DNA of 64,000 nt, taken from an uncultured Mycoplasmatota bacterium. Its GTDB lineage: Bacteria > Bacillota_I > Bacilli_A > RF39 > UBA660. The notes under the pieces were generated by a model, which was not told where the DNA came from, searched no databases, and saw only the letters and a list, made by a program, of their open reading frames with translations. Below are positions 1 to 64,000 of this stretch, in pieces. The position numbers were made by a program, and so were the translations under genes. Position 1 is the stretch's first letter; each line of letters starts with the position of its first letter. The stretch lies in NCBI GenBank assembly GCA_946413985.1, contig CAMKMS010000001.1, forward strand, positions 12,317 through 76,316. The letters run 5' to 3'.

Positions 1-325
1 GCATTCCTTTAACAGCTCTTTCTACCATTTCTACTGGATATTTTTCTAACATTGTTTTAGCATTTCTTTCTCTTAATCCACCTGGATATCCACTATGATT
101 GTAATAAATCTTATCATTTAGTTTATTTCCAGTAAGTTTAACCTTATCAGCATTAATAATTATTACGTTATCACCACATGCAACATATGGAGTATAAGTT
201 GGTTTATGTTTTCCTTTAAGTACAGTAGCAGCTTTTTCAGCAACTTTACCTAAAACTTGACCTTCAGCGTCAATAACATACCACTTATGTGTAACGTCTT
301 CTTTTCTTAACATAAATGTTTTCAT
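1..325 (-). CDS. rplM: 50S ribosomal protein L13, C-terminal part runs off the window edge
   Basis: Not in the ORF track. Minus-strand translation from the ATG at 325 gives [58 protein letters not shown], typical of L13. An AGGAAGGA RBS lies 5 nt upstream. Confidence 0.9.
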
Positions 326-448
326 ATTTAATTCCTTCCTAATTTCAATGCTATCATATTTGCAACTATGATATTTCTTTCCCACAGAAACTGCATCTCC
401 ATTAAAATGTACCGGAAATATTATATAAAAACAATTATTTAATGTCAA
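326..448 (-). promoter_or_regulatory. rplM promoter (TTGACA-17-TATAAT) plus ~95-nt leader with hairpin; possible L13 autoregulatory leader
   Basis: On the minus strand, TTGACA (448-443) and TATAAT (425-420) are separated by exactly 17 nt. The leader contains an ATCATA/TATGAT hairpin just before the RBS. The leader's function is inferred, not demonstrated. Confidence 0.5.
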
Positions 449-553
449 ACATTTTTTTATTATTTTATCTTTTTTTACATTTTATTTATTCCTATATTAT
501 TGACTTTAAAATAATATCATTATAAAATTAATTTATAATATGGAGGGGTTAAT

Positions 554-1591
554 ATGAAAAAAATACTTATTATTTTTTTAAGTATATGTTTTTTATTGAC
601 TGCATCTGCTTCAATAGTTGGCATTATTGAACATAATAAAAAAGATAATCCTGTTGAAAAGCCAACTAATACTCCTAGTAAGTTAGTTAAATATGAGTAT
701 TATTTTGAAAATGAAAAAATTGATGAGATGCCTAATAACAATGTTAATGGTGAAGTTAAATATATATTTGCGAAGTATACATGTACAAATAATTTAACTG
801 GTACATTTGATACTAATCTTTGGATTTTTACTCCAAGTGAAGATAAGGAAGCCGTATGTAGTTTGTATTTTGTAAAGAGTCAATATGAAGTTACTATTAC
901 TGCAACTAATGGAATAGTTCAAAATGATGATAATGGAAAATTTGTTGTTCCAAGAGAAAATGAAGGATCATTTAGTGTTATTCCAAATGAAGGATATAAA
1001 TATAAAAATGTGGTTTGTTCTAATAAAAATAAAGCATTATATGATATATCTTCTAAAACCTTAACAATTGATTCAGTTATGGAAGATATGGCATGCAAAG
1101 TAAATTTTGAAATCAAAAAATTTAAAGCAAAAATTAATGTTATTAATGGAACAGGAACAACTACAGAAATTCAAAAATATGGTGGAGATATTAGTGTTAT
1201 AGTAAAAGCAAAAGATGGTTATGAAAAACCAACAGTTAAATGTACTAACAATCAAAATGGTTCAATTAGAAACAACACATTAAATATTTATAAAATAACT
1301 GATAATACAACTTGCACAGTTACTTATAAAAAAATACCAATTGTTACACATGTATTAAAAATTAAACTTGGAAATAATTTGAATATAGTTGCTGGTACTT
1401 TAACACAAAAAATAAAAAATGGAACAGATGGTAAAATATCTATTAAACCAGATGATGGATATAGTGTATTAATAAGTTGTAATGTTAAACCAAGTAGTAC
1501 AGTAATAGATGAAGATGGAACAGTAAATTATACATTCTTAAATGTAACAAAAGATATTACTTGTAATGCTAGTGCTACACAAACAAATTAA
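554..1591 (+). CDS. Secreted protein with four tandem ~75-aa beta-rich repeats, each with a conserved Cys pair; function unknown
   Basis: N-terminal signal peptide (MKKILIIFLSICFLLTASA). Internal repeats carry a recurring ..GY(K/E/S)...C......(T/D).(T/A)C.V.(F/Y) pattern. GGAGGGG RBS. Confidence 0.6.
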   Translation: MKKILIIFLSICFLLTASASIVGIIEHNKKDNPVEKPTNTPSKLVKYEYYFENEKIDEMPNNNVNGEVKYIFAKYTCTNNLTGTFDTNLWIFTPSEDKEAVCSLYFVKSQYEVTITATNGIVQNDDNGKFVVPRENEGSFSVIPNEGYKYKNVVCSNKNKALYDISSKTLTIDSVMEDMACKVNFEIKKFKAKINVINGTGTTTEIQKYGGDISVIVKAKDGYEKPTVKCTNNQNGSIRNNTLNIYKITDNTTCTVTYKKIPIVTHVLKIKLGNNLNIVAGTLTQKIKNGTDGKISIKPDDGYSVLISCNVKPSSTVIDEDGTVNYTFLNVTKDITCNASATQTN

Positions 1592-1619
1592 AAGTTTTCA
1601 AATTTTGAAAACTTTTTTA
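1591..1619 (+). terminator. Rho-independent terminator
   Basis: AAAGTTTTC / GAAAACTTT stem followed by a T-run directly after the stop codon. Confidence 0.7.
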
Positions 1620-1664
1620 TTGCATTTAAATTACTAAAATGATAAATTATTTTTGGTGAAAAAG

Positions 1665-2645
1665 ATGTGGAAGATTGGTAATGTTGAAATACAAAATAGA
1701 ATAGTTTTTGCACCCATGGCAGGAATATCAAATGAAAGTTATAGAAGTATAATTAAATCTATGGGAGCAGGACTAATATATTCTGAAATGGTAAGTGATA
1801 AAGGAATTGTCTATAATAGTAAAAAAACACTAGATTTACTAAAAATAAATGATTCAGAGCGACCAATAAGTGTTCAAATATTTGGAAGTGATATTGATAG
1901 TTTTGTTAGTGCTGCTAAATTTGTTAATAATAATATAAAACCAGATATCTTAGATATAAATATGGGATGTCCAGTTCCAAAAGTAGCACTTAAATCACAA
2001 GCCGGTTCTGGTTTGCTTAAAAATCCAGAAAAAATATATGAAATAATTTCTAAAATAGTAAAAAATGTTCAAATACCAGTTACAGTAAAAATAAGAAGTG
2101 GTTGGGATGAAAATTCAATTAATTGTATTGAAGTAGCAAAAATAATTGAAAAAGCTGGTGCTAGCGCAATAGCAATTCATCCAAGAACAAGAAGCCAAGG
2201 ATATAGTGGTAATGCTGATTGGACTCTTATAAAAAAAGTAAAAGAAGCAGTTAATATTCCAGTTATAGGAAATGGTGATATAAAAACAATATATGATGCC
2301 AAAAGAATGCTTGAAGAAACTAACTGTGATGCAATAATGATAGCAAGAGCAACAATAGGTAATCCATGGTTTATAAAAGAATGTTTAGAGTACATTGAAA
2401 ACAATACTATTATTGAAAAACCATCATATAAAGATCGTATAGATATGATTATAAAACACTATAATCTTATAGAAAAAAATGAAGGACAAAGAAAAGCATT
2501 ATTAGATATTAAAACTCATGCTTTAGCATATTTAAAATTTATACCCGGAAGCAAAGAATTAAAAAATGAATTTGCTTTATGTAAAACAAAAGAAGAATTT
2601 GATAATTGTATCAAAAAGGCATATAATCTAATAAAAAATGATTAA
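1665..2645 (+). CDS. dusB: tRNA-dihydrouridine synthase (DusB family)
   Basis: FAPMAGISN and NMGCPVPKV (catalytic Cys) motifs, with TIM-barrel Dus layout. The ATG at 1665 is preferred over the TTG at 1653 because GGTGA lies 5 nt upstream of it. Confidence 0.88.
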   Translation: MWKIGNVEIQNRIVFAPMAGISNESYRSIIKSMGAGLIYSEMVSDKGIVYNSKKTLDLLKINDSERPISVQIFGSDIDSFVSAAKFVNNNIKPDILDINMGCPVPKVALKSQAGSGLLKNPEKIYEIISKIVKNVQIPVTVKIRSGWDENSINCIEVAKIIEKAGASAIAIHPRTRSQGYSGNADWTLIKKVKEAVNIPVIGNGDIKTIYDAKRMLEETNCDAIMIARATIGNPWFIKECLEYIENNTIIEKPSYKDRIDMIIKHYNLIEKNEGQRKALLDIKTHALAYLKFIPGSKELKNEFALCKTKEEFDNCIKKAYNLIKND

Positions 2646-2711
2646 AAATTAGGTATTTTATTGTATTGCCTAGTTTTTTTTTATATAATAAAGGTTAAGG
2701 AGGATTAGAAG

Positions 2712-4151
2712 ATGAAAAAGAAAACAGGATTATTTAAAATAATAATGTTTATATTGTTAGGAATGGTTTTATTATCATGGATATTCTCAGCTAGTTATTT
2801 CTACAATGGCGAATTAATGGATATGGAGATAAAAAATATTGGATTCTTTGATTATTTTTCATTAGTATTTGGATCATTTGAATTTGAATATTTTCTTCAA
2901 ACATTTATATTCATAATTTGTGTAGGTGCTTTCTATGGAGTACTAAATAAAACAGGAAAATATAGAGCATGGATTGAAAGAATAGCTAATAATTGTGCTG
3001 GAAGAGAATTTGCAATATTAATACTATCATCATTTATTATTGCAGTTATTACTGCTGTATTTGAATATGGATTCTTATTACTTATATTTATTCCATTTAT
3101 TATTAGTATTTTACTTGCACTAGGCTATGATAAAATTACAACTATAGTTGCTACTTTTGGTTCAATTTTAGTTGGAACTATTGGTAATTTAATGGGAGCT
3201 AATACAACTGGAGTAACTGCTAATATGTTAAGTATTAATCAAACAAGTGGTTTTTATTACAAATTAGCATTATTCATTGTATGTTTTGTAGCAGAAATGC
3301 TTTACTTATCAAGAGCAAAAAGAACTAAAAAAGTTGCTGACAACATAAATGATGATTTATTCATTGGAGAAAAAACTCCGAATAAACATTCAGCAACTGC
3401 TATCATAGTATTCTTTATACTTATTGCTGTATTAGTATTATTATCTTGCACTAATTGGACAGATTCATTTAATGTTAAATTCTTTACAAACCTACATACT
3501 AAGCTAACTGAATGGAGTATAAAACTTCCTTATATTCATTTTACAATTGATGGAGTTAAAACTGGAACAGAAAAAGTTGCAGTATTATCAAAAATACTTG
3601 GAACAGTTGGTGAATTTGGAAGTTGGTATTATGCTGAAATGTCAGTTGTATTATTAGTCTCTGCATTAATACTTGGAAAAATATATAAACTTGAAAATAC
3701 TTTTGATGCAATGGCAGAGGGTGTTAAAAAAATATTAAAACCTGCTTTAATGGTTATGTTATGTTTTACAGTAATATACTTTGCAGGTATGAATATGTTC
3801 TTCCCAACAATAGCAAAATTCATTCTTGGAATGAGTAGTAAATTTAGTGTAATAATTAGTTCTATTGTTACTGCAATAGGTTCTGTATTACATGTAGATG
3901 TATTATATGTAGCAAACTATATTACTCCACAAATTGCTGCAGTAGATGGAGCAAACAAGACTGTAGTTGCTTTAATGACACAAGCAATTTATGGTTGTAC
4001 AATGTTTGTTGCTCCAACAAGTATGTTTATTGCATTTGGATTAGCATATTTAAATGTTACATACAAAGAATGGATCAAAAAGACATGGAAACTATCAGTA
4101 TGTCTATTTGGAATTTCATTAATAGTATTATTACTTGCTAAATTTATTTAG
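2712..4151 (+). CDS. Polytopic membrane transporter, YfcC / DcuC-type anaerobic carrier-like
   Basis: 479 aa with more than 10 hydrophobic segments. The N-terminal region resembles YfcC-family proteins. Strong AAGGAGG RBS. The family call is from memory only. Confidence 0.5.
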   Translation: MKKKTGLFKIIMFILLGMVLLSWIFSASYFYNGELMDMEIKNIGFFDYFSLVFGSFEFEYFLQTFIFIICVGAFYGVLNKTGKYRAWIERIANNCAGREFAILILSSFIIAVITAVFEYGFLLLIFIPFIISILLALGYDKITTIVATFGSILVGTIGNLMGANTTGVTANMLSINQTSGFYYKLALFIVCFVAEMLYLSRAKRTKKVADNINDDLFIGEKTPNKHSATAIIVFFILIAVLVLLSCTNWTDSFNVKFFTNLHTKLTEWSIKLPYIHFTIDGVKTGTEKVAVLSKILGTVGEFGSWYYAEMSVVLLVSALILGKIYKLENTFDAMAEGVKKILKPALMVMLCFTVIYFAGMNMFFPTIAKFILGMSSKFSVIISSIVTAIGSVLHVDVLYVANYITPQIAAVDGANKTVVALMTQAIYGCTMFVAPTSMFIAFGLAYLNVTYKEWIKKTWKLSVCLFGISLIVLLLAKFI

Positions 4152-4160
4152 TAGCAAACT

Positions 4161-4190
4161 AAAAGAATGTATTAAATACATTCTTTTTTT
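4161..4190 (+). terminator. Rho-independent terminator
   Basis: AGAATGTA / TACATTCT stem followed by T7. Confidence 0.75.
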
Positions 4191-4215
4191 ATGATATAAT
4201 TTTAGTGGTGATATT

Positions 4216-4890
4216 ATGGAATTAATAGAAATTGTTTTAATTATTATAATTATATTTTTACCTTTGATAGCTCAAATTAAAGTTAAATCTTCATACAAAA
4301 AATATTCTAAAATAAAATGTAATAAAGATCTAAAAGGAAAAGATGTAGCTAGAATGATTTTAGATAGAAATGGGTTAAATAATATAAGCATAGAAGAGAT
4401 TAGTGGAACATTATCTGATCATTATAATCCAAAATCAAAAAGTATTAGTTTATCTACTTCTATTTATGAAGATAATTCTATTTCTTCTTTTGCTGTTGCT
4501 GCTCATGAATGCGGACATGCTATTCAAGATAAGGAAGCATATTCATATTTTAATTTAAGAAGTAGTTTAGTACCAATAGTAAATGTTACTTCAAAAATTT
4601 CTTCTATTTTTATTATTATTGGTTTTGTATCAGAATATGTTAATTTAATAGATATTGGCATTATATTATTATGTTGTGGATTGTTCTTTCAATTAGTTAC
4701 ACTTCCAGTTGAATTTAATGCTTCAAATAGAGCAAAAGTGCAATTACAAGAGTTAGGATTAATTTCTAAAAGTGAAACTACGGGAATTAAAAAAGTGCTT
4801 TTTGCAGCAGCATTAACTTATGTTGCTGGATTCTTATCACAAGCACTTCAAGTATTAAGACTTATATTGATATCGAGAAGAAGAAGATAA
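4216..4890 (+). CDS. Membrane zinc metallopeptidase, YugP-like (Zn_peptidase_2)
   Basis: HExxH motif (AAHECGHAIQ), an N-terminal TM segment and C-terminal TM segments. The length and layout match YugP-family proteins. Confidence 0.75.
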   Translation: MELIEIVLIIIIIFLPLIAQIKVKSSYKKYSKIKCNKDLKGKDVARMILDRNGLNNISIEEISGTLSDHYNPKSKSISLSTSIYEDNSISSFAVAAHECGHAIQDKEAYSYFNLRSSLVPIVNVTSKISSIFIIIGFVSEYVNLIDIGIILLCCGLFFQLVTLPVEFNASNRAKVQLQELGLISKSETTGIKKVLFAAALTYVAGFLSQALQVLRLILISRRRR

Positions 4891-4933
4891 TTCTTCTTTT
4901 TTTATTCAAAAAAAAAATAGTTCTTTCGAACTA

Positions 4934-5146
4934 TTATTTTGTATATGGAAGTAATGCCATATATCTAGCAATCTTAATTTGATTTGCAATATGTCTTTGA
5001 TGTTTAGCACATGCACCAGTCATTCTTCTTGGTAATATTTTACCTTTTTCATTTATATATTTTGATACAATAGCTACATCTTTATAATCTACTGTTTTAC
5101 CAGCACACATTTGACATACTTTTTTTCTTCTAAAAAATTCAGCCAT
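4934..5146 (-). CDS. rpsR: 30S ribosomal protein S18
   Basis: The sequence ..[26 protein letters not shown].. is typical of S18. It sits in the rpsF-ssb-rpsR operon order. Confidence 0.95.
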
Positions 5147-5160
5147 TCTTATTATCCTCC

Positions 5161-5631
5161 TTAAAATGGTAAATCATTATCACTTAGTGATACTTCTTTA
5201 TCATAATTTTCATATGGATCTGAAGTAGGAATATCATATTCTGGCATTTCATCAATTGGTGCTTCAGAAGGAGTATCAACATAATCATTATTTGATGGAG
5301 CAGAACTACTATCATTCTTTCCACCAACGAATTCTACATTTTCAACAACTACTTCTGTTACATATCTCTTACTACCATCTTGTGCATCATAATTTCTAGT
5401 TTGAACTCTTCCATCAAGACAAATCATATTACCTTTTTTGAAGAATTTAGATATAAAATCTGCAGTTTGTCTAAAAGCAACACAAGGTAAGAAATCAGCA
5501 TCATAGTTTCCTTCTTTATTTTTGAAATTTCTATTTACTGCTACAGTAAAGTTAACAGTATTAAAACCAGCACTTGTTGTTCTAACTTCAGGATCCTTTG
5601 TTAGTCTTCCAACTAATATAATCTTATTCAT
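5161..5631 (-). CDS. ssb: Single-stranded DNA-binding protein
   Basis: OB-fold N-terminus [15 protein letters not shown], an acidic disordered tail, and a C-terminus ending DNDLPF. Confidence 0.95.
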
Positions 5632-5634
5632 TAA

Positions 5635-5922
5635 TTACTCCTCTTCTCTTATGACAATATGTCTTAAGATGTTTTCATCAATTTTAGCTTTTCTATCAAA
5701 TTCTTTAACTGCAGCAGCAGAAGCTTCAACATTAAGAACATAATAGTTGCCTCTTAATTGTTTTTTAATAGGATAAGCTAATTTCTTTTGTCCCATATCT
5801 TTAGTATTAATGATTTTAGCTTTCATATCAGTTAGTACTTTATTAAAAGCAGCAACTGTATCACTTTGAGTCTTTTCATCAATATCAGCTCTAACGATAA
5901 ACATTATTTCATATTTATTCAT
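5635..5922 (-). CDS. rpsF: 30S ribosomal protein S6
   Basis: MNKYEIMFIVRADIDE.. is typical of S6. The start was moved to the ATG at 5922, which has a GGAGGTG RBS. The ORF-track start at 5967 lacks one. Confidence 0.93.
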   Translation of the reverse strand: MNKYEIMFIVRADIDEKTQSDTVAAFNKVLTDMKAKIINTKDMGQKKLAYPIKKQLRGNYYVLNVEASAAAVKEFDRKAKIDENILRHIVIREEE

Positions 5923-5993
5923 TATCACACCTCCTTTTGGTCTAATCGGCTTCAATATATGAAGCAAGGAACTTTTCGTTCGAAGGTATTATA
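5923..5993 (-). promoter_or_regulatory. rpsF -10 element and short structured leader (possible S6:S18 autoregulatory leader)
   Basis: Minus-strand TATAAT at 5993-5988. A GCTTCA/TGAAGC hairpin lies at 5949-5965, upstream of the RBS. The regulatory role is inferred. Confidence 0.35.
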
Positions 5994-6070
5994 TCATAAT
6001 AAATTATAATAAACAACATTTTTTTATACTCTTTTCAATATAAAAAGACAATATTTAATATTATCTTTTT

Positions 6071-7795
6071 TTACATCTTATTTGGAATTTTAATAGCAAG
6101 TATATCAAGTAGTTGTTCACATGTATTATAAACCAGTTTAAGCATTGATAAATATGTATTTTTTTTATCTATATCACTTTCATTAATAATATTTGTTTCA
6201 CCATAAAACTTATTAAATAAACTACATATATCAAATAAGAATTCACAAATATAACTAAGCGTTTTTTCACTATAAGATTTATTTAATACTCTAGATAATT
6301 CTAATAACTTAATATAAATATCTTTTTCTGTATCACTATATATTTGTTTTATTTCAATATCATTAAGATTTGATTTATTTAAAATAGAATTAATTCTTAC
6401 CATAGTATATAAAATATATGGACCAGTTTTACCTTCAAAAGAGCAGAACTTTTCAATATCAAATATATAATCAGTTGTTCTTGTTGGAGACAAATCAGCA
6501 TATTTAACTGTAGCAACTGTTAATTTATCAAGAATATCATTTTTTTCTTCTTCATTATCATATTTATTCATCCTCTTAGTTAATTCTTCTTTAACTAGTG
6601 TTAATAATGAATTTAATTCTAAAACACCACCATCTCTTGTTTTAAATGGTTTTCCATCTTTACCATTCATTGTTCCAAAACCATAGTGATTTAAAGCACA
6701 TTCTTTTTTAACTAATCCTGACTTATATGATGCTCTAAAAACTTGTTCAAAATATAGAGATTGTCTACTATCAACTACATACCATATTTCATCAGGGTTA
6801 TATGTTTTTACTCTATTATATATTGTAGCTAAATCGCGAGTTGCATAAATTGACGCTCCGTCATTTTTTATTACTATTAAAGGAGGTACTTCTATCTTAT
6901 CATCATCTTTTTTAACATCTATAACTTTAGCTCCTTCTGATTCATACATATATGGGTCTAATACTTTTAATGTTGGCTCAATATATTTTAAAGAACTTAG
7001 TTCACCTTCCCATAATTCAAAATTACAATTTAAATAATTATATACATGCTTAATATCATTTCCAGATACTTCTACAATATCTTTCCACATACTAAAATAT
7101 GGTTCACGTCCTTCATCAACCCATGCAGTAATTTGTCTTACCTCTTCCATTCTATCTGGATTTTCTTTTGCATCTTTACTTGCTGTAGGATAATATACTG
7201 ATAATTCCTCTGGAGTAATATCTAATTTTGGATATTTACCTTTATAATTTGGATCAAAAAAACATAATTCTGGTTTTCTTCTTTTTATTTCTGAAATAAC
7301 CATTCCAGATTGACGTCCAAGGTCTCCAATATGAACATCTCCAATTACATTATTTCCAAGTACTTTAGCTAGTCTTTTTAATGATTCACCAATATTAGCA
7401 CTTCTCATATGACCAACATGTAATGCTTTAGCAGCATTAGCGCCACCATAATCAATAATAATTGTTTTCTTTTCTTGTTTATCAATTAATTCATCAAAAT
7501 TATCAATTGATTTATTCATTTTATCAAGTAATTTTTCTTTATTAATACTTACATTTATAAATCCTGGTCCAGCAATATTAACACTCTCAAATCTATCATC
7601 TAAATTATCAACAATATTTTGTGCTATTTCTCTAGGATTTTTTCCATATTTTTTTGCTAAATTCATAGCAACATTTATTTGAAATTCACCTAAATCACGT
7701 CTTGAAGAGGACTCCAAAACAACATTATCTAATTCATATCCTAAACTAGATAAAAGTTTTATTAGATATTCTTCTGTTTCACGAATAAAACTCAT
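6071..7795 (-). CDS. argS: Arginine--tRNA ligase
   Basis: Class I HIGH-type motif (ALHVGHMRS), with ArgRS N-terminal and anticodon-binding regions. The start was set to the ATG at 7795, which has a GGAGAGGTG RBS. Confidence 0.93.
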   Translation of the reverse strand: MSFIRETEEYLIKLLSSLGYELDNVVLESSSRRDLGEFQINVAMNLAKKYGKNPREIAQNIVDNLDDRFESVNIAGPGFINVSINKEKLLDKMNKSIDNFDELIDKQEKKTIIIDYGGANAAKALHVGHMRSANIGESLKRLAKVLGNNVIGDVHIGDLGRQSGMVISEIKRRKPELCFFDPNYKGKYPKLDITPEELSVYYPTASKDAKENPDRMEEVRQITAWVDEGREPYFSMWKDIVEVSGNDIKHVYNYLNCNFELWEGELSSLKYIEPTLKVLDPYMYESEGAKVIDVKKDDDKIEVPPLIVIKNDGASIYATRDLATIYNRVKTYNPDEIWYVVDSRQSLYFEQVFRASYKSGLVKKECALNHYGFGTMNGKDGKPFKTRDGGVLELNSLLTLVKEELTKRMNKYDNEEEKNDILDKLTVATVKYADLSPTRTTDYIFDIEKFCSFEGKTGPYILYTMVRINSILNKSNLNDIEIKQIYSDTEKDIYIKLLELSRVLNKSYSEKTLSYICEFLFDICSLFNKFYGETNIINESDIDKKNTYLSMLKLVYNTCEQLLDILAIKIPNKM

Positions 7796-7824
7796 ATATA
7801 AACACCTCTCCATTTCATACATAG

Positions 7825-7852
7825 ATTATAACACAAAGTAAACTTATTTCAA
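7825..7852 (-). promoter_or_regulatory. argS promoter (TTGAAA-16-TGtTATAAT)
   Basis: The minus strand has -35 TTGAAA (7852-7847) and an extended -10 TGTTATAAT (7833-7825), about 30 nt upstream of the argS start. This leaves no room for a T-box leader. Confidence 0.6.
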
Positions 7853-7867
7853 CAAATTTACCCTCTT

Positions 7868-7896
7868 TTGACATTTTTATATTTTTATGTTAATAT
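7868..7896 (+). promoter_or_regulatory. Near-consensus sigma-A promoter driving the large ncRNA
   Basis: TTGACA (7868-7873), a 17-nt spacer, then TAATAT (7891-7896) with TG at 7888-7889 (extended -10). Confidence 0.75.
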
Positions 7897-7902
7897 TATT
7901 AA

Positions 7903-8369
7903 GTGTGTGGAGCACTATGCTAGTCAAATTTTTCACTAGAAGGTGGGGCTAAAAATCCACTAATTGCGTAAAATGATACTTTATATATTATGCTTCTCTC
8001 GCCCAGATTGGGGCAAATGTATAATTTTAGATTTAAGGATATTATATAATGGCATATATAAAAATTCCTTTCATCACATCGGAGATTATGAAAGCGCATG
8101 TCGTGAGTGATTTATTGGGATATTAATATTGAAAAATAAATTGCAAAAGCGAATAAAAGTGAAATATATTTGTTTGGGAAAACCTCTAGCGTGTCCTTAT
8201 TATAAAGATTGAGGTGCGGACTAAGTGGTGATCGAGTGATCATACTGGCAACATATGATTTGTATCTTTAAAAAGAAATTGCCTAAAGGTAACTAAGGGT
8301 AGATATAAGAGAAATTCAACTCGACCAAAGCCGTAAAATTAATTTGTAATAATCCATACAGTTTTTTTT
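7903..8369 (+). ncRNA. Large (~460 nt) structured non-coding RNA; candidate OLE-like RNA or novel class
   Basis: No ORF, and visibly higher G/C than the surroundings. A terminal helix pairs 7904-7911 with 8353-8360, immediately before a U9 tract. Internal hairpins lie at 7920-7939, 7943-7960, 8001-8014, 8035-8070, 8229-8242 (GAGU loop) and 8247-8283. A 4-TM protein gene follows directly. The class assignment is unverified. Confidence 0.6.
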
Positions 8370-8382
8370 TAGGAGAAAATAA

Positions 8383-8907
8383 ATGAAAAATGATAACTGG
8401 ATTTTAAAAGCTTTTTTTTATACTTTTTTTGTAGCTATAATTTTTAATACTTTTTCAAATGTTATAATTAATAAATTTGATAATATAATTATATTAATAA
8501 TATTAACTATTTTATTTGTTTTTATTGGAATACTATTTGATGTAGTCGGAACTGCTGTATTAACAGCTGAAGAAGCAACATTTCATGCTAAAAGTACAAA
8601 GAAAATAAAAGGTGCTAAAGAAGGCGTATATTTAATAAAAAATGGAAGCACTATATCTTCCATTTGTAATGATGTAATTGGCGATATTTGTGGAATAGTA
8701 AGTGGTGCTCTATCAGCTATGATTGCAATTATACTATCAACAAAATTTAATATTTCACCAATAATAACAATTATTATTATTAGTTCAGTTATATCATCAC
8801 TAACTGTTGGTGGAAAAGCAATTGGTAAAAAAATGGCTATTAAAAATAGCGATGATATTATATTTTTAGTTTCTAAAATATTAAGTAAATTTAAAAGAAG
8901 TTGTTAA
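8383..8907 (+). CDS. Small 4-TM membrane protein, DUF21/CNNM-TM-like; OapA-like candidate
   Basis: 174 aa with four hydrophobic helices. A TAEEAT..KIKGAKEGVYLIKNGSTISSICNDVIGDICGIVSG segment resembles the DUF21 core. It carries a DxxxD motif (D97, D101). AGGAG RBS 7 nt upstream. Confidence 0.5.
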   Translation: MKNDNWILKAFFYTFFVAIIFNTFSNVIINKFDNIIILIILTILFVFIGILFDVVGTAVLTAEEATFHAKSTKKIKGAKEGVYLIKNGSTISSICNDVIGDICGIVSGALSAMIAIILSTKFNISPIITIIIISSVISSLTVGGKAIGKKMAIKNSDDIIFLVSKILSKFKRSC

Positions 8908-8921
8908 CAACTTCTTTTTTT
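8893..8921. terminator. Bidirectional terminator shared by the 4-TM gene and typA
   Basis: GAAGTTG-TTAA-CAACTTC palindrome flanked by A-run and T-run. Confidence 0.7.
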
Positions 8922-10722
8922 ATCTATTACTTCTAAATCTTTCTTTTTGATCAAGTATTTTCTTTCTTAATCTAATAGCATCAGGTGTAACTTCTACAAG
9001 CTCATCTTTTTCGATAAATTCTAATGCTTCTTCTAGAGTGAATGTTTTAGGTTTTGATAAAGTAATTGCTTCATCACTACTTTTACTTCTAGTATTAGAA
9101 AACTCTTTATTTTTACATGGATTTACATTTAAATCATTTTCTTTATTATGAATACCTACAATCATTCCCTCATATACATTTACTCCTGGATCTACTATCA
9201 TAGTTCCTCTATCAAGTAAATTATATAATGCATAACCGAATGTAACTCCAGTTTCCATTGAAACTAAAACGCCATTTTTACGTCCACTTACTTCTCCAGC
9301 ATATGGCTTATATGAATCAAAACTTCTAACCATAATACCTTCACCCTTAGTATTTGTAATAAAGTTATTTCTATATCCAATTAAACCTCTTGTTGGACAA
9401 GTAAATTCTAGTCTTACATAATTATCCTCTGCGTTTTCCATTAATTCCATTGTACCTTTTCTTTCACTTAAATCTTGAATTACTGTTCCAGAATATTCAT
9501 TTGGTACACTAATAATTACTTTTTCAAATGGCTCTAATTTTTGACCATTTTCTTCATGGAAAATAACTTCAGGTTTTGATACACCTAACTCATAACCTTC
9601 TCTTCTCATATTTTCAATTAATATAGATAAGTGTAATTCTCCTCTTCCTGATACTTTAAATCCATCATTTGTAGGAAGTTCTTCTACTTCAAGACCAACA
9701 TTACGTTCAAGTTCTGCCATTAATCTATCTCTTAAATGTCTACTTGTAACAAATTTTCCTACTTTACCTGCAAATGGAGAAGTATTAACCATAAAATTCA
9801 TTGATAGAGTTGGTTTTTCTATTTCAATACTTGGAAGAGGATCTACATGATCCACATCACATATAGTATCTCCAATTGAAATTTCAGGACAACCAGCTAT
9901 AGTTACTATATCACCAAAATAAGCTTCACTTACTTCTTTTTTCTTTATACCTTCATTTACAAACATTTTAGTAATTCTTTCTTTACTAAGAGTTCCATCA
10001 TTTTTAGATATTGTAACCATTTGACCAGTTTTAATTTTTCCTTTATTTATTCTTCCAATACCAAGTCTTCCAATATAATCATCATAATCTAATGATGAAA
10101 TTTGAAATTGTAATGGATCATTTTCATTTCCTTCAAATGGTTTAGTTGTTTCAATTATTGTATCAAGTAAAGGAGTAATATCATGACTATCATCATTTTC
10201 TTCATACTTTGCTATTCCTTCTTTAGCTATACCATAAAGAATTTTAAAATCTAATTGATCATTATCAGCTCCTAAATCACAAAATAAATCAAAAGTCATA
10301 TTTACTACTTCTTCACTACGAGCATCTTTTTTATCAATTTTATTTATAAACAAAATTGGTCTTAGACCATTTTTTAATGCTTCTTTTAATACAAATCTTG
10401 TTTGTGGCATTGGTCCTTCTGCTGAATCTACTAATAATACTACAGTATCTACTGTTTTTATTATTCTTTCTATTTCACTAGAAAAATCAGCATGTCCTGG
10501 AGTATCAACTATATTCATTTTATAACCTTTATATCTAATAGCACAGTTTTTTGCTGTTATAGTAATACCTCTTTCACGTTCAAGGTCTCCACTATCCATA
10601 ACACAATCTACTACTTGTTCATTATCTCTAAATACTCCACCTTGTTTAAGTAAAGCATCAACTAATGTACTCTTACCAGCATCAACATGTGCAACTACAG
10701 CAAAATTTATTATTTTTTCCAT
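8920..10722 (-). CDS. typA: Translational GTPase TypA/BipA
   Basis: G-domain motifs AHVDAGKST, DTPGH and NKID, with EF-G-like domains. The start was set to the MEKII ATG at 10722, which has an AAGGGGA RBS. Confidence 0.93.
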   Translation of the reverse strand: MEKIINFAVVAHVDAGKSTLVDALLKQGGVFRDNEQVVDCVMDSGDLERERGITITAKNCAIRYKGYKMNIVDTPGHADFSSEIERIIKTVDTVVLLVDSAEGPMPQTRFVLKEALKNGLRPILFINKIDKKDARSEEVVNMTFDLFCDLGADNDQLDFKILYGIAKEGIAKYEENDDSHDITPLLDTIIETTKPFEGNENDPLQFQISSLDYDDYIGRLGIGRINKGKIKTGQMVTISKNDGTLSKERITKMFVNEGIKKKEVSEAYFGDIVTIAGCPEISIGDTICDVDHVDPLPSIEIEKPTLSMNFMVNTSPFAGKVGKFVTSRHLRDRLMAELERNVGLEVEELPTNDGFKVSGRGELHLSILIENMRREGYELGVSKPEVIFHEENGQKLEPFEKVIISVPNEYSGTVIQDLSERKGTMELMENAEDNYVRLEFTCPTRGLIGYRNNFITNTKGEGIMVRSFDSYKPYAGEVSGRKNGVLVSMETGVTFGYALYNLLDRGTMIVDPGVNVYEGMIVGIHNKENDLNVNPCKNKEFSNTRSKSSDEAITLSKPKTFTLEEALEFIEKDELVEVTPDAIRLRKKILDQKERFRSNR

Positions 10723-10885
10723 AATATTCATCCCCTTTTGGCACGCATTTAATAATACACTATTTTTGTCATATTTTCAAGAAAAAAATATTTTTTTATT
10801 TCTTCTCATTGTGGGTAATAATTTATTATTTGGAGTAAATGGTTAAAAAAAATAAATAATGGCAAAATAAATAGTAGGAGTTATT

Positions 10886-11146
10886 ATGAATGAAGAATAT
10901 AATTTTAAAAATCAAGAAGAATTATATAGTATAATTGGAAAAAATATTAGATATTATAGAAAACTATATAGTTTAAATAAAAAAGAGCTTACTCAAGAAG
11001 CTCTTGCTGAAATTGCAAATGTTTCAACATCTCTTATAGGAAATCTAGAAAGTAAAAAAACACTTCAAGGTATCAGTATATATAATTTATATAAAATAAG
11101 TAAAATACTAGAAATACCTATTGAAAATTTCTTTATTGATAGGTAG
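10886..11146 (+). CDS. XRE-family helix-turn-helix regulator (paralog 1)
   Basis: 86 aa with an HTH_3-like core: LTQEALAEIANVSTSLIGNLESKK..GISIYNLYKISKILEIPIENFF. Confidence 0.8.
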   Translation: MNEEYNFKNQEELYSIIGKNIRYYRKLYSLNKKELTQEALAEIANVSTSLIGNLESKKTLQGISIYNLYKISKILEIPIENFFIDR

Positions 11147-11387
11147 ATTCAAAGAATTTATCCATTGTAACATTAAGTACTATTGAAATCTTATATAATG
11201 ATAATAATGACAATCCTTCACTACCTTTGGTACTTTCAAACTTTCTAATAAATTCTGGTGATACTCCAATATCTATTGCTAATTGTTCTTGAGTTATTCC
11301 ATTTAATTTTCTATATTTAATTACATTATATGCAACAACCTCAATTATATTATCATTAAAAACAAAATCTCTTTTAAATTTAGTCAT
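11133..11387 (-). CDS. XRE-family helix-turn-helix regulator (paralog 2)
   Basis: Core sequence ITQEQLAIDIGVSPEFIRKFES...LSLLSLYKISIVLNVTMDKFF. The start was set to the ATG at 11387, after an AGGTGAG RBS. Its 3' end overlaps paralog 1 convergently by 14 nt. Confidence 0.75.
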   Translation of the reverse strand: MTKFKRDFVFNDNIIEVVAYNVIKYRKLNGITQEQLAIDIGVSPEFIRKFESTKGSEGLSLLSLYKISIVLNVTMDKFFESTYQ

Positions 11388-11490
11388 ACATCTCACCTAT
11401 CTCTAATTTTACATTTTTTTATTATTTAATTATGTAAAGTTATACTATACATTTTTAAATGGATATTTTATAATTGTAATGGTGATTAAT

Positions 11491-11727
11491 ATGACTCAAG
11501 AAAAATTAAATGAATTAGTAGGTTATAATATTAAAAAATATAGACTTTTATATAACAAAACTCATAAAGATAAAATTACACAAGAAAAATTAGCAGAAGC
11601 AATAGGTTCTTCAGTTTCACTTATTAGTAATCTTGAATCAAATAAGATTAAACAGGGTATAAGTATTACAAATTTATATAAAATTGCTATTGTATTAGAA
11701 ACTCCTATAAATAATTTTTTTGAATAA
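11491..11727 (+). CDS. XRE-family helix-turn-helix regulator (paralog 3)
   Basis: Core sequence ITQEKLAEAIGSSVSLISNLESNK..GISITNLYKIAIVLETPINNFF. The start was set to the ATG at 11491, after a GGTGA RBS. It is transcribed divergently from paralog 2. Confidence 0.8.
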   Translation: MTQEKLNELVGYNIKKYRLLYNKTHKDKITQEKLAEAIGSSVSLISNLESNKIKQGISITNLYKIAIVLETPINNFFE

Positions 11728-11748
11728 AAAAGAATCAATAATAGATTC

Positions 11749-12825
11749 TTAATTAACATATACATCATACATTTTTTTATAAGTGAAAGTAACTCTATTA
11801 GTTCCTTTCTTTTTTTCTTTTATTATATATCCTTCTTGTTGTAATTTATTTAATACTTTATTAATTGAATTAATATGAAGTCCAGTTTCTTTAACTAAAT
11901 CATTTGTTGTAAAGACTATTTTCTTTATAATAACAGGATATACTTTAAAAATTGTTGATCCACCAATTCTTTCTTTAAATGAATTATAGTCATCATTATA
12001 TATTTTATTTAATTTCATTATATTCTTTATATTGATATTACATTCATTTATAATGCATTGAATCATCATTTTAATGAATTTATTTATATCTTCTTCTATT
12101 TCACCACTTAGTAATGTAAAATATGTATTTTTAAGATTTTCTATACTTTTAGATATAAATAATATTGGTGTTTCTTTTTTATACAATGATAATTGAATTG
12201 GAATTATTAAACGGCCAATTTTTCCATTCCCAGATATATATGGATGTAATTTTTCAAATTGAAAATGAGTTAAAATAGTAGATATAAAATAATTATCATT
12301 ATTATTATTAATATAATTTACTAAATCATCCATATAATAATCTAAATCTTTATATAATGGTGGAACAAAAGATACACTAGATCCAGCTAATCCTGGTTTT
12401 AATAAGAAATTCTGTTTCTTCCTAAATTTTCCACTACCTTTTGTAATGCTATTTTTTTTACATCCTTGAAATAAAACTTTATTAATTCTATTAAAAGTAT
12501 CTTTTGAAATGCTATCTTTTAAAGCATCCGATAAACCAATTAATAATCCTTTTTTTAAATTATTAAATTCAATTATATCATTTGAATTATTCATATAAGG
12601 AGTATGAAACATATATTCTTTTTCTATTTTGGTATTATCAATTTTAAAAGAATAAAATAAATCAGAAATAAAGGCATTTTCTAAATAACTTTTATAATCA
12701 AATAACATATTCTTTAAATATCCTTTATATTCTCCATACTTTTCAGTTGCTTCATATAATAAATTGTTAAGTTCTATATTATTAGTAAACTCTAAAGGCA
12801 TTTTTTTTGCTTTATAAGGTTCCAT
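11749..12825 (-). CDS. Fic/DOC-family protein with C-terminal winged-HTH; non-canonical active-site motif
   Basis: Fic core HPYISGNGKIGRLI (canonical form HxFx[D/E]GNGRxxR). An N-terminal Fic_N-like segment reads YSFKIDNTKIE. The C-terminus LNKLQQEGYIIKEKKKGTNRVTF is wHTH-like. GGAGGTG RBS. Confidence 0.8.
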   Translation of the reverse strand: MEPYKAKKMPLEFTNNIELNNLLYEATEKYGEYKGYLKNMLFDYKSYLENAFISDLFYSFKIDNTKIEKEYMFHTPYMNNSNDIIEFNNLKKGLLIGLSDALKDSISKDTFNRINKVLFQGCKKNSITKGSGKFRKKQNFLLKPGLAGSSVSFVPPLYKDLDYYMDDLVNYINNNNDNYFISTILTHFQFEKLHPYISGNGKIGRLIIPIQLSLYKKETPILFISKSIENLKNTYFTLLSGEIEEDINKFIKMMIQCIINECNINIKNIMKLNKIYNDDYNSFKERIGGSTIFKVYPVIIKKIVFTTNDLVKETGLHINSINKVLNKLQQEGYIIKEKKKGTNRVTFTYKKMYDVYVN

Positions 12826-12910
12826 TTTACACCTCCACTAATATAATAATATCATATATTTATAAAAAAATATACACGAACAATAAAAAAAATGTATAAA
12901 TACATTTGAT

Positions 12911-13264
12911 TTATTTTGGATTTGGATATTCTAGTAAACCTTTACCATATCCTTCTAACCAATAAATTTTATTATTTCGAACTCTTAGTTTATAATAAAT
13001 TTCATATTTTATATTATCTTGATCAGAATATGTAAAGTATAAATTTGAAATACCATTTTTATTAACAGTAAAAGTCCAATTATTTGTGTCAGAACTGGAA
13101 AGTTCTAAATTATCATTATCTATTTTATAATTCCAATCATAATTTTCTAATTCATCATCAAGATAAATTGTAATACTTTTATCATATACACCTAAGTATG
13201 GATTATAAAAAATAATAAACATGCAAAGTATAAATGTAATAGAAAATATAATAATGTATCTCAT
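12911..13264 (-). CDS. Small membrane-anchored/exported protein, unknown function
   Basis: 117 aa with an N-terminal hydrophobic anchor (IIIFSITFILCMFIIF). AGGAG RBS, and a terminator hairpin after the stop. I recognised no family. Confidence 0.55.
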   Translation of the reverse strand: MRYIIIFSITFILCMFIIFYNPYLGVYDKSITIYLDDELENYDWNYKIDNDNLELSSSDTNNWTFTVNKNGISNLYFTYSDQDNIKYEIYYKLRVRNNKIYWLEGYGKGLLEYPNPK

Positions 13265-13275
13265 AAATTTCTCCT

Positions 13276-13309
13276 AAGAAAAAACAACTAGCTCTGATAA
13301 AACTAATTG
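13276..13309 (-). promoter_or_regulatory. Terminator-like hairpin + U-run immediately upstream of the RBS of the 117-aa gene (possible attenuator)
   Basis: The minus-strand RNA reads CAAUUAG-N11-CUAGUUG followed by UUUUUUCUU, then AGGAG. The single G-U pair forms only in the minus-strand transcript. Confidence 0.4.
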
Positions 13310-13485
13310 CTTCCAGTTTCTTGAAAATAAGATTATAGTCATTTATATTAAATGAATAATTTAATATAAATATTACTCTAAATATTATCAGTATTTAGCA
13401 TAATCCCTAATCATTTTGAGTTTCACTTTCTCAACGATATATCATTTGTCCTTGGTAGATTAGTATCTATTTCTTAATTAAATAA

Positions 13486-14260
13486 GAATATATTTATTTA
13501 ATGAAATTATATATTAAATTGATAATATATAATTATTATATAATAACAAAGTTAATTATTATTATATAATAGAATATATAAATTAAATTAATAAAATATA
13601 ATCACTATATATCAATAAAATTAATTATTAATATATAATAAAGTATATAAATTAAATTAAAATATATATATTATAATAAATATGATTAGCATTTATAATA
13701 CATAATAAATTAATATTAAATAAAATAAATGTAATAATATTTAAATAATGAAATAATAAGTGTTATATAGTTATAATATATATAAACAATAAATAAATTA
13801 ATATTTATTATAAATATATATTATATGGTTTAAATAAAGTAATAATATATTAAGAATAATTAATAAATTAATACCAATTATAAATAATATAAATTACAAT
13901 TATTTAAACATATAATAAATATAATTTAAAATATAATTAATAAATTAATATTAATAATATTTTAAAACTATAAATATTATTTAATAAATATAACAAAATA
14001 TTATATATAATTAATTAATAAGTTAATACTAATTAATTAGGAAGTATAATATCTAATATTATAAGTACATTATAATAATTAATAATACTATTAATATTAT
14101 TAATTAAAAATAATGTTGAAATATAATATCCACTATTATTTTAATTAAATAAATATATATAGATTTTTTCACCAATCAATAATAGATTAGATATATAAAT
14201 ATTAATAAAAAATTAATTTTATTAATATAATACACCTATCTACTATCTCTATTGGACATA
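13486..14260. repeat. Degenerate AT-only tandem repeat array (~10-11 units, 60-86 bp period) inside a 1,055-bp ORF-free intergenic region
   Basis: An AATTAATAAATTAATA-like core recurs at about 13486, 13551, 13620, 13704, 13792, 13862, 13939, 14009, 14076, 14143 and 14203. Units at 13548 and 13617 match at 40 of their first 44 positions. I counted 4 and 1 G/C in the two 60-nt lines beginning at 13861 and 13921. Confidence 0.6.
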
Positions 14261-14277
14261 TTTATTGTATCAATAAT

Positions 14278-14305
14278 AAAAAAAAATGTCAACACATTTT
14301 TTTTA
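14278..14305. terminator. Bidirectional terminator after the hydrogenase-like gene
   Basis: A-run, then ATGT-CAAC-ACAT, then T-run. Confidence 0.6.
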
Positions 14306-14319
14306 TTTTATTATTTTTT

Positions 14320-15795
14320 TTATAAATTTGACAAATTATTTGATTTATTTTCATATTTTTCATGTAGTAATTCTACTGATTTTTGGCTTAAAGGCTTGGA
14401 TAGATAAGATTTATATATTTGTTTGACACTTTCGTTATCAAGTGAATAATTATTTACACTTTTATATATTTTTTCTTTCAATGATTCAATATCTTCACAT
14501 TTATAACCTGCTCCATCTAAACATCCATTTTTACATAATTTAACTTCTATATAATGATATTTTTTATAATTTCCACTATCAATTAAGTAATCAAGCTCAT
14601 ATAAACTATTAACAATTGCTACTCTTAATTTATAATTTCCAATATCTATATTAATATCTTTTATACCATTGATGTTCATAAATTGACTTTCATCAATTTC
14701 ATTTACACTATTTTTTGTTTTACTAACTAATTTACAAAAAGACTTAATAAATATTTCACTTTGACCACCACATAAATCTAATAATTTTGCACTATTACTA
14801 TAATTACTATAATTTTCATATTCTGATAATGCTAAACTCTTCATGTTAATTTGCTCTAATTCTATCATTTTTATTAACTCATTTATTGTTATAACATAAT
14901 CCAAATTATTATCTGATTCTTTCATTTTCATCTTATTAGATAAACATGATGTTATTCCAACCGTTATAATCTTCTCGTTATTGAATCCTTTTTCATTACA
15001 AAAAAGATCTTTAATAAAAAAGCTTTCTATAAATAATGGATTTTTTGTTGTAGATATATTATTAATTACTTCTGGATGATATATTTCCAAATATTTTGTT
15101 ATACTTGGACAATTTGCTGATATTAAAGGCAATAATTGTTTGTTTTTTAATCTTTCGATAAATTCTGATACTTCTTCAACAATACCTACATCTATAGCAA
15201 ATCCACTATTAAATGCATAATCAAAGCCTATTTTCTTTAGTGCATCATTTAATTTATAGTCAATGTTATCAAGATCTAAGTTATATTTTTCTGCAATGAA
15301 TAATGATGTATTAGGTTCTACTATTGCAACTACAATCTTTTCATTTTTATCAATTATTTCCTTTACTTCTTTATAACTTTCTTTAACTGTTATTGAGCCA
15401 GATGGACAATTCAATACGCAAGAACCACAACCAATACAAATAGGATTTAAACATTTATTTAAATCATATCTTAAATTTGCATTTTTTTCACAAGTCTTTT
15501 TACATTGACCACAATTAACACATTTTTCACTATTCTTTTTTATACATGGATTAAATTCATCAATTAATATATATTTTTCTTCTTTTCCTTTTTTATTAAT
15601 TATTTTTTCTTCTTTTTCTTCAGTTAAGTTATCAATAACTGAATTTATTATTGCATCTATTTCATTTTCTGCTATTTGATTCTCTATTAATCTAAGTTTG
15701 TCACATGATGCTTTACAATTTAAACAAACTGAATCTTGATTAAAGTCTTCAATTTGATTAATGAATCCGCAATTATCACATATATATGTTTTCAT
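14320..15795 (-). CDS. [FeFe]-hydrogenase-like protein with divergent H-cluster motifs, two 4Fe-4S ferredoxin motifs and an N-terminal zinc-ribbon
   Basis: CDNCGF..CLNC zinc-ribbon. Ferredoxin motifs CVNCGQCKKTC and CIGCGSCVLNCP. The H-domain aligns by eye to clostridial HydA (HPEVINNISTTKNP; DYVITINELIKMIE). However, the H-cluster motifs read SANCP, TSCLSNK and EVKLCKNGCLDGAG. Confidence 0.75.
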   Translation of the reverse strand: MKTYICDNCGFINQIEDFNQDSVCLNCKASCDKLRLIENQIAENEIDAIINSVIDNLTEEKEEKIINKKGKEEKYILIDEFNPCIKKNSEKCVNCGQCKKTCEKNANLRYDLNKCLNPICIGCGSCVLNCPSGSITVKESYKEVKEIIDKNEKIVVAIVEPNTSLFIAEKYNLDLDNIDYKLNDALKKIGFDYAFNSGFAIDVGIVEEVSEFIERLKNKQLLPLISANCPSITKYLEIYHPEVINNISTTKNPLFIESFFIKDLFCNEKGFNNEKIITVGITSCLSNKMKMKESDNNLDYVITINELIKMIELEQINMKSLALSEYENYSNYSNSAKLLDLCGGQSEIFIKSFCKLVSKTKNSVNEIDESQFMNINGIKDINIDIGNYKLRVAIVNSLYELDYLIDSGNYKKYHYIEVKLCKNGCLDGAGYKCEDIESLKEKIYKSVNNYSLDNESVKQIYKSYLSKPLSQKSVELLHEKYENKSNNLSNL

Positions 15796-15804
15796 TATTA
15801 CTCC

Positions 15805-16599
15805 TTAAAATTCATTCTTATAAAGTCCTTTGCAATTAAAACCATTACATTTTATATTATATTTATCTATTATTTTACCATTTTTAATAATCAATACTCT
15901 AGGACTTATATCATTATATAAATATATATCTTTATCTATATCGCTAATATATTTTGATAAATCATTTATAGTTGAATTATTTAATTCATTTGAATCAAAA
16001 AAATAAATATTAGGATTCTTAATAATCCATTTTTCCATAATATCTAGTGCTAGTATACAATCTAATGATGTGCAATTATTGCCCATAAAAACTATTTTAG
16101 AATAACCTTTTTCTTTCATTAATTTCAAAAGCTTTTCACTATCAATTTTACTATATTCAGTTACTTCTTTTTTTTCATCCTTAAAATCAATTATACTTTT
16201 TCCAAAATAATTCTTAAATTCATAATTCATTGAATCTTCAATATTATCAAAAAAAACTTTATCATAAATGTCTATTTTTGTTTCTAAAGAATTTGATTTA
16301 ATTTTACGAATTTCTAAATTTTTTCCACAATTCATTTCAATTAAATTTTTCTTTTTATCATAATTATATGTATTACAATCACTTAAATCAATTTGTGAAT
16401 TATTACTTTTATACTCTATTTTATCTTTATTAATTATTAGTAATTCATAATAACCAGTTGTGTAATCATAATGATACCAATTCTTATTAAGAATTTTACT
16501 ATCTATTGAATTAAAACCAAACATAAAGAAATTAATAATAGCTAGTATTATTAATGAAATAATAACCATAATTATATATCCATATCCTTTATTTTTCAT
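15805..16599 (-). CDS. Membrane-anchored hypothetical protein
   Basis: 264 aa with an N-terminal TM segment (YIIMVIISLIILAIINFFMFGF). The C-terminal half may be thioredoxin-fold-like but has no CxxC. No family recognised. Confidence 0.5.
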   Translation of the reverse strand: MKNKGYGYIIMVIISLIILAIINFFMFGFNSIDSKILNKNWYHYDYTTGYYELLIINKDKIEYKSNNSQIDLSDCNTYNYDKKKNLIEMNCGKNLEIRKIKSNSLETKIDIYDKVFFDNIEDSMNYEFKNYFGKSIIDFKDEKKEVTEYSKIDSEKLLKLMKEKGYSKIVFMGNNCTSLDCILALDIMEKWIIKNPNIYFFDSNELNNSTINDLSKYISDIDKDIYLYNDISPRVLIIKNGKIIDKYNIKCNGFNCKGLYKNEF

Positions 16600-16634
16600 A
16601 ATTATATGATAGCAAAATTATTACTTTTTTTCAA

Positions 16635-16901
16635 TTACTTGTTTGTATTAGCATAATAATTAAATTCACTAATTTCTCGAGAAATATTGTCTAAATCTTC
16701 AAGAGAATCATCGCTTTCTAATATTTCATCTATTTGAAATAATAAATCTTTTATACTAGCACACTTATAAGGATCAATGTCATATCTATTTAATACTTCT
16801 ATTTGATAATCAGATAGAAATATATCTTTATTAATTTTTTTATGCATATACTTTTGATTAACTAAATCGCTAATATCTATTTCTTCTTCATTTATTTTCA
16901 T
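16635..16901 (-). CDS. Small acidic hypothetical protein
   Basis: An 88-aa ORF in the same orientation as, and tightly packed with, its neighbours. No recognisable motif. Confidence 0.4.
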   Translation of the reverse strand: MKINEEEIDISDLVNQKYMHKKINKDIFLSDYQIEVLNRYDIDPYKCASIKDLLFQIDEILESDDSLEDLDNISREISEFNYYANTNK

Positions 16902-16926
16902 TTTTCACCATATAAAAAAATCACTA

Positions 16927-17127
16927 TTAATCAGTGATTCCATATTTATCTTTGAATTTTTGTACATTTCCAGTCTTAACTGTCTTATACTTTCCTGTAT
17001 AAAATGAATGACATTTATTACATGATTCTAACTGTATTTCACTTTTTGTAGATCTTACTTCAAATTCATTTCCACAAGCACATTTAACCTTACATGTTTT
17101 TAATTCTGGATGTATTCCCTTTTTCAT
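16927..17127 (-). CDS. rpmE: 50S ribosomal protein L31 (Cys-containing, zinc-ribbon type)
   Basis: MKKGIHPELK..CACGNEF...CNKCHSFYTGK is typical of L31. The start was set to the ATG at 17127, after a GAGGAGGA RBS. A terminator hairpin at 16913-16938 encloses the stop codon. Confidence 0.92.
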   Translation of the reverse strand: MKKGIHPELKTCKVKCACGNEFEVRSTKSEIQLESCNKCHSFYTGKYKTVKTGNVQKFKDKYGITD

Positions 17128-17222
17128 ATATTTTATCCTCCTCGCCATAACTAACTGATAGTTATAGAAATAACTTCATAGCGTATTATACATTGTTTTA
17201 TTAATAAAATCAAGCACAATTA

Positions 17223-17669
17223 CTAATTTATATTATTCTTTTTACAATAATTATTTAATATAATTACTTTTGCATGAGATATTTTTGAGATAATTTTTAT
17301 TAATTCATTTTTATTTATATTATTTTTATTATTATAATAATCAATATTTATATCATTGCTATTACAAACCTTATTATATTCATTATTATTAGCACCAATT
17401 ATTATTACGTCTGAATTCATTATTAATTGATTTAAATATATTCTTTTATTTTTTGAAATAATATAGTCATTATCTTTTATTCTGTTTATTAATTCTTTAT
17501 AAGTAATATTATCATATAAAAACAAATTATAATAATTATAATTTATACTATTTAAATAATATTTTTCACCAATATATAAAATATTTTCTTCTTCTTTTTC
17601 ATAGTATTTAAAAATTAAAATTGATATTATTGAAACAAAGAAAAAAATAACTAGAAGTTTTATTTTCAT
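17223..17669 (-). CDS. Membrane-anchored hypothetical protein
   Basis: 148 aa, with an N-terminal TM segment and an Asn/Ile-rich body. No family recognised. Confidence 0.45.
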   Translation of the reverse strand: MKIKLLVIFFFVSIISILIFKYYEKEEENILYIGEKYYLNSINYNYYNLFLYDNITYKELINRIKDNDYIISKNKRIYLNQLIMNSDVIIIGANNNEYNKVCNSNDINIDYYNNKNNINKNELIKIISKISHAKVIILNNYCKKNNIN

Positions 17670-17690
17670 AGATTTATCACCTATAAAATA

Positions 17691-18944
17691 TTACTCAGTT
17701 ATTTCTATTTTAGCACCAACATTTGTTAATTTTGTAACAAGATTACTATATCCTCTTTGAATATATTCTGAATTTTCTATTTCAGTTGTTCCTTCAGCTA
17801 TTAATCCTGCTATTAATAAAGATGCCCCTCCTCTTAAATCTGTTGCAATTACCTTTGCTCCAACTAATTTTCTAGGACCTTTTATTTCTAATTTATTTAA
17901 AGTTAATATATTTGTTTGAGCTCCCATTCTATTTAAATCATATGTATTCTTAAATCTATTCTCATATATTGTTTCCTCAATAATTGATTTACCATCTGCT
18001 TGTGTTAACAAAGTAGTAATTGGTTGCTGTAAATCTGTTGGGAATCCTGGAAAAACTAAAGTTTTTATATTAGTTGCTTTCAAATTTTCACATTTAGAAA
18101 TAGTCATAACATCCTCATCTATTTGATATTTAACGCCTATTTCATCTAATTTCATAAATAGAGCTTCATTATGTTCTTTAATTATTCCTTTAATTCTTAA
18201 ATCTTTACCAATTAAAGCTCCCATTATAACAAATGTACCTGTTTCTATTCTATCAGGAAATACTTCAACTATTCCATTTTTAGTTTCTTTTGTTCCAACT
18301 ATTTCTATTTTTTTAGTACCTGCTCCTCTAACTTCTATTCCCATATTTATTAAAAATGAAGCAACATTTACAATTTCTGGCTCAGTAGCTGCATTTTCAA
18401 TAATTGTAGTTCCATAAGCTCCAGTTGCAGCAAGCATAATATTAATTGTTGCTCCTACACTTGGAAAGTCAAAATATATTCTTTTTCCTACTAGTTTATT
18501 TGCTGTAATAATATATCTATTTTTTATAATTTCAACATGAGCGCCTAATTCTTCAAATCCTTTTATATGTATATCTATTGGTCTAGCTCCAATATTACAT
18601 CCTCCAGGAAATGACATTTCAACTCTACCGAATTTTGCAAGTAATGCACCCATAAAATAATATGATGCTCTCATTTGGACACTTAATTCTTCTGGAATAG
18701 GTTTGTTTTGTAAATTAGTATTGTCTATTATTAATGCATCATTTTTATGAGTAACTTTACAATCAAGTAAATTCATAATATCTATTAAATATTCAATGTC
18801 TCTTATTTCAGGAACATTAAAAATAGTACTTTTTTCTTTCGCCAAAATAGCAGCTGGTAACAAAGCAACCGCACTATTTTTAGCACCACTTATCTTTATT
18901 TCTCCAGATAGTTGATGTCCTCCCTCTATAGTTAATTTTGCCAT
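17691..18944 (-). CDS. murA: UDP-N-acetylglucosamine 1-carboxyvinyltransferase
   Basis: The active-site loop FPGGCNIGARPIDIH carries the catalytic Cys, and MurA similarity runs the full length. Confidence 0.93.
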   Translation of the reverse strand: MAKLTIEGGHQLSGEIKISGAKNSAVALLPAAILAKEKSTIFNVPEIRDIEYLIDIMNLLDCKVTHKNDALIIDNTNLQNKPIPEELSVQMRASYYFMGALLAKFGRVEMSFPGGCNIGARPIDIHIKGFEELGAHVEIIKNRYIITANKLVGKRIYFDFPSVGATINIMLAATGAYGTTIIENAATEPEIVNVASFLINMGIEVRGAGTKKIEIVGTKETKNGIVEVFPDRIETGTFVIMGALIGKDLRIKGIIKEHNEALFMKLDEIGVKYQIDEDVMTISKCENLKATNIKTLVFPGFPTDLQQPITTLLTQADGKSIIEETIYENRFKNTYDLNRMGAQTNILTLNKLEIKGPRKLVGAKVIATDLRGGASLLIAGLIAEGTTEIENSEYIQRGYSNLVTKLTNVGAKIEITE

Positions 18945-19023
18945 ACTTCACCTTAAAAGCCTTTCCTAACTATACTATACTATTAATATAAAGAATAATC
19001 AACTTAGTATACATTTTTTTACG

Positions 19024-19530
19024 TTAAAATATCTTACTAAATATTTCTTTTATTTTAGACTTATAATTAGTATCTTTATTTATGTTTTCATAGTCTAACA
19101 TACAAAGAGAAGGATATAAAATACAAAAATAATTACTACCTTTTGCTTCACCTATTTCTATAACTAATGATTCATACATTCCCTCATCATATACTTTATT
19201 CATAAATACTTTTTTTGGAAATTCATTAAGACCATAAGAAATATTGTATTTTTTATTATAATTATTTTTTTTAAACAATTTATCTATTTTATTATCTATA
19301 TTTTCTAAATTGGAATAAATATTATTCTTTGCTTCTTCAACACTACTATTATCTATAAATAATATTGGAGATAATTCATTAACTACTTTTTCTTTCATTA
19401 TTATATCTTTTTTTGAATCACTATTTGATATTACTCTAAATCTAATAGTATCTTCACTTGTATTATATTCATCTATACTAAGTATGTACATTACTAATAA
19501 AAATCCTACTAATATAATTATTTTTTTCAT
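19024..19530 (-). CDS. spoIIR: Stage II sporulation protein R
   Basis: Signal/anchor peptide plus the IRFRVISNSDSKKDIIMKEKV signature of SpoIIR. Confidence 0.8.
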   Translation of the reverse strand: MKKIIILVGFLLVMYILSIDEYNTSEDTIRFRVISNSDSKKDIIMKEKVVNELSPILFIDNSSVEEAKNNIYSNLENIDNKIDKLFKKNNYNKKYNISYGLNEFPKKVFMNKVYDEGMYESLVIEIGEAKGSNYFCILYPSLCMLDYENINKDTNYKSKIKEIFSKIF

Positions 19531-19576
19531 TCAAAAACCAACCTTTCAAACATATATTGGTTGGTTTTATTATTTT

Positions 19577-20317
19577 TTATTCATTTATTATAAAAACATA
19601 TCTATCTCTATTAGTATAATCTTTTTCTATTAATATTTTGGAATTTGGAAAATATTTCAAAGCAATTTCTTTTATTAAATCTGCTTGCCAATATCCAATT
19701 TCAAATGCAATGATAAACTTTTTATTCAAATGCAAATTTGCTTCTTCAATTATTCTTTTATAAAAATATAATCCATTATCATCGGCATATAGTGCTAAAT
19801 GAGGTTCATATTTTTTAACACTGTCCATAACTTCTTCATCTATAGATATATAAGGTGGATTGCTAATTATTACATCATATTTATCATTTATATTACTAAA
19901 TATATTACTTTTAATAAAATTAATATCAATATTATTATTAATAGCATTCTTATTTGCCATTAATAATGCTTTATCACTTATATCAACTCCAGTTATATTA
20001 GAATCAATATTTTTTTTAAGAGCTATTGCTATCGCACCTGATCCAGTTCCTATATCTAAAATATTAACATTATTATTAAATATCTTTTTGATATACTTAA
20101 TAGTTTTTTCTACTAATAATTCTGTTTCATATCTAGGTATTAAAACATCTTCATTTACATCTATTTTATATCCATAAAAATCAACATACCCAATCAAATA
20201 TTGGATTGGGTAGTTTTGTTTTAATTTTAAATAATCTTTTTCTATATTTTTACTTACTTTTAATAATTCATCAACTTCTCTTGATGAAAAACCTAATTTA
20301 ATTATTTTATCCTTCAT
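19577..20317 (-). CDS. prmC: Release-factor glutamine N5-methyltransferase
   Basis: SAM motif DIGTGSGAIA and the NPPY motif (ISNPPYI). It lies directly downstream of prfA. The start is ambiguous between 20317 and 20350. Confidence 0.88.
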   Translation of the reverse strand: MKDKIIKLGFSSREVDELLKVSKNIEKDYLKLKQNYPIQYLIGYVDFYGYKIDVNEDVLIPRYETELLVEKTIKYIKKIFNNNVNILDIGTGSGAIAIALKKNIDSNITGVDISDKALLMANKNAINNNIDINFIKSNIFSNINDKYDVIISNPPYISIDEEVMDSVKKYEPHLALYADDNGLYFYKRIIEEANLHLNKKFIIAFEIGYWQADLIKEIALKYFPNSKILIEKDYTNRDRYVFIINE

Positions 20318-21368
20318 GTTCAGCCAAACGAATTCTTTCATCTTCAGCAATTAATGCTTCAATTAATTCTTCAATATCGCCTTCCATAATTTTATCTAAA
20401 TGCATTACTGTATAATTAATTCTATGGTCAGTAAGTCTATTTTGAGGATAGTTATATGTTCTTATCTTTTCACTTCTATCTCCTGTTCCAATCTTACTTC
20501 TTCTTTCATTACCAATTTTTTCATCTTGTTCTCTTTGTTTTAAATCATAAAGTCTAGTTTTTAAAATTTGCATAGCTCTTTCTTTATTTTTTATTTGGCT
20601 TCTTTCTACTTGGCAATAAACAACTATTCCTGTTGGAATATGAGTAAGTCTAACAGCAGAATCTGTTGTATTAACACATTGTCCTCCAGCACCACTACTT
20701 CTAGTTATATCTACTCTAATATCACTATCTTTTATTTCGACATCCACTTCTTCAACTTCTGGCATAACAAGAACTGTTGCAGTTGAAGTATGTACTCTTC
20801 CACCTGATTCGGTTTCGGGAACTCTTTGTACTCTATGCGCTCCACTTTCATATTTTAATTTTGAATAAACTGCTTCTCCACTAAGCATAAATTCAATTTG
20901 AGCATATCCCCCACTTTCACCTTCTACTTCATGTGTTACTTCTAATTTCCATCCTTGATGTTCCGCATATTTAGTATACATTCTAAATAAATCTCCAGCA
21001 AAGATATTTCCTTCATCCCCACCGGCAGCACCACGAATTTCCATTATAACATTTTTTTCATCGTTTGGGTCTTTTGGTAAAAGCATTCTTTTTAATTTGT
21101 TTTCTAATTCTTCTTTTTCATTATGAAGATTTTCTAATTCTTCCTCTGCAAATTCTCTCATTTCAGGATCTTTCATCATCTCTTTTGCAGCTTCTATATC
21201 ATCTATAGTTGTATTGTATTTTTTATAAGTTTCAACTGTTTTCTCAATCGAATTCTTTTCTTTAGAAACCTCTTGCATTTTTTTATAATCATTATATATT
21301 TCGGGTTTTAATAATTCTTCACATAAATAATTATATCTTTCATTTATTATATCTAATCTTTCTTTCAT
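20307..21368 (-). CDS. prfA: Peptide chain release factor 1
   Basis: GGQ motif (SGAGGQCVN) and an RF1-type PxT tripeptide region (RVPETES). Confidence 0.95.
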   Translation of the reverse strand: MKERLDIINERYNYLCEELLKPEIYNDYKKMQEVSKEKNSIEKTVETYKKYNTTIDDIEAAKEMMKDPEMREFAEEELENLHNEKEELENKLKRMLLPKDPNDEKNVIMEIRGAAGGDEGNIFAGDLFRMYTKYAEHQGWKLEVTHEVEGESGGYAQIEFMLSGEAVYSKLKYESGAHRVQRVPETESGGRVHTSTATVLVMPEVEEVDVEIKDSDIRVDITRSSGAGGQCVNTTDSAVRLTHIPTGIVVYCQVERSQIKNKERAMQILKTRLYDLKQREQDEKIGNERRSKIGTGDRSEKIRTYNYPQNRLTDHRINYTVMHLDKIMEGDIEELIEALIAEDERIRLAEHEG

Positions 21369-21410
21369 AATATCTCCTTTTTATAATTTATAATATCAAA
21401 GAAAGTTTCG

Positions 21411-21860
21411 CTATAAATCTATTTCGTCTTCATACCCTTCATCAACAATTACTAGATCTTTTAAATCATCATCTTCTTCATCATCATCAACATCATCTAT
21501 ATTATCATAGTAATTATCTTCTTTTTCATCTTTATCATCTTCATTATCATCATCTTCAATTAATACTTCATCATCAAGTTCATCCTCTATTTCTTTTATA
21601 CTAATCTCAGCAGTATGATTTTCTCTTAAATCCCAATATCCTTTATCTAATTGGATAAATCTTTTTTCAGTTGATAACAATGAGAAAAAATCACCTATTT
21701 GTTCTTCAAATGCTGTTTCTCCAAGATTAAGTTTGTTACAAATGATTTTGAATATTTCATTTATTTTCATCTTTTTACCTTTTTCTTTTAATATCATATA
21801 AGCAATATCATCAAAAGGTAAAGTTTCTAGTTCTTTTAGTGTATAGTCCTTTAATTTCAT
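21411..21860 (-). CDS. rpoE: DNA-directed RNA polymerase subunit delta
   Basis: An N-terminal HARE-HTH-like domain followed by a long Asp/Glu-rich tail, which is the characteristic delta-subunit architecture. Confidence 0.8.
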   Translation of the reverse strand: MKLKDYTLKELETLPFDDIAYMILKEKGKKMKINEIFKIICNKLNLGETAFEEQIGDFFSLLSTEKRFIQLDKGYWDLRENHTAEISIKEIEDELDDEVLIEDDDNEDDKDEKEDNYYDNIDDVDDDEEDDDLKDLVIVDEGYEDEIDL

Positions 21861-21982
21861 TTTTTTATTATTTCCTCCCGCGACAATCTCTCGTCTTCTT
21901 ACATTAAAATTATACTTATTTTTTGTAATAAATCAAGTATTTTTTTTATATTTATTTCCATAATAAATATGAGGCATTATTT

Positions 21983-23935
21983 ATGAAAAAATGTTTATTA
22001 TTTTTAAGAATACTTATTGTTCTTTTTTTCACTATAATTATATTTATATTAAGCCTTTATGTGTATGCTTTTATCACACCTAAAGTAAATATAAATGAAA
22101 TAGATAAAATCGTGTTATTAGATAAAGATGGTAATGATATATTTAATAAAGATTATAATAATTATGTTAAACTGAATGATATAAATGATAATATTAAAAA
22201 TGCTATTATTTCAATTGAAGACAAGAATTTTTATTCTCACAAAGGTTTTGATATTTTAAGAATTATAAAAGCATTAATAATAAATATAAAAAGTAAAAAT
22301 ATTGAACAAGGTGCTTCAACTATTTCTCAACAATATGTTAAAAATCTATATCTTACTTTTGATAAGACATGGAAAAGAAAAATAGAAGAAGCTATTCTAA
22401 CAATAAGAATTGAAATGCATTATACTAAAGATGAAATATTAGAAGGATATTTAAATACAATTGATTTTGGTGCTGGAAATTATGGTATAAAGGAAGCAAG
22501 TAATTATTATTTTAATAAAGAACCAAATGAATTATCTCTTGAAGAAGCCACTATTATTGTAGGAATTCCTAAAAGTCCAACTTATTATAATCCTATTATT
22601 AATTATAATAATGCTAAAAAACGTCAATATGATGTATTAACAAGTATGTATAAAAATGGATATATTAGTAAAAAAGAAGTAGAAAAAATATATAATAAAC
22701 AATTAGTTTTTTATGGTAAACATAACAAAATACAATTATCAAGTGCTTATTATTATAAAGACGCAGTTTTAAATGAAATGTCAAATTTAAATCAAATACC
22801 AAACTCACTTTTAGATTTTGATGAAATAAAAATATATACAAATTTTGATTCTGATGTTCAAAGAATATTAGAAAATAATATTGATGAAGAAATGAAAGAT
22901 ACAAGTATGCAAGTTGCATCTATTGTAGTAGAACCTAAAACAGGTAAAATTGTTTCCCTAATTGGTGGTAAAGATTATTCGAAATCTGAATATAATAGAG
23001 CTGTTTATTCTAAAAGACAAGTTGGATCAACAATTAAACCATTTTTATATTATTCTGCACTAGAAAATGGTTTTACTCCATCATCTACTTTTTTAAGTGA
23101 AAGAACAACTTTTAATTTAGGTAATGAATTATATTCACCAAGTAATTTTGGAAATAGATATGCTAATACTAATATTACAATGCTTCTTGCACTTGCTTCT
23201 TCTGACAATATCTATGCTATGAAGACACATTTGTTTTTAGGAATGGATAAATTAAGTGAAATTATTTCTAAAGTTAAAATTAAAGAAAAAGTAAAAGAAA
23301 ATGCAAGTTCTGCTCTTGGCACAACAGAAATAAATATAATTGATTTTTCTAATGGGTATATTACTCTTGCAAATGAAGGAAAACACGAGACACCACATTT
23401 AATTGAGAAAATTACAGATAATAGTGGAAATATATTATATGAATATAAATATAAAAATGAATATATTTTGAATAAAAAATATGTATATATTTTAAATAAT
23501 TTATTAACCTCTACTTATGATTATGATTTACTAAAATACACATCTCCTACTTTAGTTAGTATTTCAAGTTTAATTGATGGAAAATATGCATTAAAAAGTG
23601 GTAGTACAGAAACAGATTTTTGGACTATTGGTTATAATAAAGACTATTTAGTAATGGTTTGGGCCGGAAATGATAATAATGATAAAGTAGATCAAAATGA
23701 AACAAGAATACCAAAGAAAATATGGGCCAAAACTATTAGTACAATTCCATCAAATAAAAAAACTTGGTATGAAATTCCAAGTGGTATAACAAGTGATCAA
23801 ATTGATCCTTTAAGTGGAAAATATAAAATAAATGGATATACTTGTTATTATGAAAAAGGAAGTGAACCAAGTTTTAATTATATAGAATATTATGACTTAT
23901 TATCAAATGCTTCAAAAAAAAATCCTAATAATTAG
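21983..23935 (+). CDS. Class A penicillin-binding protein (glycosyltransferase + transpeptidase)
   Basis: GT51 motifs EDKNFYSHKGFD and RKIEEA. Transpeptidase motifs STIKP (SxxK), SDN and KSGS. Confidence 0.88.
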   Translation: MKKCLLFLRILIVLFFTIIIFILSLYVYAFITPKVNINEIDKIVLLDKDGNDIFNKDYNNYVKLNDINDNIKNAIISIEDKNFYSHKGFDILRIIKALIINIKSKNIEQGASTISQQYVKNLYLTFDKTWKRKIEEAILTIRIEMHYTKDEILEGYLNTIDFGAGNYGIKEASNYYFNKEPNELSLEEATIIVGIPKSPTYYNPIINYNNAKKRQYDVLTSMYKNGYISKKEVEKIYNKQLVFYGKHNKIQLSSAYYYKDAVLNEMSNLNQIPNSLLDFDEIKIYTNFDSDVQRILENNIDEEMKDTSMQVASIVVEPKTGKIVSLIGGKDYSKSEYNRAVYSKRQVGSTIKPFLYYSALENGFTPSSTFLSERTTFNLGNELYSPSNFGNRYANTNITMLLALASSDNIYAMKTHLFLGMDKLSEIISKVKIKEKVKENASSALGTTEINIIDFSNGYITLANEGKHETPHLIEKITDNSGNILYEYKYKNEYILNKKYVYILNNLLTSTYDYDLLKYTSPTLVSISSLIDGKYALKSGSTETDFWTIGYNKDYLVMVWAGNDNNDKVDQNETRIPKKIWAKTISTIPSNKKTWYEIPSGITSDQIDPLSGKYKINGYTCYYEKGSEPSFNYIEYYDLLSNASKKNPNN

Positions 23936-23946
23936 GATTTTTATTT

Positions 23947-25146
23947 TTATTCTAATTGTGTCCCACAATTACTACAGAATTTTCCTTCTACCATAGTATG
24001 ACAATTTGGACATTCTCTTCCAGTTGCTGCTGGTGCTTCTTCTACAGGTGCAGCTGGTGCTTCAACTGGAGTAGCTGGTGCTGCTGGAGCAGCTCCAAAT
24101 AATGTTCCTGGTTCTGGTGTTTGATTTCCTGGATTATATCCTGCTGGTGCTCCTTGAGCATTTTGATTAGCAACTCCCATCATACTTCCTGCAGCTCCTG
24201 CAGCCATATTGAATCCCATAAATCCTGCCATTGCTCCATTAGGATTGCTTGATGCATTTCTAAGAGCATCTGCACTAGCTGAAGCCATAAGACCAGATTG
24301 TAATCCTTGATTTGAGAAGATAACTGCTTCATCAACTTTATTAACTTTAACCATTGATTCATCAGTTAAGTTTAAGTCTCCAATAGCAACATCTGTAATT
24401 TCTAAACCATAGTTTTGTCTCCATGATTCATCTAAACATCTATTCATTTCAGCAGAAATATCACTATTGTATAGTTGAATATCTCCAAAAGATACTTTAT
24501 TTTTTCTCATTACAACTGAAATTGCTTGAGTTAATTGCTCAACAAATTTTGCTTGTAATTGAGTTCCAATTATATCTTCATATGTTACAGTATCTGCTGG
24601 ATTTGCTCCAATAACACTGTTTACTAAAGTAATTGGATCAGTAACTTTAAATGCATATTCTCCAAAGAATGTAACTTCTAACATTCCATATTTTTCGTCA
24701 GTAATTTTCTTTGGTTGTGGTGAACCAAATTTGTTTCCAACTATGTTAAGTAAATTAACATAATAAACTCTTTGATCCCTTGCAGCTTGTCCACCATAAG
24801 TAAAACGTTTTCCAACAGTTTTAAATATATTGACAATGTTTTCACCTAAATTACCAGTAAAGATACTTGGTTCAGAACTTGAATCAAAAGTAAATGTTCC
24901 TGGTTCTGCAGTAAATTCTTTAATTTCTCCATTGTCAATAATCATCATAGCCATTCCTTGTGGTACTGCTATTCCACTACCATTAGAAATAACTCCTGGT
25001 GTTGGATTTGAATTTCCACTTCCGTGATTTACAACTCCTCTTTGAATTAAAACGTCTTTTTCAATTGTTGGGCAAGTAACAAATTCTTTAAATTGATCTC
25101 CTAGTGTACTTGAAGCAGCACTAGTTAATGCTTTAATTAATCCCAT
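23947..25146 (-). CDS. SPFH/band-7-like protein with Ala/Pro-rich linker and C-terminal zinc ribbon (YdjI-like)
   Basis: The N-terminus MGLIKALTSAASSTLGDQFKEF resembles the YdjI family as I recall it. The C-terminus has CPNCHT..FCSNCG. The gene is locally G/C-richer, which produces several shadow ORFs. Confidence 0.65.
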   Translation of the reverse strand: MGLIKALTSAASSTLGDQFKEFVTCPTIEKDVLIQRGVVNHGSGNSNPTPGVISNGSGIAVPQGMAMMIIDNGEIKEFTAEPGTFTFDSSSEPSIFTGNLGENIVNIFKTVGKRFTYGGQAARDQRVYYVNLLNIVGNKFGSPQPKKITDEKYGMLEVTFFGEYAFKVTDPITLVNSVIGANPADTVTYEDIIGTQLQAKFVEQLTQAISVVMRKNKVSFGDIQLYNSDISAEMNRCLDESWRQNYGLEITDVAIGDLNLTDESMVKVNKVDEAVIFSNQGLQSGLMASASADALRNASSNPNGAMAGFMGFNMAAGAAGSMMGVANQNAQGAPAGYNPGNQTPEPGTLFGAAPAAPATPVEAPAAPVEEAPAATGRECPNCHTMVEGKFCSNCGTQLE

Positions 25147-25222
25147 AATCTACCTCTTTTCTTTATAACAATAGTATAACATCTTTTTACAATTAAGTAA
25201 ATTTTTTTATTAAAAAAGACAT

Positions 25223-26284
25223 TTATTCAACGTCTTTTTCAATTTCAATTACAATTCTATATTTATCAGGATAATCTTCTTCTTTAGTTGTTATTTTTTT
25301 ATTATCAAAATCACTTACTAAATCTCTTACTTTATTTACTACATTTATTATACTTATTTTATTATTTTGTTTAACTTCTTTTTCTTTTATATTATTAGAA
25401 TTTATTTTATTTTCTTTTTTATCTTCATCAAATTCAATATGTCCTTTTTCATTATAATCATAATTATTATTTTTCATATCATTATTAATAATATTATCTA
25501 GATAACTTTCTTCTTGATTATTAATATTCTCTTCAATTTTTTTAATATTTTCTTGAAATTTTAATTGAAATGGAGTTATATCTTCTTCTATATTTACAAC
25601 ATCTGGAACATATTGAATAAATTTATTTTCTTTTTCTGGTTCAATAAATTTATTTATATTTTTTGGAATGTTATTATCATTTTTATTTAATAATATACTT
25701 ATTTCATCCTCTGTTTGTCTAACAGTTAATCTTTCATTAATAATTCTATCAAGTAAAACTAATTGCATATCAGTATCATTTAATGATAATAAACTCCTTG
25801 CATGTCTTTCTGATATTTTACTAAATAATAAAGCATCTTGAACTTTTTTAGGTAGATTTAATAATCTTAATTTATTTGCAATAGATGATTGACTTAAACC
25901 TAATTTATTTGCTAATTCTTCTTGAGTAAATCCTCTATCTAATAATTTTTTAAAAGATTGTGCTTCTTCTATTACAGTTAAATTCTTTCTTTGTAAATTT
26001 TCAAGTAATGCAATTTCTGCACTTGTATTATCATCAGTATTATTAATAATTGCAGGAATAGTTTTAAGACCAGCCATTACAGTAGCTTTATATCTTCTTT
26101 CTCCAGCTATTATTTCATATTTACTACCTATTTTTCTAAGAACAATAGGTTGTATAATACCATATTTCAAAATAGAATTAGAAAGATCTATTAATTCTTT
26201 TTCATCAAAAGCAAGCCTAGGTTGAAATCTATTTGGTAATATATCTTCAACTGGCACTTGTACTATTTTATCTTTTTCTTCCAT
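25223..26284 (-). CDS. noc: ParB-family protein with Noc-type DNA-recognition residues and a long Asn/Lys/Glu-rich C-terminal extension
   Basis: LPNRFQPR, GERRYKA (ParB box II) and the HTH region LGLSQSSIANKLRLLNLPKKVQDAL..ISERHARSL. From memory these match B. subtilis Noc better than Spo0J. It sits next to rsmG. A terminator hairpin follows the stop. Confidence 0.7.
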   Translation of the reverse strand: MEEKDKIVQVPVEDILPNRFQPRLAFDEKELIDLSNSILKYGIIQPIVLRKIGSKYEIIAGERRYKATVMAGLKTIPAIINNTDDNTSAEIALLENLQRKNLTVIEEAQSFKKLLDRGFTQEELANKLGLSQSSIANKLRLLNLPKKVQDALLFSKISERHARSLLSLNDTDMQLVLLDRIINERLTVRQTEDEISILLNKNDNNIPKNINKFIEPEKENKFIQYVPDVVNIEEDITPFQLKFQENIKKIEENINNQEESYLDNIINNDMKNNNYDYNEKGHIEFDEDKKENKINSNNIKEKEVKQNNKISIINVVNKVRDLVSDFDNKKITTKEEDYPDKYRIVIEIEKDVE

Positions 26285-26357
26285 AACTAATCCCTCTATT
26301 CCTATTCTAAATACATTTTAATTCATTTTAGTATTTTTATCAAGTTATTATTTACCA

Positions 26358-27053
26358 TTAATCTTTTTTTATTAAATTATAATTTCGAGGATATTTTAAA
26401 TCTGTCTTTATTATTTTTTTATAAATTAGTATTGTTCTTTTTGAATTTTCAATTGGTAAATAATACTCTTCTTTTTTTATTAATTCATAACCTAATTTTT
26501 TACTTTTTTTCATTGATGAATTTATTTCTTCATCAACATTTGATTTTAATGGTAAAAATAATCCACCTACTTTTAATAATGATACAGATAACTCTAATAT
26601 TATTTTTAAATCTGATACTGCTCTACATGTTATTATATCAAATAATTCCCTATTATCTTTTCCATATTCCTCTGTTCTTTTATTAATAATTGTTACATTT
26701 TTTAAATTTAATAATTTTTTTATATGTTCTAAAAAAGTTACTTTCTTACTATTTGATTCAATTAAAGTAATATTTGATTTATCAAATACTATAGCAATTA
26801 CCATTCCCGGAAATCCAGCGCCAGTTCCAAAGTCACAAATATTTTTATTATTTAGATTTGTTACCTTTACTAAACATAATGAATCATAAAAATGTTTTAA
26901 ATATACATCTTCTTCATTAATAATTGTTGTTAAATTAAATTTATTATTCCAACTAACTAATTCATGAAAATATAAATCTAATTTATTTAATATATTACTG
27001 CTTATATTTATACCTATTTTTTTGCATTCTAAAACAAATTCATTTTTATTCAT
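26358..27053 (-). CDS. rsmG: 16S rRNA (guanine527-N7)-methyltransferase
   Basis: SAM motif DFGTGAGFPG, and a conserved position downstream of mnmG. Confidence 0.9.
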   Translation of the reverse strand: MNKNEFVLECKKIGINISSNILNKLDLYFHELVSWNNKFNLTTIINEEDVYLKHFYDSLCLVKVTNLNNKNICDFGTGAGFPGMVIAIVFDKSNITLIESNSKKVTFLEHIKKLLNLKNVTIINKRTEEYGKDNRELFDIITCRAVSDLKIILELSVSLLKVGGLFLPLKSNVDEEINSSMKKSKKLGYELIKKEEYYLPIENSKRTILIYKKIIKTDLKYPRNYNLIKKD

Positions 27054-28908
27054 TATTATATTCCTTTTTTAAATATACAAGTAACATAGTAATATCTGAC
27101 GGATTTACTCCACTTATTCTTGATGCTTGACCAATTGTTAATGGTCTAATTTTACTAAATTTTTGTCTTGCTTCTGTTGCAATGTTTCTAACATTATCAT
27201 AATTAATATCTTCTGGTATTTGTTTTTCTTCTAGTTTTAACATTTTATTAACTTCATTTTGTGTTTTTTTAATATAACCTTCATATTTAATGTTTATTTC
27301 TACCATATCAATTATTTCATCTTTTTCATTATATCCTAAAAAATCTAATAGATCTTTTAAATTAATTTCAGGTCTTTTTACTAAATCAATAAGTTTAATT
27401 CTTCCCATAATTTTTGATGAATTACACTTTTTTAAAAACTCATTATTTTTTTTTGTTAATTCAAAATAATTATTCTTAAGATAATTATCCAATATATTAA
27501 TTCTTTCTAATTTATTTAAATAGATATTATATTTTTCATCATTTATTAATCCAAGTTTTCTTCCCTTTTCTGTAAGTCTTAGTGATGCATTATCATGTCT
27601 TAATAATAATCTAAATTCAGCACGTGATGTTAATAATCTATATGGTTCTGTTATTCCTTTATTTATTAAATCATCTATTAATACACCAATATATGCTTCA
27701 TTTCTTTTTAATATGAATGGTTCTTTATTATCTAATTTTAATACAGTATTAATACCTGCCATTAGACCTTGAGCAGCTGCTTCTTCATATCCACTTGTTC
27801 CATTTATTTGTCCAGCAGTAAATAAATTATGTATTTTCTTTGTTTCAAGATTCATATTCAACTCTAATGGATCCAATGCATCATATTCAATAGCATATCC
27901 ATATTTAGTTATTATACAATTTTTAAGTCCATCAATTGTATGAAGCAAACGTTCTTGAATTTCATGTGGCATAGTTGTAGAAAAACCACCTACATAATAT
28001 TCAATATCATCACTTCTTTCTGGTTCTAAGAATAATTGATGTCTATCTTTATCTCTAAATTTTACTATTTTATCTTCTATTGATGGACAATATCTAGGCC
28101 CTACTCCTTTTATCATTCCACTATAAAGAGCACATTTATCTAAATTATCTAAAATAATTTTGTGTGTTTCATTATTTGTATATGTTAAATAACATGGTCT
28201 TTGATTATCAACATCATATGTTGCGTCATAAAAATTACTAAAAGTTAATGGAGTTTTATCTCCTTCTTCAATAGTAACTTCATCAAAATTAATTGAACTT
28301 TTTAGTATTCTTGGAGGAGTTCCAGTTTTTAAACGAATTATTTTTAAACCTAATTTCTCCATTGACTTACTTAAAAACATTGAATTCTTTTCACCATGTG
28401 GACCACCTTTATAACTTTCATGAGCACATAAAATGTCTGAATTCAAATATGTTCCAGTTGTAAGTATTACAGCATCTGAATTTATTGTTTCTCCATCTTC
28501 AGTTGTAATTCCTTTTATATAATCATTTTCTACAATTAAATCTTTAGCAAAACCTTCTTTTAATTCTAAGTTTTCTTGATGAGATAAAGTATCAAACATT
28601 TGAAGTGGATAATTAACTTTACAACCTTGAGCTCTTAATGATCTTACTCCTGGTCCTTTTTTTACATTAAGCATTTTTATTTGAAGAAGAGTTCTATCTG
28701 TGTTATATCCCATTTCTCCACCCAATGCATCTATTTCACGAACTACTATACCTTTTGCAGAACCACCAATTGATGGATTACATGGCATATCAGCTATATT
28801 TTTAAAATTACCTGTAATTAAAAGTGTTTTTTTACCCATTCTTGCACATGAAAGAGAAGCTTCACATCCAGCATGTCCGCCTCCAACTACAATAACATCA
28901 TATTTCAT
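27046..28908 (-). CDS. mnmG: tRNA uridine 5-carboxymethylaminomethyl modification enzyme MnmG
   Basis: FAD motif YDVIVVGGGHAGCEA, with GidA similarity over the full length. The start was set to MKYDV at 28908. Confidence 0.95.
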   Translation of the reverse strand: MKYDVIVVGGGHAGCEASLSCARMGKKTLLITGNFKNIADMPCNPSIGGSAKGIVVREIDALGGEMGYNTDRTLLQIKMLNVKKGPGVRSLRAQGCKVNYPLQMFDTLSHQENLELKEGFAKDLIVENDYIKGITTEDGETINSDAVILTTGTYLNSDILCAHESYKGGPHGEKNSMFLSKSMEKLGLKIIRLKTGTPPRILKSSINFDEVTIEEGDKTPLTFSNFYDATYDVDNQRPCYLTYTNNETHKIILDNLDKCALYSGMIKGVGPRYCPSIEDKIVKFRDKDRHQLFLEPERSDDIEYYVGGFSTTMPHEIQERLLHTIDGLKNCIITKYGYAIEYDALDPLELNMNLETKKIHNLFTAGQINGTSGYEEAAAQGLMAGINTVLKLDNKEPFILKRNEAYIGVLIDDLINKGITEPYRLLTSRAEFRLLLRHDNASLRLTEKGRKLGLINDEKYNIYLNKLERINILDNYLKNNYFELTKKNNEFLKKCNSSKIMGRIKLIDLVKRPEINLKDLLDFLGYNEKDEIIDMVEINIKYEGYIKKTQNEVNKMLKLEEKQIPEDINYDNVRNIATEARQKFSKIRPLTIGQASRISGVNPSDITMLLVYLKKEYNNE

Positions 28909-28917
28909 GCAAATCAT

Positions 28918-30267
28918 CTACTTTCCAAGACAAAATTTACTAAATATTTCATCTAATAGTTCATCTTTATATACATTTCCAGTTATTTCTCCTAATGTTT
29001 CCCATAATAATTTAATGTTGATTTCCATTAAATCAACTGGAATATCATTATTTACTTCTTTATTAATATCATTTACTATATTTAAACATTTTTTTAATAA
29101 TGAAATTTGTCTAACATTAGATATATAGGTATAATCTGAATTTACTATATTATCTAAATTAAATATTTCAGATATTTTATTTTTTAATAATTCTATTTTA
29201 TTTTTATCATTACTAGATATTTCAATTGAATCATACTTATCTAATTCTTTTATTTTATTACTACCTATATCTATCTTATTATATACTACTAATACTTTTT
29301 TATCATGTAGTGATTTTAATACTTTTTTATCTTCTTCTTCAAAATCACTTGATGAATCAATTATAAATAAAACTAAATCTGATTCTTCTATTTTTTTTAT
29401 ACTTCTTTCTATTCCAATAGATTCAACTATTTCATTAGTTTCTCTAATTCCAGCAGTATCATACAAATTTACTTCTATTCCATTTATTAATATACTTCCT
29501 TCAACTATATCTCTTGTTGTTCCTTTTATATCAGTTACAATTGCTTTTTCTTCACCAAGTAAAGCATTTAAAATACTACTCTTTCCAACATTTGGTTTAC
29601 CAACTATAGCAATATTTAATCCATTTTTTATTATTAATCCATTTTTACTTGAATCAATCATTTTTTCTATTTTATTTTTAATATATTTCATTTTTTCTTT
29701 TACAAGATCACATGTTATTATTACAGCATCTTCATATTCTGGATAATCAATATTAACTTCAATATTAGCAATTAATTCTAATACATTACTTCTTAAATCA
29801 TCTATTTTTTTAGATAATTCTTTACTAATACCTTTCATTGACATACGTCTTGCAGCATCTGTTTTTGAACTTATCATATCAGAAACACTTTCTGCTTCAA
29901 CTAAATCTATTCTTCCATTTAAAAATGCTCTTTTTAAAAATTCACCGGGTTCAGCCATTCTACATCCATTTAATAATAGTAATTCCATTATTTTATTAAC
30001 AGATACTTTACCACCATGGGTATTTATTTCAACTACATCTTCTCTCGTAAAAGTTTTTGGACTTCTAAATATTGATACAAGAACTTCATCTATTTTTTCA
30101 TTTTTATCCATAATAAAACCATAAGTAATAGTATGTGATTCTTTTTTTTCTAAATCTTTATCAAATATCTTATTTACTATATTTATAGATTCACTACCAC
30201 TTATTCTTATTACATTAATAGAAGATTCACCAACTAGTGTTGCTATTGCACAAATTGTATCTTTCAT
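28918..30267 (-). CDS. mnmE: tRNA modification GTPase MnmE
   Basis: G1 motif GKPNVGKSS and the C-terminal FCLGK tail. The start was set to MKDTICAIAT at 30267. Confidence 0.95.
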   Translation of the reverse strand: MKDTICAIATLVGESSINVIRISGSESINIVNKIFDKDLEKKESHTITYGFIMDKNEKIDEVLVSIFRSPKTFTREDVVEINTHGGKVSVNKIMELLLLNGCRMAEPGEFLKRAFLNGRIDLVEAESVSDMISSKTDAARRMSMKGISKELSKKIDDLRSNVLELIANIEVNIDYPEYEDAVIITCDLVKEKMKYIKNKIEKMIDSSKNGLIIKNGLNIAIVGKPNVGKSSILNALLGEEKAIVTDIKGTTRDIVEGSILINGIEVNLYDTAGIRETNEIVESIGIERSIKKIEESDLVLFIIDSSSDFEEEDKKVLKSLHDKKVLVVYNKIDIGSNKIKELDKYDSIEISSNDKNKIELLKNKISEIFNLDNIVNSDYTYISNVRQISLLKKCLNIVNDINKEVNNDIPVDLMEINIKLLWETLGEITGNVYKDELLDEIFSKFCLGK

Positions 30268-30405
30268 TAGTAGTCCCTTTCTTTCGACAAGATTATAGCA
30301 CATTTTTTATATAAAAAAAAGAAAAATTGTTTTTTCTAACAAACAATTTTCATATTTAAATAACCTATATAATATCTTAATTAATAATAAAAAACTAGAA
30401 ATAAT

Positions 30406-31026
30406 CTAGTCTTCTTTATTCTCTACGTATCTAATTACAACACATCTATTAGGTTCTTCCCCTTCACTTTCACTACTTATATACTTAAATCCTTGTAGTG
30501 CATCATGAACTATCTTTCTAGTATAAGAATCCATTGGATCTAATTTAACATCCACTTTAGATAATGTTACTTCTCTAGCAATCTTTTTTACTTTTTTTTC
30601 TAAAAAGTAAATTTGTTTTTGTTTATATCCTTCAACATCAACTGTTACATTAACATATAAATCAACAGCATTAAATATAGCTTGTCTTAGATATACTTGA
30701 ATTGAATCTAATATATGACCTTTTTTTCCTATTAATACTGAATTACTTTTAGAGAAAACATCATATTTTATTTTTCCATCTCTTAGTTTTGTTTCAACAT
30801 TAGCATCTATTCCAAGAGATTCTAATAATTCTTTTAATAAATCTTTTCCAACTTCAGCTATATCTGATAATTTTACTACTTCAATGGTATATTTTTTTCC
30901 ACTAAATAAACCACCTTTTTCTTCATATGTTTTTGTAACAACATCTTCACTTTTTAAATTTAATTCTTGTAGTGCTTTATCTAATAATCCCTCTTCACTC
31001 TTTGCTTGAAATTTGTACTTCTCCAT
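30406..31026 (-). CDS. jag: RNA-binding protein Jag/KhpB (KH + R3H domains)
   Basis: An R3H-like C-terminus (YTRKIVHDAL) and a conserved position after yidC. Two terminator hairpins follow at 30330-30400. Confidence 0.85.
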   Translation of the reverse strand: MEKYKFQAKSEEGLLDKALQELNLKSEDVVTKTYEEKGGLFSGKKYTIEVVKLSDIAEVGKDLLKELLESLGIDANVETKLRDGKIKYDVFSKSNSVLIGKKGHILDSIQVYLRQAIFNAVDLYVNVTVDVEGYKQKQIYFLEKKVKKIAREVTLSKVDVKLDPMDSYTRKIVHDALQGFKYISSESEGEEPNRCVVIRYVENKED

Positions 31027-31030
31027 AATA

Positions 31031-31945
31031 CTACTTTCCTCTCTTCATTATTAAATTTTGAGCAACTGTAAATCCATTAGACACAATCCAATATAATGCA
31101 ATAGATGTTGGTAAACTAAATGAAACTATTAGGATGAAAACTGTCATAAAGGTACTCATCATTTTCATTTGTTTTGCTTGTTCTGGATTTCCATTTGTAT
31201 TCATATTTTTGAAGGAATAATATGTAGCTCCAAAAATTAATAATATCAATAATATATACCAATAATTTCCTGCTTTAAATCCTTCAATTGGTGTTGTTCC
31301 TAAATTAAATACAAGAAAATTATTTTCAAAAAATGCTGGTACTCTATATACTGCTTCTAAAAAAGCAAAGAATATAGGTAATTGTAAAAATGAAAATAAA
31401 CAACTAGACATAGGATTAATGTTATATTTTTTATATATTAACATCATCTCTTGACTTTTAGCCATCATAGATTCTTTATCATCTTTACCTTCATATTTCT
31501 TTTCTAATCTACTAAGATCTTTTTGTGCTTTATTCATGTTTTCAGACATGTTAGTAGCTTTTTTTGAAATTGGAAATAATAATAATCTTAATAATAATCC
31601 AACAATCATAATTGCTAAACCATTATTTTTAACTATATTCCCTATTTTAATTATTACCCATGCTAATGGCTTAACAAAAATAGATGTCCAAAGTCCTTCA
31701 TATCCACCAGTATTTATTTTTAATTCTTTACAACTAGGTAAAGAATCATAATCTACGATTAATTTATCTTTATTATTTATATAAATATTTTGTAGTTCTT
31801 CTGTTTCTGGCTTACATAAAATATTAGAAACATAACTTTTTTCAGTTCCATCTTCATTTTTAAAATTAACTCTCTTAGTACAACCAGTTAAAGTTACTAA
31901 TAATATTAAAGCAATAATTATTTTCTTTCCTATGTTATTTTTCAT
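31031..31945 (-). CDS. yidC: Membrane protein insertase YidC/SpoIIIJ (lipoprotein type)
   Basis: Lipobox LTGC, a five-TM YidC core, and a basic C-terminus. Confidence 0.9.
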   Translation of the reverse strand: MKNNIGKKIIIALILLVTLTGCTKRVNFKNEDGTEKSYVSNILCKPETEELQNIYINNKDKLIVDYDSLPSCKELKINTGGYEGLWTSIFVKPLAWVIIKIGNIVKNNGLAIMIVGLLLRLLLFPISKKATNMSENMNKAQKDLSRLEKKYEGKDDKESMMAKSQEMMLIYKKYNINPMSSCLFSFLQLPIFFAFLEAVYRVPAFFENNFLVFNLGTTPIEGFKAGNYWYILLILLIFGATYYSFKNMNTNGNPEQAKQMKMMSTFMTVFILIVSFSLPTSIALYWIVSNGFTVAQNLIMKRGK

Positions 31946-32265
31946 TAATCTTCTCCTTTTATTAATAATGAAAGTTCATTTTTCATTTTTTCATAATTTA
32001 TATTCAAAATGGACTTCCTCAATATTATAACATAATCACATGAATTATTAAATTTAAATTTCATTAATATATCTTTTATTCTTCTTTTATATAAATTTCT
32101 AATATTTGCTTTTCCAATTTTTTTACTTACACTTACACAATATCTATTATAAGGTAAACCATTATAATTATAATAAATTATAAAGAAAGAATTTACTATT
32201 TTTTTAGATTCATTAATTATTTTTTGAATATCCTCATTTTTTCTTAAAATATACTTTTTATTCAT
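31945..32265 (-). CDS. rnpA: Ribonuclease P protein component
   Basis: Small basic protein with RNR-like motif region KIGKANIRNLYKRRIKD. It lies between rpmH and yidC. Confidence 0.88.
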   Translation of the reverse strand: MNKKYILRKNEDIQKIINESKKIVNSFFIIYYNYNGLPYNRYCVSVSKKIGKANIRNLYKRRIKDILMKFKFNNSCDYVIILRKSILNINYEKMKNELSLLIKGED

Positions 32266-32317
32266 AATTCACCTGACAAGATTATTATATAAAAAAAATT
32301 ACTTAATTTAAAGTAAT

Positions 32318-32440
32318 TTATTTAGCTAATTCTTTTCTTCCTTTAGCTCTTCTAGATTTTAATACATTAGTACCTCTTCTTGATAAAAATCCAGAAGTTT
32401 TACTTTTTTTATTATTATTTGGTTGAAATGTTCTTTTCAT
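32318..32440 (-). CDS. rpmH: 50S ribosomal protein L34
   Basis: Not in the ORF track (40 aa). Minus-strand translation gives [40 protein letters not shown]. Confidence 0.93.
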
Positions 32441-32830
32441 ATTAGTATACCTCTATTTCCTTTCGACTTAATAGATTATAAACTAACATAAAATAAATGT
32501 CAATCATTAATAAATAAAACAAATTATTTTATATTATGTTAATTTATAAATTCAAAAATACAACAAAATAAATCAACTGTAATTTAACATTATTATGTTA
32601 AGTTATCAACAAAATGTTAACATAATATTTAAAATAATAATTTAAAATTGTTGAAATTGTTGATAACTTAATCAATACATTTATTTAAAAGAAAAAAATG
32701 TGGACAAATTATTAATAAATTGTTAATATATTTGTTAATAAAAAAAATTAATTTGCAATTAAAAAAAGTTGATTTATAATTTTATTAGAAGGAATAAAAA
32801 GTCATTTATAATTATGAAAGGATTTAAATC
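32441..32830. other. oriC / dnaA promoter region with degenerate DnaA boxes
   Basis: It lies between rpmH and dnaA, at the gene-orientation switch. One-mismatch DnaA boxes: TTATCAACA (32603-32611), TGTTGATAA (32658-32666) and TGTGGACAA (32699-32707). Confidence 0.65.
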
Positions 32831-34219
32831 ATGAATATTGAAGATATTTGGGAAAAATTTTTATCAAAGATTAAATCAAAAGTTTCTTTAATGTCTTATA
32901 ATTATATTTTTAAAGATTTAAAATTACATTCTTATATTAATAGTAAAATCATTATTATTGTTCCTAATAATGAATTATTATTACAAAATATAACAAAAAA
33001 TTATGAATCTTTAATTGAAGAGACTTTAAATGATATTACTAATGATACATGTGCTATTCAATATGTATTTGAATCAGATATAAAAAATATAGATGATAAT
33101 TATTCATCAAATATTATCAATTCTGAAAATGAGGTTAAAAGTAATATAAATAATGATATTACTAATTATAATTATAGTAGTAATTTTAATCCTAAATATA
33201 CTTTTGATACTTTTGTCGTTGGGGAATCAAATAAACTTGCATACGGAACGGCACTTGCTGTTGCTCAAAATCCTGGTAAATTATATAATCCTTATTTTAT
33301 ATATGCAAGTAGTGGATTAGGAAAAACTCATTTAATGCACGCAATTGGCAATTATATAGTTACTCATTCAGATAAAAAAGTTTTATATATTACTGCTGAA
33401 CAATTTTCTAATGATTATAGATCAATAGTTAACTCTAACAATAATAATGTAACATATTTAGAAGCATTTAGAGAAAAATATAGAAATGTTGATGTATTAA
33501 TGATAGATGATATTCAGTTCCTTGAAAATAAAGAAAAAACACAAATAGAGTTTACCAATACATTTAATTCATTGCACGGAAATGATAAACAAATAATTAT
33601 TGCTTCAGATAAATCAATTAATGATTATAAATATTTAGAAGAAAGACTAAAAACAAGATTTAGATGGGGGCTAACTGAATCAATTAATCCACCAGAATAT
33701 GAATTAAAAAGAAATATTATAAAAAATAAGTTGATGGTAAATAATTTTGATTTTGATATTAATGATGAAATAATTGATTATATCGCTAATAATTGTGGAA
33801 GTGATATAAGAAATATTGAAGGTGCAGTAACTAGAATAGCTGCTTATAAGTCAATATTTAATATAGATGAAATAACAATTAATGATGCTAAAGATGCTTT
33901 AAAAGAATTTGTTGATACTCCTGTTTATAGAACTAATTCTATTTCAAAAATTATTGATATTGTATCAAAATACTATGGAATTGATAGTAGTATGATAAAA
34001 GGTAAAATGAAAAAAAAGAATATAGCTGAAGCAAGAGCAATAGTAATGTATTTAAGTAGAATACTAACAGAAGAAAGTTTAGAAAGAATTGGATTAGAAA
34101 TTGGAGGTAGAGATCATTCAACAGTAATATATTCTTATGAAAAAATATCTAATGAATTGAAAACAAATTTAAATTTACAAGAAGTAATAAGAATATTAAA
34201 AGATAAGTTACGTGAATAA
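32831..34219 (+). CDS. dnaA: Chromosomal replication initiator protein DnaA
   Basis: Walker A SGLGKTHL, Walker B MIDDIQFL, and a C-terminal DNA-binding GGRDHSTVIY. Confidence 0.97.
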   Translation: MNIEDIWEKFLSKIKSKVSLMSYNYIFKDLKLHSYINSKIIIIVPNNELLLQNITKNYESLIEETLNDITNDTCAIQYVFESDIKNIDDNYSSNIINSENEVKSNINNDITNYNYSSNFNPKYTFDTFVVGESNKLAYGTALAVAQNPGKLYNPYFIYASSGLGKTHLMHAIGNYIVTHSDKKVLYITAEQFSNDYRSIVNSNNNNVTYLEAFREKYRNVDVLMIDDIQFLENKEKTQIEFTNTFNSLHGNDKQIIIASDKSINDYKYLEERLKTRFRWGLTESINPPEYELKRNIIKNKLMVNNFDFDINDEIIDYIANNCGSDIRNIEGAVTRIAAYKSIFNIDEITINDAKDALKEFVDTPVYRTNSISKIIDIVSKYYGIDSSMIKGKMKKKNIAEARAIVMYLSRILTEESLERIGLEIGGRDHSTVIYSYEKISNELKTNLNLQEVIRILKDKLRE

Positions 34220-34348
34220 CTAATAATTTTACCAACAAATTAACATATAAAAAAATAATATAATAATTGATAAACACTTTAATCAATAAAGTTATTAACA
34301 ATATTAACAATCAATAATAATAATATAAAATAAAAAAGGAGGAATATT

Positions 34349-35467
34349 ATGAAATTATTAATTGAAAAAAATATTTTAATTGAAGGTTTGAGTTCAGTTA
34401 GTAGAGCATTATCTACTAGGAATATTATTCCAGTATTAAATGGAATTAAATTTGATTTAAAAAAGGATGGTTTATATTTAACAGCTACTGATAATGATAT
34501 TACTATTCAATATTTTATTGAAAAGAAAAGAATAAACAGTATTGAAGAAACAGGATGTTCAATAATATATGGTAAATCTTTATTAGATATTATAAGAAGA
34601 CTACCTGATTCTAATATATTAATTGAAAATTTTGAAAATAATGAAGTATCATTTAAAACTGAATCATCTAATTATAATTTTAATTGTTTTAGTGAAGAAG
34701 ATTATCCAAATATTAATTTAGAAGAAATTAAAACTCCAATAATATTAGATAGTACAAAGTTTAAAGAAGTTATAAATAAAACATCATTTGCTTGTTCTAT
34801 GCAAGAAAGTAGACCATTATTAACTGGAGTAAATATTAAAATTCAAGGTGATCTATTTGAATGTGTAGCTACAGATTCATATAGACTATCAAAAGTATCA
34901 TTAAACTTAAATAAAGTATATTCTGAAAATATTAATATTGTTATCCCAGCTAGAAATATAAATGAATTTGTTAAAATAATAAATGATGATGAAGAAATTG
35001 AAATGCATATATTTAGTAATAAAATAATATTTAAATTAAAAAATTTAATATTTCAATCTTCTTTATTAAATGGAAATTATCCTAATACTGATAATTCAAT
35101 TGCTAAAGAATTTAAATATATAGTTAAAGTAGATTTAAAAAATTTTTATAATACATTAGATAGAGCATCTTTATTAACTCAATCTAAAGATAAAAATATT
35201 ATTGATGTTGAATTAAATAATAATGATTTAATCATAAGAGCATCAAGCATTGATATTGGAAAAGTTGAAGAAAGATTTATTGTTGATAATGAAACAAATA
35301 ATTCACTTAGAATTTCATTTAGTGCTAAATATATGTTAGATGCTTTAAAAATGTTTAATAAAGAATATATATATATATTAATGAATGGTGAAATTAATCC
35401 TATAATATTAAAAGAAATTGATAATAATGAATTAATTGAATTAATTTTACCTATGAAAACATATTAA
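34349..35467 (+). CDS. dnaN: DNA polymerase III beta sliding clamp
   Basis: 372 aa with three-domain clamp similarity, directly after dnaA. Confidence 0.95.
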   Translation: MKLLIEKNILIEGLSSVSRALSTRNIIPVLNGIKFDLKKDGLYLTATDNDITIQYFIEKKRINSIEETGCSIIYGKSLLDIIRRLPDSNILIENFENNEVSFKTESSNYNFNCFSEEDYPNINLEEIKTPIILDSTKFKEVINKTSFACSMQESRPLLTGVNIKIQGDLFECVATDSYRLSKVSLNLNKVYSENINIVIPARNINEFVKIINDDEEIEMHIFSNKIIFKLKNLIFQSSLLNGNYPNTDNSIAKEFKYIVKVDLKNFYNTLDRASLLTQSKDKNIIDVELNNNDLIIRASSIDIGKVEERFIVDNETNNSLRISFSAKYMLDALKMFNKEYIYILMNGEINPIILKEIDNNELIELILPMKTY

Positions 35468-35490
35468 AAAACGAGAAATCGTTTTTTTTT
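35465..35490 (+). terminator. Rho-independent terminator after dnaN
   Basis: AAAACGA-GAAA-TCGTTTT followed by T9. Confidence 0.75.
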
Positions 35491-35576
35491 ATTATATGTT
35501 CGACAAAATATGACAAATTTCGACATACCCATTGTGTTATTGTAGATAACATTATTCAAGAAAGGGGGAAATTATA

Positions 35577-36041
35577 ATGAATTATGAAATAAATTATGAT
35601 ACACAATTATTATTACCAATAAATGATAAAAAAACCAAAATCATAGAACAAGAAAATGAATATGAAATTGATGAAAATATTAATAAAATAATGGAACATA
35701 GTTGTGAATATTTTGGTAGTTCATATGAAGGTAGAAAAGAAGGAACAAAAAAATTATTAGGCATTACTCATAAATCTCCAATTATTGTTGAAGAAAGTAG
35801 AAGATTAATTTTTTTTCCAACTGCATCTGTTGATAATTCAAAGTGTATATGGATTAATTTAGAAAAGATTGATAAGTATTTTAAATTAGATAAAAATAAT
35901 TCAGCAATTAGATTCAAAAATGGTAATATTATCAATTTAAATATATCTTATGGTTCACTTACAAATCAAATTTTAAGAGCATCAAGATTAAAATATGTTT
36001 TAGAAGAAAGAATTAGTTCAAAAAAAGATAATTATATCTAA
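35577..36041 (+). CDS. comK: ComK-family competence transcription factor
   Basis: ..CEYFGSSYEGRKEGTKKLLGITHKSPIIVEESRRLIFFPT.S....C.WI.. matches the ComK signature as I recall it from B. subtilis. AAGGGGGA RBS. Confidence 0.75.
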   Translation: MNYEINYDTQLLLPINDKKTKIIEQENEYEIDENINKIMEHSCEYFGSSYEGRKEGTKKLLGITHKSPIIVEESRRLIFFPTASVDNSKCIWINLEKIDKYFKLDKNNSAIRFKNGNIINLNISYGSLTNQILRASRLKYVLEERISSKKDNYI

Positions 36042-36143
36042 ATTATCTTTTTTTATGCCAATTTTTGTGTTATAATTATATTGCAGTAGAGGAGTACCTA
36101 AAAAAATAAAAATTAAAAATTTAGGGGGAAAATGAGGTTAAAA

Positions 36144-37223
36144 ATGAATATCACTAAGATTGAGTTAATTAATTTTAGAAATTATAAGAAAAAAAGCTAT
36201 GACAAATTCTCTAATTTAAATATTATAATTGGAAAGAATGGAATAGGTAAAACTTCTATAATTGAAGCTATATATTTAGGTAGCCTTGCAAAGTCATTTA
36301 AAACTAATAGTGATGATACTATTATTAATAATGATGCTGAATCATATAAAATAAAAATTTATTATTTTGATTATGGTTTAAATAATAATTTGGAAATTAT
36401 ATATGATAAAAGTGGTAAAAAAACGAAAATCAATTCTAAAATTCAAAAAAGACTTAGTGATTTTATTTCTCAATATAGGATTATTTTATTATCACCTGAT
36501 GAATTAAAATTAATAAAATCATCACCTAATATTAGAAGAAACTATATAAATATTCAAATATCGCAACTTCATAAAGAATACATTCATTATTTAAATAACT
36601 ATAATATTCTAATAAAAAATAAAAATGATTATTTAAAAAAAATGATGATTAATGGAAATTTAGATCAAAGATATTTAGATATTATAGATGAAAAAATAGT
36701 GGATGAAGGTATTAAAATATATAATTATAGAAAAGATTATATAAATAAAATTAATAATTATATAAATGATATTTTCAAAAATTATGATAAAAATAGTAAC
36801 ATTTATATTAAATATGTGTCTGATTATGAAATTTGTGATAAAGAAAAATTACTTAAAGAATTAAAAAGAATTAGAAAAAAAGAAATAAATTTAGGTATGA
36901 CTTCATTTGGAATTCATAGAGATGATTATGAATTTATTCACAATAATAATAATTCAAAAGAATTTAGTTCTCAAGGCCAACAAAAATTAATTGTTCTTGC
37001 TATGAAATTATCAGAAGTAAAAATATTTATAAATGATTATAATATAAAACCAATTTTACTTTTAGATGATTTATTTAGTGAATTAGATGAAAAAAATAGA
37101 AATAGTATTTTTAAATCAATTAATAAAGATACACAAGTATTTATTACAACTACAGATTTAAAAAATATTAATAAAAGATTATTAGAAAAAGCAAAAATAT
37201 ATAATTTAGATGAGAGGGTATGA
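36144..37223 (+). CDS. recF: DNA replication and repair protein RecF
   Basis: Walker [10 protein letters not shown], signature SQGQQK and Walker B LLLDD. The start is either 36144 (GAGG RBS) or 36132. Confidence 0.93.
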
Positions 37224-37227
37224 AATT

Positions 37228-39144
37228 ATGGATAATTATGATGTAAATGACATTCAAGTATTAGAAGGATTAGAAGCTGTAAGAAAAAGACCAGGTATGT
37301 ATATTGGTACCACTGATGTAAAAGGTCTTCATCATTTAGTATGGGAAATTGTAGATAATGCAATTGATGAAGCTTTAGCTGGTTATTGTAATAATATTGA
37401 AATTGTAGTAAATAAAGATAATTCTATTACAGTAAAAGATAATGGACGTGGTATTCCAGTTGGAATACATCCAAAAACAGGAATTTCAACTGTTGAAACT
37501 GTATATACAGTATTACATGCAGGTGGAAAATTTGGAGGAGGAGGATACAAAGTATCAGGAGGACTACATGGTGTTGGTGCTTCAGTTGTTAATGCACTTT
37601 CTAAATGGGTAACAGTTACAGTTTATAAAGATGGTAAAATATATGAAACAAAATTTGCAGATGGTGGAAAAACTGTTCAAAAATTAACTGTAATTGGAGA
37701 ATGCGAAAGTAATAGAACAGGTACTGTTGTTTCATTTAAACCAGATCCAGAAATATTTGATACTGATGTATATGATTATGAAACATTAAAAGTAAGAACA
37801 AGAGAACTAGCTTTCTTAAATAAAGGTCTTAAATTAACATTAAGAGATGATAGAGATGAAGAAGATACACAAGGAGATATATTCTTGTATGAAGGTGGAA
37901 TAAGTGAATATGTTAAATTTATTAATCAAGGTAAAACACCTCTTCATGAAGATATAATTCATCTTACTGGTGAAAAAAATGATATTCAATTTGAAGTAGC
38001 AATGCAATATAATAATGGCTATTCTGAAAATATATATTCATTTGTTAATAATATAAATACTCATGATGGAGGAACACATGAAGATGGAGTTAAAAGAGCT
38101 TTAGTTAGAGTTATTAATAGTTATGCAAGAAAGAATAAAATATTAAAAGATGCAGATGAAAATTTAAAAGATGAAGATGTAAGAGAAGGATTAACAATGA
38201 TTATTTCTTGTAAACATCCAAATCCACAATTTGAAGGACAAACAAAAGGAAGACTTGGTAATTCTGAGGTAAAAAATCTAGCTGATAGTGTTTTTTCTGA
38301 AGGATTTGAACAATTTTTACTTGAAAATCCAGAAGATGCAAGAATTATTATTAGTAAAGCAATATTAGCAAGAAATGCAAGAATGGCTGCAAAAAAAGCA
38401 AGAGAAGCAACGAGAAAAAGTGATTTAGCAACTACTAATTTCTTTGGTAAATTATCAGATTGTAAAAGTAAAGATCCAAGTGAATCAGAAATATTTATAG
38501 TCGAGGGAGATAGTGCCGGTGGATCTGCAAAAAAAGGTAGAGATTCAATGACTCAGGCTATTCTTCCTTTAAGAGGAAAAATACTTAATGTTGAAAAAGC
38601 AAGAATAGATAAAGCACTTGGAAATGAAGAAATAAAATCTATAATAACAGCTTTTGGAACAGGAATTGGAGAATACTTTGATTTATCAAAATTAAGATAT
38701 GACAAAATAATAATAATGACAGATGCTGATGTTGATGGAGCACATATAAGAGTACTATTATTAACACTATTTTATAGATTTTTTAGACCAATTGTTGAAA
38801 CTGGTCATGTATATGCTGCACAACCTCCATTATTTAGAATAATGCATGGAAAAACAAGAAAATATGTTTTAACAGAAGAAGAGAAAGATGAATATTTAGC
38901 ATCACTTCCTGAAAATGTAAGAAATCGTGCTGAAATAGCTCGTATGAAAGGTTTAGGAGAAATGGATGCAGAAGAATTAAATGAAACAACTATGGATATT
39001 AATAAAAGAGTATTAAGAAAAATAACTGTTACTGATTTAATCGCAGCAGATGCAATATTCGAAAAATTAATGGGTGATGAAGTAGAACCTAGACGTGAAT
39101 TTATTGAAAATAATGCAGTTAATGTTAAGAATCTAGATATATAA
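37228..39144 (+). CDS. gyrB: DNA gyrase subunit B
   Basis: [23 protein letters not shown] and [10 protein letters not shown]. The start was set to MDNYDV at 37228. Confidence 0.97.
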
Positions 39145-39156
39145 TAGGAGGGTAAA

Positions 39157-41685
39157 ATGGAAAATGATGAAGAAAAAAATATTGAAATAGATGATAATGA
39201 AGAAAATGATAGTCAAGAAGAAATAATTGATTATGGTGGACAATTTCATGAAAGAGATTCTCACGAGGAAAACAATATAGTTGATGAAGTAAAAGATTCA
39301 TTTTTAGATTATTCAATGAGTGTTATAACATCGCGTGCAATTCCAGATTTAAGAGATGGTTTAAAGCCAGTTCACAGAAGAATTCTATGGTCTATGTTTG
39401 AAGAAGGTAATACTCCAGATAAACCACATAGAAAATCTGCAACAACAGTTGGAAATGTTATGGGTCATTATCATCCTCATGGAGATGCTGCAATCTATGA
39501 TGCTATGGTAAGACTAGCACAAGATTTTAATCAAAGATATATGATGGTAGATGGACATGGTAATTTTGGAAATATTGAAGGTGATGGAGCAGCAGCTTCT
39601 CGTTATACTGAAGCAAGATTATCTAAAATATCTTTAGAATTGTTAAGAGATATAAATAAAGATACTGTAGATATGGATGACAATTTTGATGTTACAAGAA
39701 AAGAACCTAGAGTTTTGCCATCTAGATTTCCAAATATTTTAGTAAATGGTTCAATGGGAATTGCAGTTGGTATGGCAACAAATATTCCTCCTCATAACTT
39801 ATCTGAAGTAATTGATGGATGTATTGCATATATTGATAATCCTGATATTTCAACACTTGAACTAATGGAATATATTAAAGGTCCAGATTTTCCAACAGGA
39901 GGTATTATTCTCGGTAATTCTGGAATAAAGAAAGCTTATGAAACAGGAAGAGGATCAATTACAATTAGAAGTAAAGCCGAAATAGAAGAACATAATGGAC
40001 ATAATTCTATTATTATTACTGAAGTTCCATATGGTGTTAATACACAAGAATTAAAAGATAAAGTTGCAGAATTAGTTCATAATAAAATAATAGATGGAAT
40101 TACAGATTATCATACTGATTTAAAAAATGGAGTTAAAATAACAATTACATTAAAAAAAGATGCTAATGCTCAAGTTGTTTTGAATAATTTATTTAAACAT
40201 ACTGCTTTCCAAGTAAATTATGGAATAATATTCTTAATGTTAGATGGCTTAACTCCTCGTACACTCGGATTAAAAGATATTATTAGTAAATATATTGATC
40301 ATCAAAAAGAAGTAATAATTAGAAGAACTAAATTTGATTTGGCGAAGGATGAAAAAAGAGTACACATTCTAGAGGGTTATAGAATTGCATTAAACAACAT
40401 TGATGAAGTTGTTAAAATTATTAGAAATGCAGATGATGATGCCGATGCTAAAGAAAAATTAATGGATAGATTTGGTTTAGATGAGGTACAATCTGATGCA
40501 ATTTTAGAATTAAGATTAAGAAGATTAACTGGTTTAGAAAGAGAAAAAATAGAAGATGAATTGAATAATTTACTAGCCGAAATAGAAGAATTAAAATCAA
40601 TTTTAGCTTCAAATCAAAAAGTATTAGATATTATAAAGAAAGAAATGCTTGATATAAAAGATAGATATGGTGATGAAAGAAGAACAAAAATTGATATGAC
40701 AGCAATTGATTATATAGAAGATGAGGAATTGATACCTCAAGAAGAAGTAATAGTTACAATAACAAATAAAAATTATATTAAACGTATTACTAAGGATACT
40801 TATAAATCACAAAATAGAGGTGGAGTTGGTATAAAAGGAATGACTACAACAGACGAAGATTTTGTAGAACAATTACTTCCAATGAATACACATGACTATA
40901 TCTTATTCTTCTCAAATAAAGGAAAAGTATATAGATTAAAAGGTTATAAGATACCTGAATATTCAAGAACTGGTAAAGGATTACCTTTAATTAACTTATT
41001 AAATATAGAAAAAGATGAAAAAATTAATACTATTCTAAAAGTAAATGATAGTGATACAAATAAATGTTTGCTTTTTGCTACTAAAAATGGATTGATTAAA
41101 AGAACTAAATTAAGTGATTTTGATAATATTAGACAAACAGGTAAAATTGCAATAACACTTAAAGAGGAAGATGAATTAATAGCTGTAAAAGTAACTTCTG
41201 ATGATAGTCAAATATTAATGTGTTCTTCAAAAGGAAGAATGGTTAGATTTGCTGCAAATGAAGTAAGAATAATGGGTCGTACAGCATCAGGTGTTAGAGG
41301 TATAAATTTATCTAATGATATATGTGTTGGAGCAGAAATATCAGAACCAGGCAAATTATTATTAGTTGTAACTGAAAATGGTTATGGTAAAAAGACAGCA
41401 ATTGAAGAATATAGAGAAACAAAAAGAGGTAGTAAAGGAGTTAAAACATTAAATATATCTGATAAAAATGGAAAAATTATTAGTTTTAAATCAACAAATA
41501 ATGATCAGGATTTAATGATAATAACTACTTTTGGAATTATAATCAGATTGGATGTTAATTCTATATCTCAAATGGGAAGAGTAACTAAAGGCGTTAAATT
41601 AATTAATCTTAAAGATAATAATAAAGTAGCATCAATATCTTTAGTTGATAAAGAAAATGAAATTGAACAAGTAGAAGAAGAATAA
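39157..41685 (+). CDS. gyrA: DNA gyrase subunit A
   Basis: DGLKPVHRR, HPHGD and AAASRYTE (catalytic Tyr), with a C-terminal beta-pinwheel. It has an unusually long acidic N-terminal extension. Confidence 0.97.
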   Translation: MENDEEKNIEIDDNEENDSQEEIIDYGGQFHERDSHEENNIVDEVKDSFLDYSMSVITSRAIPDLRDGLKPVHRRILWSMFEEGNTPDKPHRKSATTVGNVMGHYHPHGDAAIYDAMVRLAQDFNQRYMMVDGHGNFGNIEGDGAAASRYTEARLSKISLELLRDINKDTVDMDDNFDVTRKEPRVLPSRFPNILVNGSMGIAVGMATNIPPHNLSEVIDGCIAYIDNPDISTLELMEYIKGPDFPTGGIILGNSGIKKAYETGRGSITIRSKAEIEEHNGHNSIIITEVPYGVNTQELKDKVAELVHNKIIDGITDYHTDLKNGVKITITLKKDANAQVVLNNLFKHTAFQVNYGIIFLMLDGLTPRTLGLKDIISKYIDHQKEVIIRRTKFDLAKDEKRVHILEGYRIALNNIDEVVKIIRNADDDADAKEKLMDRFGLDEVQSDAILELRLRRLTGLEREKIEDELNNLLAEIEELKSILASNQKVLDIIKKEMLDIKDRYGDERRTKIDMTAIDYIEDEELIPQEEVIVTITNKNYIKRITKDTYKSQNRGGVGIKGMTTTDEDFVEQLLPMNTHDYILFFSNKGKVYRLKGYKIPEYSRTGKGLPLINLLNIEKDEKINTILKVNDSDTNKCLLFATKNGLIKRTKLSDFDNIRQTGKIAITLKEEDELIAVKVTSDDSQILMCSSKGRMVRFAANEVRIMGRTASGVRGINLSNDICVGAEISEPGKLLLVVTENGYGKKTAIEEYRETKRGSKGVKTLNISDKNGKIISFKSTNNDQDLMIITTFGIIIRLDVNSISQMGRVTKGVKLINLKDNNKVASISLVDKENEIEQVEEE

Positions 41686-41700
41686 TTTCTTCTACTTTTT
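41671..41700 (+). terminator. gyrA rho-independent terminator
   Basis: GTAGAAGAA / TTCTTCTAC stem enclosing the stop codon, then T5. Confidence 0.7.
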
Positions 41701-41714
41701 ATTTCCCGGGAAAT
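41701..41714. other. Noc-binding-site (NBS)-type palindrome ATTTCCCGGGAAAT
   Basis: The 14-bp perfect palindrome is identical to the B. subtilis NBS consensus as I remember it. I found only this one copy in the window. Confidence 0.6.
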
Positions 41715-41726
41715 AATTTTGTGTAA

Positions 41727-41742
41727 TGTTCCACGTGGAACA
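41727..41742. other. parS site 1 (TGTTCCACGTGGAACA)
   Basis: A perfect 16-bp palindrome with one mismatch to B. subtilis parS TGTTCCACGTGAAACA. It is origin-proximal. Confidence 0.75.
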
Positions 41743-41772
41743 TATCAATTTAAAAATAAAGTATAATAAAAA

Positions 41773-41788
41773 TGTTCCACGTGGAACA
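41773..41788. other. parS site 2 (TGTTCCACGTGGAACA)
   Basis: An identical second copy 46 bp downstream of site 1. Both share the same flanks (A..T), making 18-bp palindromes. Confidence 0.75.
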
Positions 41789-41800
41789 TATAAATAATAA

Positions 41801-41829
41801 TTGATTTTTCAAAAATAATATCATATAAT
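41801..41829 (+). promoter_or_regulatory. Promoter of the SRP RNA gene (TTGATT-17-TATAAT)
   Basis: TTGATT (41801-41806), a 17-nt spacer, then TATAAT (41824-41829). The predicted start is near G41836. Confidence 0.6.
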
Positions 41830-41835
41830 TAATAC

Positions 41836-41915
41836 GTGCAACAAATAGAATACGAATCAGGTCAGAATTGGAAAATAGCAGCCTTAAGTATAATATTTGT
41901 GTGCACATTTTTTTT
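41836..41915 (+). ncRNA. ffs: Signal recognition particle RNA, minimal (helix 8 only) form
   Basis: CAGGUCAGAAUUGGAAAAUAGCAGCC matches the conserved domain IV (CAGGUCAG....GGAA...AGCAGCC of 4.5S RNA). A closing stem pairs GUGCAACAAAUA with UAUUUGUGUGCAC. A U8 tract follows. Confidence 0.75.
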
Positions 41916-41924
41916 GGAGTAAAT

Positions 41925-42326
41925 ATGAAAAAATATTATGAGTTATTAAAAAAATTAAATAATAAAGCAATAAAGAATGGAGATGTGCCAATATCTGCAA
42001 TTATTGTGCATCAAAATAAAATAATAGCAAAAGAATATAATAGAAAATATAAAAATAATGATCCTTTTGCACATGCAGAAATTTTAGCAATAAAAAAGGC
42101 ATCAAAGGTACTAAAAACGCCTAATTTAAGTGAATGTGAATTGTATGTAACTTTACTTCCTTGTAATATGTGCAAAGAAGTAATTAAAGAATCTAAAATA
42201 AAAAAAGTATATTATTTTATTAACAATAATAAAGAAATTAATTATAAAGTAAATTATTCAAAGTTGGTTGATGAAAATGATTATTTTTCTAAGGAATTAT
42301 CTGATTTTTTTCAACAGAAAAGATAG
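41925..42326 (+). CDS. tadA: tRNA-specific adenosine deaminase
   Basis: Zinc motifs HAE and PCNMC. The start was set to the ATG at 41925 (GGAG RBS); the ORF-track start at 41868 lies inside the SRP RNA. Confidence 0.88.
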   Translation: MKKYYELLKKLNNKAIKNGDVPISAIIVHQNKIIAKEYNRKYKNNDPFAHAEILAIKKASKVLKTPNLSECELYVTLLPCNMCKEVIKESKIKKVYYFINNNKEINYKVNYSKLVDENDYFSKELSDFFQQKR

Positions 42327-42370
42327 ATAAATAAAGGAATATTTGATATAATTAATACAGGAGGAATTAT

Positions 42371-44005
42371 ATGGCATATATATCATTGTATAGAAAATAT
42401 AGGCCAAGAAGCTTTGCAGATGTTGTAGGTCAAGATGTTATTATAAAAATATTAAAAAATAGTATAATTAATAATAAAATTGGACATGCATACATATTTA
42501 GTGGCCCAAGAGGAACTGGCAAAACAAGTACAGCAAAAATATTTGCAAATGCAGTAAACTGCCAAAATCCCATTGATGGAGATGTATGTGGAAAATGTGA
42601 TATTTGCAAAAATAATGGCAATGAAGAAATAGATATAGTTGAAATTGATGCAGCAAGTAATAATGGTGTTGAAGAGATTAGAGAAATTAAAAATTCAATT
42701 AAACTTCTTCCGGTTGAATTAAAATATAAAGTTTATATAATTGATGAAGTTCATATGCTATCATCAAGTGCTTTTAATGCTCTGTTAAAAACTTTAGAAG
42801 AACCACCAGCACATGCAATTTTTATACTAGCTACAACAGAAATTAATAAAATACCATTAACGGTTTTATCTAGATGTCAAAAATTTGATTTTAAAAAAAT
42901 AAATAAGATTGATATATTTAAAAGATTAGAATATATAATTAAAGAGGAAAAAATTAATAATATAGATAAAGATATATTGAATCTTATTTCAGATCTTAGT
43001 GATGGTGGATTAAGAGATGCTATAAATCTTTTAGATCAAGTAAATTCATTAAATAAAGACAATATTACACAAACAGATGTTCTTAATTTGGTGGGTGCAA
43101 TAAATAAAAATTTAATAATTGAATTCTTGAATAGTATTATTGAGTGTAACATAATCAATGTTATAAAAAATGTTAATGATTTTTATGATAAAAGTATAAA
43201 TTTTATAAATGTGGTCAATAATTTAGAATCATTAATTAAAGATATTTTAATATTCAATAATAGTAGTAATTATTTTGATAAAGAATATGAAGATATTTTA
43301 TATAATTTTTCGAAAATAGATATTGATTTATTACTTAAAGCATCAGAGTATTTATTTGCTTTAAATAATGAATTAAAGAAGAATAATCAAAGAGTAATAT
43401 CTGAAATATATCTTTTAAAAATCACTTTATTATTTAAAAATGAAAATTTAAATAATAATATAAAAAATGATAGTAATAACACTAATAATAAGAATCATAA
43501 AAATGAAGAAAAATTAGAATTTTCAGTTAATAAAGAAGAAATTATTAATAATAAAGCTATTTTAATAAATAATGTGTTTTTTGGGGCAAACAAAGAGGAA
43601 AAAGAAAAATTTATTAAAAAATATAATAATATAAGTGAATATTTAACAGATAAGAACTTTAACTCAATAGCAAATTTATTAATTAAAGCTGTTCCCGAAG
43701 TAGTTTCAAAAGATATAGTATTGTTTTCTTTTAAAAATGATTTTGAAGTAGTATTATTTGATAAAAATTGGGAATTGGTTAAGAAAATATTAAAAAATAT
43801 TTATAAGAAGAATTATGATGTGATTGCAATTAGTATTAATGATTGGAATATTGAAAAAAATAAATATATTCAAAATGTAAAAAACGGTGTAAAATATACT
43901 TATATTGATGAAAAAAAAGAAAAAAAATCATCAAGAAAAAAGAAAAATGATCTAGAAAATATTGTTGAAGATATTTTTGGTGAAGAAATAATAGTGGAGG
44001 AATAA
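42371..44005 (+). CDS. dnaX: DNA polymerase III subunits gamma/tau
   Basis: Walker A GPRGTGKTS, a zinc module C..C..C..C, SRC motif (LSRCQKF) and IIDEVHML. Confidence 0.95.
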   Translation: MAYISLYRKYRPRSFADVVGQDVIIKILKNSIINNKIGHAYIFSGPRGTGKTSTAKIFANAVNCQNPIDGDVCGKCDICKNNGNEEIDIVEIDAASNNGVEEIREIKNSIKLLPVELKYKVYIIDEVHMLSSSAFNALLKTLEEPPAHAIFILATTEINKIPLTVLSRCQKFDFKKINKIDIFKRLEYIIKEEKINNIDKDILNLISDLSDGGLRDAINLLDQVNSLNKDNITQTDVLNLVGAINKNLIIEFLNSIIECNIINVIKNVNDFYDKSINFINVVNNLESLIKDILIFNNSSNYFDKEYEDILYNFSKIDIDLLLKASEYLFALNNELKKNNQRVISEIYLLKITLLFKNENLNNNIKNDSNNTNNKNHKNEEKLEFSVNKEEIINNKAILINNVFFGANKEEKEKFIKKYNNISEYLTDKNFNSIANLLIKAVPEVVSKDIVLFSFKNDFEVVLFDKNWELVKKILKNIYKKNYDVIAISINDWNIEKNKYIQNVKNGVKYTYIDEKKEKKSSRKKKNDLENIVEDIFGEEIIVEE

Positions 44006-44008
44006 AAA

Positions 44009-44302
44009 ATGAATATTCAAGCAATGATGGCACAAGCCAGAAAATTACAAAAAGATTTAGAAAAAACAACAGAAGAAATAAATAATACTGTATTTAAGTA
44101 TGAAAATGATAATGTTTTAATTGAATGTATGGGTGATAACACAATAAAAAAAGTAACCATAAAAAATGAAGATATATTGTCTGATAAAGAAATGATAGAG
44201 GATATTATTCTTGTAGCAATAAATGATGTTCTAAAACAAGTAAAATCTACTAAAGATTCAAAATTAGGAAAATATACTAATGGACTTGGAGGTTTATTTT
44301 AG
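44009..44302 (+). CDS. ybaB: Nucleoid-associated protein YbaB/EbfC
   Basis: 97 aa beginning MNIQAMMAQARKLQKDLEK.., in the conserved dnaX-ybaB-recR order. Confidence 0.9.
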   Translation: MNIQAMMAQARKLQKDLEKTTEEINNTVFKYENDNVLIECMGDNTIKKVTIKNEDILSDKEMIEDIILVAINDVLKQVKSTKDSKLGKYTNGLGGLF

Positions 44303-44304
44303 TT

Positions 44305-44904
44305 ATGTTTTTACCTAAGAGTTTTGAAGAATTGGTAAAAAATTTATCAATATTTCCAGGTGTTGGTGAAAAAACAGCGGAAAGATATGTATATTCATTA
44401 ATAGATAGAGATGAAGAAGAAATAGAAAATTTATCAAAATCATTAATTAATTTTAAAAAGAATATAAAATATTGTGAACGTTGTGGATGTTTAAGTGATT
44501 ATGATATATGCGATATATGTTCTAACAATAGAAGAGATAATTCAATAATTTGTATTGTTGAGGATTCAAAAAGTGTATTTTCTATAGAAAAAACTCAAAA
44601 GTATAAAGGATATTATCACGTATTAAATGGATTAATATCTCCAATTGAAGGAATCAATCCAGAAGATTTAAATATTCCTTCATTATTAAATAGAATTACA
44701 GATAATGTTAAAGAGATTGTTATTGCTTTGAATCCATCAATAGAGGGAGAAGTTACTTCAATGTATATTCAAAAAATATTAGAACAAAAAAATGTTAAAG
44801 TTTCTAGATTATCTTATGGAATTCCAATTGGAAGTGACATTGAATATTTAGATCCAATAATGATGTCAAAGGCATTAGAGGATAGAAAGGTTATATCAAG
44901 CTAA
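44305..44904 (+). CDS. recR: Recombination protein RecR
   Basis: HhH N-terminus, a Cys4 finger (CERCGC..CDIC) and a Toprim domain. Confidence 0.95.
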   Translation: MFLPKSFEELVKNLSIFPGVGEKTAERYVYSLIDRDEEEIENLSKSLINFKKNIKYCERCGCLSDYDICDICSNNRRDNSIICIVEDSKSVFSIEKTQKYKGYYHVLNGLISPIEGINPEDLNIPSLLNRITDNVKEIVIALNPSIEGEVTSMYIQKILEQKNVKVSRLSYGIPIGSDIEYLDPIMMSKALEDRKVISS

Positions 44905-44931
44905 ATAATACATAATATTTAAAGTGATATT

Positions 44932-45108
44932 ATGATGTTTAGTATAATAAAAAAATTAGTTTTAAGTATATGTTTATTATATACAATAAATGTTTTCATA
45001 AGTAGGATTGGAAAAATAATACCAATTAATATTTATACAATAATTCTAGTTTATTTTTTTGATTTTTTAGGTATAATAGCTATAATATATTTCAAATATT
45101 ATTGGTGA
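44932..45108 (+). CDS. Small 2-TM protein, BofA-like (pro-sigma-K processing inhibitor candidate)
   Basis: Not in the ORF track (58 aa): MMFSIIKKLVLSICLLYTINVFISRIGKIIPINIYTIILVYFFDFLGIIAIIYFKYYW. The G..IP.N..T.......LG pattern and the position after recR recall B. subtilis bofA. Confidence 0.45.
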   Translation: MMFSIIKKLVLSICLLYTINVFISRIGKIIPINIYTIILVYFFDFLGIIAIIYFKYYW

Positions 45109-45118
45109 GGAGGAAAAG

Positions 45119-45904
45119 TTGAATAATTTATATGATTATTTTAAGAAAATTATTGAGGAAGATAAGTTAGTTCAATCATTTATTATTGGAAATACTAAAT
45201 TTGATGATATTAAAGATGAATTATTTAAAGTATTTAACTCTTTCTTTTTTAAAAATAATTTAAATCTTGAAGAGAATCCTGATTTGTTTATATTAAAACC
45301 AAATAATGGTATTGTATCTAAAGATGATATAAAAAATCTAATTAATAATATTAATACTACTTCTCAATTTAATAATATTAAAATATATGTGATAGATGAA
45401 AGTGAAAAACTTAATGATTATGCTTATAATGCTATATTAAAAACCTTGGAAGAACCTGCTCCTAATGTATATGCATTTTTAATAACAAAAAATATTGATT
45501 CAGTAAAATCTACAATACTTAGTAGATGTCAAAAAATATTTATTTCTTCAGAAGCTAAGGAAGAAGAATATGATGAAGAAATAGAAGTTCTTGGTAATGA
45601 AATAATTGATCTATTAGAAAAAAATCCAATAAGTATAATTAGTAATCATTTTGATATATATAATAAAATAAGAGATAGAGTAATTTTTAAAAATATACTG
45701 ATGTATTTAGAAAAAAAATATGTTCAGGATTTAAATAATAAAATTTATAACAATTCAATAATAGATTTGGATATTGAGTTATTATCTAAAAAGATATTAG
45801 TAATAAATAATAATATTAATATATCAGATTATTATTTAAATAAAAATTTATTTATTGATAAATTTTTGATAGAAATGTGGAGATGTAATAATGAGAACAG
45901 TTAA
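45119..45904 (+). CDS. holB: DNA polymerase III subunit delta-prime
   Basis: TTG start after an AGGAGG RBS. AAA+-like with LKTLEEP and SRCQ motifs but no intact Walker A, as is typical of delta-prime. Confidence 0.85.
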   Translation: MNNLYDYFKKIIEEDKLVQSFIIGNTKFDDIKDELFKVFNSFFFKNNLNLEENPDLFILKPNNGIVSKDDIKNLINNINTTSQFNNIKIYVIDESEKLNDYAYNAILKTLEEPAPNVYAFLITKNIDSVKSTILSRCQKIFISSEAKEEEYDEEIEVLGNEIIDLLEKNPISIISNHFDIYNKIRDRVIFKNILMYLEKKYVQDLNNKIYNNSIIDLDIELLSKKILVINNNINISDYYLNKNLFIDKFLIEMWRCNNENS

Positions 45905-46703
45905 TGTAGAATTTAAAGAAAATGGAAAACAATATGTTTTTTTTGATAATAATTTAGATATTAATGAAGGAGATTATGTAATTGTAGAAACTGAAAGAGG
46001 TATTCAATTTGGAAAAGCTGTTTCATTATCTTCTGATGATCACAAAGAACATTATAATGTTTTAAAAATTGCAAACAAAAATGATTTTAAGAAAAATCAA
46101 CAAAATATAAAAGATTCAGCTAAAGCTTTAGAGAAAGCTAAAGAATTGGTTAATGAATTAGGTTTAGAAATGAAATTAATTGATTGTTATTTTGCTTTTG
46201 ATAGGAAACAATTAGTTTTTCAATTTTTAGCAGATAATAGAATTGATTTTAGAGAACTAGCAAAAGAATTAGCAGCAATATATAAAACAAGAATCGAATT
46301 AAGACAAGTTGGTGTCAGAGATAAAGCAAAAGAAATATCTGGTTTAGGGGCTTGTGGTAGAAAACTTTGTTGTTCTTCATTTTTATCTGATTTAGATTCT
46401 GTAGGAATTTCACAAGTTAAAAATCAAAATTTAGCTTTGAATCCAGCAAAAATAAATGGGTTATGCGGTAGACTTTTATGTTGTTTAAAATATGAAGATG
46501 ATATATATACAGAATATAGAAAAGATTTACCAGAGGTTGGAGATAGAGTAAAAAATGATGGAGTTGAAGGTACTGTATTAACATTAGATATTCCTGGAAG
46601 AAAATATGTTATGCTTACTGATGAAAATGAGAAAATAGAAGTTTATGTACCATTTAAAAAATATGAAAAAAATTCAAATGAAAGAAAATATAGAAATAAA
46701 TGA
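45891..46703 (+). CDS. yaaT: PSP1-domain protein YaaT/RicT (stage 0 sporulation)
   Basis: A PSP1 C-terminal domain with a Cys cluster (GACGRKLCCSSFL..GLCGRLLCCLKYE). Conserved position after holB. Confidence 0.88.
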   Translation: MRTVNVEFKENGKQYVFFDNNLDINEGDYVIVETERGIQFGKAVSLSSDDHKEHYNVLKIANKNDFKKNQQNIKDSAKALEKAKELVNELGLEMKLIDCYFAFDRKQLVFQFLADNRIDFRELAKELAAIYKTRIELRQVGVRDKAKEISGLGACGRKLCCSSFLSDLDSVGISQVKNQNLALNPAKINGLCGRLLCCLKYEDDIYTEYRKDLPEVGDRVKNDGVEGTVLTLDIPGRKYVMLTDENEKIEVYVPFKKYEKNSNERKYRNK

Positions 46704-47406
46704 TTTAGTGTATTATAAAAATCTTAAAATAGTACAAAATAAAGACTATTTTAATTTTAGTTTGGATTCTGTTTTATTACCATGTTTTGTAGAACTATTA
46801 CCATCTACTAAAAAAATTTTGGATATGTGTACTGGAAATGCACCAGTACCTTTAATTTTGTCTACAAAAACTAATGCTAAAATATATGGAATAGAATTAC
46901 AAAAAAATATATATGATTTGGCAAAAGAAAGTGTAAAAATTAATAAAATAAATAATATTGAATTGATTAATGATGATGTTAATAATATTTATAATTATTT
47001 TAAAAGTGATACTTTTGATATTATTACATGTAATCCGCCATATTTTAAGTATAAAAATACTAGTATTTTAAACAATAATAATGTAAAATCATTAGCTAGA
47101 CATGAAATTACTGTCAAATTGAGTGATATAATTAAAATATCTAAAAAATTATTAAAGAATAATGGTTCATTATGTATTGTCCATAGAACTGAGAGATTAA
47201 TTGAAATTATAGATGAAATGAGAAATAATAATATAGAACCAAAAAGAATTAGATTTATATATCCTAAAAAGAATAGTGAATCTAATTTAGTACTTGTTGA
47301 TGGTAGAAAAAATGGAAAAGTTGGATTAAAACTATTAAGCCCGTTAATAGTTCATAATGATGATAATAGTTATACTGATGAAATATTAAAAATGTTTGGG
47401 AAGTGA
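46645..47406 (+). CDS. tRNA (adenine37-N6)-methyltransferase, YabB/TrmN6-like
   Basis: Methyltransferase-small domain with DMCTGNA and NPPY (CNPPYF). The start is uncertain among 46645, 46663 and 46678. Confidence 0.75.
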   Translation: MYHLKNMKKIQMKENIEINDLVYYKNLKIVQNKDYFNFSLDSVLLPCFVELLPSTKKILDMCTGNAPVPLILSTKTNAKIYGIELQKNIYDLAKESVKINKINNIELINDDVNNIYNYFKSDTFDIITCNPPYFKYKNTSILNNNNVKSLARHEITVKLSDIIKISKKLLKNNGSLCIVHRTERLIEIIDEMRNNNIEPKRIRFIYPKKNSESNLVLVDGRKNGKVGLKLLSPLIVHNDDNSYTDEILKMFGK

Positions 47407-47410
47407 AAAT

Positions 47411-48250
47411 ATGAATCAAAAAAGTTATGAGGAAAGTAATTTTGGAAAATTATATTTAATTCCAACACCAATTGGTAATTTAAAAGATATATCTTTTAGG
47501 GCAATTGAAACATTTAAAATGGTTGATATTGTTTATGCAGAAGATACAAGAGAAACATTTAATTTATTAAAATATTATAACATTGATAAAAAAATTGAAT
47601 CCTGTCATAAGTATTCAGAAATGAAACACAAAGATAAAATTATTTCTATATTAAAATCAGGTAAAAATATTGGTTATTGTACTGATAGGGGCACACCATT
47701 AATTAGTGATCCTGGAAACATTATAGTGGATGAGGCAATAAAAAATGGAATAAGTGTGATATCATTACCTGGTGCTAATGCATTACTGCCTGCTATTAAT
47801 ATGTCTGGCCTTAGCAATCAAAGATTTTTATTCTATGGTTTTTTAAACAGTAAAAAATCTATTGCAAAAAAAGAATTAGTAGATTTAAAAAATGTTAAAC
47901 AAACTTTGATATTTTATGAATCACCATTTAGAGTTGTTGAAACATTAAAATTAATGAAAGAAATATTAGGAGATAGAAAAGCATCTATTGTTAGAGAAAT
48001 TTCAAAATTGCATGAAGAAGTATTAAGGAATGATTTAAATAATCTAATTGATGAATGTAAAAGTATTAAAGGTGAAATAGTAATTGTTGTTGAAGGAAAT
48101 AATGAAATAGAAGAAGATAATAATAATTATGAAAAAATCCTTAATGAATTAATAAAAAATGGGTTATCAAAAAAAGAAGCAATTAGAGAAGTAGTAAATA
48201 AATATAGAGTTAATAAAAATTATTTATATAATTTAGTAAAGGAGAAATAA
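47411..48250 (+). CDS. rsmI: 16S rRNA (cytidine1402-2'-O)-methyltransferase
   Basis: GKLYLIPTPIGNLKDIS, a tetrapyrrole-methylase fold. The ATG at 47411 is preferred over the TTG at 47396. Confidence 0.9.
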   Translation: MNQKSYEESNFGKLYLIPTPIGNLKDISFRAIETFKMVDIVYAEDTRETFNLLKYYNIDKKIESCHKYSEMKHKDKIISILKSGKNIGYCTDRGTPLISDPGNIIVDEAIKNGISVISLPGANALLPAINMSGLSNQRFLFYGFLNSKKSIAKKELVDLKNVKQTLIFYESPFRVVETLKLMKEILGDRKASIVREISKLHEEVLRNDLNNLIDECKSIKGEIVIVVEGNNEIEEDNNNYEKILNELIKNGLSKKEAIREVVNKYRVNKNYLYNLVKEK

Positions 48251-48251
48251 T

Positions 48252-48815
48252 ATGAAATTAATAGTTGGTTTAGGAAATCCTGATAAGAAATATGAAAAAA
48301 CTAGACATAATACTGGATTTATGGCTATTGATTTTTATGCTGCAAAAAATAATTTAGAATTTAAAAGAAAATTTGATGGTTTATATTCTGAACTAATTAT
48401 TAACAATGAAAAAGTAATATTATTAAAACCACAGACATATATGAATTTATCTGGTAATTGTGTTTCTAAATTTGTTAATTTTTATAATATAGATATATCA
48501 GATATTTTGGTAATATATGATGACTATAATTTTGAAGTAGGTACTTTTAGAATTAGAAGAGATGGTAGTGATGGTGGACATAATGGAATAAAAAATATTA
48601 TAGAGAATTTAAATAGTACTTTTATTAAAAGAGTTAGAATTGGAATATCAAAAAATCCAATTCCTTTGGAAGATTATGTTTTGCAAAAATTTAAAAACGA
48701 TGAATTAAAAAAAATTAATGATTTATTACCAACAATAAGTAATATTATTGATGATTTTTGTTTCTTAAATATTGATGATTTAATGCAAAAATATAATAGG
48801 AATAATCATGAATAA
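48252..48815 (+). CDS. pth: Peptidyl-tRNA hydrolase
   Basis: LIVGLGNPDKKYEKTRHNTGF and DGGHNG motifs. Confidence 0.95.
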   Translation: MKLIVGLGNPDKKYEKTRHNTGFMAIDFYAAKNNLEFKRKFDGLYSELIINNEKVILLKPQTYMNLSGNCVSKFVNFYNIDISDILVIYDDYNFEVGTFRIRRDGSDGGHNGIKNIIENLNSTFIKRVRIGISKNPIPLEDYVLQKFKNDELKKINDLLPTISNIIDDFCFLNIDDLMQKYNRNNHE

Positions 48816-51800
48816 TAATTTATATGAAAAACTATTTGATAAAGATATTTTAAAATGTAAAAGAATATCTATAAGTAAAAATGAAATATATAATCAATTG
48901 TTGTTATATATCTTTTTTATGTTAAAAAAAAGCTTAATACTTGTATATCCTACATTAAATGAAGCAACTGAAGTGTATAATGATCTTAAAAGTTATGTAG
49001 ATAATGTATTTTTATTTCCAGAAGATGATTTAATGACAAAAAAAGCTATAGCAGCATCTCCTGAATTATTATATATGAGAGTAAATCTATTGAATAAATT
49101 TAGTGATAACAATAATAAAATTATAATTATGCATTTAAATAGTTTTATTAAAAAACTTCCAAGTAAAGAAAAATATATTGATAATAAAATTAATTTAAAA
49201 GTAGGAGATATAATAAAAAGAAATGATTTAATTAATAAGTTAAATAAGAATGGATATAAAAGAGAAAGTGTTGTTTATAATATATCAGATTATTCTGTGA
49301 GAGGGTTTGTTGTAGACGTTTATCCTATTAATGAAGAAAATCCAATTAGAATAGAGTTTTTTGATGATGAAATTGAAGCTATTAAATATTTTGATATAGT
49401 TAGTCAAAAATCAATTGATAAAATTAATAATATTTCTATTGGAACAATAAAAGATGATTTTGGTGATAATAATTCTAATATAAAAGAATATGTTCCAAAT
49501 TCAGTAGTTGTTTATACAAATTATAATCAAATAAAAGAGCAAGAAAAAATGATTATTCCTCAAATTAAATATTTAGAAATAGAAAATGATTTATTAAAAT
49601 TAAAAGATTTAGTTTGCCCTGATGATATTTATTTAGAAACAATCAATAATAGAAATTGTGATATTGTTATTGAAGCAAAAAGTATAGAAAAGTATGATAA
49701 TGATAAAGAAAGATTTATAAAAGATATTGTAAATAATAAAGGAATTTTATATACAACTAATGATAAATTAATGAAAGAACTCAAAAAAGTCAATAATAGC
49801 TTAAAAATAGAAAAATACACATTAAATAGTGGATTTATATATAAAAATAATTATTTTTATTCGGAATTTGATCTAATTAATACATACAAATCAAAAGAAT
49901 TAATTAAAGAAAAGTCATATGGAGACAAGATTTTGTCAATTGACGGCATCAATATTGGTGATTATGTTGTACATAGAAAAAGTGGTATTGGTATTTATAA
50001 AGGAATTACTACGATAGAAAAAAATGGAATGAAAAAAGATTATCTTTTAATTGAATATAAAGGTAATGATAAATTGTATATGCCTGTAGAAGATATAACT
50101 AAATTATATAAATATACTTCTAAAGAAGGTGTTAAACCAACTATTAATAGATTAAATAGTATTGAATGGACAAAAACAAAATTAAAAATTAAAGAAAGAA
50201 TAAAAAATATAACAAGTGAGTTATTAAAAATATATAAAGAAAGAAATAAAGCAACTATAACTCCATTTAAGAAAGATGATGAAGAACAATTATTGTTTGA
50301 ACAAGAATTTGAATATAAAGAAACAACAGATCAATTAAAAGTAATTGAAGAAATAAAACATGATTTAGAAAGTCCAAGACCAATGGAAAGATTATTATGT
50401 GGAGATGTTGGTTATGGAAAAACAGAAGTAATATTTAGAGCAATGTTTAAAACTGTAATGAATAATAAACAAGTTGCTTATCTATGCCCGACTACCGTTT
50501 TATCACATCAACAATATGATTCAGCTGTTCAAAGATTTAAAAATTATGGTGTAAATATAGATTTAATAAATAGACATTTTGCTAACAAACAAGTTCAAGA
50601 AAAATTAAAAAAACTAAAAGAGGGAAAAACTGATATAATAATTGGAACTCATAGACTTTTAAGTAAAGATGTAGAATATAAAGACTTAGGTCTTCTTGTT
50701 ATTGATGAAGAACATCGTTTTGGGGTGGAACAAAAAGAAAAAATAAAAGGGTTAAAATCAAATGTACATGTTCTTTCTGTTTCTGCTACTCCAATTCCAA
50801 GAAGTCTTCAAATGTCTTTAGTTGGAATTCGTGATTTATCTTTAATTGAAAGTGCTCCAGAGAATAGATATCCAGTTCAAACATATGTAATTGAATATAA
50901 TGAGATGTTAATTAGAGAAGCCATATTAAAAGAGGTTTCAAGACATGGGCAGGCATTTATTCTTTATAATAATATTAATGATATGGAAAGCATTGTTAAT
51001 AAATATAAAAAATTAATTCCAGAAATTAGAATATGTTATGCTCATGGAAAAATGCTAAAAGACGAGATGCAAGATGTAATTTACGATTTTACAAATAAGA
51101 AATATGATGTATTAGTAAGTACAACAATAATAGAAAATGGTATAGATATTCCTAATGCTAATACAATTATTGTAATAGATGCTGATAGATTTGGTTTATC
51201 TCAATTATATCAAATAAGAGGAAGAGTTGGACGTAGTGATAAAATTGCTTTTGCATATTTAATGTATAAAAAAGAAAAAGTATTAAATAGTATAGCAGTA
51301 AAAAGACTTGAAGCTATAAAAGAATTTACTGAACTGGGTAGCGGATATAAAATATCTATGAGAGATTTAGCTATTCGAGGATCAGGAGATATTCTTGGTA
51401 AAGAACAAGCAGGTTTTATAGATTCTGTTGGTGTAAATATGTATTTAGATTTAATAAATGAAGAAGTAAATGGAATCGATAATGATATAGAAGAAAAAGA
51501 AGAAATAATACCAATTGATGTTGAAACACATATTGGAAATGAATATACTGATGAAAATAGTATATTAATAGAACTTCATAAAAAGATTAATGGTATTACT
51601 AATAAAAAAGAATTAAATGAAGTGTTAAGTGAGATTAGAGACAGATTTGGTTATACAAATGCATCTTTAGAATTATATGCTCATGAAAAATATTTAGAAA
51701 AATTATTATTGATTACAAATGTCAAATTAGCTGAAAATGATAATTTAAAATCTGTTTTAAAACTTAAAAAAGAAGCATTTAATAATATCAATATTGAAAA

Positions 51801-51960
51801 ACTATTTGTTGAGGCAACTAAAATATCAACTAAATTTAACTTTTCATACAAAAATGAAACAATTATAATTACTTTATTAAAAGCAACATTAGAAAAGAAT
51901 TATATTTATTATTTAGAAAGTCTATTAGAAATAATATATTCTATGAAATTTGGTGTATAA
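48808..51960 (+). CDS. mfd: Transcription-repair coupling factor
   Basis: CarD/RID domain (DYVVHRKSGIG), helicase motifs GDVGYGKTE and DEEHRFGV, and a TRG region. The N-terminal UvrB-homology region is short and diverged. Confidence 0.93.
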   Translation: MNNNLYEKLFDKDILKCKRISISKNEIYNQLLLYIFFMLKKSLILVYPTLNEATEVYNDLKSYVDNVFLFPEDDLMTKKAIAASPELLYMRVNLLNKFSDNNNKIIIMHLNSFIKKLPSKEKYIDNKINLKVGDIIKRNDLINKLNKNGYKRESVVYNISDYSVRGFVVDVYPINEENPIRIEFFDDEIEAIKYFDIVSQKSIDKINNISIGTIKDDFGDNNSNIKEYVPNSVVVYTNYNQIKEQEKMIIPQIKYLEIENDLLKLKDLVCPDDIYLETINNRNCDIVIEAKSIEKYDNDKERFIKDIVNNKGILYTTNDKLMKELKKVNNSLKIEKYTLNSGFIYKNNYFYSEFDLINTYKSKELIKEKSYGDKILSIDGINIGDYVVHRKSGIGIYKGITTIEKNGMKKDYLLIEYKGNDKLYMPVEDITKLYKYTSKEGVKPTINRLNSIEWTKTKLKIKERIKNITSELLKIYKERNKATITPFKKDDEEQLLFEQEFEYKETTDQLKVIEEIKHDLESPRPMERLLCGDVGYGKTEVIFRAMFKTVMNNKQVAYLCPTTVLSHQQYDSAVQRFKNYGVNIDLINRHFANKQVQEKLKKLKEGKTDIIIGTHRLLSKDVEYKDLGLLVIDEEHRFGVEQKEKIKGLKSNVHVLSVSATPIPRSLQMSLVGIRDLSLIESAPENRYPVQTYVIEYNEMLIREAILKEVSRHGQAFILYNNINDMESIVNKYKKLIPEIRICYAHGKMLKDEMQDVIYDFTNKKYDVLVSTTIIENGIDIPNANTIIVIDADRFGLSQLYQIRGRVGRSDKIAFAYLMYKKEKVLNSIAVKRLEAIKEFTELGSGYKISMRDLAIRGSGDILGKEQAGFIDSVGVNMYLDLINEEVNGIDNDIEEKEEIIPIDVETHIGNEYTDENSILIELHKKINGITNKKELNEVLSEIRDRFGYTNASLELYAHEKYLEKLLLITNVKLAENDNLKSVLKLKKEAFNNINIEKLFVEATKISTKFNFSYKNETIIITLLKATLEKNYIYYLESLLEIIYSMKFGV

Positions 51961-51999
51961 AAAATAATACCTGTATCAAAATATTATTAGGTGATTTGT

Positions 52000-52503
52000 T
52001 TGAAAAATACAGGAATTATTAGAAAGATAGATGATTTAGGAAGAATTGTTCTTCCAAAAGAGCTTAGAAATTCTCTTAATATTAATTCAGGAGATGATTT
52101 TGAAATAACAATTGATAATAAAAAAATTATATTGGAAAAATTTTCTAAATTAGATTCTTTTGAAGATATAATAAAAAAATATATCAATTGTTTTTATGTA
52201 TCTGAAAATTCAAAATTATTTATTACCATTAATGATAGAATAATAAACTATAATGATGAAAAAGTAACAAATATTATTTCAAAATTAATAAAATTAAGAA
52301 AAATATATATGAATAATAAAACAGATAAAATAATAATTAGTGATAATTTAAATTTAAATGGAAAAGTAATAATATATCCTATTGTAATAAATAGTGATTT
52401 ACTTGGATCTATTATTTATATTTTTAATGAAGATATTAATAATGCAATGGATAAATGCAAAATATTTTATAATATATTTAAAAACATTATAGTTAATAAA
52501 TAG
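52000..52503 (+). CDS. spoVT: Stage V sporulation protein T (AbrB-type N-domain + GAF-like C-domain)
   Basis: TGIIRKIDDLGRIVLPKELRNSLNI..GD is a SpoVT-AbrB swapped-hairpin motif. It lies directly after mfd, as in Bacillus. The likely start is the TTG at 52000, after an AGGTGA RBS. Confidence 0.82.
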   Translation: MKNTGIIRKIDDLGRIVLPKELRNSLNINSGDDFEITIDNKKIILEKFSKLDSFEDIIKKYINCFYVSENSKLFITINDRIINYNDEKVTNIISKLIKLRKIYMNNKTDKIIISDNLNLNGKVIIYPIVINSDLLGSIIYIFNEDINNAMDKCKIFYNIFKNIIVNK

Positions 52504-52536
52504 ATTTTATATTATAATACTTTTAAGAGGTGTATT

Positions 52537-53280
52537 ATGATAGATACTCATGCACATATTTTAAATGAATATTATGATGATATTGATTCATTAGTTAAAA
52601 TGTTAAAAGAAAATAAAGTTTTGTATGTTTTAAATGCTGCATCTAATTATAATGAATCTCTTGAAGTATTAGATTTATCAAAAACATATAATAATTTTTT
52701 ATTACCGGTAATAGGTATTCATCCAGAAAGTATTAATGATAAAGATAATTTAAATAAAATTGAAGATTTAATAAAAAATAATAAAATATATGCTGTGGGT
52801 GAAATTGGTCTTGATTATTATTGGGTGAAAGATAATAAAGAAGAACAAAAAGAATTATTTATTAATCAAATAAAACTTGCACAAAAATATAATTTACCAG
52901 TTGTTGTTCATTCAAGAGATGCTATTCAAGATACTTTTGATATTTTAAAAGAACATAGAGTTAAAGGAGTAATTCATTCTTATTCTGGAAGTGTTGAGAT
53001 GGCTCGCGAATTTATTAAACTTGGTTATAAATTAGGTATTGGTGGAGTATTAACATTTAAAAATTCAAAATTATATGAAGTGATAGAAAAAATAGATATA
53101 GAAAATATTGTTTTAGAAACAGATAGCCCATATTTAACACCTGAGCCATATAGAGGTAGAGAAAATAATCCATCTAATATATATTATGTTGCAAAAAGAA
53201 TATCTGAAATAAAAGGAATAGATATTAATAAAGTCCTTGAAATTACTACAAAAACAGCTATTCAACTTTTTGACATTTAG
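52537..53280 (+). CDS. tatD: TatD-family metal-dependent DNase/hydrolase
   Basis: MIDTHAHI, GEIGLDY, HSRDA and ETDSPYL motifs. Confidence 0.9.
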   Translation: MIDTHAHILNEYYDDIDSLVKMLKENKVLYVLNAASNYNESLEVLDLSKTYNNFLLPVIGIHPESINDKDNLNKIEDLIKNNKIYAVGEIGLDYYWVKDNKEEQKELFINQIKLAQKYNLPVVVHSRDAIQDTFDILKEHRVKGVIHSYSGSVEMAREFIKLGYKLGIGGVLTFKNSKLYEVIEKIDIENIVLETDSPYLTPEPYRGRENNPSNIYYVAKRISEIKGIDINKVLEITTKTAIQLFDI

Positions 53281-53315
53281 TACTACTTATTATATAATTT
53301 TTATAGGAGAAGTAT

Positions 53316-53873
53316 ATGAAGCAGTATGTAATAAGTAGAATAACAATGGCTATTGAATTAATAATAGTATTTGTTTTAATTATTTTTGGAACTGGTAAAG
53401 AAACATTTAGTGTTTCTAGTCTTTCTGTTGCTAATAATATGGATTATGAAAAAAACTTATCTGCTTCAATTATAAAAAGTAATCAAAATGAATTATATAT
53501 TAAAGGATTATATAGTCCATTATATACATTTACTGGTGATTTAACTGGATATGCAGGTGATTGTGCTCTTTGTACTGGATACCTTGCGTGTCCTCCAAGA
53601 ACTAATGTTTTAAAAGAAGGTATTTATTATAATGATAAAACATATGGAACAGTTAGAATAGTTGCTAGTAGTAGAAATTATCCATGTGGAACAATAATAA
53701 GATTTAAAGTTAGTAAATTATCTAAAGATCCAATTTATGCAATAATACTTGATAGAGGCGTGGGTGGAAATGATATTGATTTATTAACTGAAAATGAAGA
53801 TTATGCAAGAAAAAGTGTTGGTAGAGTTAGAGATTTAGAATTTGAAGTTATTAGAGAAGGATGGAAAAAATGA
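53316..53873 (+). CDS. Membrane-anchored 3D (DPBB, MltA/RlpA-like) domain protein, short YabE-like
   Basis: N-terminal TM segment. The C-terminus ..GTVRIVASS.NYPCGTIIRF......ILDRGVGGNDIDLL.. is typical of 3D domains. It sits at the position of yabE. Confidence 0.65.
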   Translation: MKQYVISRITMAIELIIVFVLIIFGTGKETFSVSSLSVANNMDYEKNLSASIIKSNQNELYIKGLYSPLYTFTGDLTGYAGDCALCTGYLACPPRTNVLKEGIYYNDKTYGTVRIVASSRNYPCGTIIRFKVSKLSKDPIYAIILDRGVGGNDIDLLTENEDYARKSVGRVRDLEFEVIREGWKK

Positions 53874-54640
53874 AATTTGATTATAATAAATCTTTAGGTC
53901 AAAACTTTTTAAAAGATAATAATATTATAAATAAAATTTCTGATAGTATTAATCCAAAAACGGATGATTTAATAATAGAAATAGGACCCGGATCTGGTGC
54001 TTTAACTAAACATCTTATTAATAAATCTGCTGATGTAATATGTTTTGAAATTGATAAGAGACTTGAGAGTATCTTAAGTGAAATAAAAGCAGATAATTTA
54101 AAAATTGTTTTTGATGACTTTTTAAAAATAAATTTAAAAGATTATATTAATTCAAAATATAATAGATTGTTTTTTGTAGGGAACTTACCATACTATATTA
54201 CTACTGCAATAATAAATAAGATTATTAATGAATCCAATCCTTATGAAATTACTATAATGATTCAAAAAGAAGTGGCTCTTAGGTTTATGGCATCCCCTCA
54301 TACTAGAGAATACTCTTCGATATCAGTTTTTTTGCAATATAATTTTGATATTGAAAAAATATGTAATGTAAGTAAAAATTGTTTTGAACCAATTCCTAAA
54401 GTAGATAGTATGGTAATTAAATTAAAAAGAAATAAAAAAATAAAATCTAAGAATGAAGAATTATTATATAAGTTAATTAAGGCTTCATTTAAACAAAAAA
54501 GAAAGAATTTAAAAAATAATTTAAATAATTATGATTTGTTAAAAATTGAATCATTATTAAATAATAGAAATAAAACAACAAAATGTAGAGCAGAAGAATT
54601 AAGTGTAGATGATTTTGTTTATTTAGCTGATAATTTATAA
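53870..54640 (+). CDS. rsmA: 16S rRNA (adenine1518/1519-N6)-dimethyltransferase
   Basis: SLGQNFL and EIGPGSGALT motifs. The start was set to MKFDYNK at 53870. Confidence 0.93.
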   Translation: MKFDYNKSLGQNFLKDNNIINKISDSINPKTDDLIIEIGPGSGALTKHLINKSADVICFEIDKRLESILSEIKADNLKIVFDDFLKINLKDYINSKYNRLFFVGNLPYYITTAIINKIINESNPYEITIMIQKEVALRFMASPHTREYSSISVFLQYNFDIEKICNVSKNCFEPIPKVDSMVIKLKRNKKIKSKNEELLYKLIKASFKQKRKNLKNNLNNYDLLKIESLLNNRNKTTKCRAEELSVDDFVYLADNL

Positions 54641-54699
54641 AAATATATCAAATTAGATATATTTTTTTTATTTTGAAATAATATTTAAAAGGGGATTAT

Positions 54700-55446
54700 A
54701 TGTATAAAGTTGGTTCTTATGTTACAAGAAATAAATATAATAATGATATTCTTTTTAAAATAGTTGAAATTAAAAATAATAAAGCAATATTAAGAGGAGT
54801 AGATTTAAGATTATATGCTGATGCAGATATTAAAGATTTAAAATTATCTACAATAAATAAAGATATAGAAGAAATTGATTTAAGGAATAATTTAGATATA
54901 AGAGAATATTTTTATATTCCTGGTACTATTTTACATATTGATAGTGATGAGGATTATTTAAATAGATGTTTAAATTTTTATAAAAAAGAAGGAATTAAAT
55001 GTTATGGATATAAGTATAGCGAAAAAGAATATCCAAATATAATTAATGATTTAATAAAAAAACATAATCCAAATATAGTTGTAATAACTGGACATGATGC
55101 TTTTTATAAAAATAAAAATATTTATAAAAATAGTAATTACTTCATTGAAAGTGTTCTTAATATAAAAAAGATAAATAATAATATAATTATTGTTTCAGGA
55201 GCATGTCAAAGTAACTTTGAAGGATTAATGAAAGCGGGTTCATCTTTTGCATCAAGTCCATCTAGAGTAAATATACATGCATTAGATCCGGCAATAATAG
55301 CAGTTTCAATTGCAAAAAATGAATGTGATAAATTGATAGATTTAAAAGAAACAATATCGAAAACAAAATTTGGACTAGATGGTTTTGGGGGAATAGAAGT
55401 ATTTGGAATTATGCACAAAGGGCTTCCTAGAAAGGATAAAAATTGA
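54700..55446 (+). CDS. yabG: Sporulation-specific protease YabG (peptidase U57)
   Basis: GxILHIDSDEDYL, ITGHDA and ACQSNFE signatures, with the conserved ksgA-yabG-veg order. Confidence 0.8.
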   Translation: MYKVGSYVTRNKYNNDILFKIVEIKNNKAILRGVDLRLYADADIKDLKLSTINKDIEEIDLRNNLDIREYFYIPGTILHIDSDEDYLNRCLNFYKKEGIKCYGYKYSEKEYPNIINDLIKKHNPNIVVITGHDAFYKNKNIYKNSNYFIESVLNIKKINNNIIIVSGACQSNFEGLMKAGSSFASSPSRVNIHALDPAIIAVSIAKNECDKLIDLKETISKTKFGLDGFGGIEVFGIMHKGLPRKDKN

Positions 55447-55655
55447 ATATTAATAGTATAAAAAATAAAATATTTGAATTAAAAAATATAAGATTAAAAA
55501 TAAAGATTAATTTAGGTAGAAATAAATATGAACATTTAGAAGGCTATATAGAAAAAATACATCCAAATATATTTACAATAAAAACGAATAAAGGAATAAA
55601 ATCATTTAGTTATTCAGACGTTGCTACAAAGGTAGTTATAATAAGCAAATTTTAA
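55443..55655 (+). CDS. veg: Veg protein
   Basis: 70 aa with ..GRNKYEHLEGYIEKIHPNIFTIK......SFSYSDV... typical of Veg. TTG start overlapping the yabG stop. Confidence 0.8.
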   Translation: MNINSIKNKIFELKNIRLKIKINLGRNKYEHLEGYIEKIHPNIFTIKTNKGIKSFSYSDVATKVVIISKF

Positions 55656-55664
55656 AGATTATTA

Positions 55665-55693
55665 TTGCACTTATTAACAATTTGTATTATAAT
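55665..55693 (+). promoter_or_regulatory. spoVG promoter (TTGCAC-17-TATAAT)
   Basis: TTGCAC (55665-55670), a 17-nt spacer, then TATAAT (55688-55693). Confidence 0.55.
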
Positions 55694-55723
55694 TAATTTA
55701 GCTAATGGTTAAGGAGGTACTAA

Positions 55724-56008
55724 ATGGAAATTACATCAGTAAAGATTCGTAAGGTTGAAAGAGAAGGATCTCGTATGAAGGGAATTGCTTCTGTAGTTGT
55801 AGATAATGCTATTGCTATTCACGACATTAGAATTATTGAAGGTGACAATGGACTATTCATTGCTATGCCAAGTCGTAAGACTCCAGTAGGTGAATATAGA
55901 GATATTGCACATCCAATCAACCAAGAAGTAAGAACTATGTTTGAAAAAGAAATTCTTGATGCTTATGATAAAGCAGAAGATGTTCAAACAACTGAAGACG
56001 AAGAATAA
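55724..56008 (+). CDS. spoVG: Septation/RNA-binding protein SpoVG
   Basis: [56 protein letters not shown]. Confidence 0.95.
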
Positions 56009-56017
56009 AAAATAAAT

Positions 56018-56041
56018 GACTACTTTGAGTAGTCTTTTTTA
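56018..56041 (+). terminator. Rho-independent terminator after spoVG
   Basis: GACTACT-TTG-AGTAGTC followed by a T-run. Confidence 0.75.
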
Positions 56042-56075
56042 TTTATAAAATTCATATTATTAATTGGAGGATAAT

Positions 56076-56369
56076 ATGGATAAAACAAGAGAATCAATAT
56101 TAGAAAATTTAAACCATAAAATTGATATTACTGAAAGAAAAAATATTTATTTAACTGGAGTAAAAAAACTAAATAGTTTTGATGAAAAAGAATTTTTTGT
56201 AGATAGTATAATGGGTCCAATATTAATAAAAGGAAATAATTTAGAATTAATTAAATTAGATACATTTCAAGGATCATTATCTATAAAAGGAAAAATAGAT
56301 TCAATTAATTATTTAGAAGAATCGAAAAAGATTGATAGTGAATCTATTATAAAAAGATTGTTTAAATGA
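56076..56369 (+). CDS. yabP: Sporulation protein YabP
   Basis: ..H.I.I..R....LTGV..L.SFDE.EF......G.L.IKG..L....L.. is the YabP pattern. The start was set to the ATG at 56076, after a GGAGGA RBS. Confidence 0.8.
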   Translation: MDKTRESILENLNHKIDITERKNIYLTGVKKLNSFDEKEFFVDSIMGPILIKGNNLELIKLDTFQGSLSIKGKIDSINYLEESKKIDSESIIKRLFK

Positions 56370-56644
56370 TAGACATAAAAGAACAATTATTATCTTTTAT
56401 ATTTTCATTTATATATGGAATAATAATTTCATATATTTATGTTCGATTTTATAAATATTTTTATTATGGAAAAAAGATTATTTGTTTTTTTAATTCTTAT
56501 ATTTTTTGTCTAATTGTAATTATATTATTTTTTAAAATGCTGTATATAATAAATGGTGGAGTAATAAATATTTATTTTTTGTTAATTACTATTCTTTCTT
56601 TCTTCTTATTCTATAAAAAATTTACAAATATTATGTCAAAATAA
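56366..56644 (+). CDS. yabQ: Spore cortex biosynthesis membrane protein YabQ
   Basis: A 92-aa protein with 3 TM segments, translationally coupled to yabP. Confidence 0.7.
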   Translation: MIDIKEQLLSFIFSFIYGIIISYIYVRFYKYFYYGKKIICFFNSYIFCLIVIILFFKMLYIINGGVINIYFLLITILSFFLFYKKFTNIMSK

Positions 56645-56705
56645 ATCGATGTCATTGTATTTAATTTAGCCTATTATTATAATTGTAATAAGAATGGAGT
56701 CGAAT

Positions 56706-56996
56706 ATGAAAAAAATGAGTACAAAGACAAAATTTAGAGTGACTTTTTTAGGTATTAGTCTTATAATAGCTAGTATAGTTTTTGTGACTTCAAGTTTTTC
56801 ATATACGTCTCAAATCATAAAAACCAAAAAAGAAATAGAAAAATTAAATATAACATATAATGAAAAACTTGAAAAAGAAGAAGAATTACAAGACGAAATT
56901 AATAAATTAAAAGATCCAGAGTATATGGCAAAATATGCTAGAGAAAAATTCTTATATTCAAAGGATGATGAAATAATTATTAAAATCGTTGACTAG
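56706..56996 (+). CDS. divIC: Septum formation initiator DivIC/FtsB family
   Basis: A single TM segment followed by a coiled coil, with ...DPEYMAKYAREKF.Y.K.DE typical of the family. It lies after yabQ. Confidence 0.8.
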   Translation: MKKMSTKTKFRVTFLGISLIIASIVFVTSSFSYTSQIIKTKKEIEKLNITYNEKLEKEEELQDEINKLKDPEYMAKYAREKFLYSKDDEIIIKIVD

Positions 56997-57006
56997 AAAG
57001 GTTAAC

Positions 57007-58332
57007 ATGGAAGAAGTATTTAATTTTATTTTGAATGGTATAGGATTAAAAAAAGAAGACGCTATTGTTGCTGGAATATCAGGTGGACCAGATTCAATGG
57101 CTTTGTTACATATGCTTTTACAAATAAAAAAGAAAATAGATATTAGAATTATTTGTGCTCATATTAATCATAAACAAAGAAATGAAAGTGATGAAGAAGA
57201 AGAATATGTAAGAAGTTATTGTAGGGACAATGATATTATTTTTGAATGCATTACTATTAATCAATGGGGTGATGACAATTTCGAAAATGAAGCAAGAAGT
57301 ATAAGATATAACTTTTTCGATGAATTAATAAATAATTATAATGCATCATTTTTAATGACTGCACATCATGCTGATGATTTAATTGAAACAATATTAATGA
57401 GAATAGTAAGAGGTTCTACATTAAAAGGATATAGTGGATTTAATAAAATTGTTAATAAAGGAAATTATAAAATTGTGAGGCCTTTTTATACAATAACAAA
57501 AGATGATATTTTAAAATATAATGAAGAAAATAATATAAAATATTATATTGATTCAACAAATAATGAAGATTTTCATACTAGAAATAGATATAGACATATT
57601 GTCTTACCTTTTTTAAAAAATGAGAATCCAAATGTTCATAAAAAGTTTATAAAATTTAGTGAAACATTAATGGAATATAACAATTATATTGATAAAGAAG
57701 CTGAAAATAGTTTTAATAAAGTATTCTTAAATGGATCTTTGGATATAGATAAATTTAATGAATTAGATCATATTATACAAGTTAAAATTATATATTCTAT
57801 TTTAGAAAAAATATATGGAGATGATTTATTAATAATTGGGGATGCTCATGTAGATTTAATATTTGATCTAATAAAGTCAAATAAATCTAATAGTATTATT
57901 CATTTACCAAATAGTGTTGTTGTAATCAAATCATATAATGAAATTTCTTTTGATTATGATGAAGATGTGGAAGATGAATATGAAATAGAAATAAATGATA
58001 AAGTAAATCTTCCAAATGGAAAAATTATTGAAGTAGTAACAACTAATTATGATAATTCAAATTATACTTTAAAATTGAATAGTGAAGAAATTAAACTACC
58101 TTTATATGTTAGAAATAGAAGAGATGGGGATAGAATACATATCAAAGGAATGAATGGAAGAAAAAAAGTTAGTGATATTTTTATCAATGAGAAAATAAAA
58201 GTATCTGAAAGAGATATATGGCCTGTTGTACTTGATGCTGAAGATAATATAGTATGGATTCCTGGATTAAAAAAATCAAAATATGATAAGAAAAATGATG
58301 AAAAGTATGATATAATACTTAGGTATTATTAG
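57007..58332 (+). CDS. tilS: tRNA(Ile)-lysidine synthetase
   Basis: PP-loop SGGPDS, with a TilS substrate-binding C-terminal domain. The start was set to MEEVFN at 57007. Confidence 0.92.
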   Translation: MEEVFNFILNGIGLKKEDAIVAGISGGPDSMALLHMLLQIKKKIDIRIICAHINHKQRNESDEEEEYVRSYCRDNDIIFECITINQWGDDNFENEARSIRYNFFDELINNYNASFLMTAHHADDLIETILMRIVRGSTLKGYSGFNKIVNKGNYKIVRPFYTITKDDILKYNEENNIKYYIDSTNNEDFHTRNRYRHIVLPFLKNENPNVHKKFIKFSETLMEYNNYIDKEAENSFNKVFLNGSLDIDKFNELDHIIQVKIIYSILEKIYGDDLLIIGDAHVDLIFDLIKSNKSNSIIHLPNSVVVIKSYNEISFDYDEDVEDEYEIEINDKVNLPNGKIIEVVTTNYDNSNYTLKLNSEEIKLPLYVRNRRDGDRIHIKGMNGRKKVSDIFINEKIKVSERDIWPVVLDAEDNIVWIPGLKKSKYDKKNDEKYDIILRYY

Positions 58333-58345
58333 AAAGGCGGACACT

Positions 58346-60298
58346 ATGAATATTAAAAAAACTAAAAGAAATGTTAATTATTTACCTTATTTATTACTTA
58401 TTACTGTAATAGTTTTTTCACTAATATTTACTAATACATTAGGAAATAAAGTAAATGAATTAAACTATACAGAATTAGTTAATGAATTAAATAATGATAA
58501 TGTAAGTGAAATAAATATTACTCCTAAAAATGCATATGGTGTATACATTATTACTGGTAAACTAAAAAATTATGATAAAAATGAAAAGTTTAAAGCTACA
58601 GTACCATATACTGATACTTTAATATCAACTATTTATAATACAGCTGAAGAACATAATGTTAAGACTGTATCAAATACCGAAAATATAGATTGGTTATCAA
58701 TAGTAATAAATGTAGTACCACTTTTATTAATTGGAGTCTTGTTTTATTTAATGTTATCAAAATTAGGAAGTGCTGGTAAAGGAACTTTTGATTTTGGTAA
58801 AAGTAGAGCAAAATTATCAGAAGAAGGTGGAACTAAAACATTTAAAGATGTAGCTGGATTAAAAGAAGAAAAAGAAGAAGTTCAAGAGTTAATTGATTTC
58901 TTAAAAAATCCAAAGAAGTTTACAAAAATGGGAGCAAGAATTCCAAAAGGAGTATTATTAGTTGGTCCTCCAGGAACAGGAAAAACTTTACTTGCCAAAG
59001 CTGTTGCTGGTGAAGCAAAAGTACCGTTCTTCTATATTAGTGGTTCTGATTTTGTCGAATTATTTGTTGGTGTAGGAGCATCTCGTGTTAGAGATATGTT
59101 CCAACAAGCAAAACAAACCGCACCATGTTTAATATTTATTGATGAAATAGATGCAGTTGGACGAGAAAGAGGAACTGGACTTGGTGGTGGACATGATGAA
59201 AGAGAGCAAACATTAAATCAATTATTAAGTGAAATGGATGGATTTGGTGAAAATGAAGGAATTATAATAATTGCTGCTACAAATAGACCAGATGTATTGG
59301 ATCCAGCGCTTTTAAGACCAGGAAGATTTGATAGACAAGTAACTGTTGGAAAACCAGATGTTAAAGAAAGAGAAGAAATATTAAAAGTACATGCTAAGAA
59401 TAAAATATTAGATGATAATGTTAATTTAAAATTTATTGCTAGTCGTACTCCAGGATATAGTGGAGCAGATCTTGAAAACTTACTTAATGAAGCTGCACTT
59501 TTAGCAGTAAGACGTAATAAAGAATCAATAACAATGGAAGAAATAGATGAAGCTAGTGATAGAGTTCTTATGGGTCCTGCTAAAACAAGTAGAAAAGTAA
59601 GTGACTATGAAAAGAAAATTGTTGCATATCATGAAGCTGGACATGCTGTTAGTGGAATAGTTCTTCCTAATGGAGAAGAAGTTCATAAAATAACAATTAT
59701 TCCTCGTGGTGTAGCAGGTGGTTATACTCAAATGTTACCAAAAGAGGAAAGAACACTAGTATATACAGAAAAAGAATTAAAAGAACAAATTATTACTTTA
59801 TTATCAGGTCGTGCAAGTGAAGAAACATATATGCATGAAATATCTACGGGTGCTAGTGATGACTTTAAAAGAGCAACTAAAATTGCAAGAAGTATGGTTA
59901 CAGAGTATGGTATGAGTTCTCTTGGACCAATGCAATTTGAACATCAAAGTGAAAGTGTTTTCTTAGGAAGAGATTATAATCAAACTAAGAATTTCTCAGA
60001 TCAAGTTGCATTATTAATAGATCAAGAAGTTAAAAAAATTATTGATGAATGTTATAAAGAAGCAAAGAAGATAGTCTCTAGTGAGAAAAAATTAATTGAA
60101 ATACTTGCTAATGCTTTAATTCAAAAAGAAACTATTACTAAAGAAGAAATAGAAGATTTAGTTGAAGCTAATAGCAATTATAAAATTAAAGAAGAAGATA
60201 AAAAAGAATCAAAAGATGAAACAAAAAAAGAAGTAAAAGAAGATTCAAAAAAAGATTCTAAAGACGATTCAAAGAAAGAAAGTAAAAAAGATGAATAA
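58346..60298 (+). CDS. ftsH: ATP-dependent zinc metalloprotease FtsH
   Basis: Walker [12 protein letters not shown] region, HEAGH zinc site, two N-terminal TM segments and a Lys/Glu/Asp-rich tail. Confidence 0.97.
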
Positions 60299-60325
60299 GA
60301 GATTACACAATTGTAATCTCTTTTT
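60299..60325 (+). terminator. Rho-independent terminator after ftsH
   Basis: GAGATTACA-CAAT-TGTAATCTC followed by T5. Confidence 0.75.
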
Positions 60326-60343
60326 AGTAAAAAAGGAGTGAAT

Positions 60344-61237
60344 ATGAAAGAAAAAACATTAATTATACTTGCTGCTGGAATGGGAAGTAGATACGGAGGT
60401 TTAAAACAAACAGAAAAATTTGGACCAAATGGAGAATATATTATTGATTATTCAATATTTGATGCAATAAAAGTTGGATTTAATAAAGTTGTATTTGTTA
60501 TTAAAGAAGAAAACTATGATTTATTTAGAGAAACAGTTGGAAAAAGAGTAGAAGATCATATAAAGGTAGAATATGTTTTTCAAAATAATGATAATGTTGA
60601 TAAGAAGTATATTATTCCAGAAGAAAGAGTTAAGCCTCTAGGAACAGCACATGCTATATTATGTGCAAAAAACAAGGTTCATGAGCAATTTGCTATTATT
60701 AATGCTGATGATTTTTATGGAAGAGATGCATTTAAAGTAGCAAGTGATTTTATGAATATGAATGAAAAGGATATAGCTATTATTGGATACAAAGTTAATA
60801 ATACATTAACAGAAAATGGAGCAGTAAAAAGAGGGCTTCTTAAAATGGAAGATGGAAAATTATTAGAAATAATAGAAAGTAGTATTGAAACAAAGGATGG
60901 CAAAATAGAAGCCTCTCCTCTTTCAGGAAAAGATAGTTTTGTAATATCAGAAAATGATTTAGTATCAATGAATATGATTGTATTTCCAGCAAATTTCTTT
61001 GATTATATTGAAAAAAACTTTGATGATTTTTTAAAAAATAATGATTTAGCTAAGGTAGAATATTTAATACCAGATGTAATTTCTAAGGCTTTAAATGAAA
61101 AATTACTAAATGTATATATTGAACCAACTATTGCAAAATGGGTTGGAGTTACATATAAAGAAGACAAAGAAAGTGTACAAAATTATATAAATTCATTAAT
61201 AAAAGACAACGAATACAAAAATGACCTTTGGTCATAA
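60344..61237 (+). CDS. Sugar-phosphate nucleotidyltransferase (NTP_transferase family)
   Basis: N-terminal LAAGMGSRYGGLKQ signature. The substrate is not assignable. The start was set to the ATG at 60344, after an AAGGAG RBS. Confidence 0.7.
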   Translation: MKEKTLIILAAGMGSRYGGLKQTEKFGPNGEYIIDYSIFDAIKVGFNKVVFVIKEENYDLFRETVGKRVEDHIKVEYVFQNNDNVDKKYIIPEERVKPLGTAHAILCAKNKVHEQFAIINADDFYGRDAFKVASDFMNMNEKDIAIIGYKVNNTLTENGAVKRGLLKMEDGKLLEIIESSIETKDGKIEASPLSGKDSFVISENDLVSMNMIVFPANFFDYIEKNFDDFLKNNDLAKVEYLIPDVISKALNEKLLNVYIEPTIAKWVGVTYKEDKESVQNYINSLIKDNEYKNDLWS

Positions 61238-61287
61238 TTGACACAATTAAAAATAGTTGTATAATATTTCGGAAGGCAGGTGGAAGT

Positions 61288-61836
61288 ATGATTCTATTTA
61301 TTGATACTCATGATGAGTTAATTACTGTAGCACTTAAGAATAATGATACATTATATATCAAGACAAAAGAGAGTGAATATAGTCACTCTATTTATACTAT
61401 GCCTTTAATTGAGAGTTTATTTAAAGAAAATAATCTAGATGTTAAAGATTTAAATAAAATAATAGTTGTAAATGGTCCAGGTAGTTTTACTGGAATTAGA
61501 ATAGGTCTTTCAATTGCAAAAACAATGGCTTTTGCATTAAATATTGACATTAATACTATTTCTAGTTTAAAAGCATATCTAATTAGTAATCCTGGTGGAA
61601 AAAGAAAATCTGTAATAGAAGATAATAAAGGGTATTATATTTGTGCTATGGATGAAAATAATAAAGTAATTGTTGATGAGTATTATAGTACTATAGATAA
61701 TGAAGACTATCCAGTAGTTGAAAATAAACTGGATGTTGATTTAATTATAGAATATTTAAAAAACAATAAAAGTGAAGATCCACATCATGTTAGCGCAAAT
61801 TATGTAAAAAAGATTGAGGTGGAACATGATAAGTAA
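61288..61836 (+). CDS. tsaB: tRNA threonylcarbamoyladenosine biosynthesis protein TsaB
   Basis: YeaZ-like NGPGSFTGIRIG motif. The start was set to MILFIDT at 61288, after a GGTGGA RBS. Confidence 0.85.
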   Translation: MILFIDTHDELITVALKNNDTLYIKTKESEYSHSIYTMPLIESLFKENNLDVKDLNKIIVVNGPGSFTGIRIGLSIAKTMAFALNIDINTISSLKAYLISNPGGKRKSVIEDNKGYYICAMDENNKVIVDEYYSTIDNEDYPVVENKLDVDLIIEYLKNNKSEDPHHVSANYVKKIEVEHDK

Positions 61837-62158
61837 AGAAATACTAAATGATACTGATGCAGTTTATAATTTTATGGATGGTGAAAAAGTATTAGGTTAT
61901 TTAGAAATTAGATTAGTTGATGGTGTCCTTGATATTATGAATTTATTTGTTAATGAAGAAGAAAGACGTAAAGGGATTGCTACTTCTTTAATGAATGAAG
62001 TTATTGAAAAAGAAGATTATAGTCGTATTATGTTAGAAGTTAATGAACATAATGATGAAGCATTAAGATTATATACAAAATTAGGTTTTACCGAAATCAG
62101 TTTGCGTGAAAGATATTATGGAGAAGATACTGCAATTATTATGGAGAAGGTGAAGTAA
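61826..62158 (+). CDS. rimI: Ribosomal-protein-alanine N-acetyltransferase (GNAT)
   Basis: GNAT acetyl-CoA motif RRKGIATSL, in the conserved tsaB-rimI-tsaD order. The protein is short, about 110 aa. Confidence 0.75.
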   Translation: MISKEILNDTDAVYNFMDGEKVLGYLEIRLVDGVLDIMNLFVNEEERRKGIATSLMNEVIEKEDYSRIMLEVNEHNDEALRLYTKLGFTEISLRERYYGEDTAIIMEKVK

Positions 62159-63165
62159 TGAAGGATGTTTATATTCTAGCAGTTGAATCATCATGTGATG
62201 AAACAAGTGTAAGTATAATTAAAAATGGTTATGAAGACGTTGCTACTATCATTAATTCACAAATAGATGTACATACTAAATATGGTGGGGTTGTTCCTGA
62301 AGTCGCAAGTAGACTTCATCTTGAAAACATAACTATGGTAATTAATGAATGTTTAGAAAAAGCTAATATGAGTTTATCTGATATGGATGCTTTTGCTTGT
62401 ACATATGCTCCTGGATTACTTGGGAGTTTACTTGTTGGTGTTGAAGCAACTAAAGCTCTTTCTTTTATTTATAATAAACCTTTAATAGCAACAAATCATA
62501 TGATGGGTCATATATATGCAAATATGATTGGAAACAAACTTAGTTATCCATTAATTTCGCTTATTGTTAGTGGAGGTCATACTGATTTAATATTAATGGA
62601 AAGTGAAGATAGTTTTAAATATCTTGGATCTACTTTAGATGATGCTATTGGAGAAGCATATGATAAAGTAGCAAGAATACTTGATTTACCTTATCCAGGT
62701 GGACCAAATGTTGAAAAATATGCTCAAAGTGGTAAACCAACTTATAAAATGCCACAAATTATGAATGATGAATCATTTAATTTCAGTTTTAGTGGTATTA
62801 AGAGCCATTGTAATAATTTAGTTCATAATGAACATCAAAGAGGACATGAAATAAACAAAAATGATTTAGCTTGTTCTTTTCAAAATTGTGTTACATCTCA
62901 TTTGGTTGATAAAACAAAAAAGGCACTTCTTCAATATAATATTAAAACTTTCTTATTAAGTGGAGGAGTTGCTGCTAATTCATTTATTAGAAATTCTCTT
63001 AAAGATATGTGTGATGAAATTGGTGTAGAAATGCATATGCCTGAAAAAAAATATTGCACAGATAATGCTGCTATGATAGGTGCAGCAGCATATGTATTGT
63101 ATAAACATAAAAAGTTTTCAGACCTATCTATAAATGCACAGAGTCATATAACATTAAATGATTAA
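62158..63165 (+). CDS. tsaD: tRNA N6-adenosine threonylcarbamoyltransferase TsaD
   Basis: ESSCDETS, HMMGHI (metal site) and SGGVAAN motifs. Confidence 0.95.
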   Translation: MKDVYILAVESSCDETSVSIIKNGYEDVATIINSQIDVHTKYGGVVPEVASRLHLENITMVINECLEKANMSLSDMDAFACTYAPGLLGSLLVGVEATKALSFIYNKPLIATNHMMGHIYANMIGNKLSYPLISLIVSGGHTDLILMESEDSFKYLGSTLDDAIGEAYDKVARILDLPYPGGPNVEKYAQSGKPTYKMPQIMNDESFNFSFSGIKSHCNNLVHNEHQRGHEINKNDLACSFQNCVTSHLVDKTKKALLQYNIKTFLLSGGVAANSFIRNSLKDMCDEIGVEMHMPEKKYCTDNAAMIGAAAYVLYKHKKFSDLSINAQSHITLND

Positions 63166-63192
63166 AAAAGATCTTAGTTTTAAGATCTTTTT
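63165..63192. terminator. Bidirectional terminator
   Basis: AAAGATCTTA-GTTT-TAAGATCTTT with flanking A-run and T-run. Confidence 0.75.
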
Positions 63193-64000
63193 ATAATACA
63201 TCTTCTTCAAATCCTACTTTTTCTTTTATTAAGAAATATGTTTTATCTTTCTTTTTATTAAATATTGTATGTAAGAATATATTTAGTGAATTTGTTAATA
63301 GAATAAATATTAATAATACATTATTATTAACAGTAAATATTTCTAGAATAGTCAACAATAAATATATAAATGTAATAGTTAATAATACTAAATTAATTGT
63401 ATTAAATATTATATTTTTATTATTTGAATAAGATAATAATTTTTGATAATTAATATCTTCCAATTTATTAATATCTGTTTTCATATAATAAGTATTAAAA
63501 CCTATTTCATGAAAAGTATATAATGAAAATGGTTTTATTTTTGTATATTCAATAATTGCATTTACAACGTTTCTTTTCATTATTCTTGAATACATAATAC
63601 TACTGTCATATTTTAAACCATATAGTTTATTAAATAGTTTTAGTTTAGTTTTCTTTATAAAGCTTTTCTCGTCATAGTTTGTTTGTAAACATACTTGGTC
63701 ATATTCTTTATGTTTAGTAATGTAATCATACATTTTAGAAATTTGTGATAATTGAATATTATCATCTAAATTATATATACAAACTAATTGATGTTTTGTA
63801 TGTAAAAGACCAGTATATATACATGTATCTTTATCAAATTTTTTAGAAAGACTAATAATTTTTATACATAAGTCGTTTTTTTGTTGTATATTTTTTAATA
63901 AATCTAAAGTTTTATCAGTTGAAGAATTATCTACAAATATAATATTGTATTTAATATCTTTTAATTCATCTTCTATTTTGTTATATAAAGATTCTATTGT
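63191..64000 (-). CDS. Family 2 glycosyltransferase (GtrB/CsbB-like, C-terminal TM helices), N-terminus beyond window
   Basis: I checked the minus-strand frame codon by codon, and it stays open from 64000 to the ORF-track Met at 63733. The extension reads ..YNIIFVDNSSTDKTLDLLKNIQQKN..IKIISLSKKFDKDTCIYTGL.H......VCIYNLDDNIQ.., a GT2 core. So the 180-aa ORF is only the C-terminal part. Confidence 0.7.
   Translation of the reverse strand, partial: TIESLYNKIEDELKDIKYNIIFVDNSSTDKTLDLLKNIQQKNDLCIKIISLSKKFDKDTCIYTGLLHTKHQLVCIYNLDDNIQLSQISKMYDYITKHKEYDQVCLQTNYDEKSFIKKTKLKLFNKLYGLKYDSSIMYSRIMKRNVVNAIIEYTKIKPFSLYTFHEIGFNTYYMKTDINKLEDINYQKLLSYSNNKNIIFNTINLVLLTITFIYLLLTILEIFTVNNNVLLIFILLTNSLNIFLHTIFNKKKDKTYFLIKEKVGFEEDVL

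Follow-up and report, generated by a model that had tools for sequence, protein, structure and literature searches.

Within the 64-kb window, i.e. the whole stretch of DNA that was analysed, the locus consists of argS on the minus strand, a structured non-coding region (ole) and a gene for a 174-aa membrane protein (oapA) on the plus strand, and typA on the minus strand, convergent with oapA. A sigma-70-type promoter at 7868-7896 (+) precedes the structured region, with a -35 element TTGACA (7868-7873), a 17-nt spacer and an extended -10 element TGtTAATAT (7888-7896), in which TG occupies 7888-7889 and TAATAT 7891-7896. The region is followed by a T9 run (8362-8370, +) that was read directly from the sequence after the last helix, and then by oapA (8371-8907, +), whose ribosome-binding site AGGAG lies at 8371-8375 and whose coding sequence extends from the ATG at 8383 to 8907. 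The initial annotation had correctly placed a ribosome-binding site just behind the U tract, but had put the tract itself one nucleotide too early, at 8361-8369. A hairpin with an 11-bp stem and T runs on either strand (8893-8918, both strands) appears as a bidirectional terminator common to oapA and typA. On the other side, argS has its own promoter on the minus strand (7852-7825; TTGAAA, 16 nt, TATAAT with TG), and its likely start is at 7795, behind GGAGAGGTG. The possibility of a T-box or other leader of argS was rejected, as already maintained in the initial annotation, since argS, which is read from the other strand than the structure, is driven by a promoter of its own and carries a short 5' UTR.

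The interval between promoter and oapA had been described as rich in G/C and free of open reading frames, and this description holds: the G+C content is 31%, versus 23.7% in the whole window, and no long ORF exists in 7903-8370. Three short, unconserved ORFs overlap the interval (59 aa, 43 aa, minus strand; 48 aa, plus strand); they were rejected as genes because variation among relatives tracks base-pairing, not codons.

When the whole window was scanned with Rfam 15, a single match was obtained in this region, to RF01071 (OLE RNA), at 7891-8373 on the plus strand. With a gathering score of 50 for the family, the match reached 208 bits (E = 4.6e-57); it covered model positions 1 to 616 and was not truncated. 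No riboswitch or leader family, M-box included, came up at threshold in 7850-8400, where OLE alone did so, and no small riboswitch covered part of the region. The RNA itself, of some 460 nt, probably begins at about 7903 and ends at 8361-8370. Among the highly conserved (upper-case) consensus positions of the family, 167 of 234 (71%) are identical in the window. OLE RNAs are a feature of anaerobic or extremophilic Bacillota, and the relatives of the present locus are labelled as Bacilli, Mycoplasmatota or Clostridium metagenome-assembled genomes (MAGs); the window itself encodes an Fe-only hydrogenase and the sporulation-type proteins YabG, YabP and SpoVT. The OLE family has been part of Rfam since its early releases.

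The RNA is closed by P1, whose 5' strand (7904-7911, UGUGUGGA) pairs with the 3' strand at 8353-8360 (UCCAUACA) over 8 bp, including one G-U, exactly the end-to-end pairing that had been noticed at the outset. Its innermost pair covaries: in the alignment described below, 16 sequences have A-U at column 25/516 and another 16 have U-A. P2 follows immediately, its 5' strand (GCAC..GCUAG, 7912-7923, with a palindromic CUAG inside) pairing with 8186-8194 (CUAGCGUGU); column 33/347 of this helix shows five pair types, and CAG/CUG of the Rfam consensus is replaced by CAC/GUG in the window. The 5' strands of P3/P3.1 lie at 7925-7937, with 7925-7929 pairing with 8168-8172 and 7931-7937 with 8158-8164, and several of these pairs show 3 to 4 pair types among the 35 sequences (RNAalifold). 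The total of 12 bp matches the figure given for the proposed membrane-spanning helix P3/P3.1 (PMC12265935).

Within this frame, a P4 hairpin (7942-7961) carries the A-rich loop CUAAAAAU, which is invariant in the alignment, on a stem whose pairs covary (A-U in 19 sequences, G-C in 14). Next to it, UGCGU at 7964-7968 pairs with GCGCA at 8093-8097, closing, in the absence of P7 and P8, a subdomain made up of P5 and P6. This 5-bp helix, an addition made by RNAalifold, covaries strongly (columns 80-84/219-223; U-A 16, U-G 9, C-G 6, A-U 4 in one pair; G-C 20, A-U 12 in another) and sits at the position of P4a; stem names were otherwise taken from the literature, this one being named by position only. 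The P5/P5.1 hairpin (7980-8025) has the loop GCCCA at 8001-8005, with CCCA invariant, and the P6/P6.1 hairpin (8030-8075) has the loop AUGGCA at 8049-8054, with GGCAU invariant. A 24-nt linker (8076-8099) replaces J6/7, P7, P8 and J8/9, model gaps of 44 and 36 positions facing 8 and 7 nt. It leads into a truncated P9 (8100-8153), in which the distal 48 model positions are reduced to a 4-nt tip within AUAUUAAUAU. The P10 mini-hairpin (8175-8185, UGGGAAAACCU) was placed by the Rfam match and the covariation count. The 3' domain (8197-8352), delimited by the Rfam match, pair counts and covariation, comprises P12 (8197-8206 with 8343-8352), P12.1 (8215-8219 with 8331-8335), P12.2 (8232-8237 with 8319-8324), P13 (8239-8259; GNRA loop GCAA at 8248-8251, bulged A) and P14/P14.1 (8260-8308; loop GUAA at 8289-8292), all on the plus strand. 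No P11 hairpin is present in the window RNA, where it would be expected between 8194 and 8197.

The internal hairpins noted in the initial annotation are matched by a defined architecture, with 93 of the 104 pairs of the Rfam model present in the window as standard pairs. Since folding of the plus strand gave z = -3.14 relative to shuffled versions, versus z = -0.42 for the minus strand, a real structure is indicated on the plus strand. Covariation was then assessed in a MAFFT alignment (74% mean column identity) that set the window element beside 34 short relatives taken from further species-level genomes, the structure tested comprising 133 pairs, namely those derived from Rfam plus P1, P2 and P3/P3.1, which were added by hand. 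Across the 35 sequences, 89.8% of the cells held standard pairs, versus 36-43% when the partners were slid by 1 to 3 columns; compensatory changes on both sides occurred in 71 pairs, versus 23-34 in the slid controls; and the covariation score was 0.356, versus at most 0.088 in the slid controls, with none of 500 shuffles reaching 0.356. The call for covariation among relatives was thereby answered with a strong signal. RNAalifold, run without any input structure, returned the same architecture.

The Rfam match spans 483 nt, 133 nt fewer than the 616 positions of the model, and the RNA proper falls below the roughly 600 nt of OLE RNAs, a shortfall that had been flagged as a caveat and is explained by the absence of P7, P8 and P11 and by the truncation of P9, which lacks its distal part. 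The missing positions were identified against a full-length member from Thermovenabulum (L067; 582 nt, 505 bits), in which P7 is a long hairpin (model 199-241) and P8 a hairpin at model 250-277. In the window, model positions 191-285 (95 positions) are condensed into the 24 nt of the linker, and the loss of P7 and P8 is common to all 35 aligned sequences. P11, model 424-435, is missing as well. The tip of P9 varies in length within the short group and is short too in some high-scoring relatives; in the clade of the window the long P9 arch and the kissing loop are gone.

A shortened form of this kind is already on record. Fernando and Breaker (mSphere 2024; PMC11332333) sorted the OLE RNAs of GTDB genomes into three groups, the full-length form, a variant 1 and a variant 2. 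Variant 1, mostly from TANB77, has shorter P7, P8 and P9 and often lacks the OapB site, while variant 2, commonly from RF39, is entirely devoid of P7 and P8; the authors also note that these uncultured lineages of the gut have reduced genomes and are largely without OapB and OapC. The window RNA agrees with variant 2 in the absence of P7 and P8, in the retention of the highly conserved OLE blocks, in having oapA directly downstream, and in its host, a gut bacterium that is uncultured and whose genome is reduced and AT-rich. It is a variant 2 RNA by anatomy and not by the published cut-offs, which are 235-310 bits with the authors' own covariance model, the 208 bits obtained here coming from a different model, that of Rfam. 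On the Rfam scale this score is among the lowest seen for the short class, the clade of the window ranging from 208 to 219 bits. Like variant 1, it is a shortened OLE RNA of genome-reduced gut Bacillota; in variant 1, however, P7, P8 and P9 persist in shortened form and the OapB site, located at the tip of P13, is often missing, whereas the window RNA has lost P7 and P8 entirely and retains the GNRA loop of P13 together with the bulge. The accessible text of PMC11332333 says nothing of a missing P11, of so small a P9 tip, or of a conserved private promoter with a start at P1; nor did a search of PMC12265935 turn up typA, argS, a promoter or RF39.

Compared with full-length OLE RNAs (RF01071; Halalkalibacterium halodurans, Clostridium acetobutylicum), which measure about 600 nt versus 483 nt in the window, the RNA retains P1-P6, P9, P10 and P12-P14.1, together with the P4, P5.1 and P6.1 loops, the 12-bp P3/P3.1, the P13 GNRA loop and bulge, and the oapA gene behind. 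The A-rich loop of P4, GCCCA of P5.1 and GGCAU of P6.1 are invariant in all 35 short sequences; these loops are the dimer contacts in cryo-EM structures (PMC12265935). Likewise, the P13 loop, GCAA in the window, is of the GNRA type in 35/35, and one base of its stem is left unpaired. The GNRA loop and the unpaired stem base of P13 form the OapB site, but the same loop also contacts P12.2 intramolecularly, and its conservation is for that reason no proof that OapB is present. The k-turn strands, by contrast with the full-length form, are altered: in J4a/5 the consensus GAUGAAG is replaced by UGAUAC in the window, and the sequence of J6/7 is not conserved among the short variants. In full-length OLE these two strands bind OapC, which is YbxF, of the L7Ae family. 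No L7Ae or KOW match was found among the small ORFs scanned within the 64-kb window, which represents part of the genome only. With k-turn strands that are altered or unconserved and no P9 kissing loop, the RNA may work by a mechanism that departs in detail from that of H. halodurans.

The gene behind the RNA was examined in the same way. AlphaFold2 (pLDDT 83.7) predicted four long helices in its 174-aa product, at residues 5-30, 35-61, 88-122 and 126-154. A DxxxD motif, DVIGD (D97, D101), is invariant in 23 sequences, and in the basic loop KSTKKIKGAK region H68, K73 and K79 are invariant and K70 and K74 nearly so in the same set. The match to Pfam CNNM (PF01595) stayed at 18.3 bits, below the threshold of 28.4, while the best structural matches found by Foldseek were archaeal CorB (7m1t, 7m1u) and the transmembrane domain of CorC (7cfg); the relationship to the CorB/CNNM fold has been published for H. 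halodurans OapA too. NCBIfam holds no model for the protein, and a sequence search against solved structures yielded nothing meaningful (best E 0.27, PotB permease). Taking sequence and predicted structure together, the protein is OapA by its hallmarks, i.e. the helices, DxxxD, the basic loop, the CNNM/CorB-like fold and the position of the gene. It shares with described OapA proteins a length of about 170 aa, four transmembrane helices, DxxxD, a basic cytoplasmic loop, a CNNM-like fold and a gene immediately 3' of ole; no difference was found, and the window protein is about 40-50% identical to homologues encoded beside full-length OLE RNAs. The CNNM-domain Mg2+ transporters MpfA, CorB and CorC have a similar transmembrane fold, reflected in the weak Pfam match, but they possess CBS/CorC domains and three helices and lack DxxxD, whereas the window OapA has four helices with DxxxD.

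More than 3,000 homologues of the 174-aa protein were found, mostly unnamed metagenome proteins. A set of 81 loci was assembled, 80 from a scan of species-representative genomes and one (L001) by exact protein look-up, and local nhmmer searches detected an OLE-like sequence just upstream of the OapA homologue in 78 of them. When 19 loci were scanned with Rfam, OLE was present upstream of the homologue in every case, and the RNAs fell into two size groups. The short group (10/19 loci; 479-503 nt, 212-242 bits) came from gut MAGs labelled uncultured Bacilli, Erysipelotrichaceae, Clostridium sp., Mycoplasma sp., Mycoplasmatota and Ca. Coprovivens, and the long group (9/19; 548-673 nt, 317-505 bits) from MAGs labelled Clostridia, Congzhengia, Thermovenabulum, Anaerosolibacter and Bacillota, with two loci labelled Bacilli. 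The Ca. Coprovivens locus has a 482-nt OLE RNA and an OapA about 47-50% identical to that of the window; Ca. Coprovivens belongs to GTDB order RF39, family CAG-1000 (PMC8035907), which links the short group with the lineage that PMC11332333 gives for variant 2. The host of the window locus would be an anaerobic Bacilli bacterium of the gut with very AT-rich DNA, and this one named relative points to RF39 or a close neighbour as its probable place.

These relatives also allowed the promoter to be judged. The initial annotation had called it very strong, and it scored 10 out of 12 in the promoter scan; taken alone, this score is weak evidence, because the scan returned 14 promoter-like sites versus 9.7 expected by chance. 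The same promoter was nevertheless seen in all 35 short-variant loci, at 10 to 12 of 12 and always with a 17-nt spacer, the extended -10 TG being present in 33 of them, and the distance from its end to P1 was 5-10 nt in 35/35, regardless of the upstream gene. We infer from this a start of ole transcription near 7903; both termini of the window RNA, and its abundance, are similarly presumptive. Downstream, the gap between P1 and oapA measures 20-45 nt and has the ribosome-binding site as its sole content in 33/35 short loci. As nothing more than this separates P1 from oapA, the gene would be read from the ole transcript, and it is almost certainly co-transcribed with ole, so that the two look like one self-contained transcription unit; the expression logic proposed here for ole-oapA is drawn from the conservation of the promoter and of the gap. 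In H. halodurans, ole lies within a long polycistronic operon, whereas the window ole is preceded by a promoter of its own and has argS and typA as neighbours. This setting, described in the initial annotation as unusual, does exist but characterises a single clade: the order argS (-), ole and oapA (+), typA (-) is kept in the closest clade, with OapA 59-76% identical, and was not found in the remaining short-variant loci. The U tract behind P1 is not conserved either, being present in the window and some relatives and missing from many close ones (e.g. L002-L012), and no terminator was called by the scan at 8362-8370. In the window, the T9 run may halt part of the transcription and so determine how much free OLE RNA is made relative to read-through ole-oapA transcript; the tract would be, at most, a lineage-specific leaky stop.

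Overall, we conclude with high confidence that the structured region is a member of the known OLE RNA family, in a short form and with oapA behind it. Of the two readings offered at the outset, a short, divergent OLE/OapA pair is the one upheld, by the full-length RF01071 match and by a partner protein related to the neighbours of full-length OLE RNAs. The other, a previously undescribed large non-coding RNA with a membrane protein that merely resembles OLE, draws on the 133 nt missing relative to the model and on an argS, typA neighbourhood unlike the classical one; it is scarcely credible in view of a match over the full model at E = 4.6e-57, of conserved blocks and helices that are those of OLE, and of a partner protein homologous to the neighbours of full-length OLE RNAs in Clostridia, Thermovenabulum and Anaerosolibacter. 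The RNA family and its short form are already known, and this is not a new kind of RNA.

Two other explanations were weighed. According to one, the region would do no more than act in cis, as a 5' leader of the membrane-protein gene (a riboswitch or attenuator, for example one sensing Mg2+) in which P1 and the U tract stop transcription without a signal. The location directly upstream of oapA with almost certain co-transcription, the T9 run after P1 in the window, and the CNNM-like nature of OapA, CNNM proteins being movers of Mg2+, would all be in keeping with such a leader. We nevertheless regard it as very unlikely: OLE is the only family at threshold, with no riboswitch or leader model beside it; the U tract is lacking in many close relatives and was not called as a terminator; 460 nt with about 130 covarying pairs far exceeds what attenuation needs; and the OLE RNA of H. 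halodurans, besides being stable and abundant, is bound to OapA and found at the membrane. Even less probable, in our view, is that the RNA is a decaying, non-functional OLE remnant in a shrinking genome. The absence of P7, P8, P11 and the distal P9, the 208 bits versus 400-505 for full-length members, and the reduced genome of a host lineage of the kind reported in PMC11332333 to be largely without OapB and OapC could be taken as signs of decay. Against it, the same architecture is kept in 35 species-level genomes at 74% mean column identity, with long invariant blocks, a near-consensus promoter and an intact oapA in all, and compensatory changes are abundant, whereas a relic would not covary.

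For the short OLE RNA, the following course of events can be proposed. The strong promoter of its own would start transcription a few nucleotides before P1, and the RNA of about 460 nt would fold into two domains, one with P1, P2 and P10-P14 and the other with P3-P9, joined by the 12-bp P3/P3.1; in the literature, Domain 1 of OLE is P3-P9 and Domain 2 is P1, P2 and P10-P15. Read-through past the non-conserved U tract would yield the oapA message, with its ribosome-binding site right after P1. OLE RNA is known to dimerise (literature including PMC12265935), and by analogy with H. halodurans and with the cryo-EM structures from Clostridium the window RNA would do so via the P4 loop, which is conserved, and the loops of P5.1 and P6.1. 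The OLE RNA of H. halodurans is stable and abundant, binds OapA and localises to the membrane (literature including PMC12265935), and the bacterium needs it to tolerate cold, short-chain alcohols, excess Mg2+ and poor carbon sources. By the same analogy, the window RNA may form a complex with OapA, the CNNM-like membrane protein of four helices, at or within the membrane, and aid the cell against stresses such as these. Its role would then be that of H. halodurans OLE, possibly with fewer protein partners, an idea already raised in PMC11332333.

As a discovery the locus carries little weight, since the family is known and the short form without P7 and P8 was published in 2024 (PMC11332333). 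Tentatively, and with considerable doubt, the window RNA might be viewed as a natural minimal OLE particle, devoid of P7, P8, P11 and the P9 arch, with unconserved k-turn strands, and forming a two-gene unit with oapA under a private consensus promoter. If this were true, OapA may suffice as protein partner of the RNA, OapC and perhaps also OapB not being needed, and the particle would show which core is enough for OLE function. The locus offers a compact, naturally occurring pair of OLE and OapA, an RNA of about 460 nt and a 174-aa protein behind one promoter, with 35 aligned relatives; it could serve structural and reconstitution work and could help to define which parts of OLE are dispensable.

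Tight spacing between ole and oapA is broken in two of the short-variant loci, that is, the OLE relatives lacking P7 and P8. In locus L025 a terminator-like hairpin (AAAAAGATTTC...GAAATCTTTTTT) lies between the OLE RNA and oapA (locus positions 1575-1645), while in locus L023 the two are separated by about 400 nt (locus positions 3580-4000), an interval that is apparently occupied by an extra ORF. The neighbourhood also varies, as rpmE takes the place of typA in a third short-variant locus (L019), where an L31-Firmicutes ribosomal protein leader (RF03156, 37.1 bits) is located directly 3' of oapA, at locus positions 4591-4624 (+).

In the window itself, typA is immediately followed (10886-12825) by a trio of small HTH_3/XRE-type genes, which encode 82-87 aa each and alternate in orientation, and then by a gene for a 358-aa Fic-domain protein; the same set is present in a near-identical contig of GCA_016648615.1. 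Further along, a PGK RNA motif was detected at 13378-13470 (-) (RF03040; 75.8 bits, gathering score 50.8). The gene downstream of this motif is not that of phosphoglycerate kinase; it encodes a 117-aa hypothetical protein (12911-13264) with an N-terminal hydrophobic segment and no Pfam match. Between the PGK RNA and a Fe-hydrogenase-like gene lie about 700 nt of non-coding DNA (13500-14100) with a G+C content of only 5-7%, containing degenerate tandem repeats (69-70 nt, 2.5-2.8 copies, 78-79% matches), and upstream of this stretch a consensus-like promoter is found, with TTGACA near 14291 (-).

The origin cluster dnaA-dnaN-recF-gyrB-gyrA spans 32831-41685 and includes a ComK-family gene at 35577-36041 (+) (PF06338, E = 5e-46), flanked by ORFs assigned by eye to dnaN and recF. 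The TTG start assigned mechanically to a deaminase-like ORF (41868-42326) falls within a small SRP RNA at 41827-41922 (+) (RF00169, 50.8 bits), so that the true start of this gene is probably further downstream.

Sporulation-type genes, namely SpoVT, the YabG peptidase, YabP and YabQ (a weak match), together with veg and spoVG as assigned by eye, occupy 51991-56996 in a genome of 23.7% G+C that otherwise looks reduced. Two further proteins of the window were interpreted by eye as a class A penicillin-binding protein (21983-23935) and as MurA, so the host organism probably has a cell wall.

Follow-up and report, generated by a model that had tools for sequence, protein, structure and literature searches.

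ParB and Noc are duplicated DNA clamps that have diverged in site specificity and in function, ParB serving chromosome segregation and Noc the control of the division site, and their sites (parS and NBS, respectively) are treated as independent and orthogonal. Bacillus subtilis has 8-10 parS spread across hundreds of kb, a few of which fall within genes, and B. subtilis NBS are scattered at a density similar to ~1 per 40 kb. As a class, NBS are found scattered round the chromosome and are depleted near the terminus. Clustered sites occur in sopC of the F plasmid, which consists of 12 tandem 43-bp repeats, and a chromosomal cluster of 10 parS is reportedly present in Corynebacterium glutamicum. 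The ancestral Firmicute ORI cluster has been inferred to carry parA, parB and noc beside gidA/gidB (PMC8136486), and Staphylococcus aureus and Streptococcus pneumoniae keep Spo0J/ParB without ParA (PMC7142367). In S. aureus, Noc holds back the initiation of replication and shows 8-10 kb of spreading around its sites (PMC5540599).

The window (the whole 64-kb stretch of DNA that was analysed) was a Firmicute origin region containing rsmG, mnmG, mnmE, jag, yidC and rnpA, then dnaA, dnaN, a ComK-family gene, recF, gyrB and gyrA, and then SRP RNA, tadA, dnaX and recR, with mfd, spoVT, ksgA, yabG, yabP, divIC, tilS and ftsH further right. The GC skew changed sign with a cumulative minimum at ~32 kb, and gene orientation flipped at rnpA/dnaA. 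Since the skew minimum falls at dnaA, the patch of palindromes between gyrA and the SRP RNA gene lies ~9 kb to the right of oriC, a distance that the original prediction had given as well. The features of the window are shown in Table 1.

Table 1. Coordinates of the palindromes, their neighbours and the origin reference features in the window.
Feature	Coordinates	Strand	Remarks
NBS	41700-41715 (core 41701-41714)	.	Perfect 16-bp TATTTCCCGGGAAATA palindrome; 18-bp extended palindrome 41699..41716; overlaps gyrA terminator T-tract
parS copy 1	41727-41742	.	TGTTCCACGTGGAACA, within 18-bp palindrome ATGTTCCACGTGGAACAT at 41726..41743; matches TGTTNCACGTGNAACA
parS copy 2	41773-41788	.	TGTTCCACGTGGAACA, within identical 18-bp palindrome at 41772..41789; matches TGTTNCACGTGNAACA
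gyrA	39157..41685	+	Conserved left neighbour of array
gyrA intrinsic terminator hairpin	41669..41697	+	12-bp stem and T-run; left boundary of array
SRP RNA promoter-like site	41801-41829	+	TTGATT-17-TATAAT (promoter scan); with SRP RNA the right boundary of array (41801..41922)
SRP RNA gene	41827-41922	+	Rfam
dnaA / oriC reference point	32831..34219	+	GC-skew minimum, gene-orientation switch
rsmG (gidB)	26358..27053	-	Immediately upstream of Noc-like gene; canonical noc position, but no soj-spo0J after it
Noc-lineage ParB-family CTPase gene	25223..26284	-	353 aa; predicted NBS reader; directly after rsmG

Direct reading of the window at the patch gave ...cttttTATTTCCCGGGAAATAattttgtgtaATGTTCCACGTGGAACATatcaatttaaaaataaagtataataaaaATGTTCCACGTGGAACATataaat..., in which the centre of the first parS copy lies 27 bp from that of the NBS and the second copy lies 12 bp upstream of the SRP RNA -35 hexamer. 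The original prediction had placed an NBS palindrome right after the gyrA terminator and two identical parS 46 bp apart centre to centre. Both placements proved exact, with the NBS match extending to 16 bp and the terminator T-tract running into it. Identical A/T flanks had also been described for the two parS copies; shared flanks do exist, but they amount to A...TAT, which gives the 18-bp palindrome of Table 1.

The sequence TGTTCCACGTGGAACA occurred exactly 2 times in the 64-kb window, while ATTTCCCGGGAAAT had 1 perfect occurrence, the NBS core. Chance expectation for the parS and NBS patterns was obtained from dinucleotide-preserving shuffles of the window. With up to 3 mismatches, the parS pattern gave 3 matches against 0.06 expected, and none of the 100 shuffles reached 3; with up to 2 mismatches, the NBS pattern gave 2 matches against 0.17 expected. 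A palindrome centred on CCCGGG is especially improbable here because the GC content of the window is 23.7%. Noc and ParB loading in vitro was defined with oligonucleotides whose cores are TATTTCCCGGGAAATA (NBS) and TGTTTCACGTGAAACA (parS) (bioRxiv 10.1101/2021.02.11.430593). The window NBS was the same as the former, and the window parS departed from the latter at no position but the degenerate fifth and its mirror (TGTTC...GAACA). By sequence, these are genuine consensus sites of the parS and NBS types, at which binding is predicted.

The palindromes might instead be generic structural or repeat elements, for instance REP-like repeats or further terminator hairpins behind gyrA, with no more than a likeness to parS and NBS. 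They do lie just after a terminator, which folds at -15.3 kcal/mol with the NBS hairpin included, the parS hairpins reach -8.4 to -8.6 kcal/mol, and on the minus strand a T-run after parS copy 2 was flagged as terminator-like. A terminator or RNA-hairpin explanation was rejected, since no T-tract follows the palindromes on the plus strand and the NBS hairpin folded no better than shuffles (z = -0.34); there is also no convergent gene that would need a minus-strand terminator. An influence of clamp loading on SRP RNA transcription, which had been suggested originally, found no support: the promoter scan showed no -35 to match the TATAAT that the parS copies enclose, and its only good promoter lies downstream of parS copy 2.

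For comparison across species, 10 kb on either side of dnaA (21-kb loci) was taken from 80 species genomes. The clade comprised L002-L035, which are uncultured gut MAGs of 24-31% GC labelled Bacilli, Mollicutes or Tenericutes, with a DnaA identity of 42-75%, and the rest were outgroups. Array counts cover the 29 clade loci that reach past gyrA. In these, all parS (137/137, up to 1 mismatch) were located in the spacer from gyrA to tadA/dnaX (33 kb in total), and none were found in the other 556 kb. The same spacer contained 33 perfect or near-perfect NBS, with 14 more scattered in the other 556 kb; NBS density was ~40-fold higher in the arrays, and was ~1 per 40 kb outside them, a figure that refers to ori regions only. 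Perfect NBS were present in the gyrA spacer of L002-L005, L007, L008, L010, L015, L018, L020-L022, L025 and L033, and in some relatives an NBS also lay just upstream of dnaA (L032 at 9583, L026 at 9638).

The arrays contained 2-18 parS copies in 0.1-2.5 kb. The smallest was that of the window (1 NBS and 2 parS), while L018 had 4 NBS and 7 parS, L033 had 6 and 6, L021 had 7 NBS and 6 parS, and L030 had 18 parS; the maxima were 18 parS and 7-8 NBS. The SRP RNA gene followed the array wherever this was checked (L002, L007, L018, L020, L021, L030 and L033). Compared with its closest relative L007, which has three parS copies, the window had the same palindromes with a different copy number and spacer length, and across the clade the palindromes stayed exact while copy number and spacers varied. 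Neither parS nor NBS was found after gyrA in any of the 46 outgroup loci, including those that encode both Noc and Spo0J; the gene order was rsmG-noc-soj-spo0J in Syntrophomonas and rsmG-parS-soj-parB in Lachnospiraceae. The juxtaposition of parS and NBS is therefore as unusual as originally supposed, and the compound platform predicted near the origin was borne out by interleaved parS/NBS arrays in the gyrA-SRP RNA spacer clade-wide.

In a metagenome scan with the pattern NBS-(8-38 nt)-parS, NBS-parS couplets were detected in at least 120 stretches. The 80 that were fetched were all AT-rich (19-35% GC); gyrA stood beside the sites in 56 and dnaX in most of the others, so that 74 had gyrA or dnaX and 6 short contigs had neither. 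Strictly alternating arrays were found in L154, L096 and L153. One of the metagenome loci, L143, belongs to the window's own species.

Tandem repeat analysis with TRF showed a 106-bp unit containing parS in L032, and L154 had a tandem period of about 72 bp. No tandem repeats were detected by TRF in L030 or L021, which indicates that most arrays are not recent tandem duplications; a tandem-repeat origin of the arrays was accordingly retained for L032 and rejected as a general explanation. A coupling to DnaA boxes was likewise rejected as a general feature, given that TTATCCACA abuts parS in L021 and L020 and does not do so in the window or in most relatives.

The repeat unit of L032 is the kind of structure expected if the palindromes were generic elements. 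Against such an origin, the palindromes agree at every position with two independent 16-bp protein sites known from experiment, they are restricted to one spacer and are not dispersed, their sequences are invariant while the spacers diverge between species that share only 45-75% DnaA identity, and a cognate protein predicted to read NBS is encoded nearby. Generic elements are thus a very improbable explanation.

For the geometry and DISCRETENESS, sites were classified by the generalised form T-N-TTYC-N-C/G-N-GRAA-N-A, and the geometry statistics use loci that were not selected on spacing. A large proportion of the in-array NBS (21/33, 64%) were accompanied by a parS at a centre-to-centre distance of 24-47 bp, as in the window (27 bp). 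Only 9% of the gaps between adjacent parS fell in this range, and the observed NBS-parS count was reached in 8 of 5000 label shuffles. Adjacent NBS-NBS pairs numbered 2 as against 52 NBS-parS pairs (6 of 5000 label shuffles). The NBS-parS pairing was repeated in tandem units in L018, L021 and L154.

These figures bear on the classical picture drawn from Bacillus, in which parS would be an ordinary centromere, the NBS one of many chromosome-wide occlusion sites that lies nearby by coincidence, and Noc a protein of division-site selection, with no coupling between the two. The sporadic NBS beyond the arrays (about 1 per 40 kb) fit this picture, and so does the orthogonality of Noc and ParB in vitro (PMC7383237; bioRxiv 10.1101/2021.02.11.430593). 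A coincidental neighbourhood is nevertheless unlikely, as the ~40-fold enrichment in the arrays (33 NBS in 33 kb vs 14 in 556 kb), the non-random 24-47 bp pairing and strict interleaving, with their repetition in tandem units, and the Noc-like protein described below, which has no amphipathic helix of the kind required for occlusion, all argue against it.

The two site classes were also discrete. The 165 sites comprised 122 pure parS, 40 pure NBS and 3 hybrid or degenerate sites, and none of them joined a parS half to an NBS half. At the level of half-sites, 4 of 330 belonged to neither pure class. Hybrids ought to be tolerated if one relaxed reader served all sites, and their near-absence from these sequences therefore implies two discrete specificities and hence two putative readers.

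The window contained a single ParB-family gene, on the minus strand (Table 1). Its product had the domains ParB_N (109.7 bits) and HTH_ParB (108.8 bits) and carried the motifs GERRYKA and ENLQR, with GERRYKA and ENLQRK conserved in its orthologues. Against solved structures it scored 203 bits with Geobacillus Noc, 183 bits with B. subtilis Noc and 159 bits with Spo0J, and the fold is settled by the matches to the Noc structures (E = 6e-59). The score against the NCBIfam Noc model TIGR04285 was 264.7 bits, which is under the cut-off of 315, since the alignment extends over no more than profile positions 1-204 of 255. In a neighbour-joining tree, the Noc-like proteins of the clade grouped with bona fide Noc, apart from canonical ParB, with 92/100 bootstrap support.

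Four residues set the specificity of these proteins, R173/T179/A184/G201 in ParB and Q/K/K/R in Noc (Jalal 2020, PMC7383237). On NBS, Q173 reads A1 and R201 reads C6, and a lysine at position 179 or 184 suffices for NBS specificity (PMC7383237). In the mutational scan, parS-specific variants always had R173, and 82 variants of dual specificity were obtained, mostly with T or S at 201 (PMC7383237). The Noc-like protein has Q-K-N-R at these positions (Q173/K179/R201). Q173 and R201 were invariant in 117 full-length orthologues, in which the combinations included QKNR (95), QKSR (14) and QRNR (5). The protein is therefore predicted to be an NBS-specific reader, by extrapolation from results obtained with ParB of Caulobacter as scaffold and with four Noc orthologues, and as a Q173 protein it should not read parS. 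The QKNR combination itself did not appear in the supplement text of the scan that was searched, and the main text of that paper has no discussion of QKAR/PtoN12 (PMC7383237).

Nucleoid occlusion by Noc requires an N-terminal amphipathic membrane-targeting helix (bioRxiv 10.1101/2021.02.11.430593). The open reading frame of the Noc-like protein starts 16 residues before PNRFQPR and cannot be extended upstream, so that the protein does not contain the segment that bears this helix. In the alignment with Geobacillus Noc, its residue 2 is matched with residue 23, and the 117 orthologues had only 14-22 residues before PNRFQPR. The remainder of the protein includes a variable low-complexity linker of 100-200 aa and then a short conserved C-terminal domain. 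The N-terminal ParA-binding motif, (L/F/I)G(K/R)G(L/F/I) (PMC12704722), was absent in all of the orthologues (117/117). With a score below the Noc cut-off and no membrane helix, the protein may have a function that differs from anything characterised. To call the window palindrome plainly a "Noc binding site" overstates the known function, since the helix that defines the occlusion mechanism of Noc is missing from the protein.

In place of soj-spo0J, the gene that follows the Noc-like gene encodes an SPFH-domain protein. This SPFH gene, considered for a possible membrane partner, adjoins the Noc-like gene only in the closest relatives (L001-L005 and L007). The window has 59 ORFs of 100 aa or longer, and Pfam annotation of 50 of these showed no further ParB or ParA domain among them. 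Searches by tblastn, for which Spo0J and Soj sequences were used solely as probes, detected no canonical ParB or Soj in the window, in the loci of the 34 relatives (10 kb either side of dnaA) or in the 80 metagenome loci; among the window, the 80 genome loci and the 80 metagenome loci, matches were confined to outgroups. A large protein search gave nothing but Noc-like orthologues among the 120 matches listed. Set against the ancestral parA-parB-noc cluster, the presence of noc alone in the window indicates that this lineage kept noc and lost parA-parB from the locus. A single ParB-family gene at the canonical locus had been predicted, and one was found; it is of the Noc type (Q173/R201) and not of the ParB type, and consequently it accounts for the NBS and not for the parS sites. 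The reader of parS is probably a canonical ParB encoded elsewhere in the genome.

The same census could be explained by one bispecific Noc-derived protein that reads both NBS and parS, the clade having lost canonical ParB, so that the array would be the hybrid centromere of a single protein. Such a reader would fit the finding of a lone ParB-family gene, with no ParA, in the origin regions of the window, the 34 relatives and the 80 metagenome loci, and it would fit the disappearance of soj-spo0J from exactly their place in the ancestral cluster. The dual-specificity variants of the scan make it physically possible (PMC7383237), and the loss of the Noc membrane helix looks as if the protein had been repurposed. 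It is quite unlikely all the same, considering that Q173 and R201 are invariant, that the scanned parS binders and dual binders differ from this combination (at 173 and mostly at 201, respectively), and that the tested Noc orthologues do not bind parS (PMC7383237). A bispecific reader should also tolerate hybrid G1/C6 or A1/A6 half-sites, yet only the 4/330 half-sites fall outside the pure classes. Furthermore, the distributions differ, with parS in the array only and NBS also scattered.

On balance, the 88-bp patch is likely to be a minimal, clade-specific, origin-proximal centromere-like array with predicted loading sites for two paralogous ParB-family CTP clamps. The NBS would nucleate the Noc-lineage protein encoded beside rsmG, and the two parS would nucleate a canonical ParB (R173/G201) that has no gene within about 30 kb of oriC and that we infer to be encoded elsewhere. 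Both clamps would load in a CTP-dependent manner and then slide into the flanking DNA, and the 24-47 bp spacing and interleaving would co-concentrate both clamp populations on the same few kb beside oriC. Given the 8-10 kb spreading of S. aureus Noc (PMC5540599), a clamp loaded 9 kb from oriC could reach oriC. With its N-terminal amphipathic helix lost, the Noc-like protein probably does not act in membrane-tethered nucleoid occlusion, and it might act in origin-domain organisation or in the control of replication initiation, in partnership with ParB.

More speculatively, and with less confidence than would make it a working assumption, the interleaved array could be a dedicated device that co-loads two paralogous CTP clamps into a mixed origin complex, with the helix-less Noc derivative as an obligate partner of ParB. 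Taken to its extreme, this reading would leave the clade with no canonical ParB at all and with the Noc-derived orphan as the sole centromere-binding clamp, reading both motifs. Either version, if true, would be a natural case of Noc recruited back into the biology of the chromosome origin, and a natural two-site, two-clamp system for clamp-clamp interference and co-condensation.

Compared with the two-clamp array favoured here, the ParB/Spo0J-parS systems of Firmicutes (B. subtilis, S. pneumoniae, S. aureus) share the 16-bp family TGTTNCACGTGNAACA, the position near the origin and the multiple copies. CTP-dependent ParB clamp loading and SMC recruitment would be expected here as in those systems, in which ParA can also be absent. 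Unlike them, all sampled ori-region parS of the clade lie in one spacer, interleaved with NBS and with no parB nearby. With the Noc-NBS occlusion systems of B. subtilis, S. aureus and Geobacillus, the window shares the NBS core, the Noc lineage, Q173/K179/R201, GERR and ENLQR, and the gene position beside rsmG. It differs from them in a protein without the roughly 20-residue N-terminal extension that bears the membrane helix and with a variable linker of 100-200 aa, in the sub-cut-off TIGR04285 score and in the ~40-fold concentration of NBS at the parS array.

The arrays of sopC and C. glutamicum resemble those of the clade in having many close nucleation sites, to which the tandem units of L032 (106 bp) and L154 (about 72 bp) can be compared. 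Theirs are arrays of one site type for one protein, whereas here two site types alternate for two putative clamps, the second being the predicted distal ParB. Noc of S. aureus, a regulator of initiation, is alike in having sites near dnaA/oriC and a role beyond division-site selection, and unlike in that it is membrane-localised and keeps the helix that is absent here; the passages of that study that were consulted make no mention of NBS-parS coupling (PMC5540599).

Clusters of parS, NBS and Noc are each already known. The literature that was searched held no description of all ori-region parS confined to one spacer, of systematic close-range interleaving of parS and NBS, or of such an array together with a helix-less Noc derivative in a ParA-less origin cluster. 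A clade of uncultured gut, rumen and termite-gut bacteria systematically pairs parS with NBS at a distance of 24-47 bp within a single array near the origin. In these same bacteria Noc has lost its membrane anchor, and parA-parB are gone from the gene cluster at the origin. The order gyrA, parS/NBS array, SRP RNA provides a sequence signature of this clade. Should the coupling prove functional, proteins of the Noc lineage would be able to work at the centromere or origin instead of the membrane, and the clade would offer a natural test bed for two sliding-clamp species that share or block the same DNA, as well as a route to study origin organisation in ParA-less bacteria.

Perfect copies of the Noc-binding-site palindrome (NBS) outside the interleaved parS/NBS arrays of the gyrA-to-tadA/dnaX spacer were found at the same positions in several related ori-region loci, namely inside dnaX, about 2.4 kb upstream of dnaA and just upstream of dnaA. 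The recurrence suggests that these NBS are conserved and provide the Noc-like protein with secondary loading sites in the oriC region. No NBS stood at the dnaX-internal and dnaA-upstream positions in the window. The window contained the perfect palindrome ATTTCTCGAGAAAT, which matched the NBS except that T replaced C6, the specificity position, with the corresponding change at its mirror; it may have arisen by chance (0.17 expected at ≤2 mismatches), or it may represent a weak or variant site. The coordinates of all features are listed in the table.

Positions of features in the window and in related loci (L numbers, locus-internal positions)
Feature	Locus	Position	Strand	Remark
Perfect palindrome ATTTCTCGAGAAAT	window	16672-16685		intergenic, between 15805-16599 and 17223-17669
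Out-of-array perfect NBS	L009, L010, L015, L020	20473, 15031, 20603, 21257		inside dnaX
Out-of-array perfect NBS	L012, L017, L022, L034	7610, 7605, 7538, 7594		~2.4 kb upstream of dnaA
Out-of-array perfect NBS	L032, L026	9583, 9638		just upstream of dnaA
Divergent Noc-like members	L024, L026, L032	2914-3489, 700-1233, 545-1120		
DnaA box/parS abutment	L021	11511-12861		
DnaA box/parS abutment	L020	19093, 19435, 19566		
DnaA box/parS abutment	L030	19465, 20086, 20602		
SPFH/Band-7 gene	window	23947-25146	-	76 bp downstream of Noc-like gene, same strand
ComK-family gene	window	35577-36041	+	Pfam ComK, 1e-46
tadA mechanical ORF	window	41868-42326		TTG start inside SRP RNA gene
OLE RNA	window	7891-8373	+	208 bits
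PGK RNA motif	window	13378-13470	-	Rfam, 75.8 bits
spoIIR, spoVT, yabG, yabP	window	19024-19530, 51991-52503, 54700-55446, 56064-56369		
Class A PBP gene	window	21983-23935		

Divergent members of the Noc-like family had unusual residues at the four specificity positions (K-K-Q-G in L024, Q-K-K-K in L026 and Q-K-T-K in L032). The L026 and L032 members also carried a ParB-like 'PNPxQPRK' box, and the gyrA arrays of these two loci contained parS only; the L024 locus stops short of gyrA.

In a few relatives, parS copies were directly abutted by perfect or near-perfect DnaA boxes (TTATCCACA, TTATGCACA, TTATTCACA), in the arrangement 'TTATCCACA-ATGTTTCACGTGAAACAT'. Five of the seven copies of TTATNCACA in the 14-kb locus L021 fell within its 1.5-kb array. 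No DnaA box abutted parS in the window's patch or in most relatives.

The SPFH/Band-7 gene was adjacent and 78-91% identical in the closest relatives (L002-L005, L007); as pure speculation, its product could conceivably serve as a membrane link for the helix-less Noc. An inserted ComK-family gene separated dnaN and recF in the window. Across the clade it kept this position, with 34-85% identity in L002-L035, and loci from metagenomes showed the same placement. The true tadA start is likely the ATG at 41926, directly past the SRP RNA and preceded by GGAG.

The PGK RNA motif was upstream of ORF 12911-13264, which had no match in a Pfam search. The ornate large extremophilic (OLE) RNA was followed by an unannotated 174-aa ORF (8383-8907). 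OLE RNA is usually associated with extremophilic or anaerobic Firmicutes, so its presence in this gut-associated genome (24% GC) could merit attention. Sporulation genes occurred in the window, although MAGs of the clade carry Mollicutes or Tenericutes labels. The clade thus probably consists of Bacilli that form spores and have small genomes, not of mollicutes without a cell wall; the window also encodes a class A PBP.
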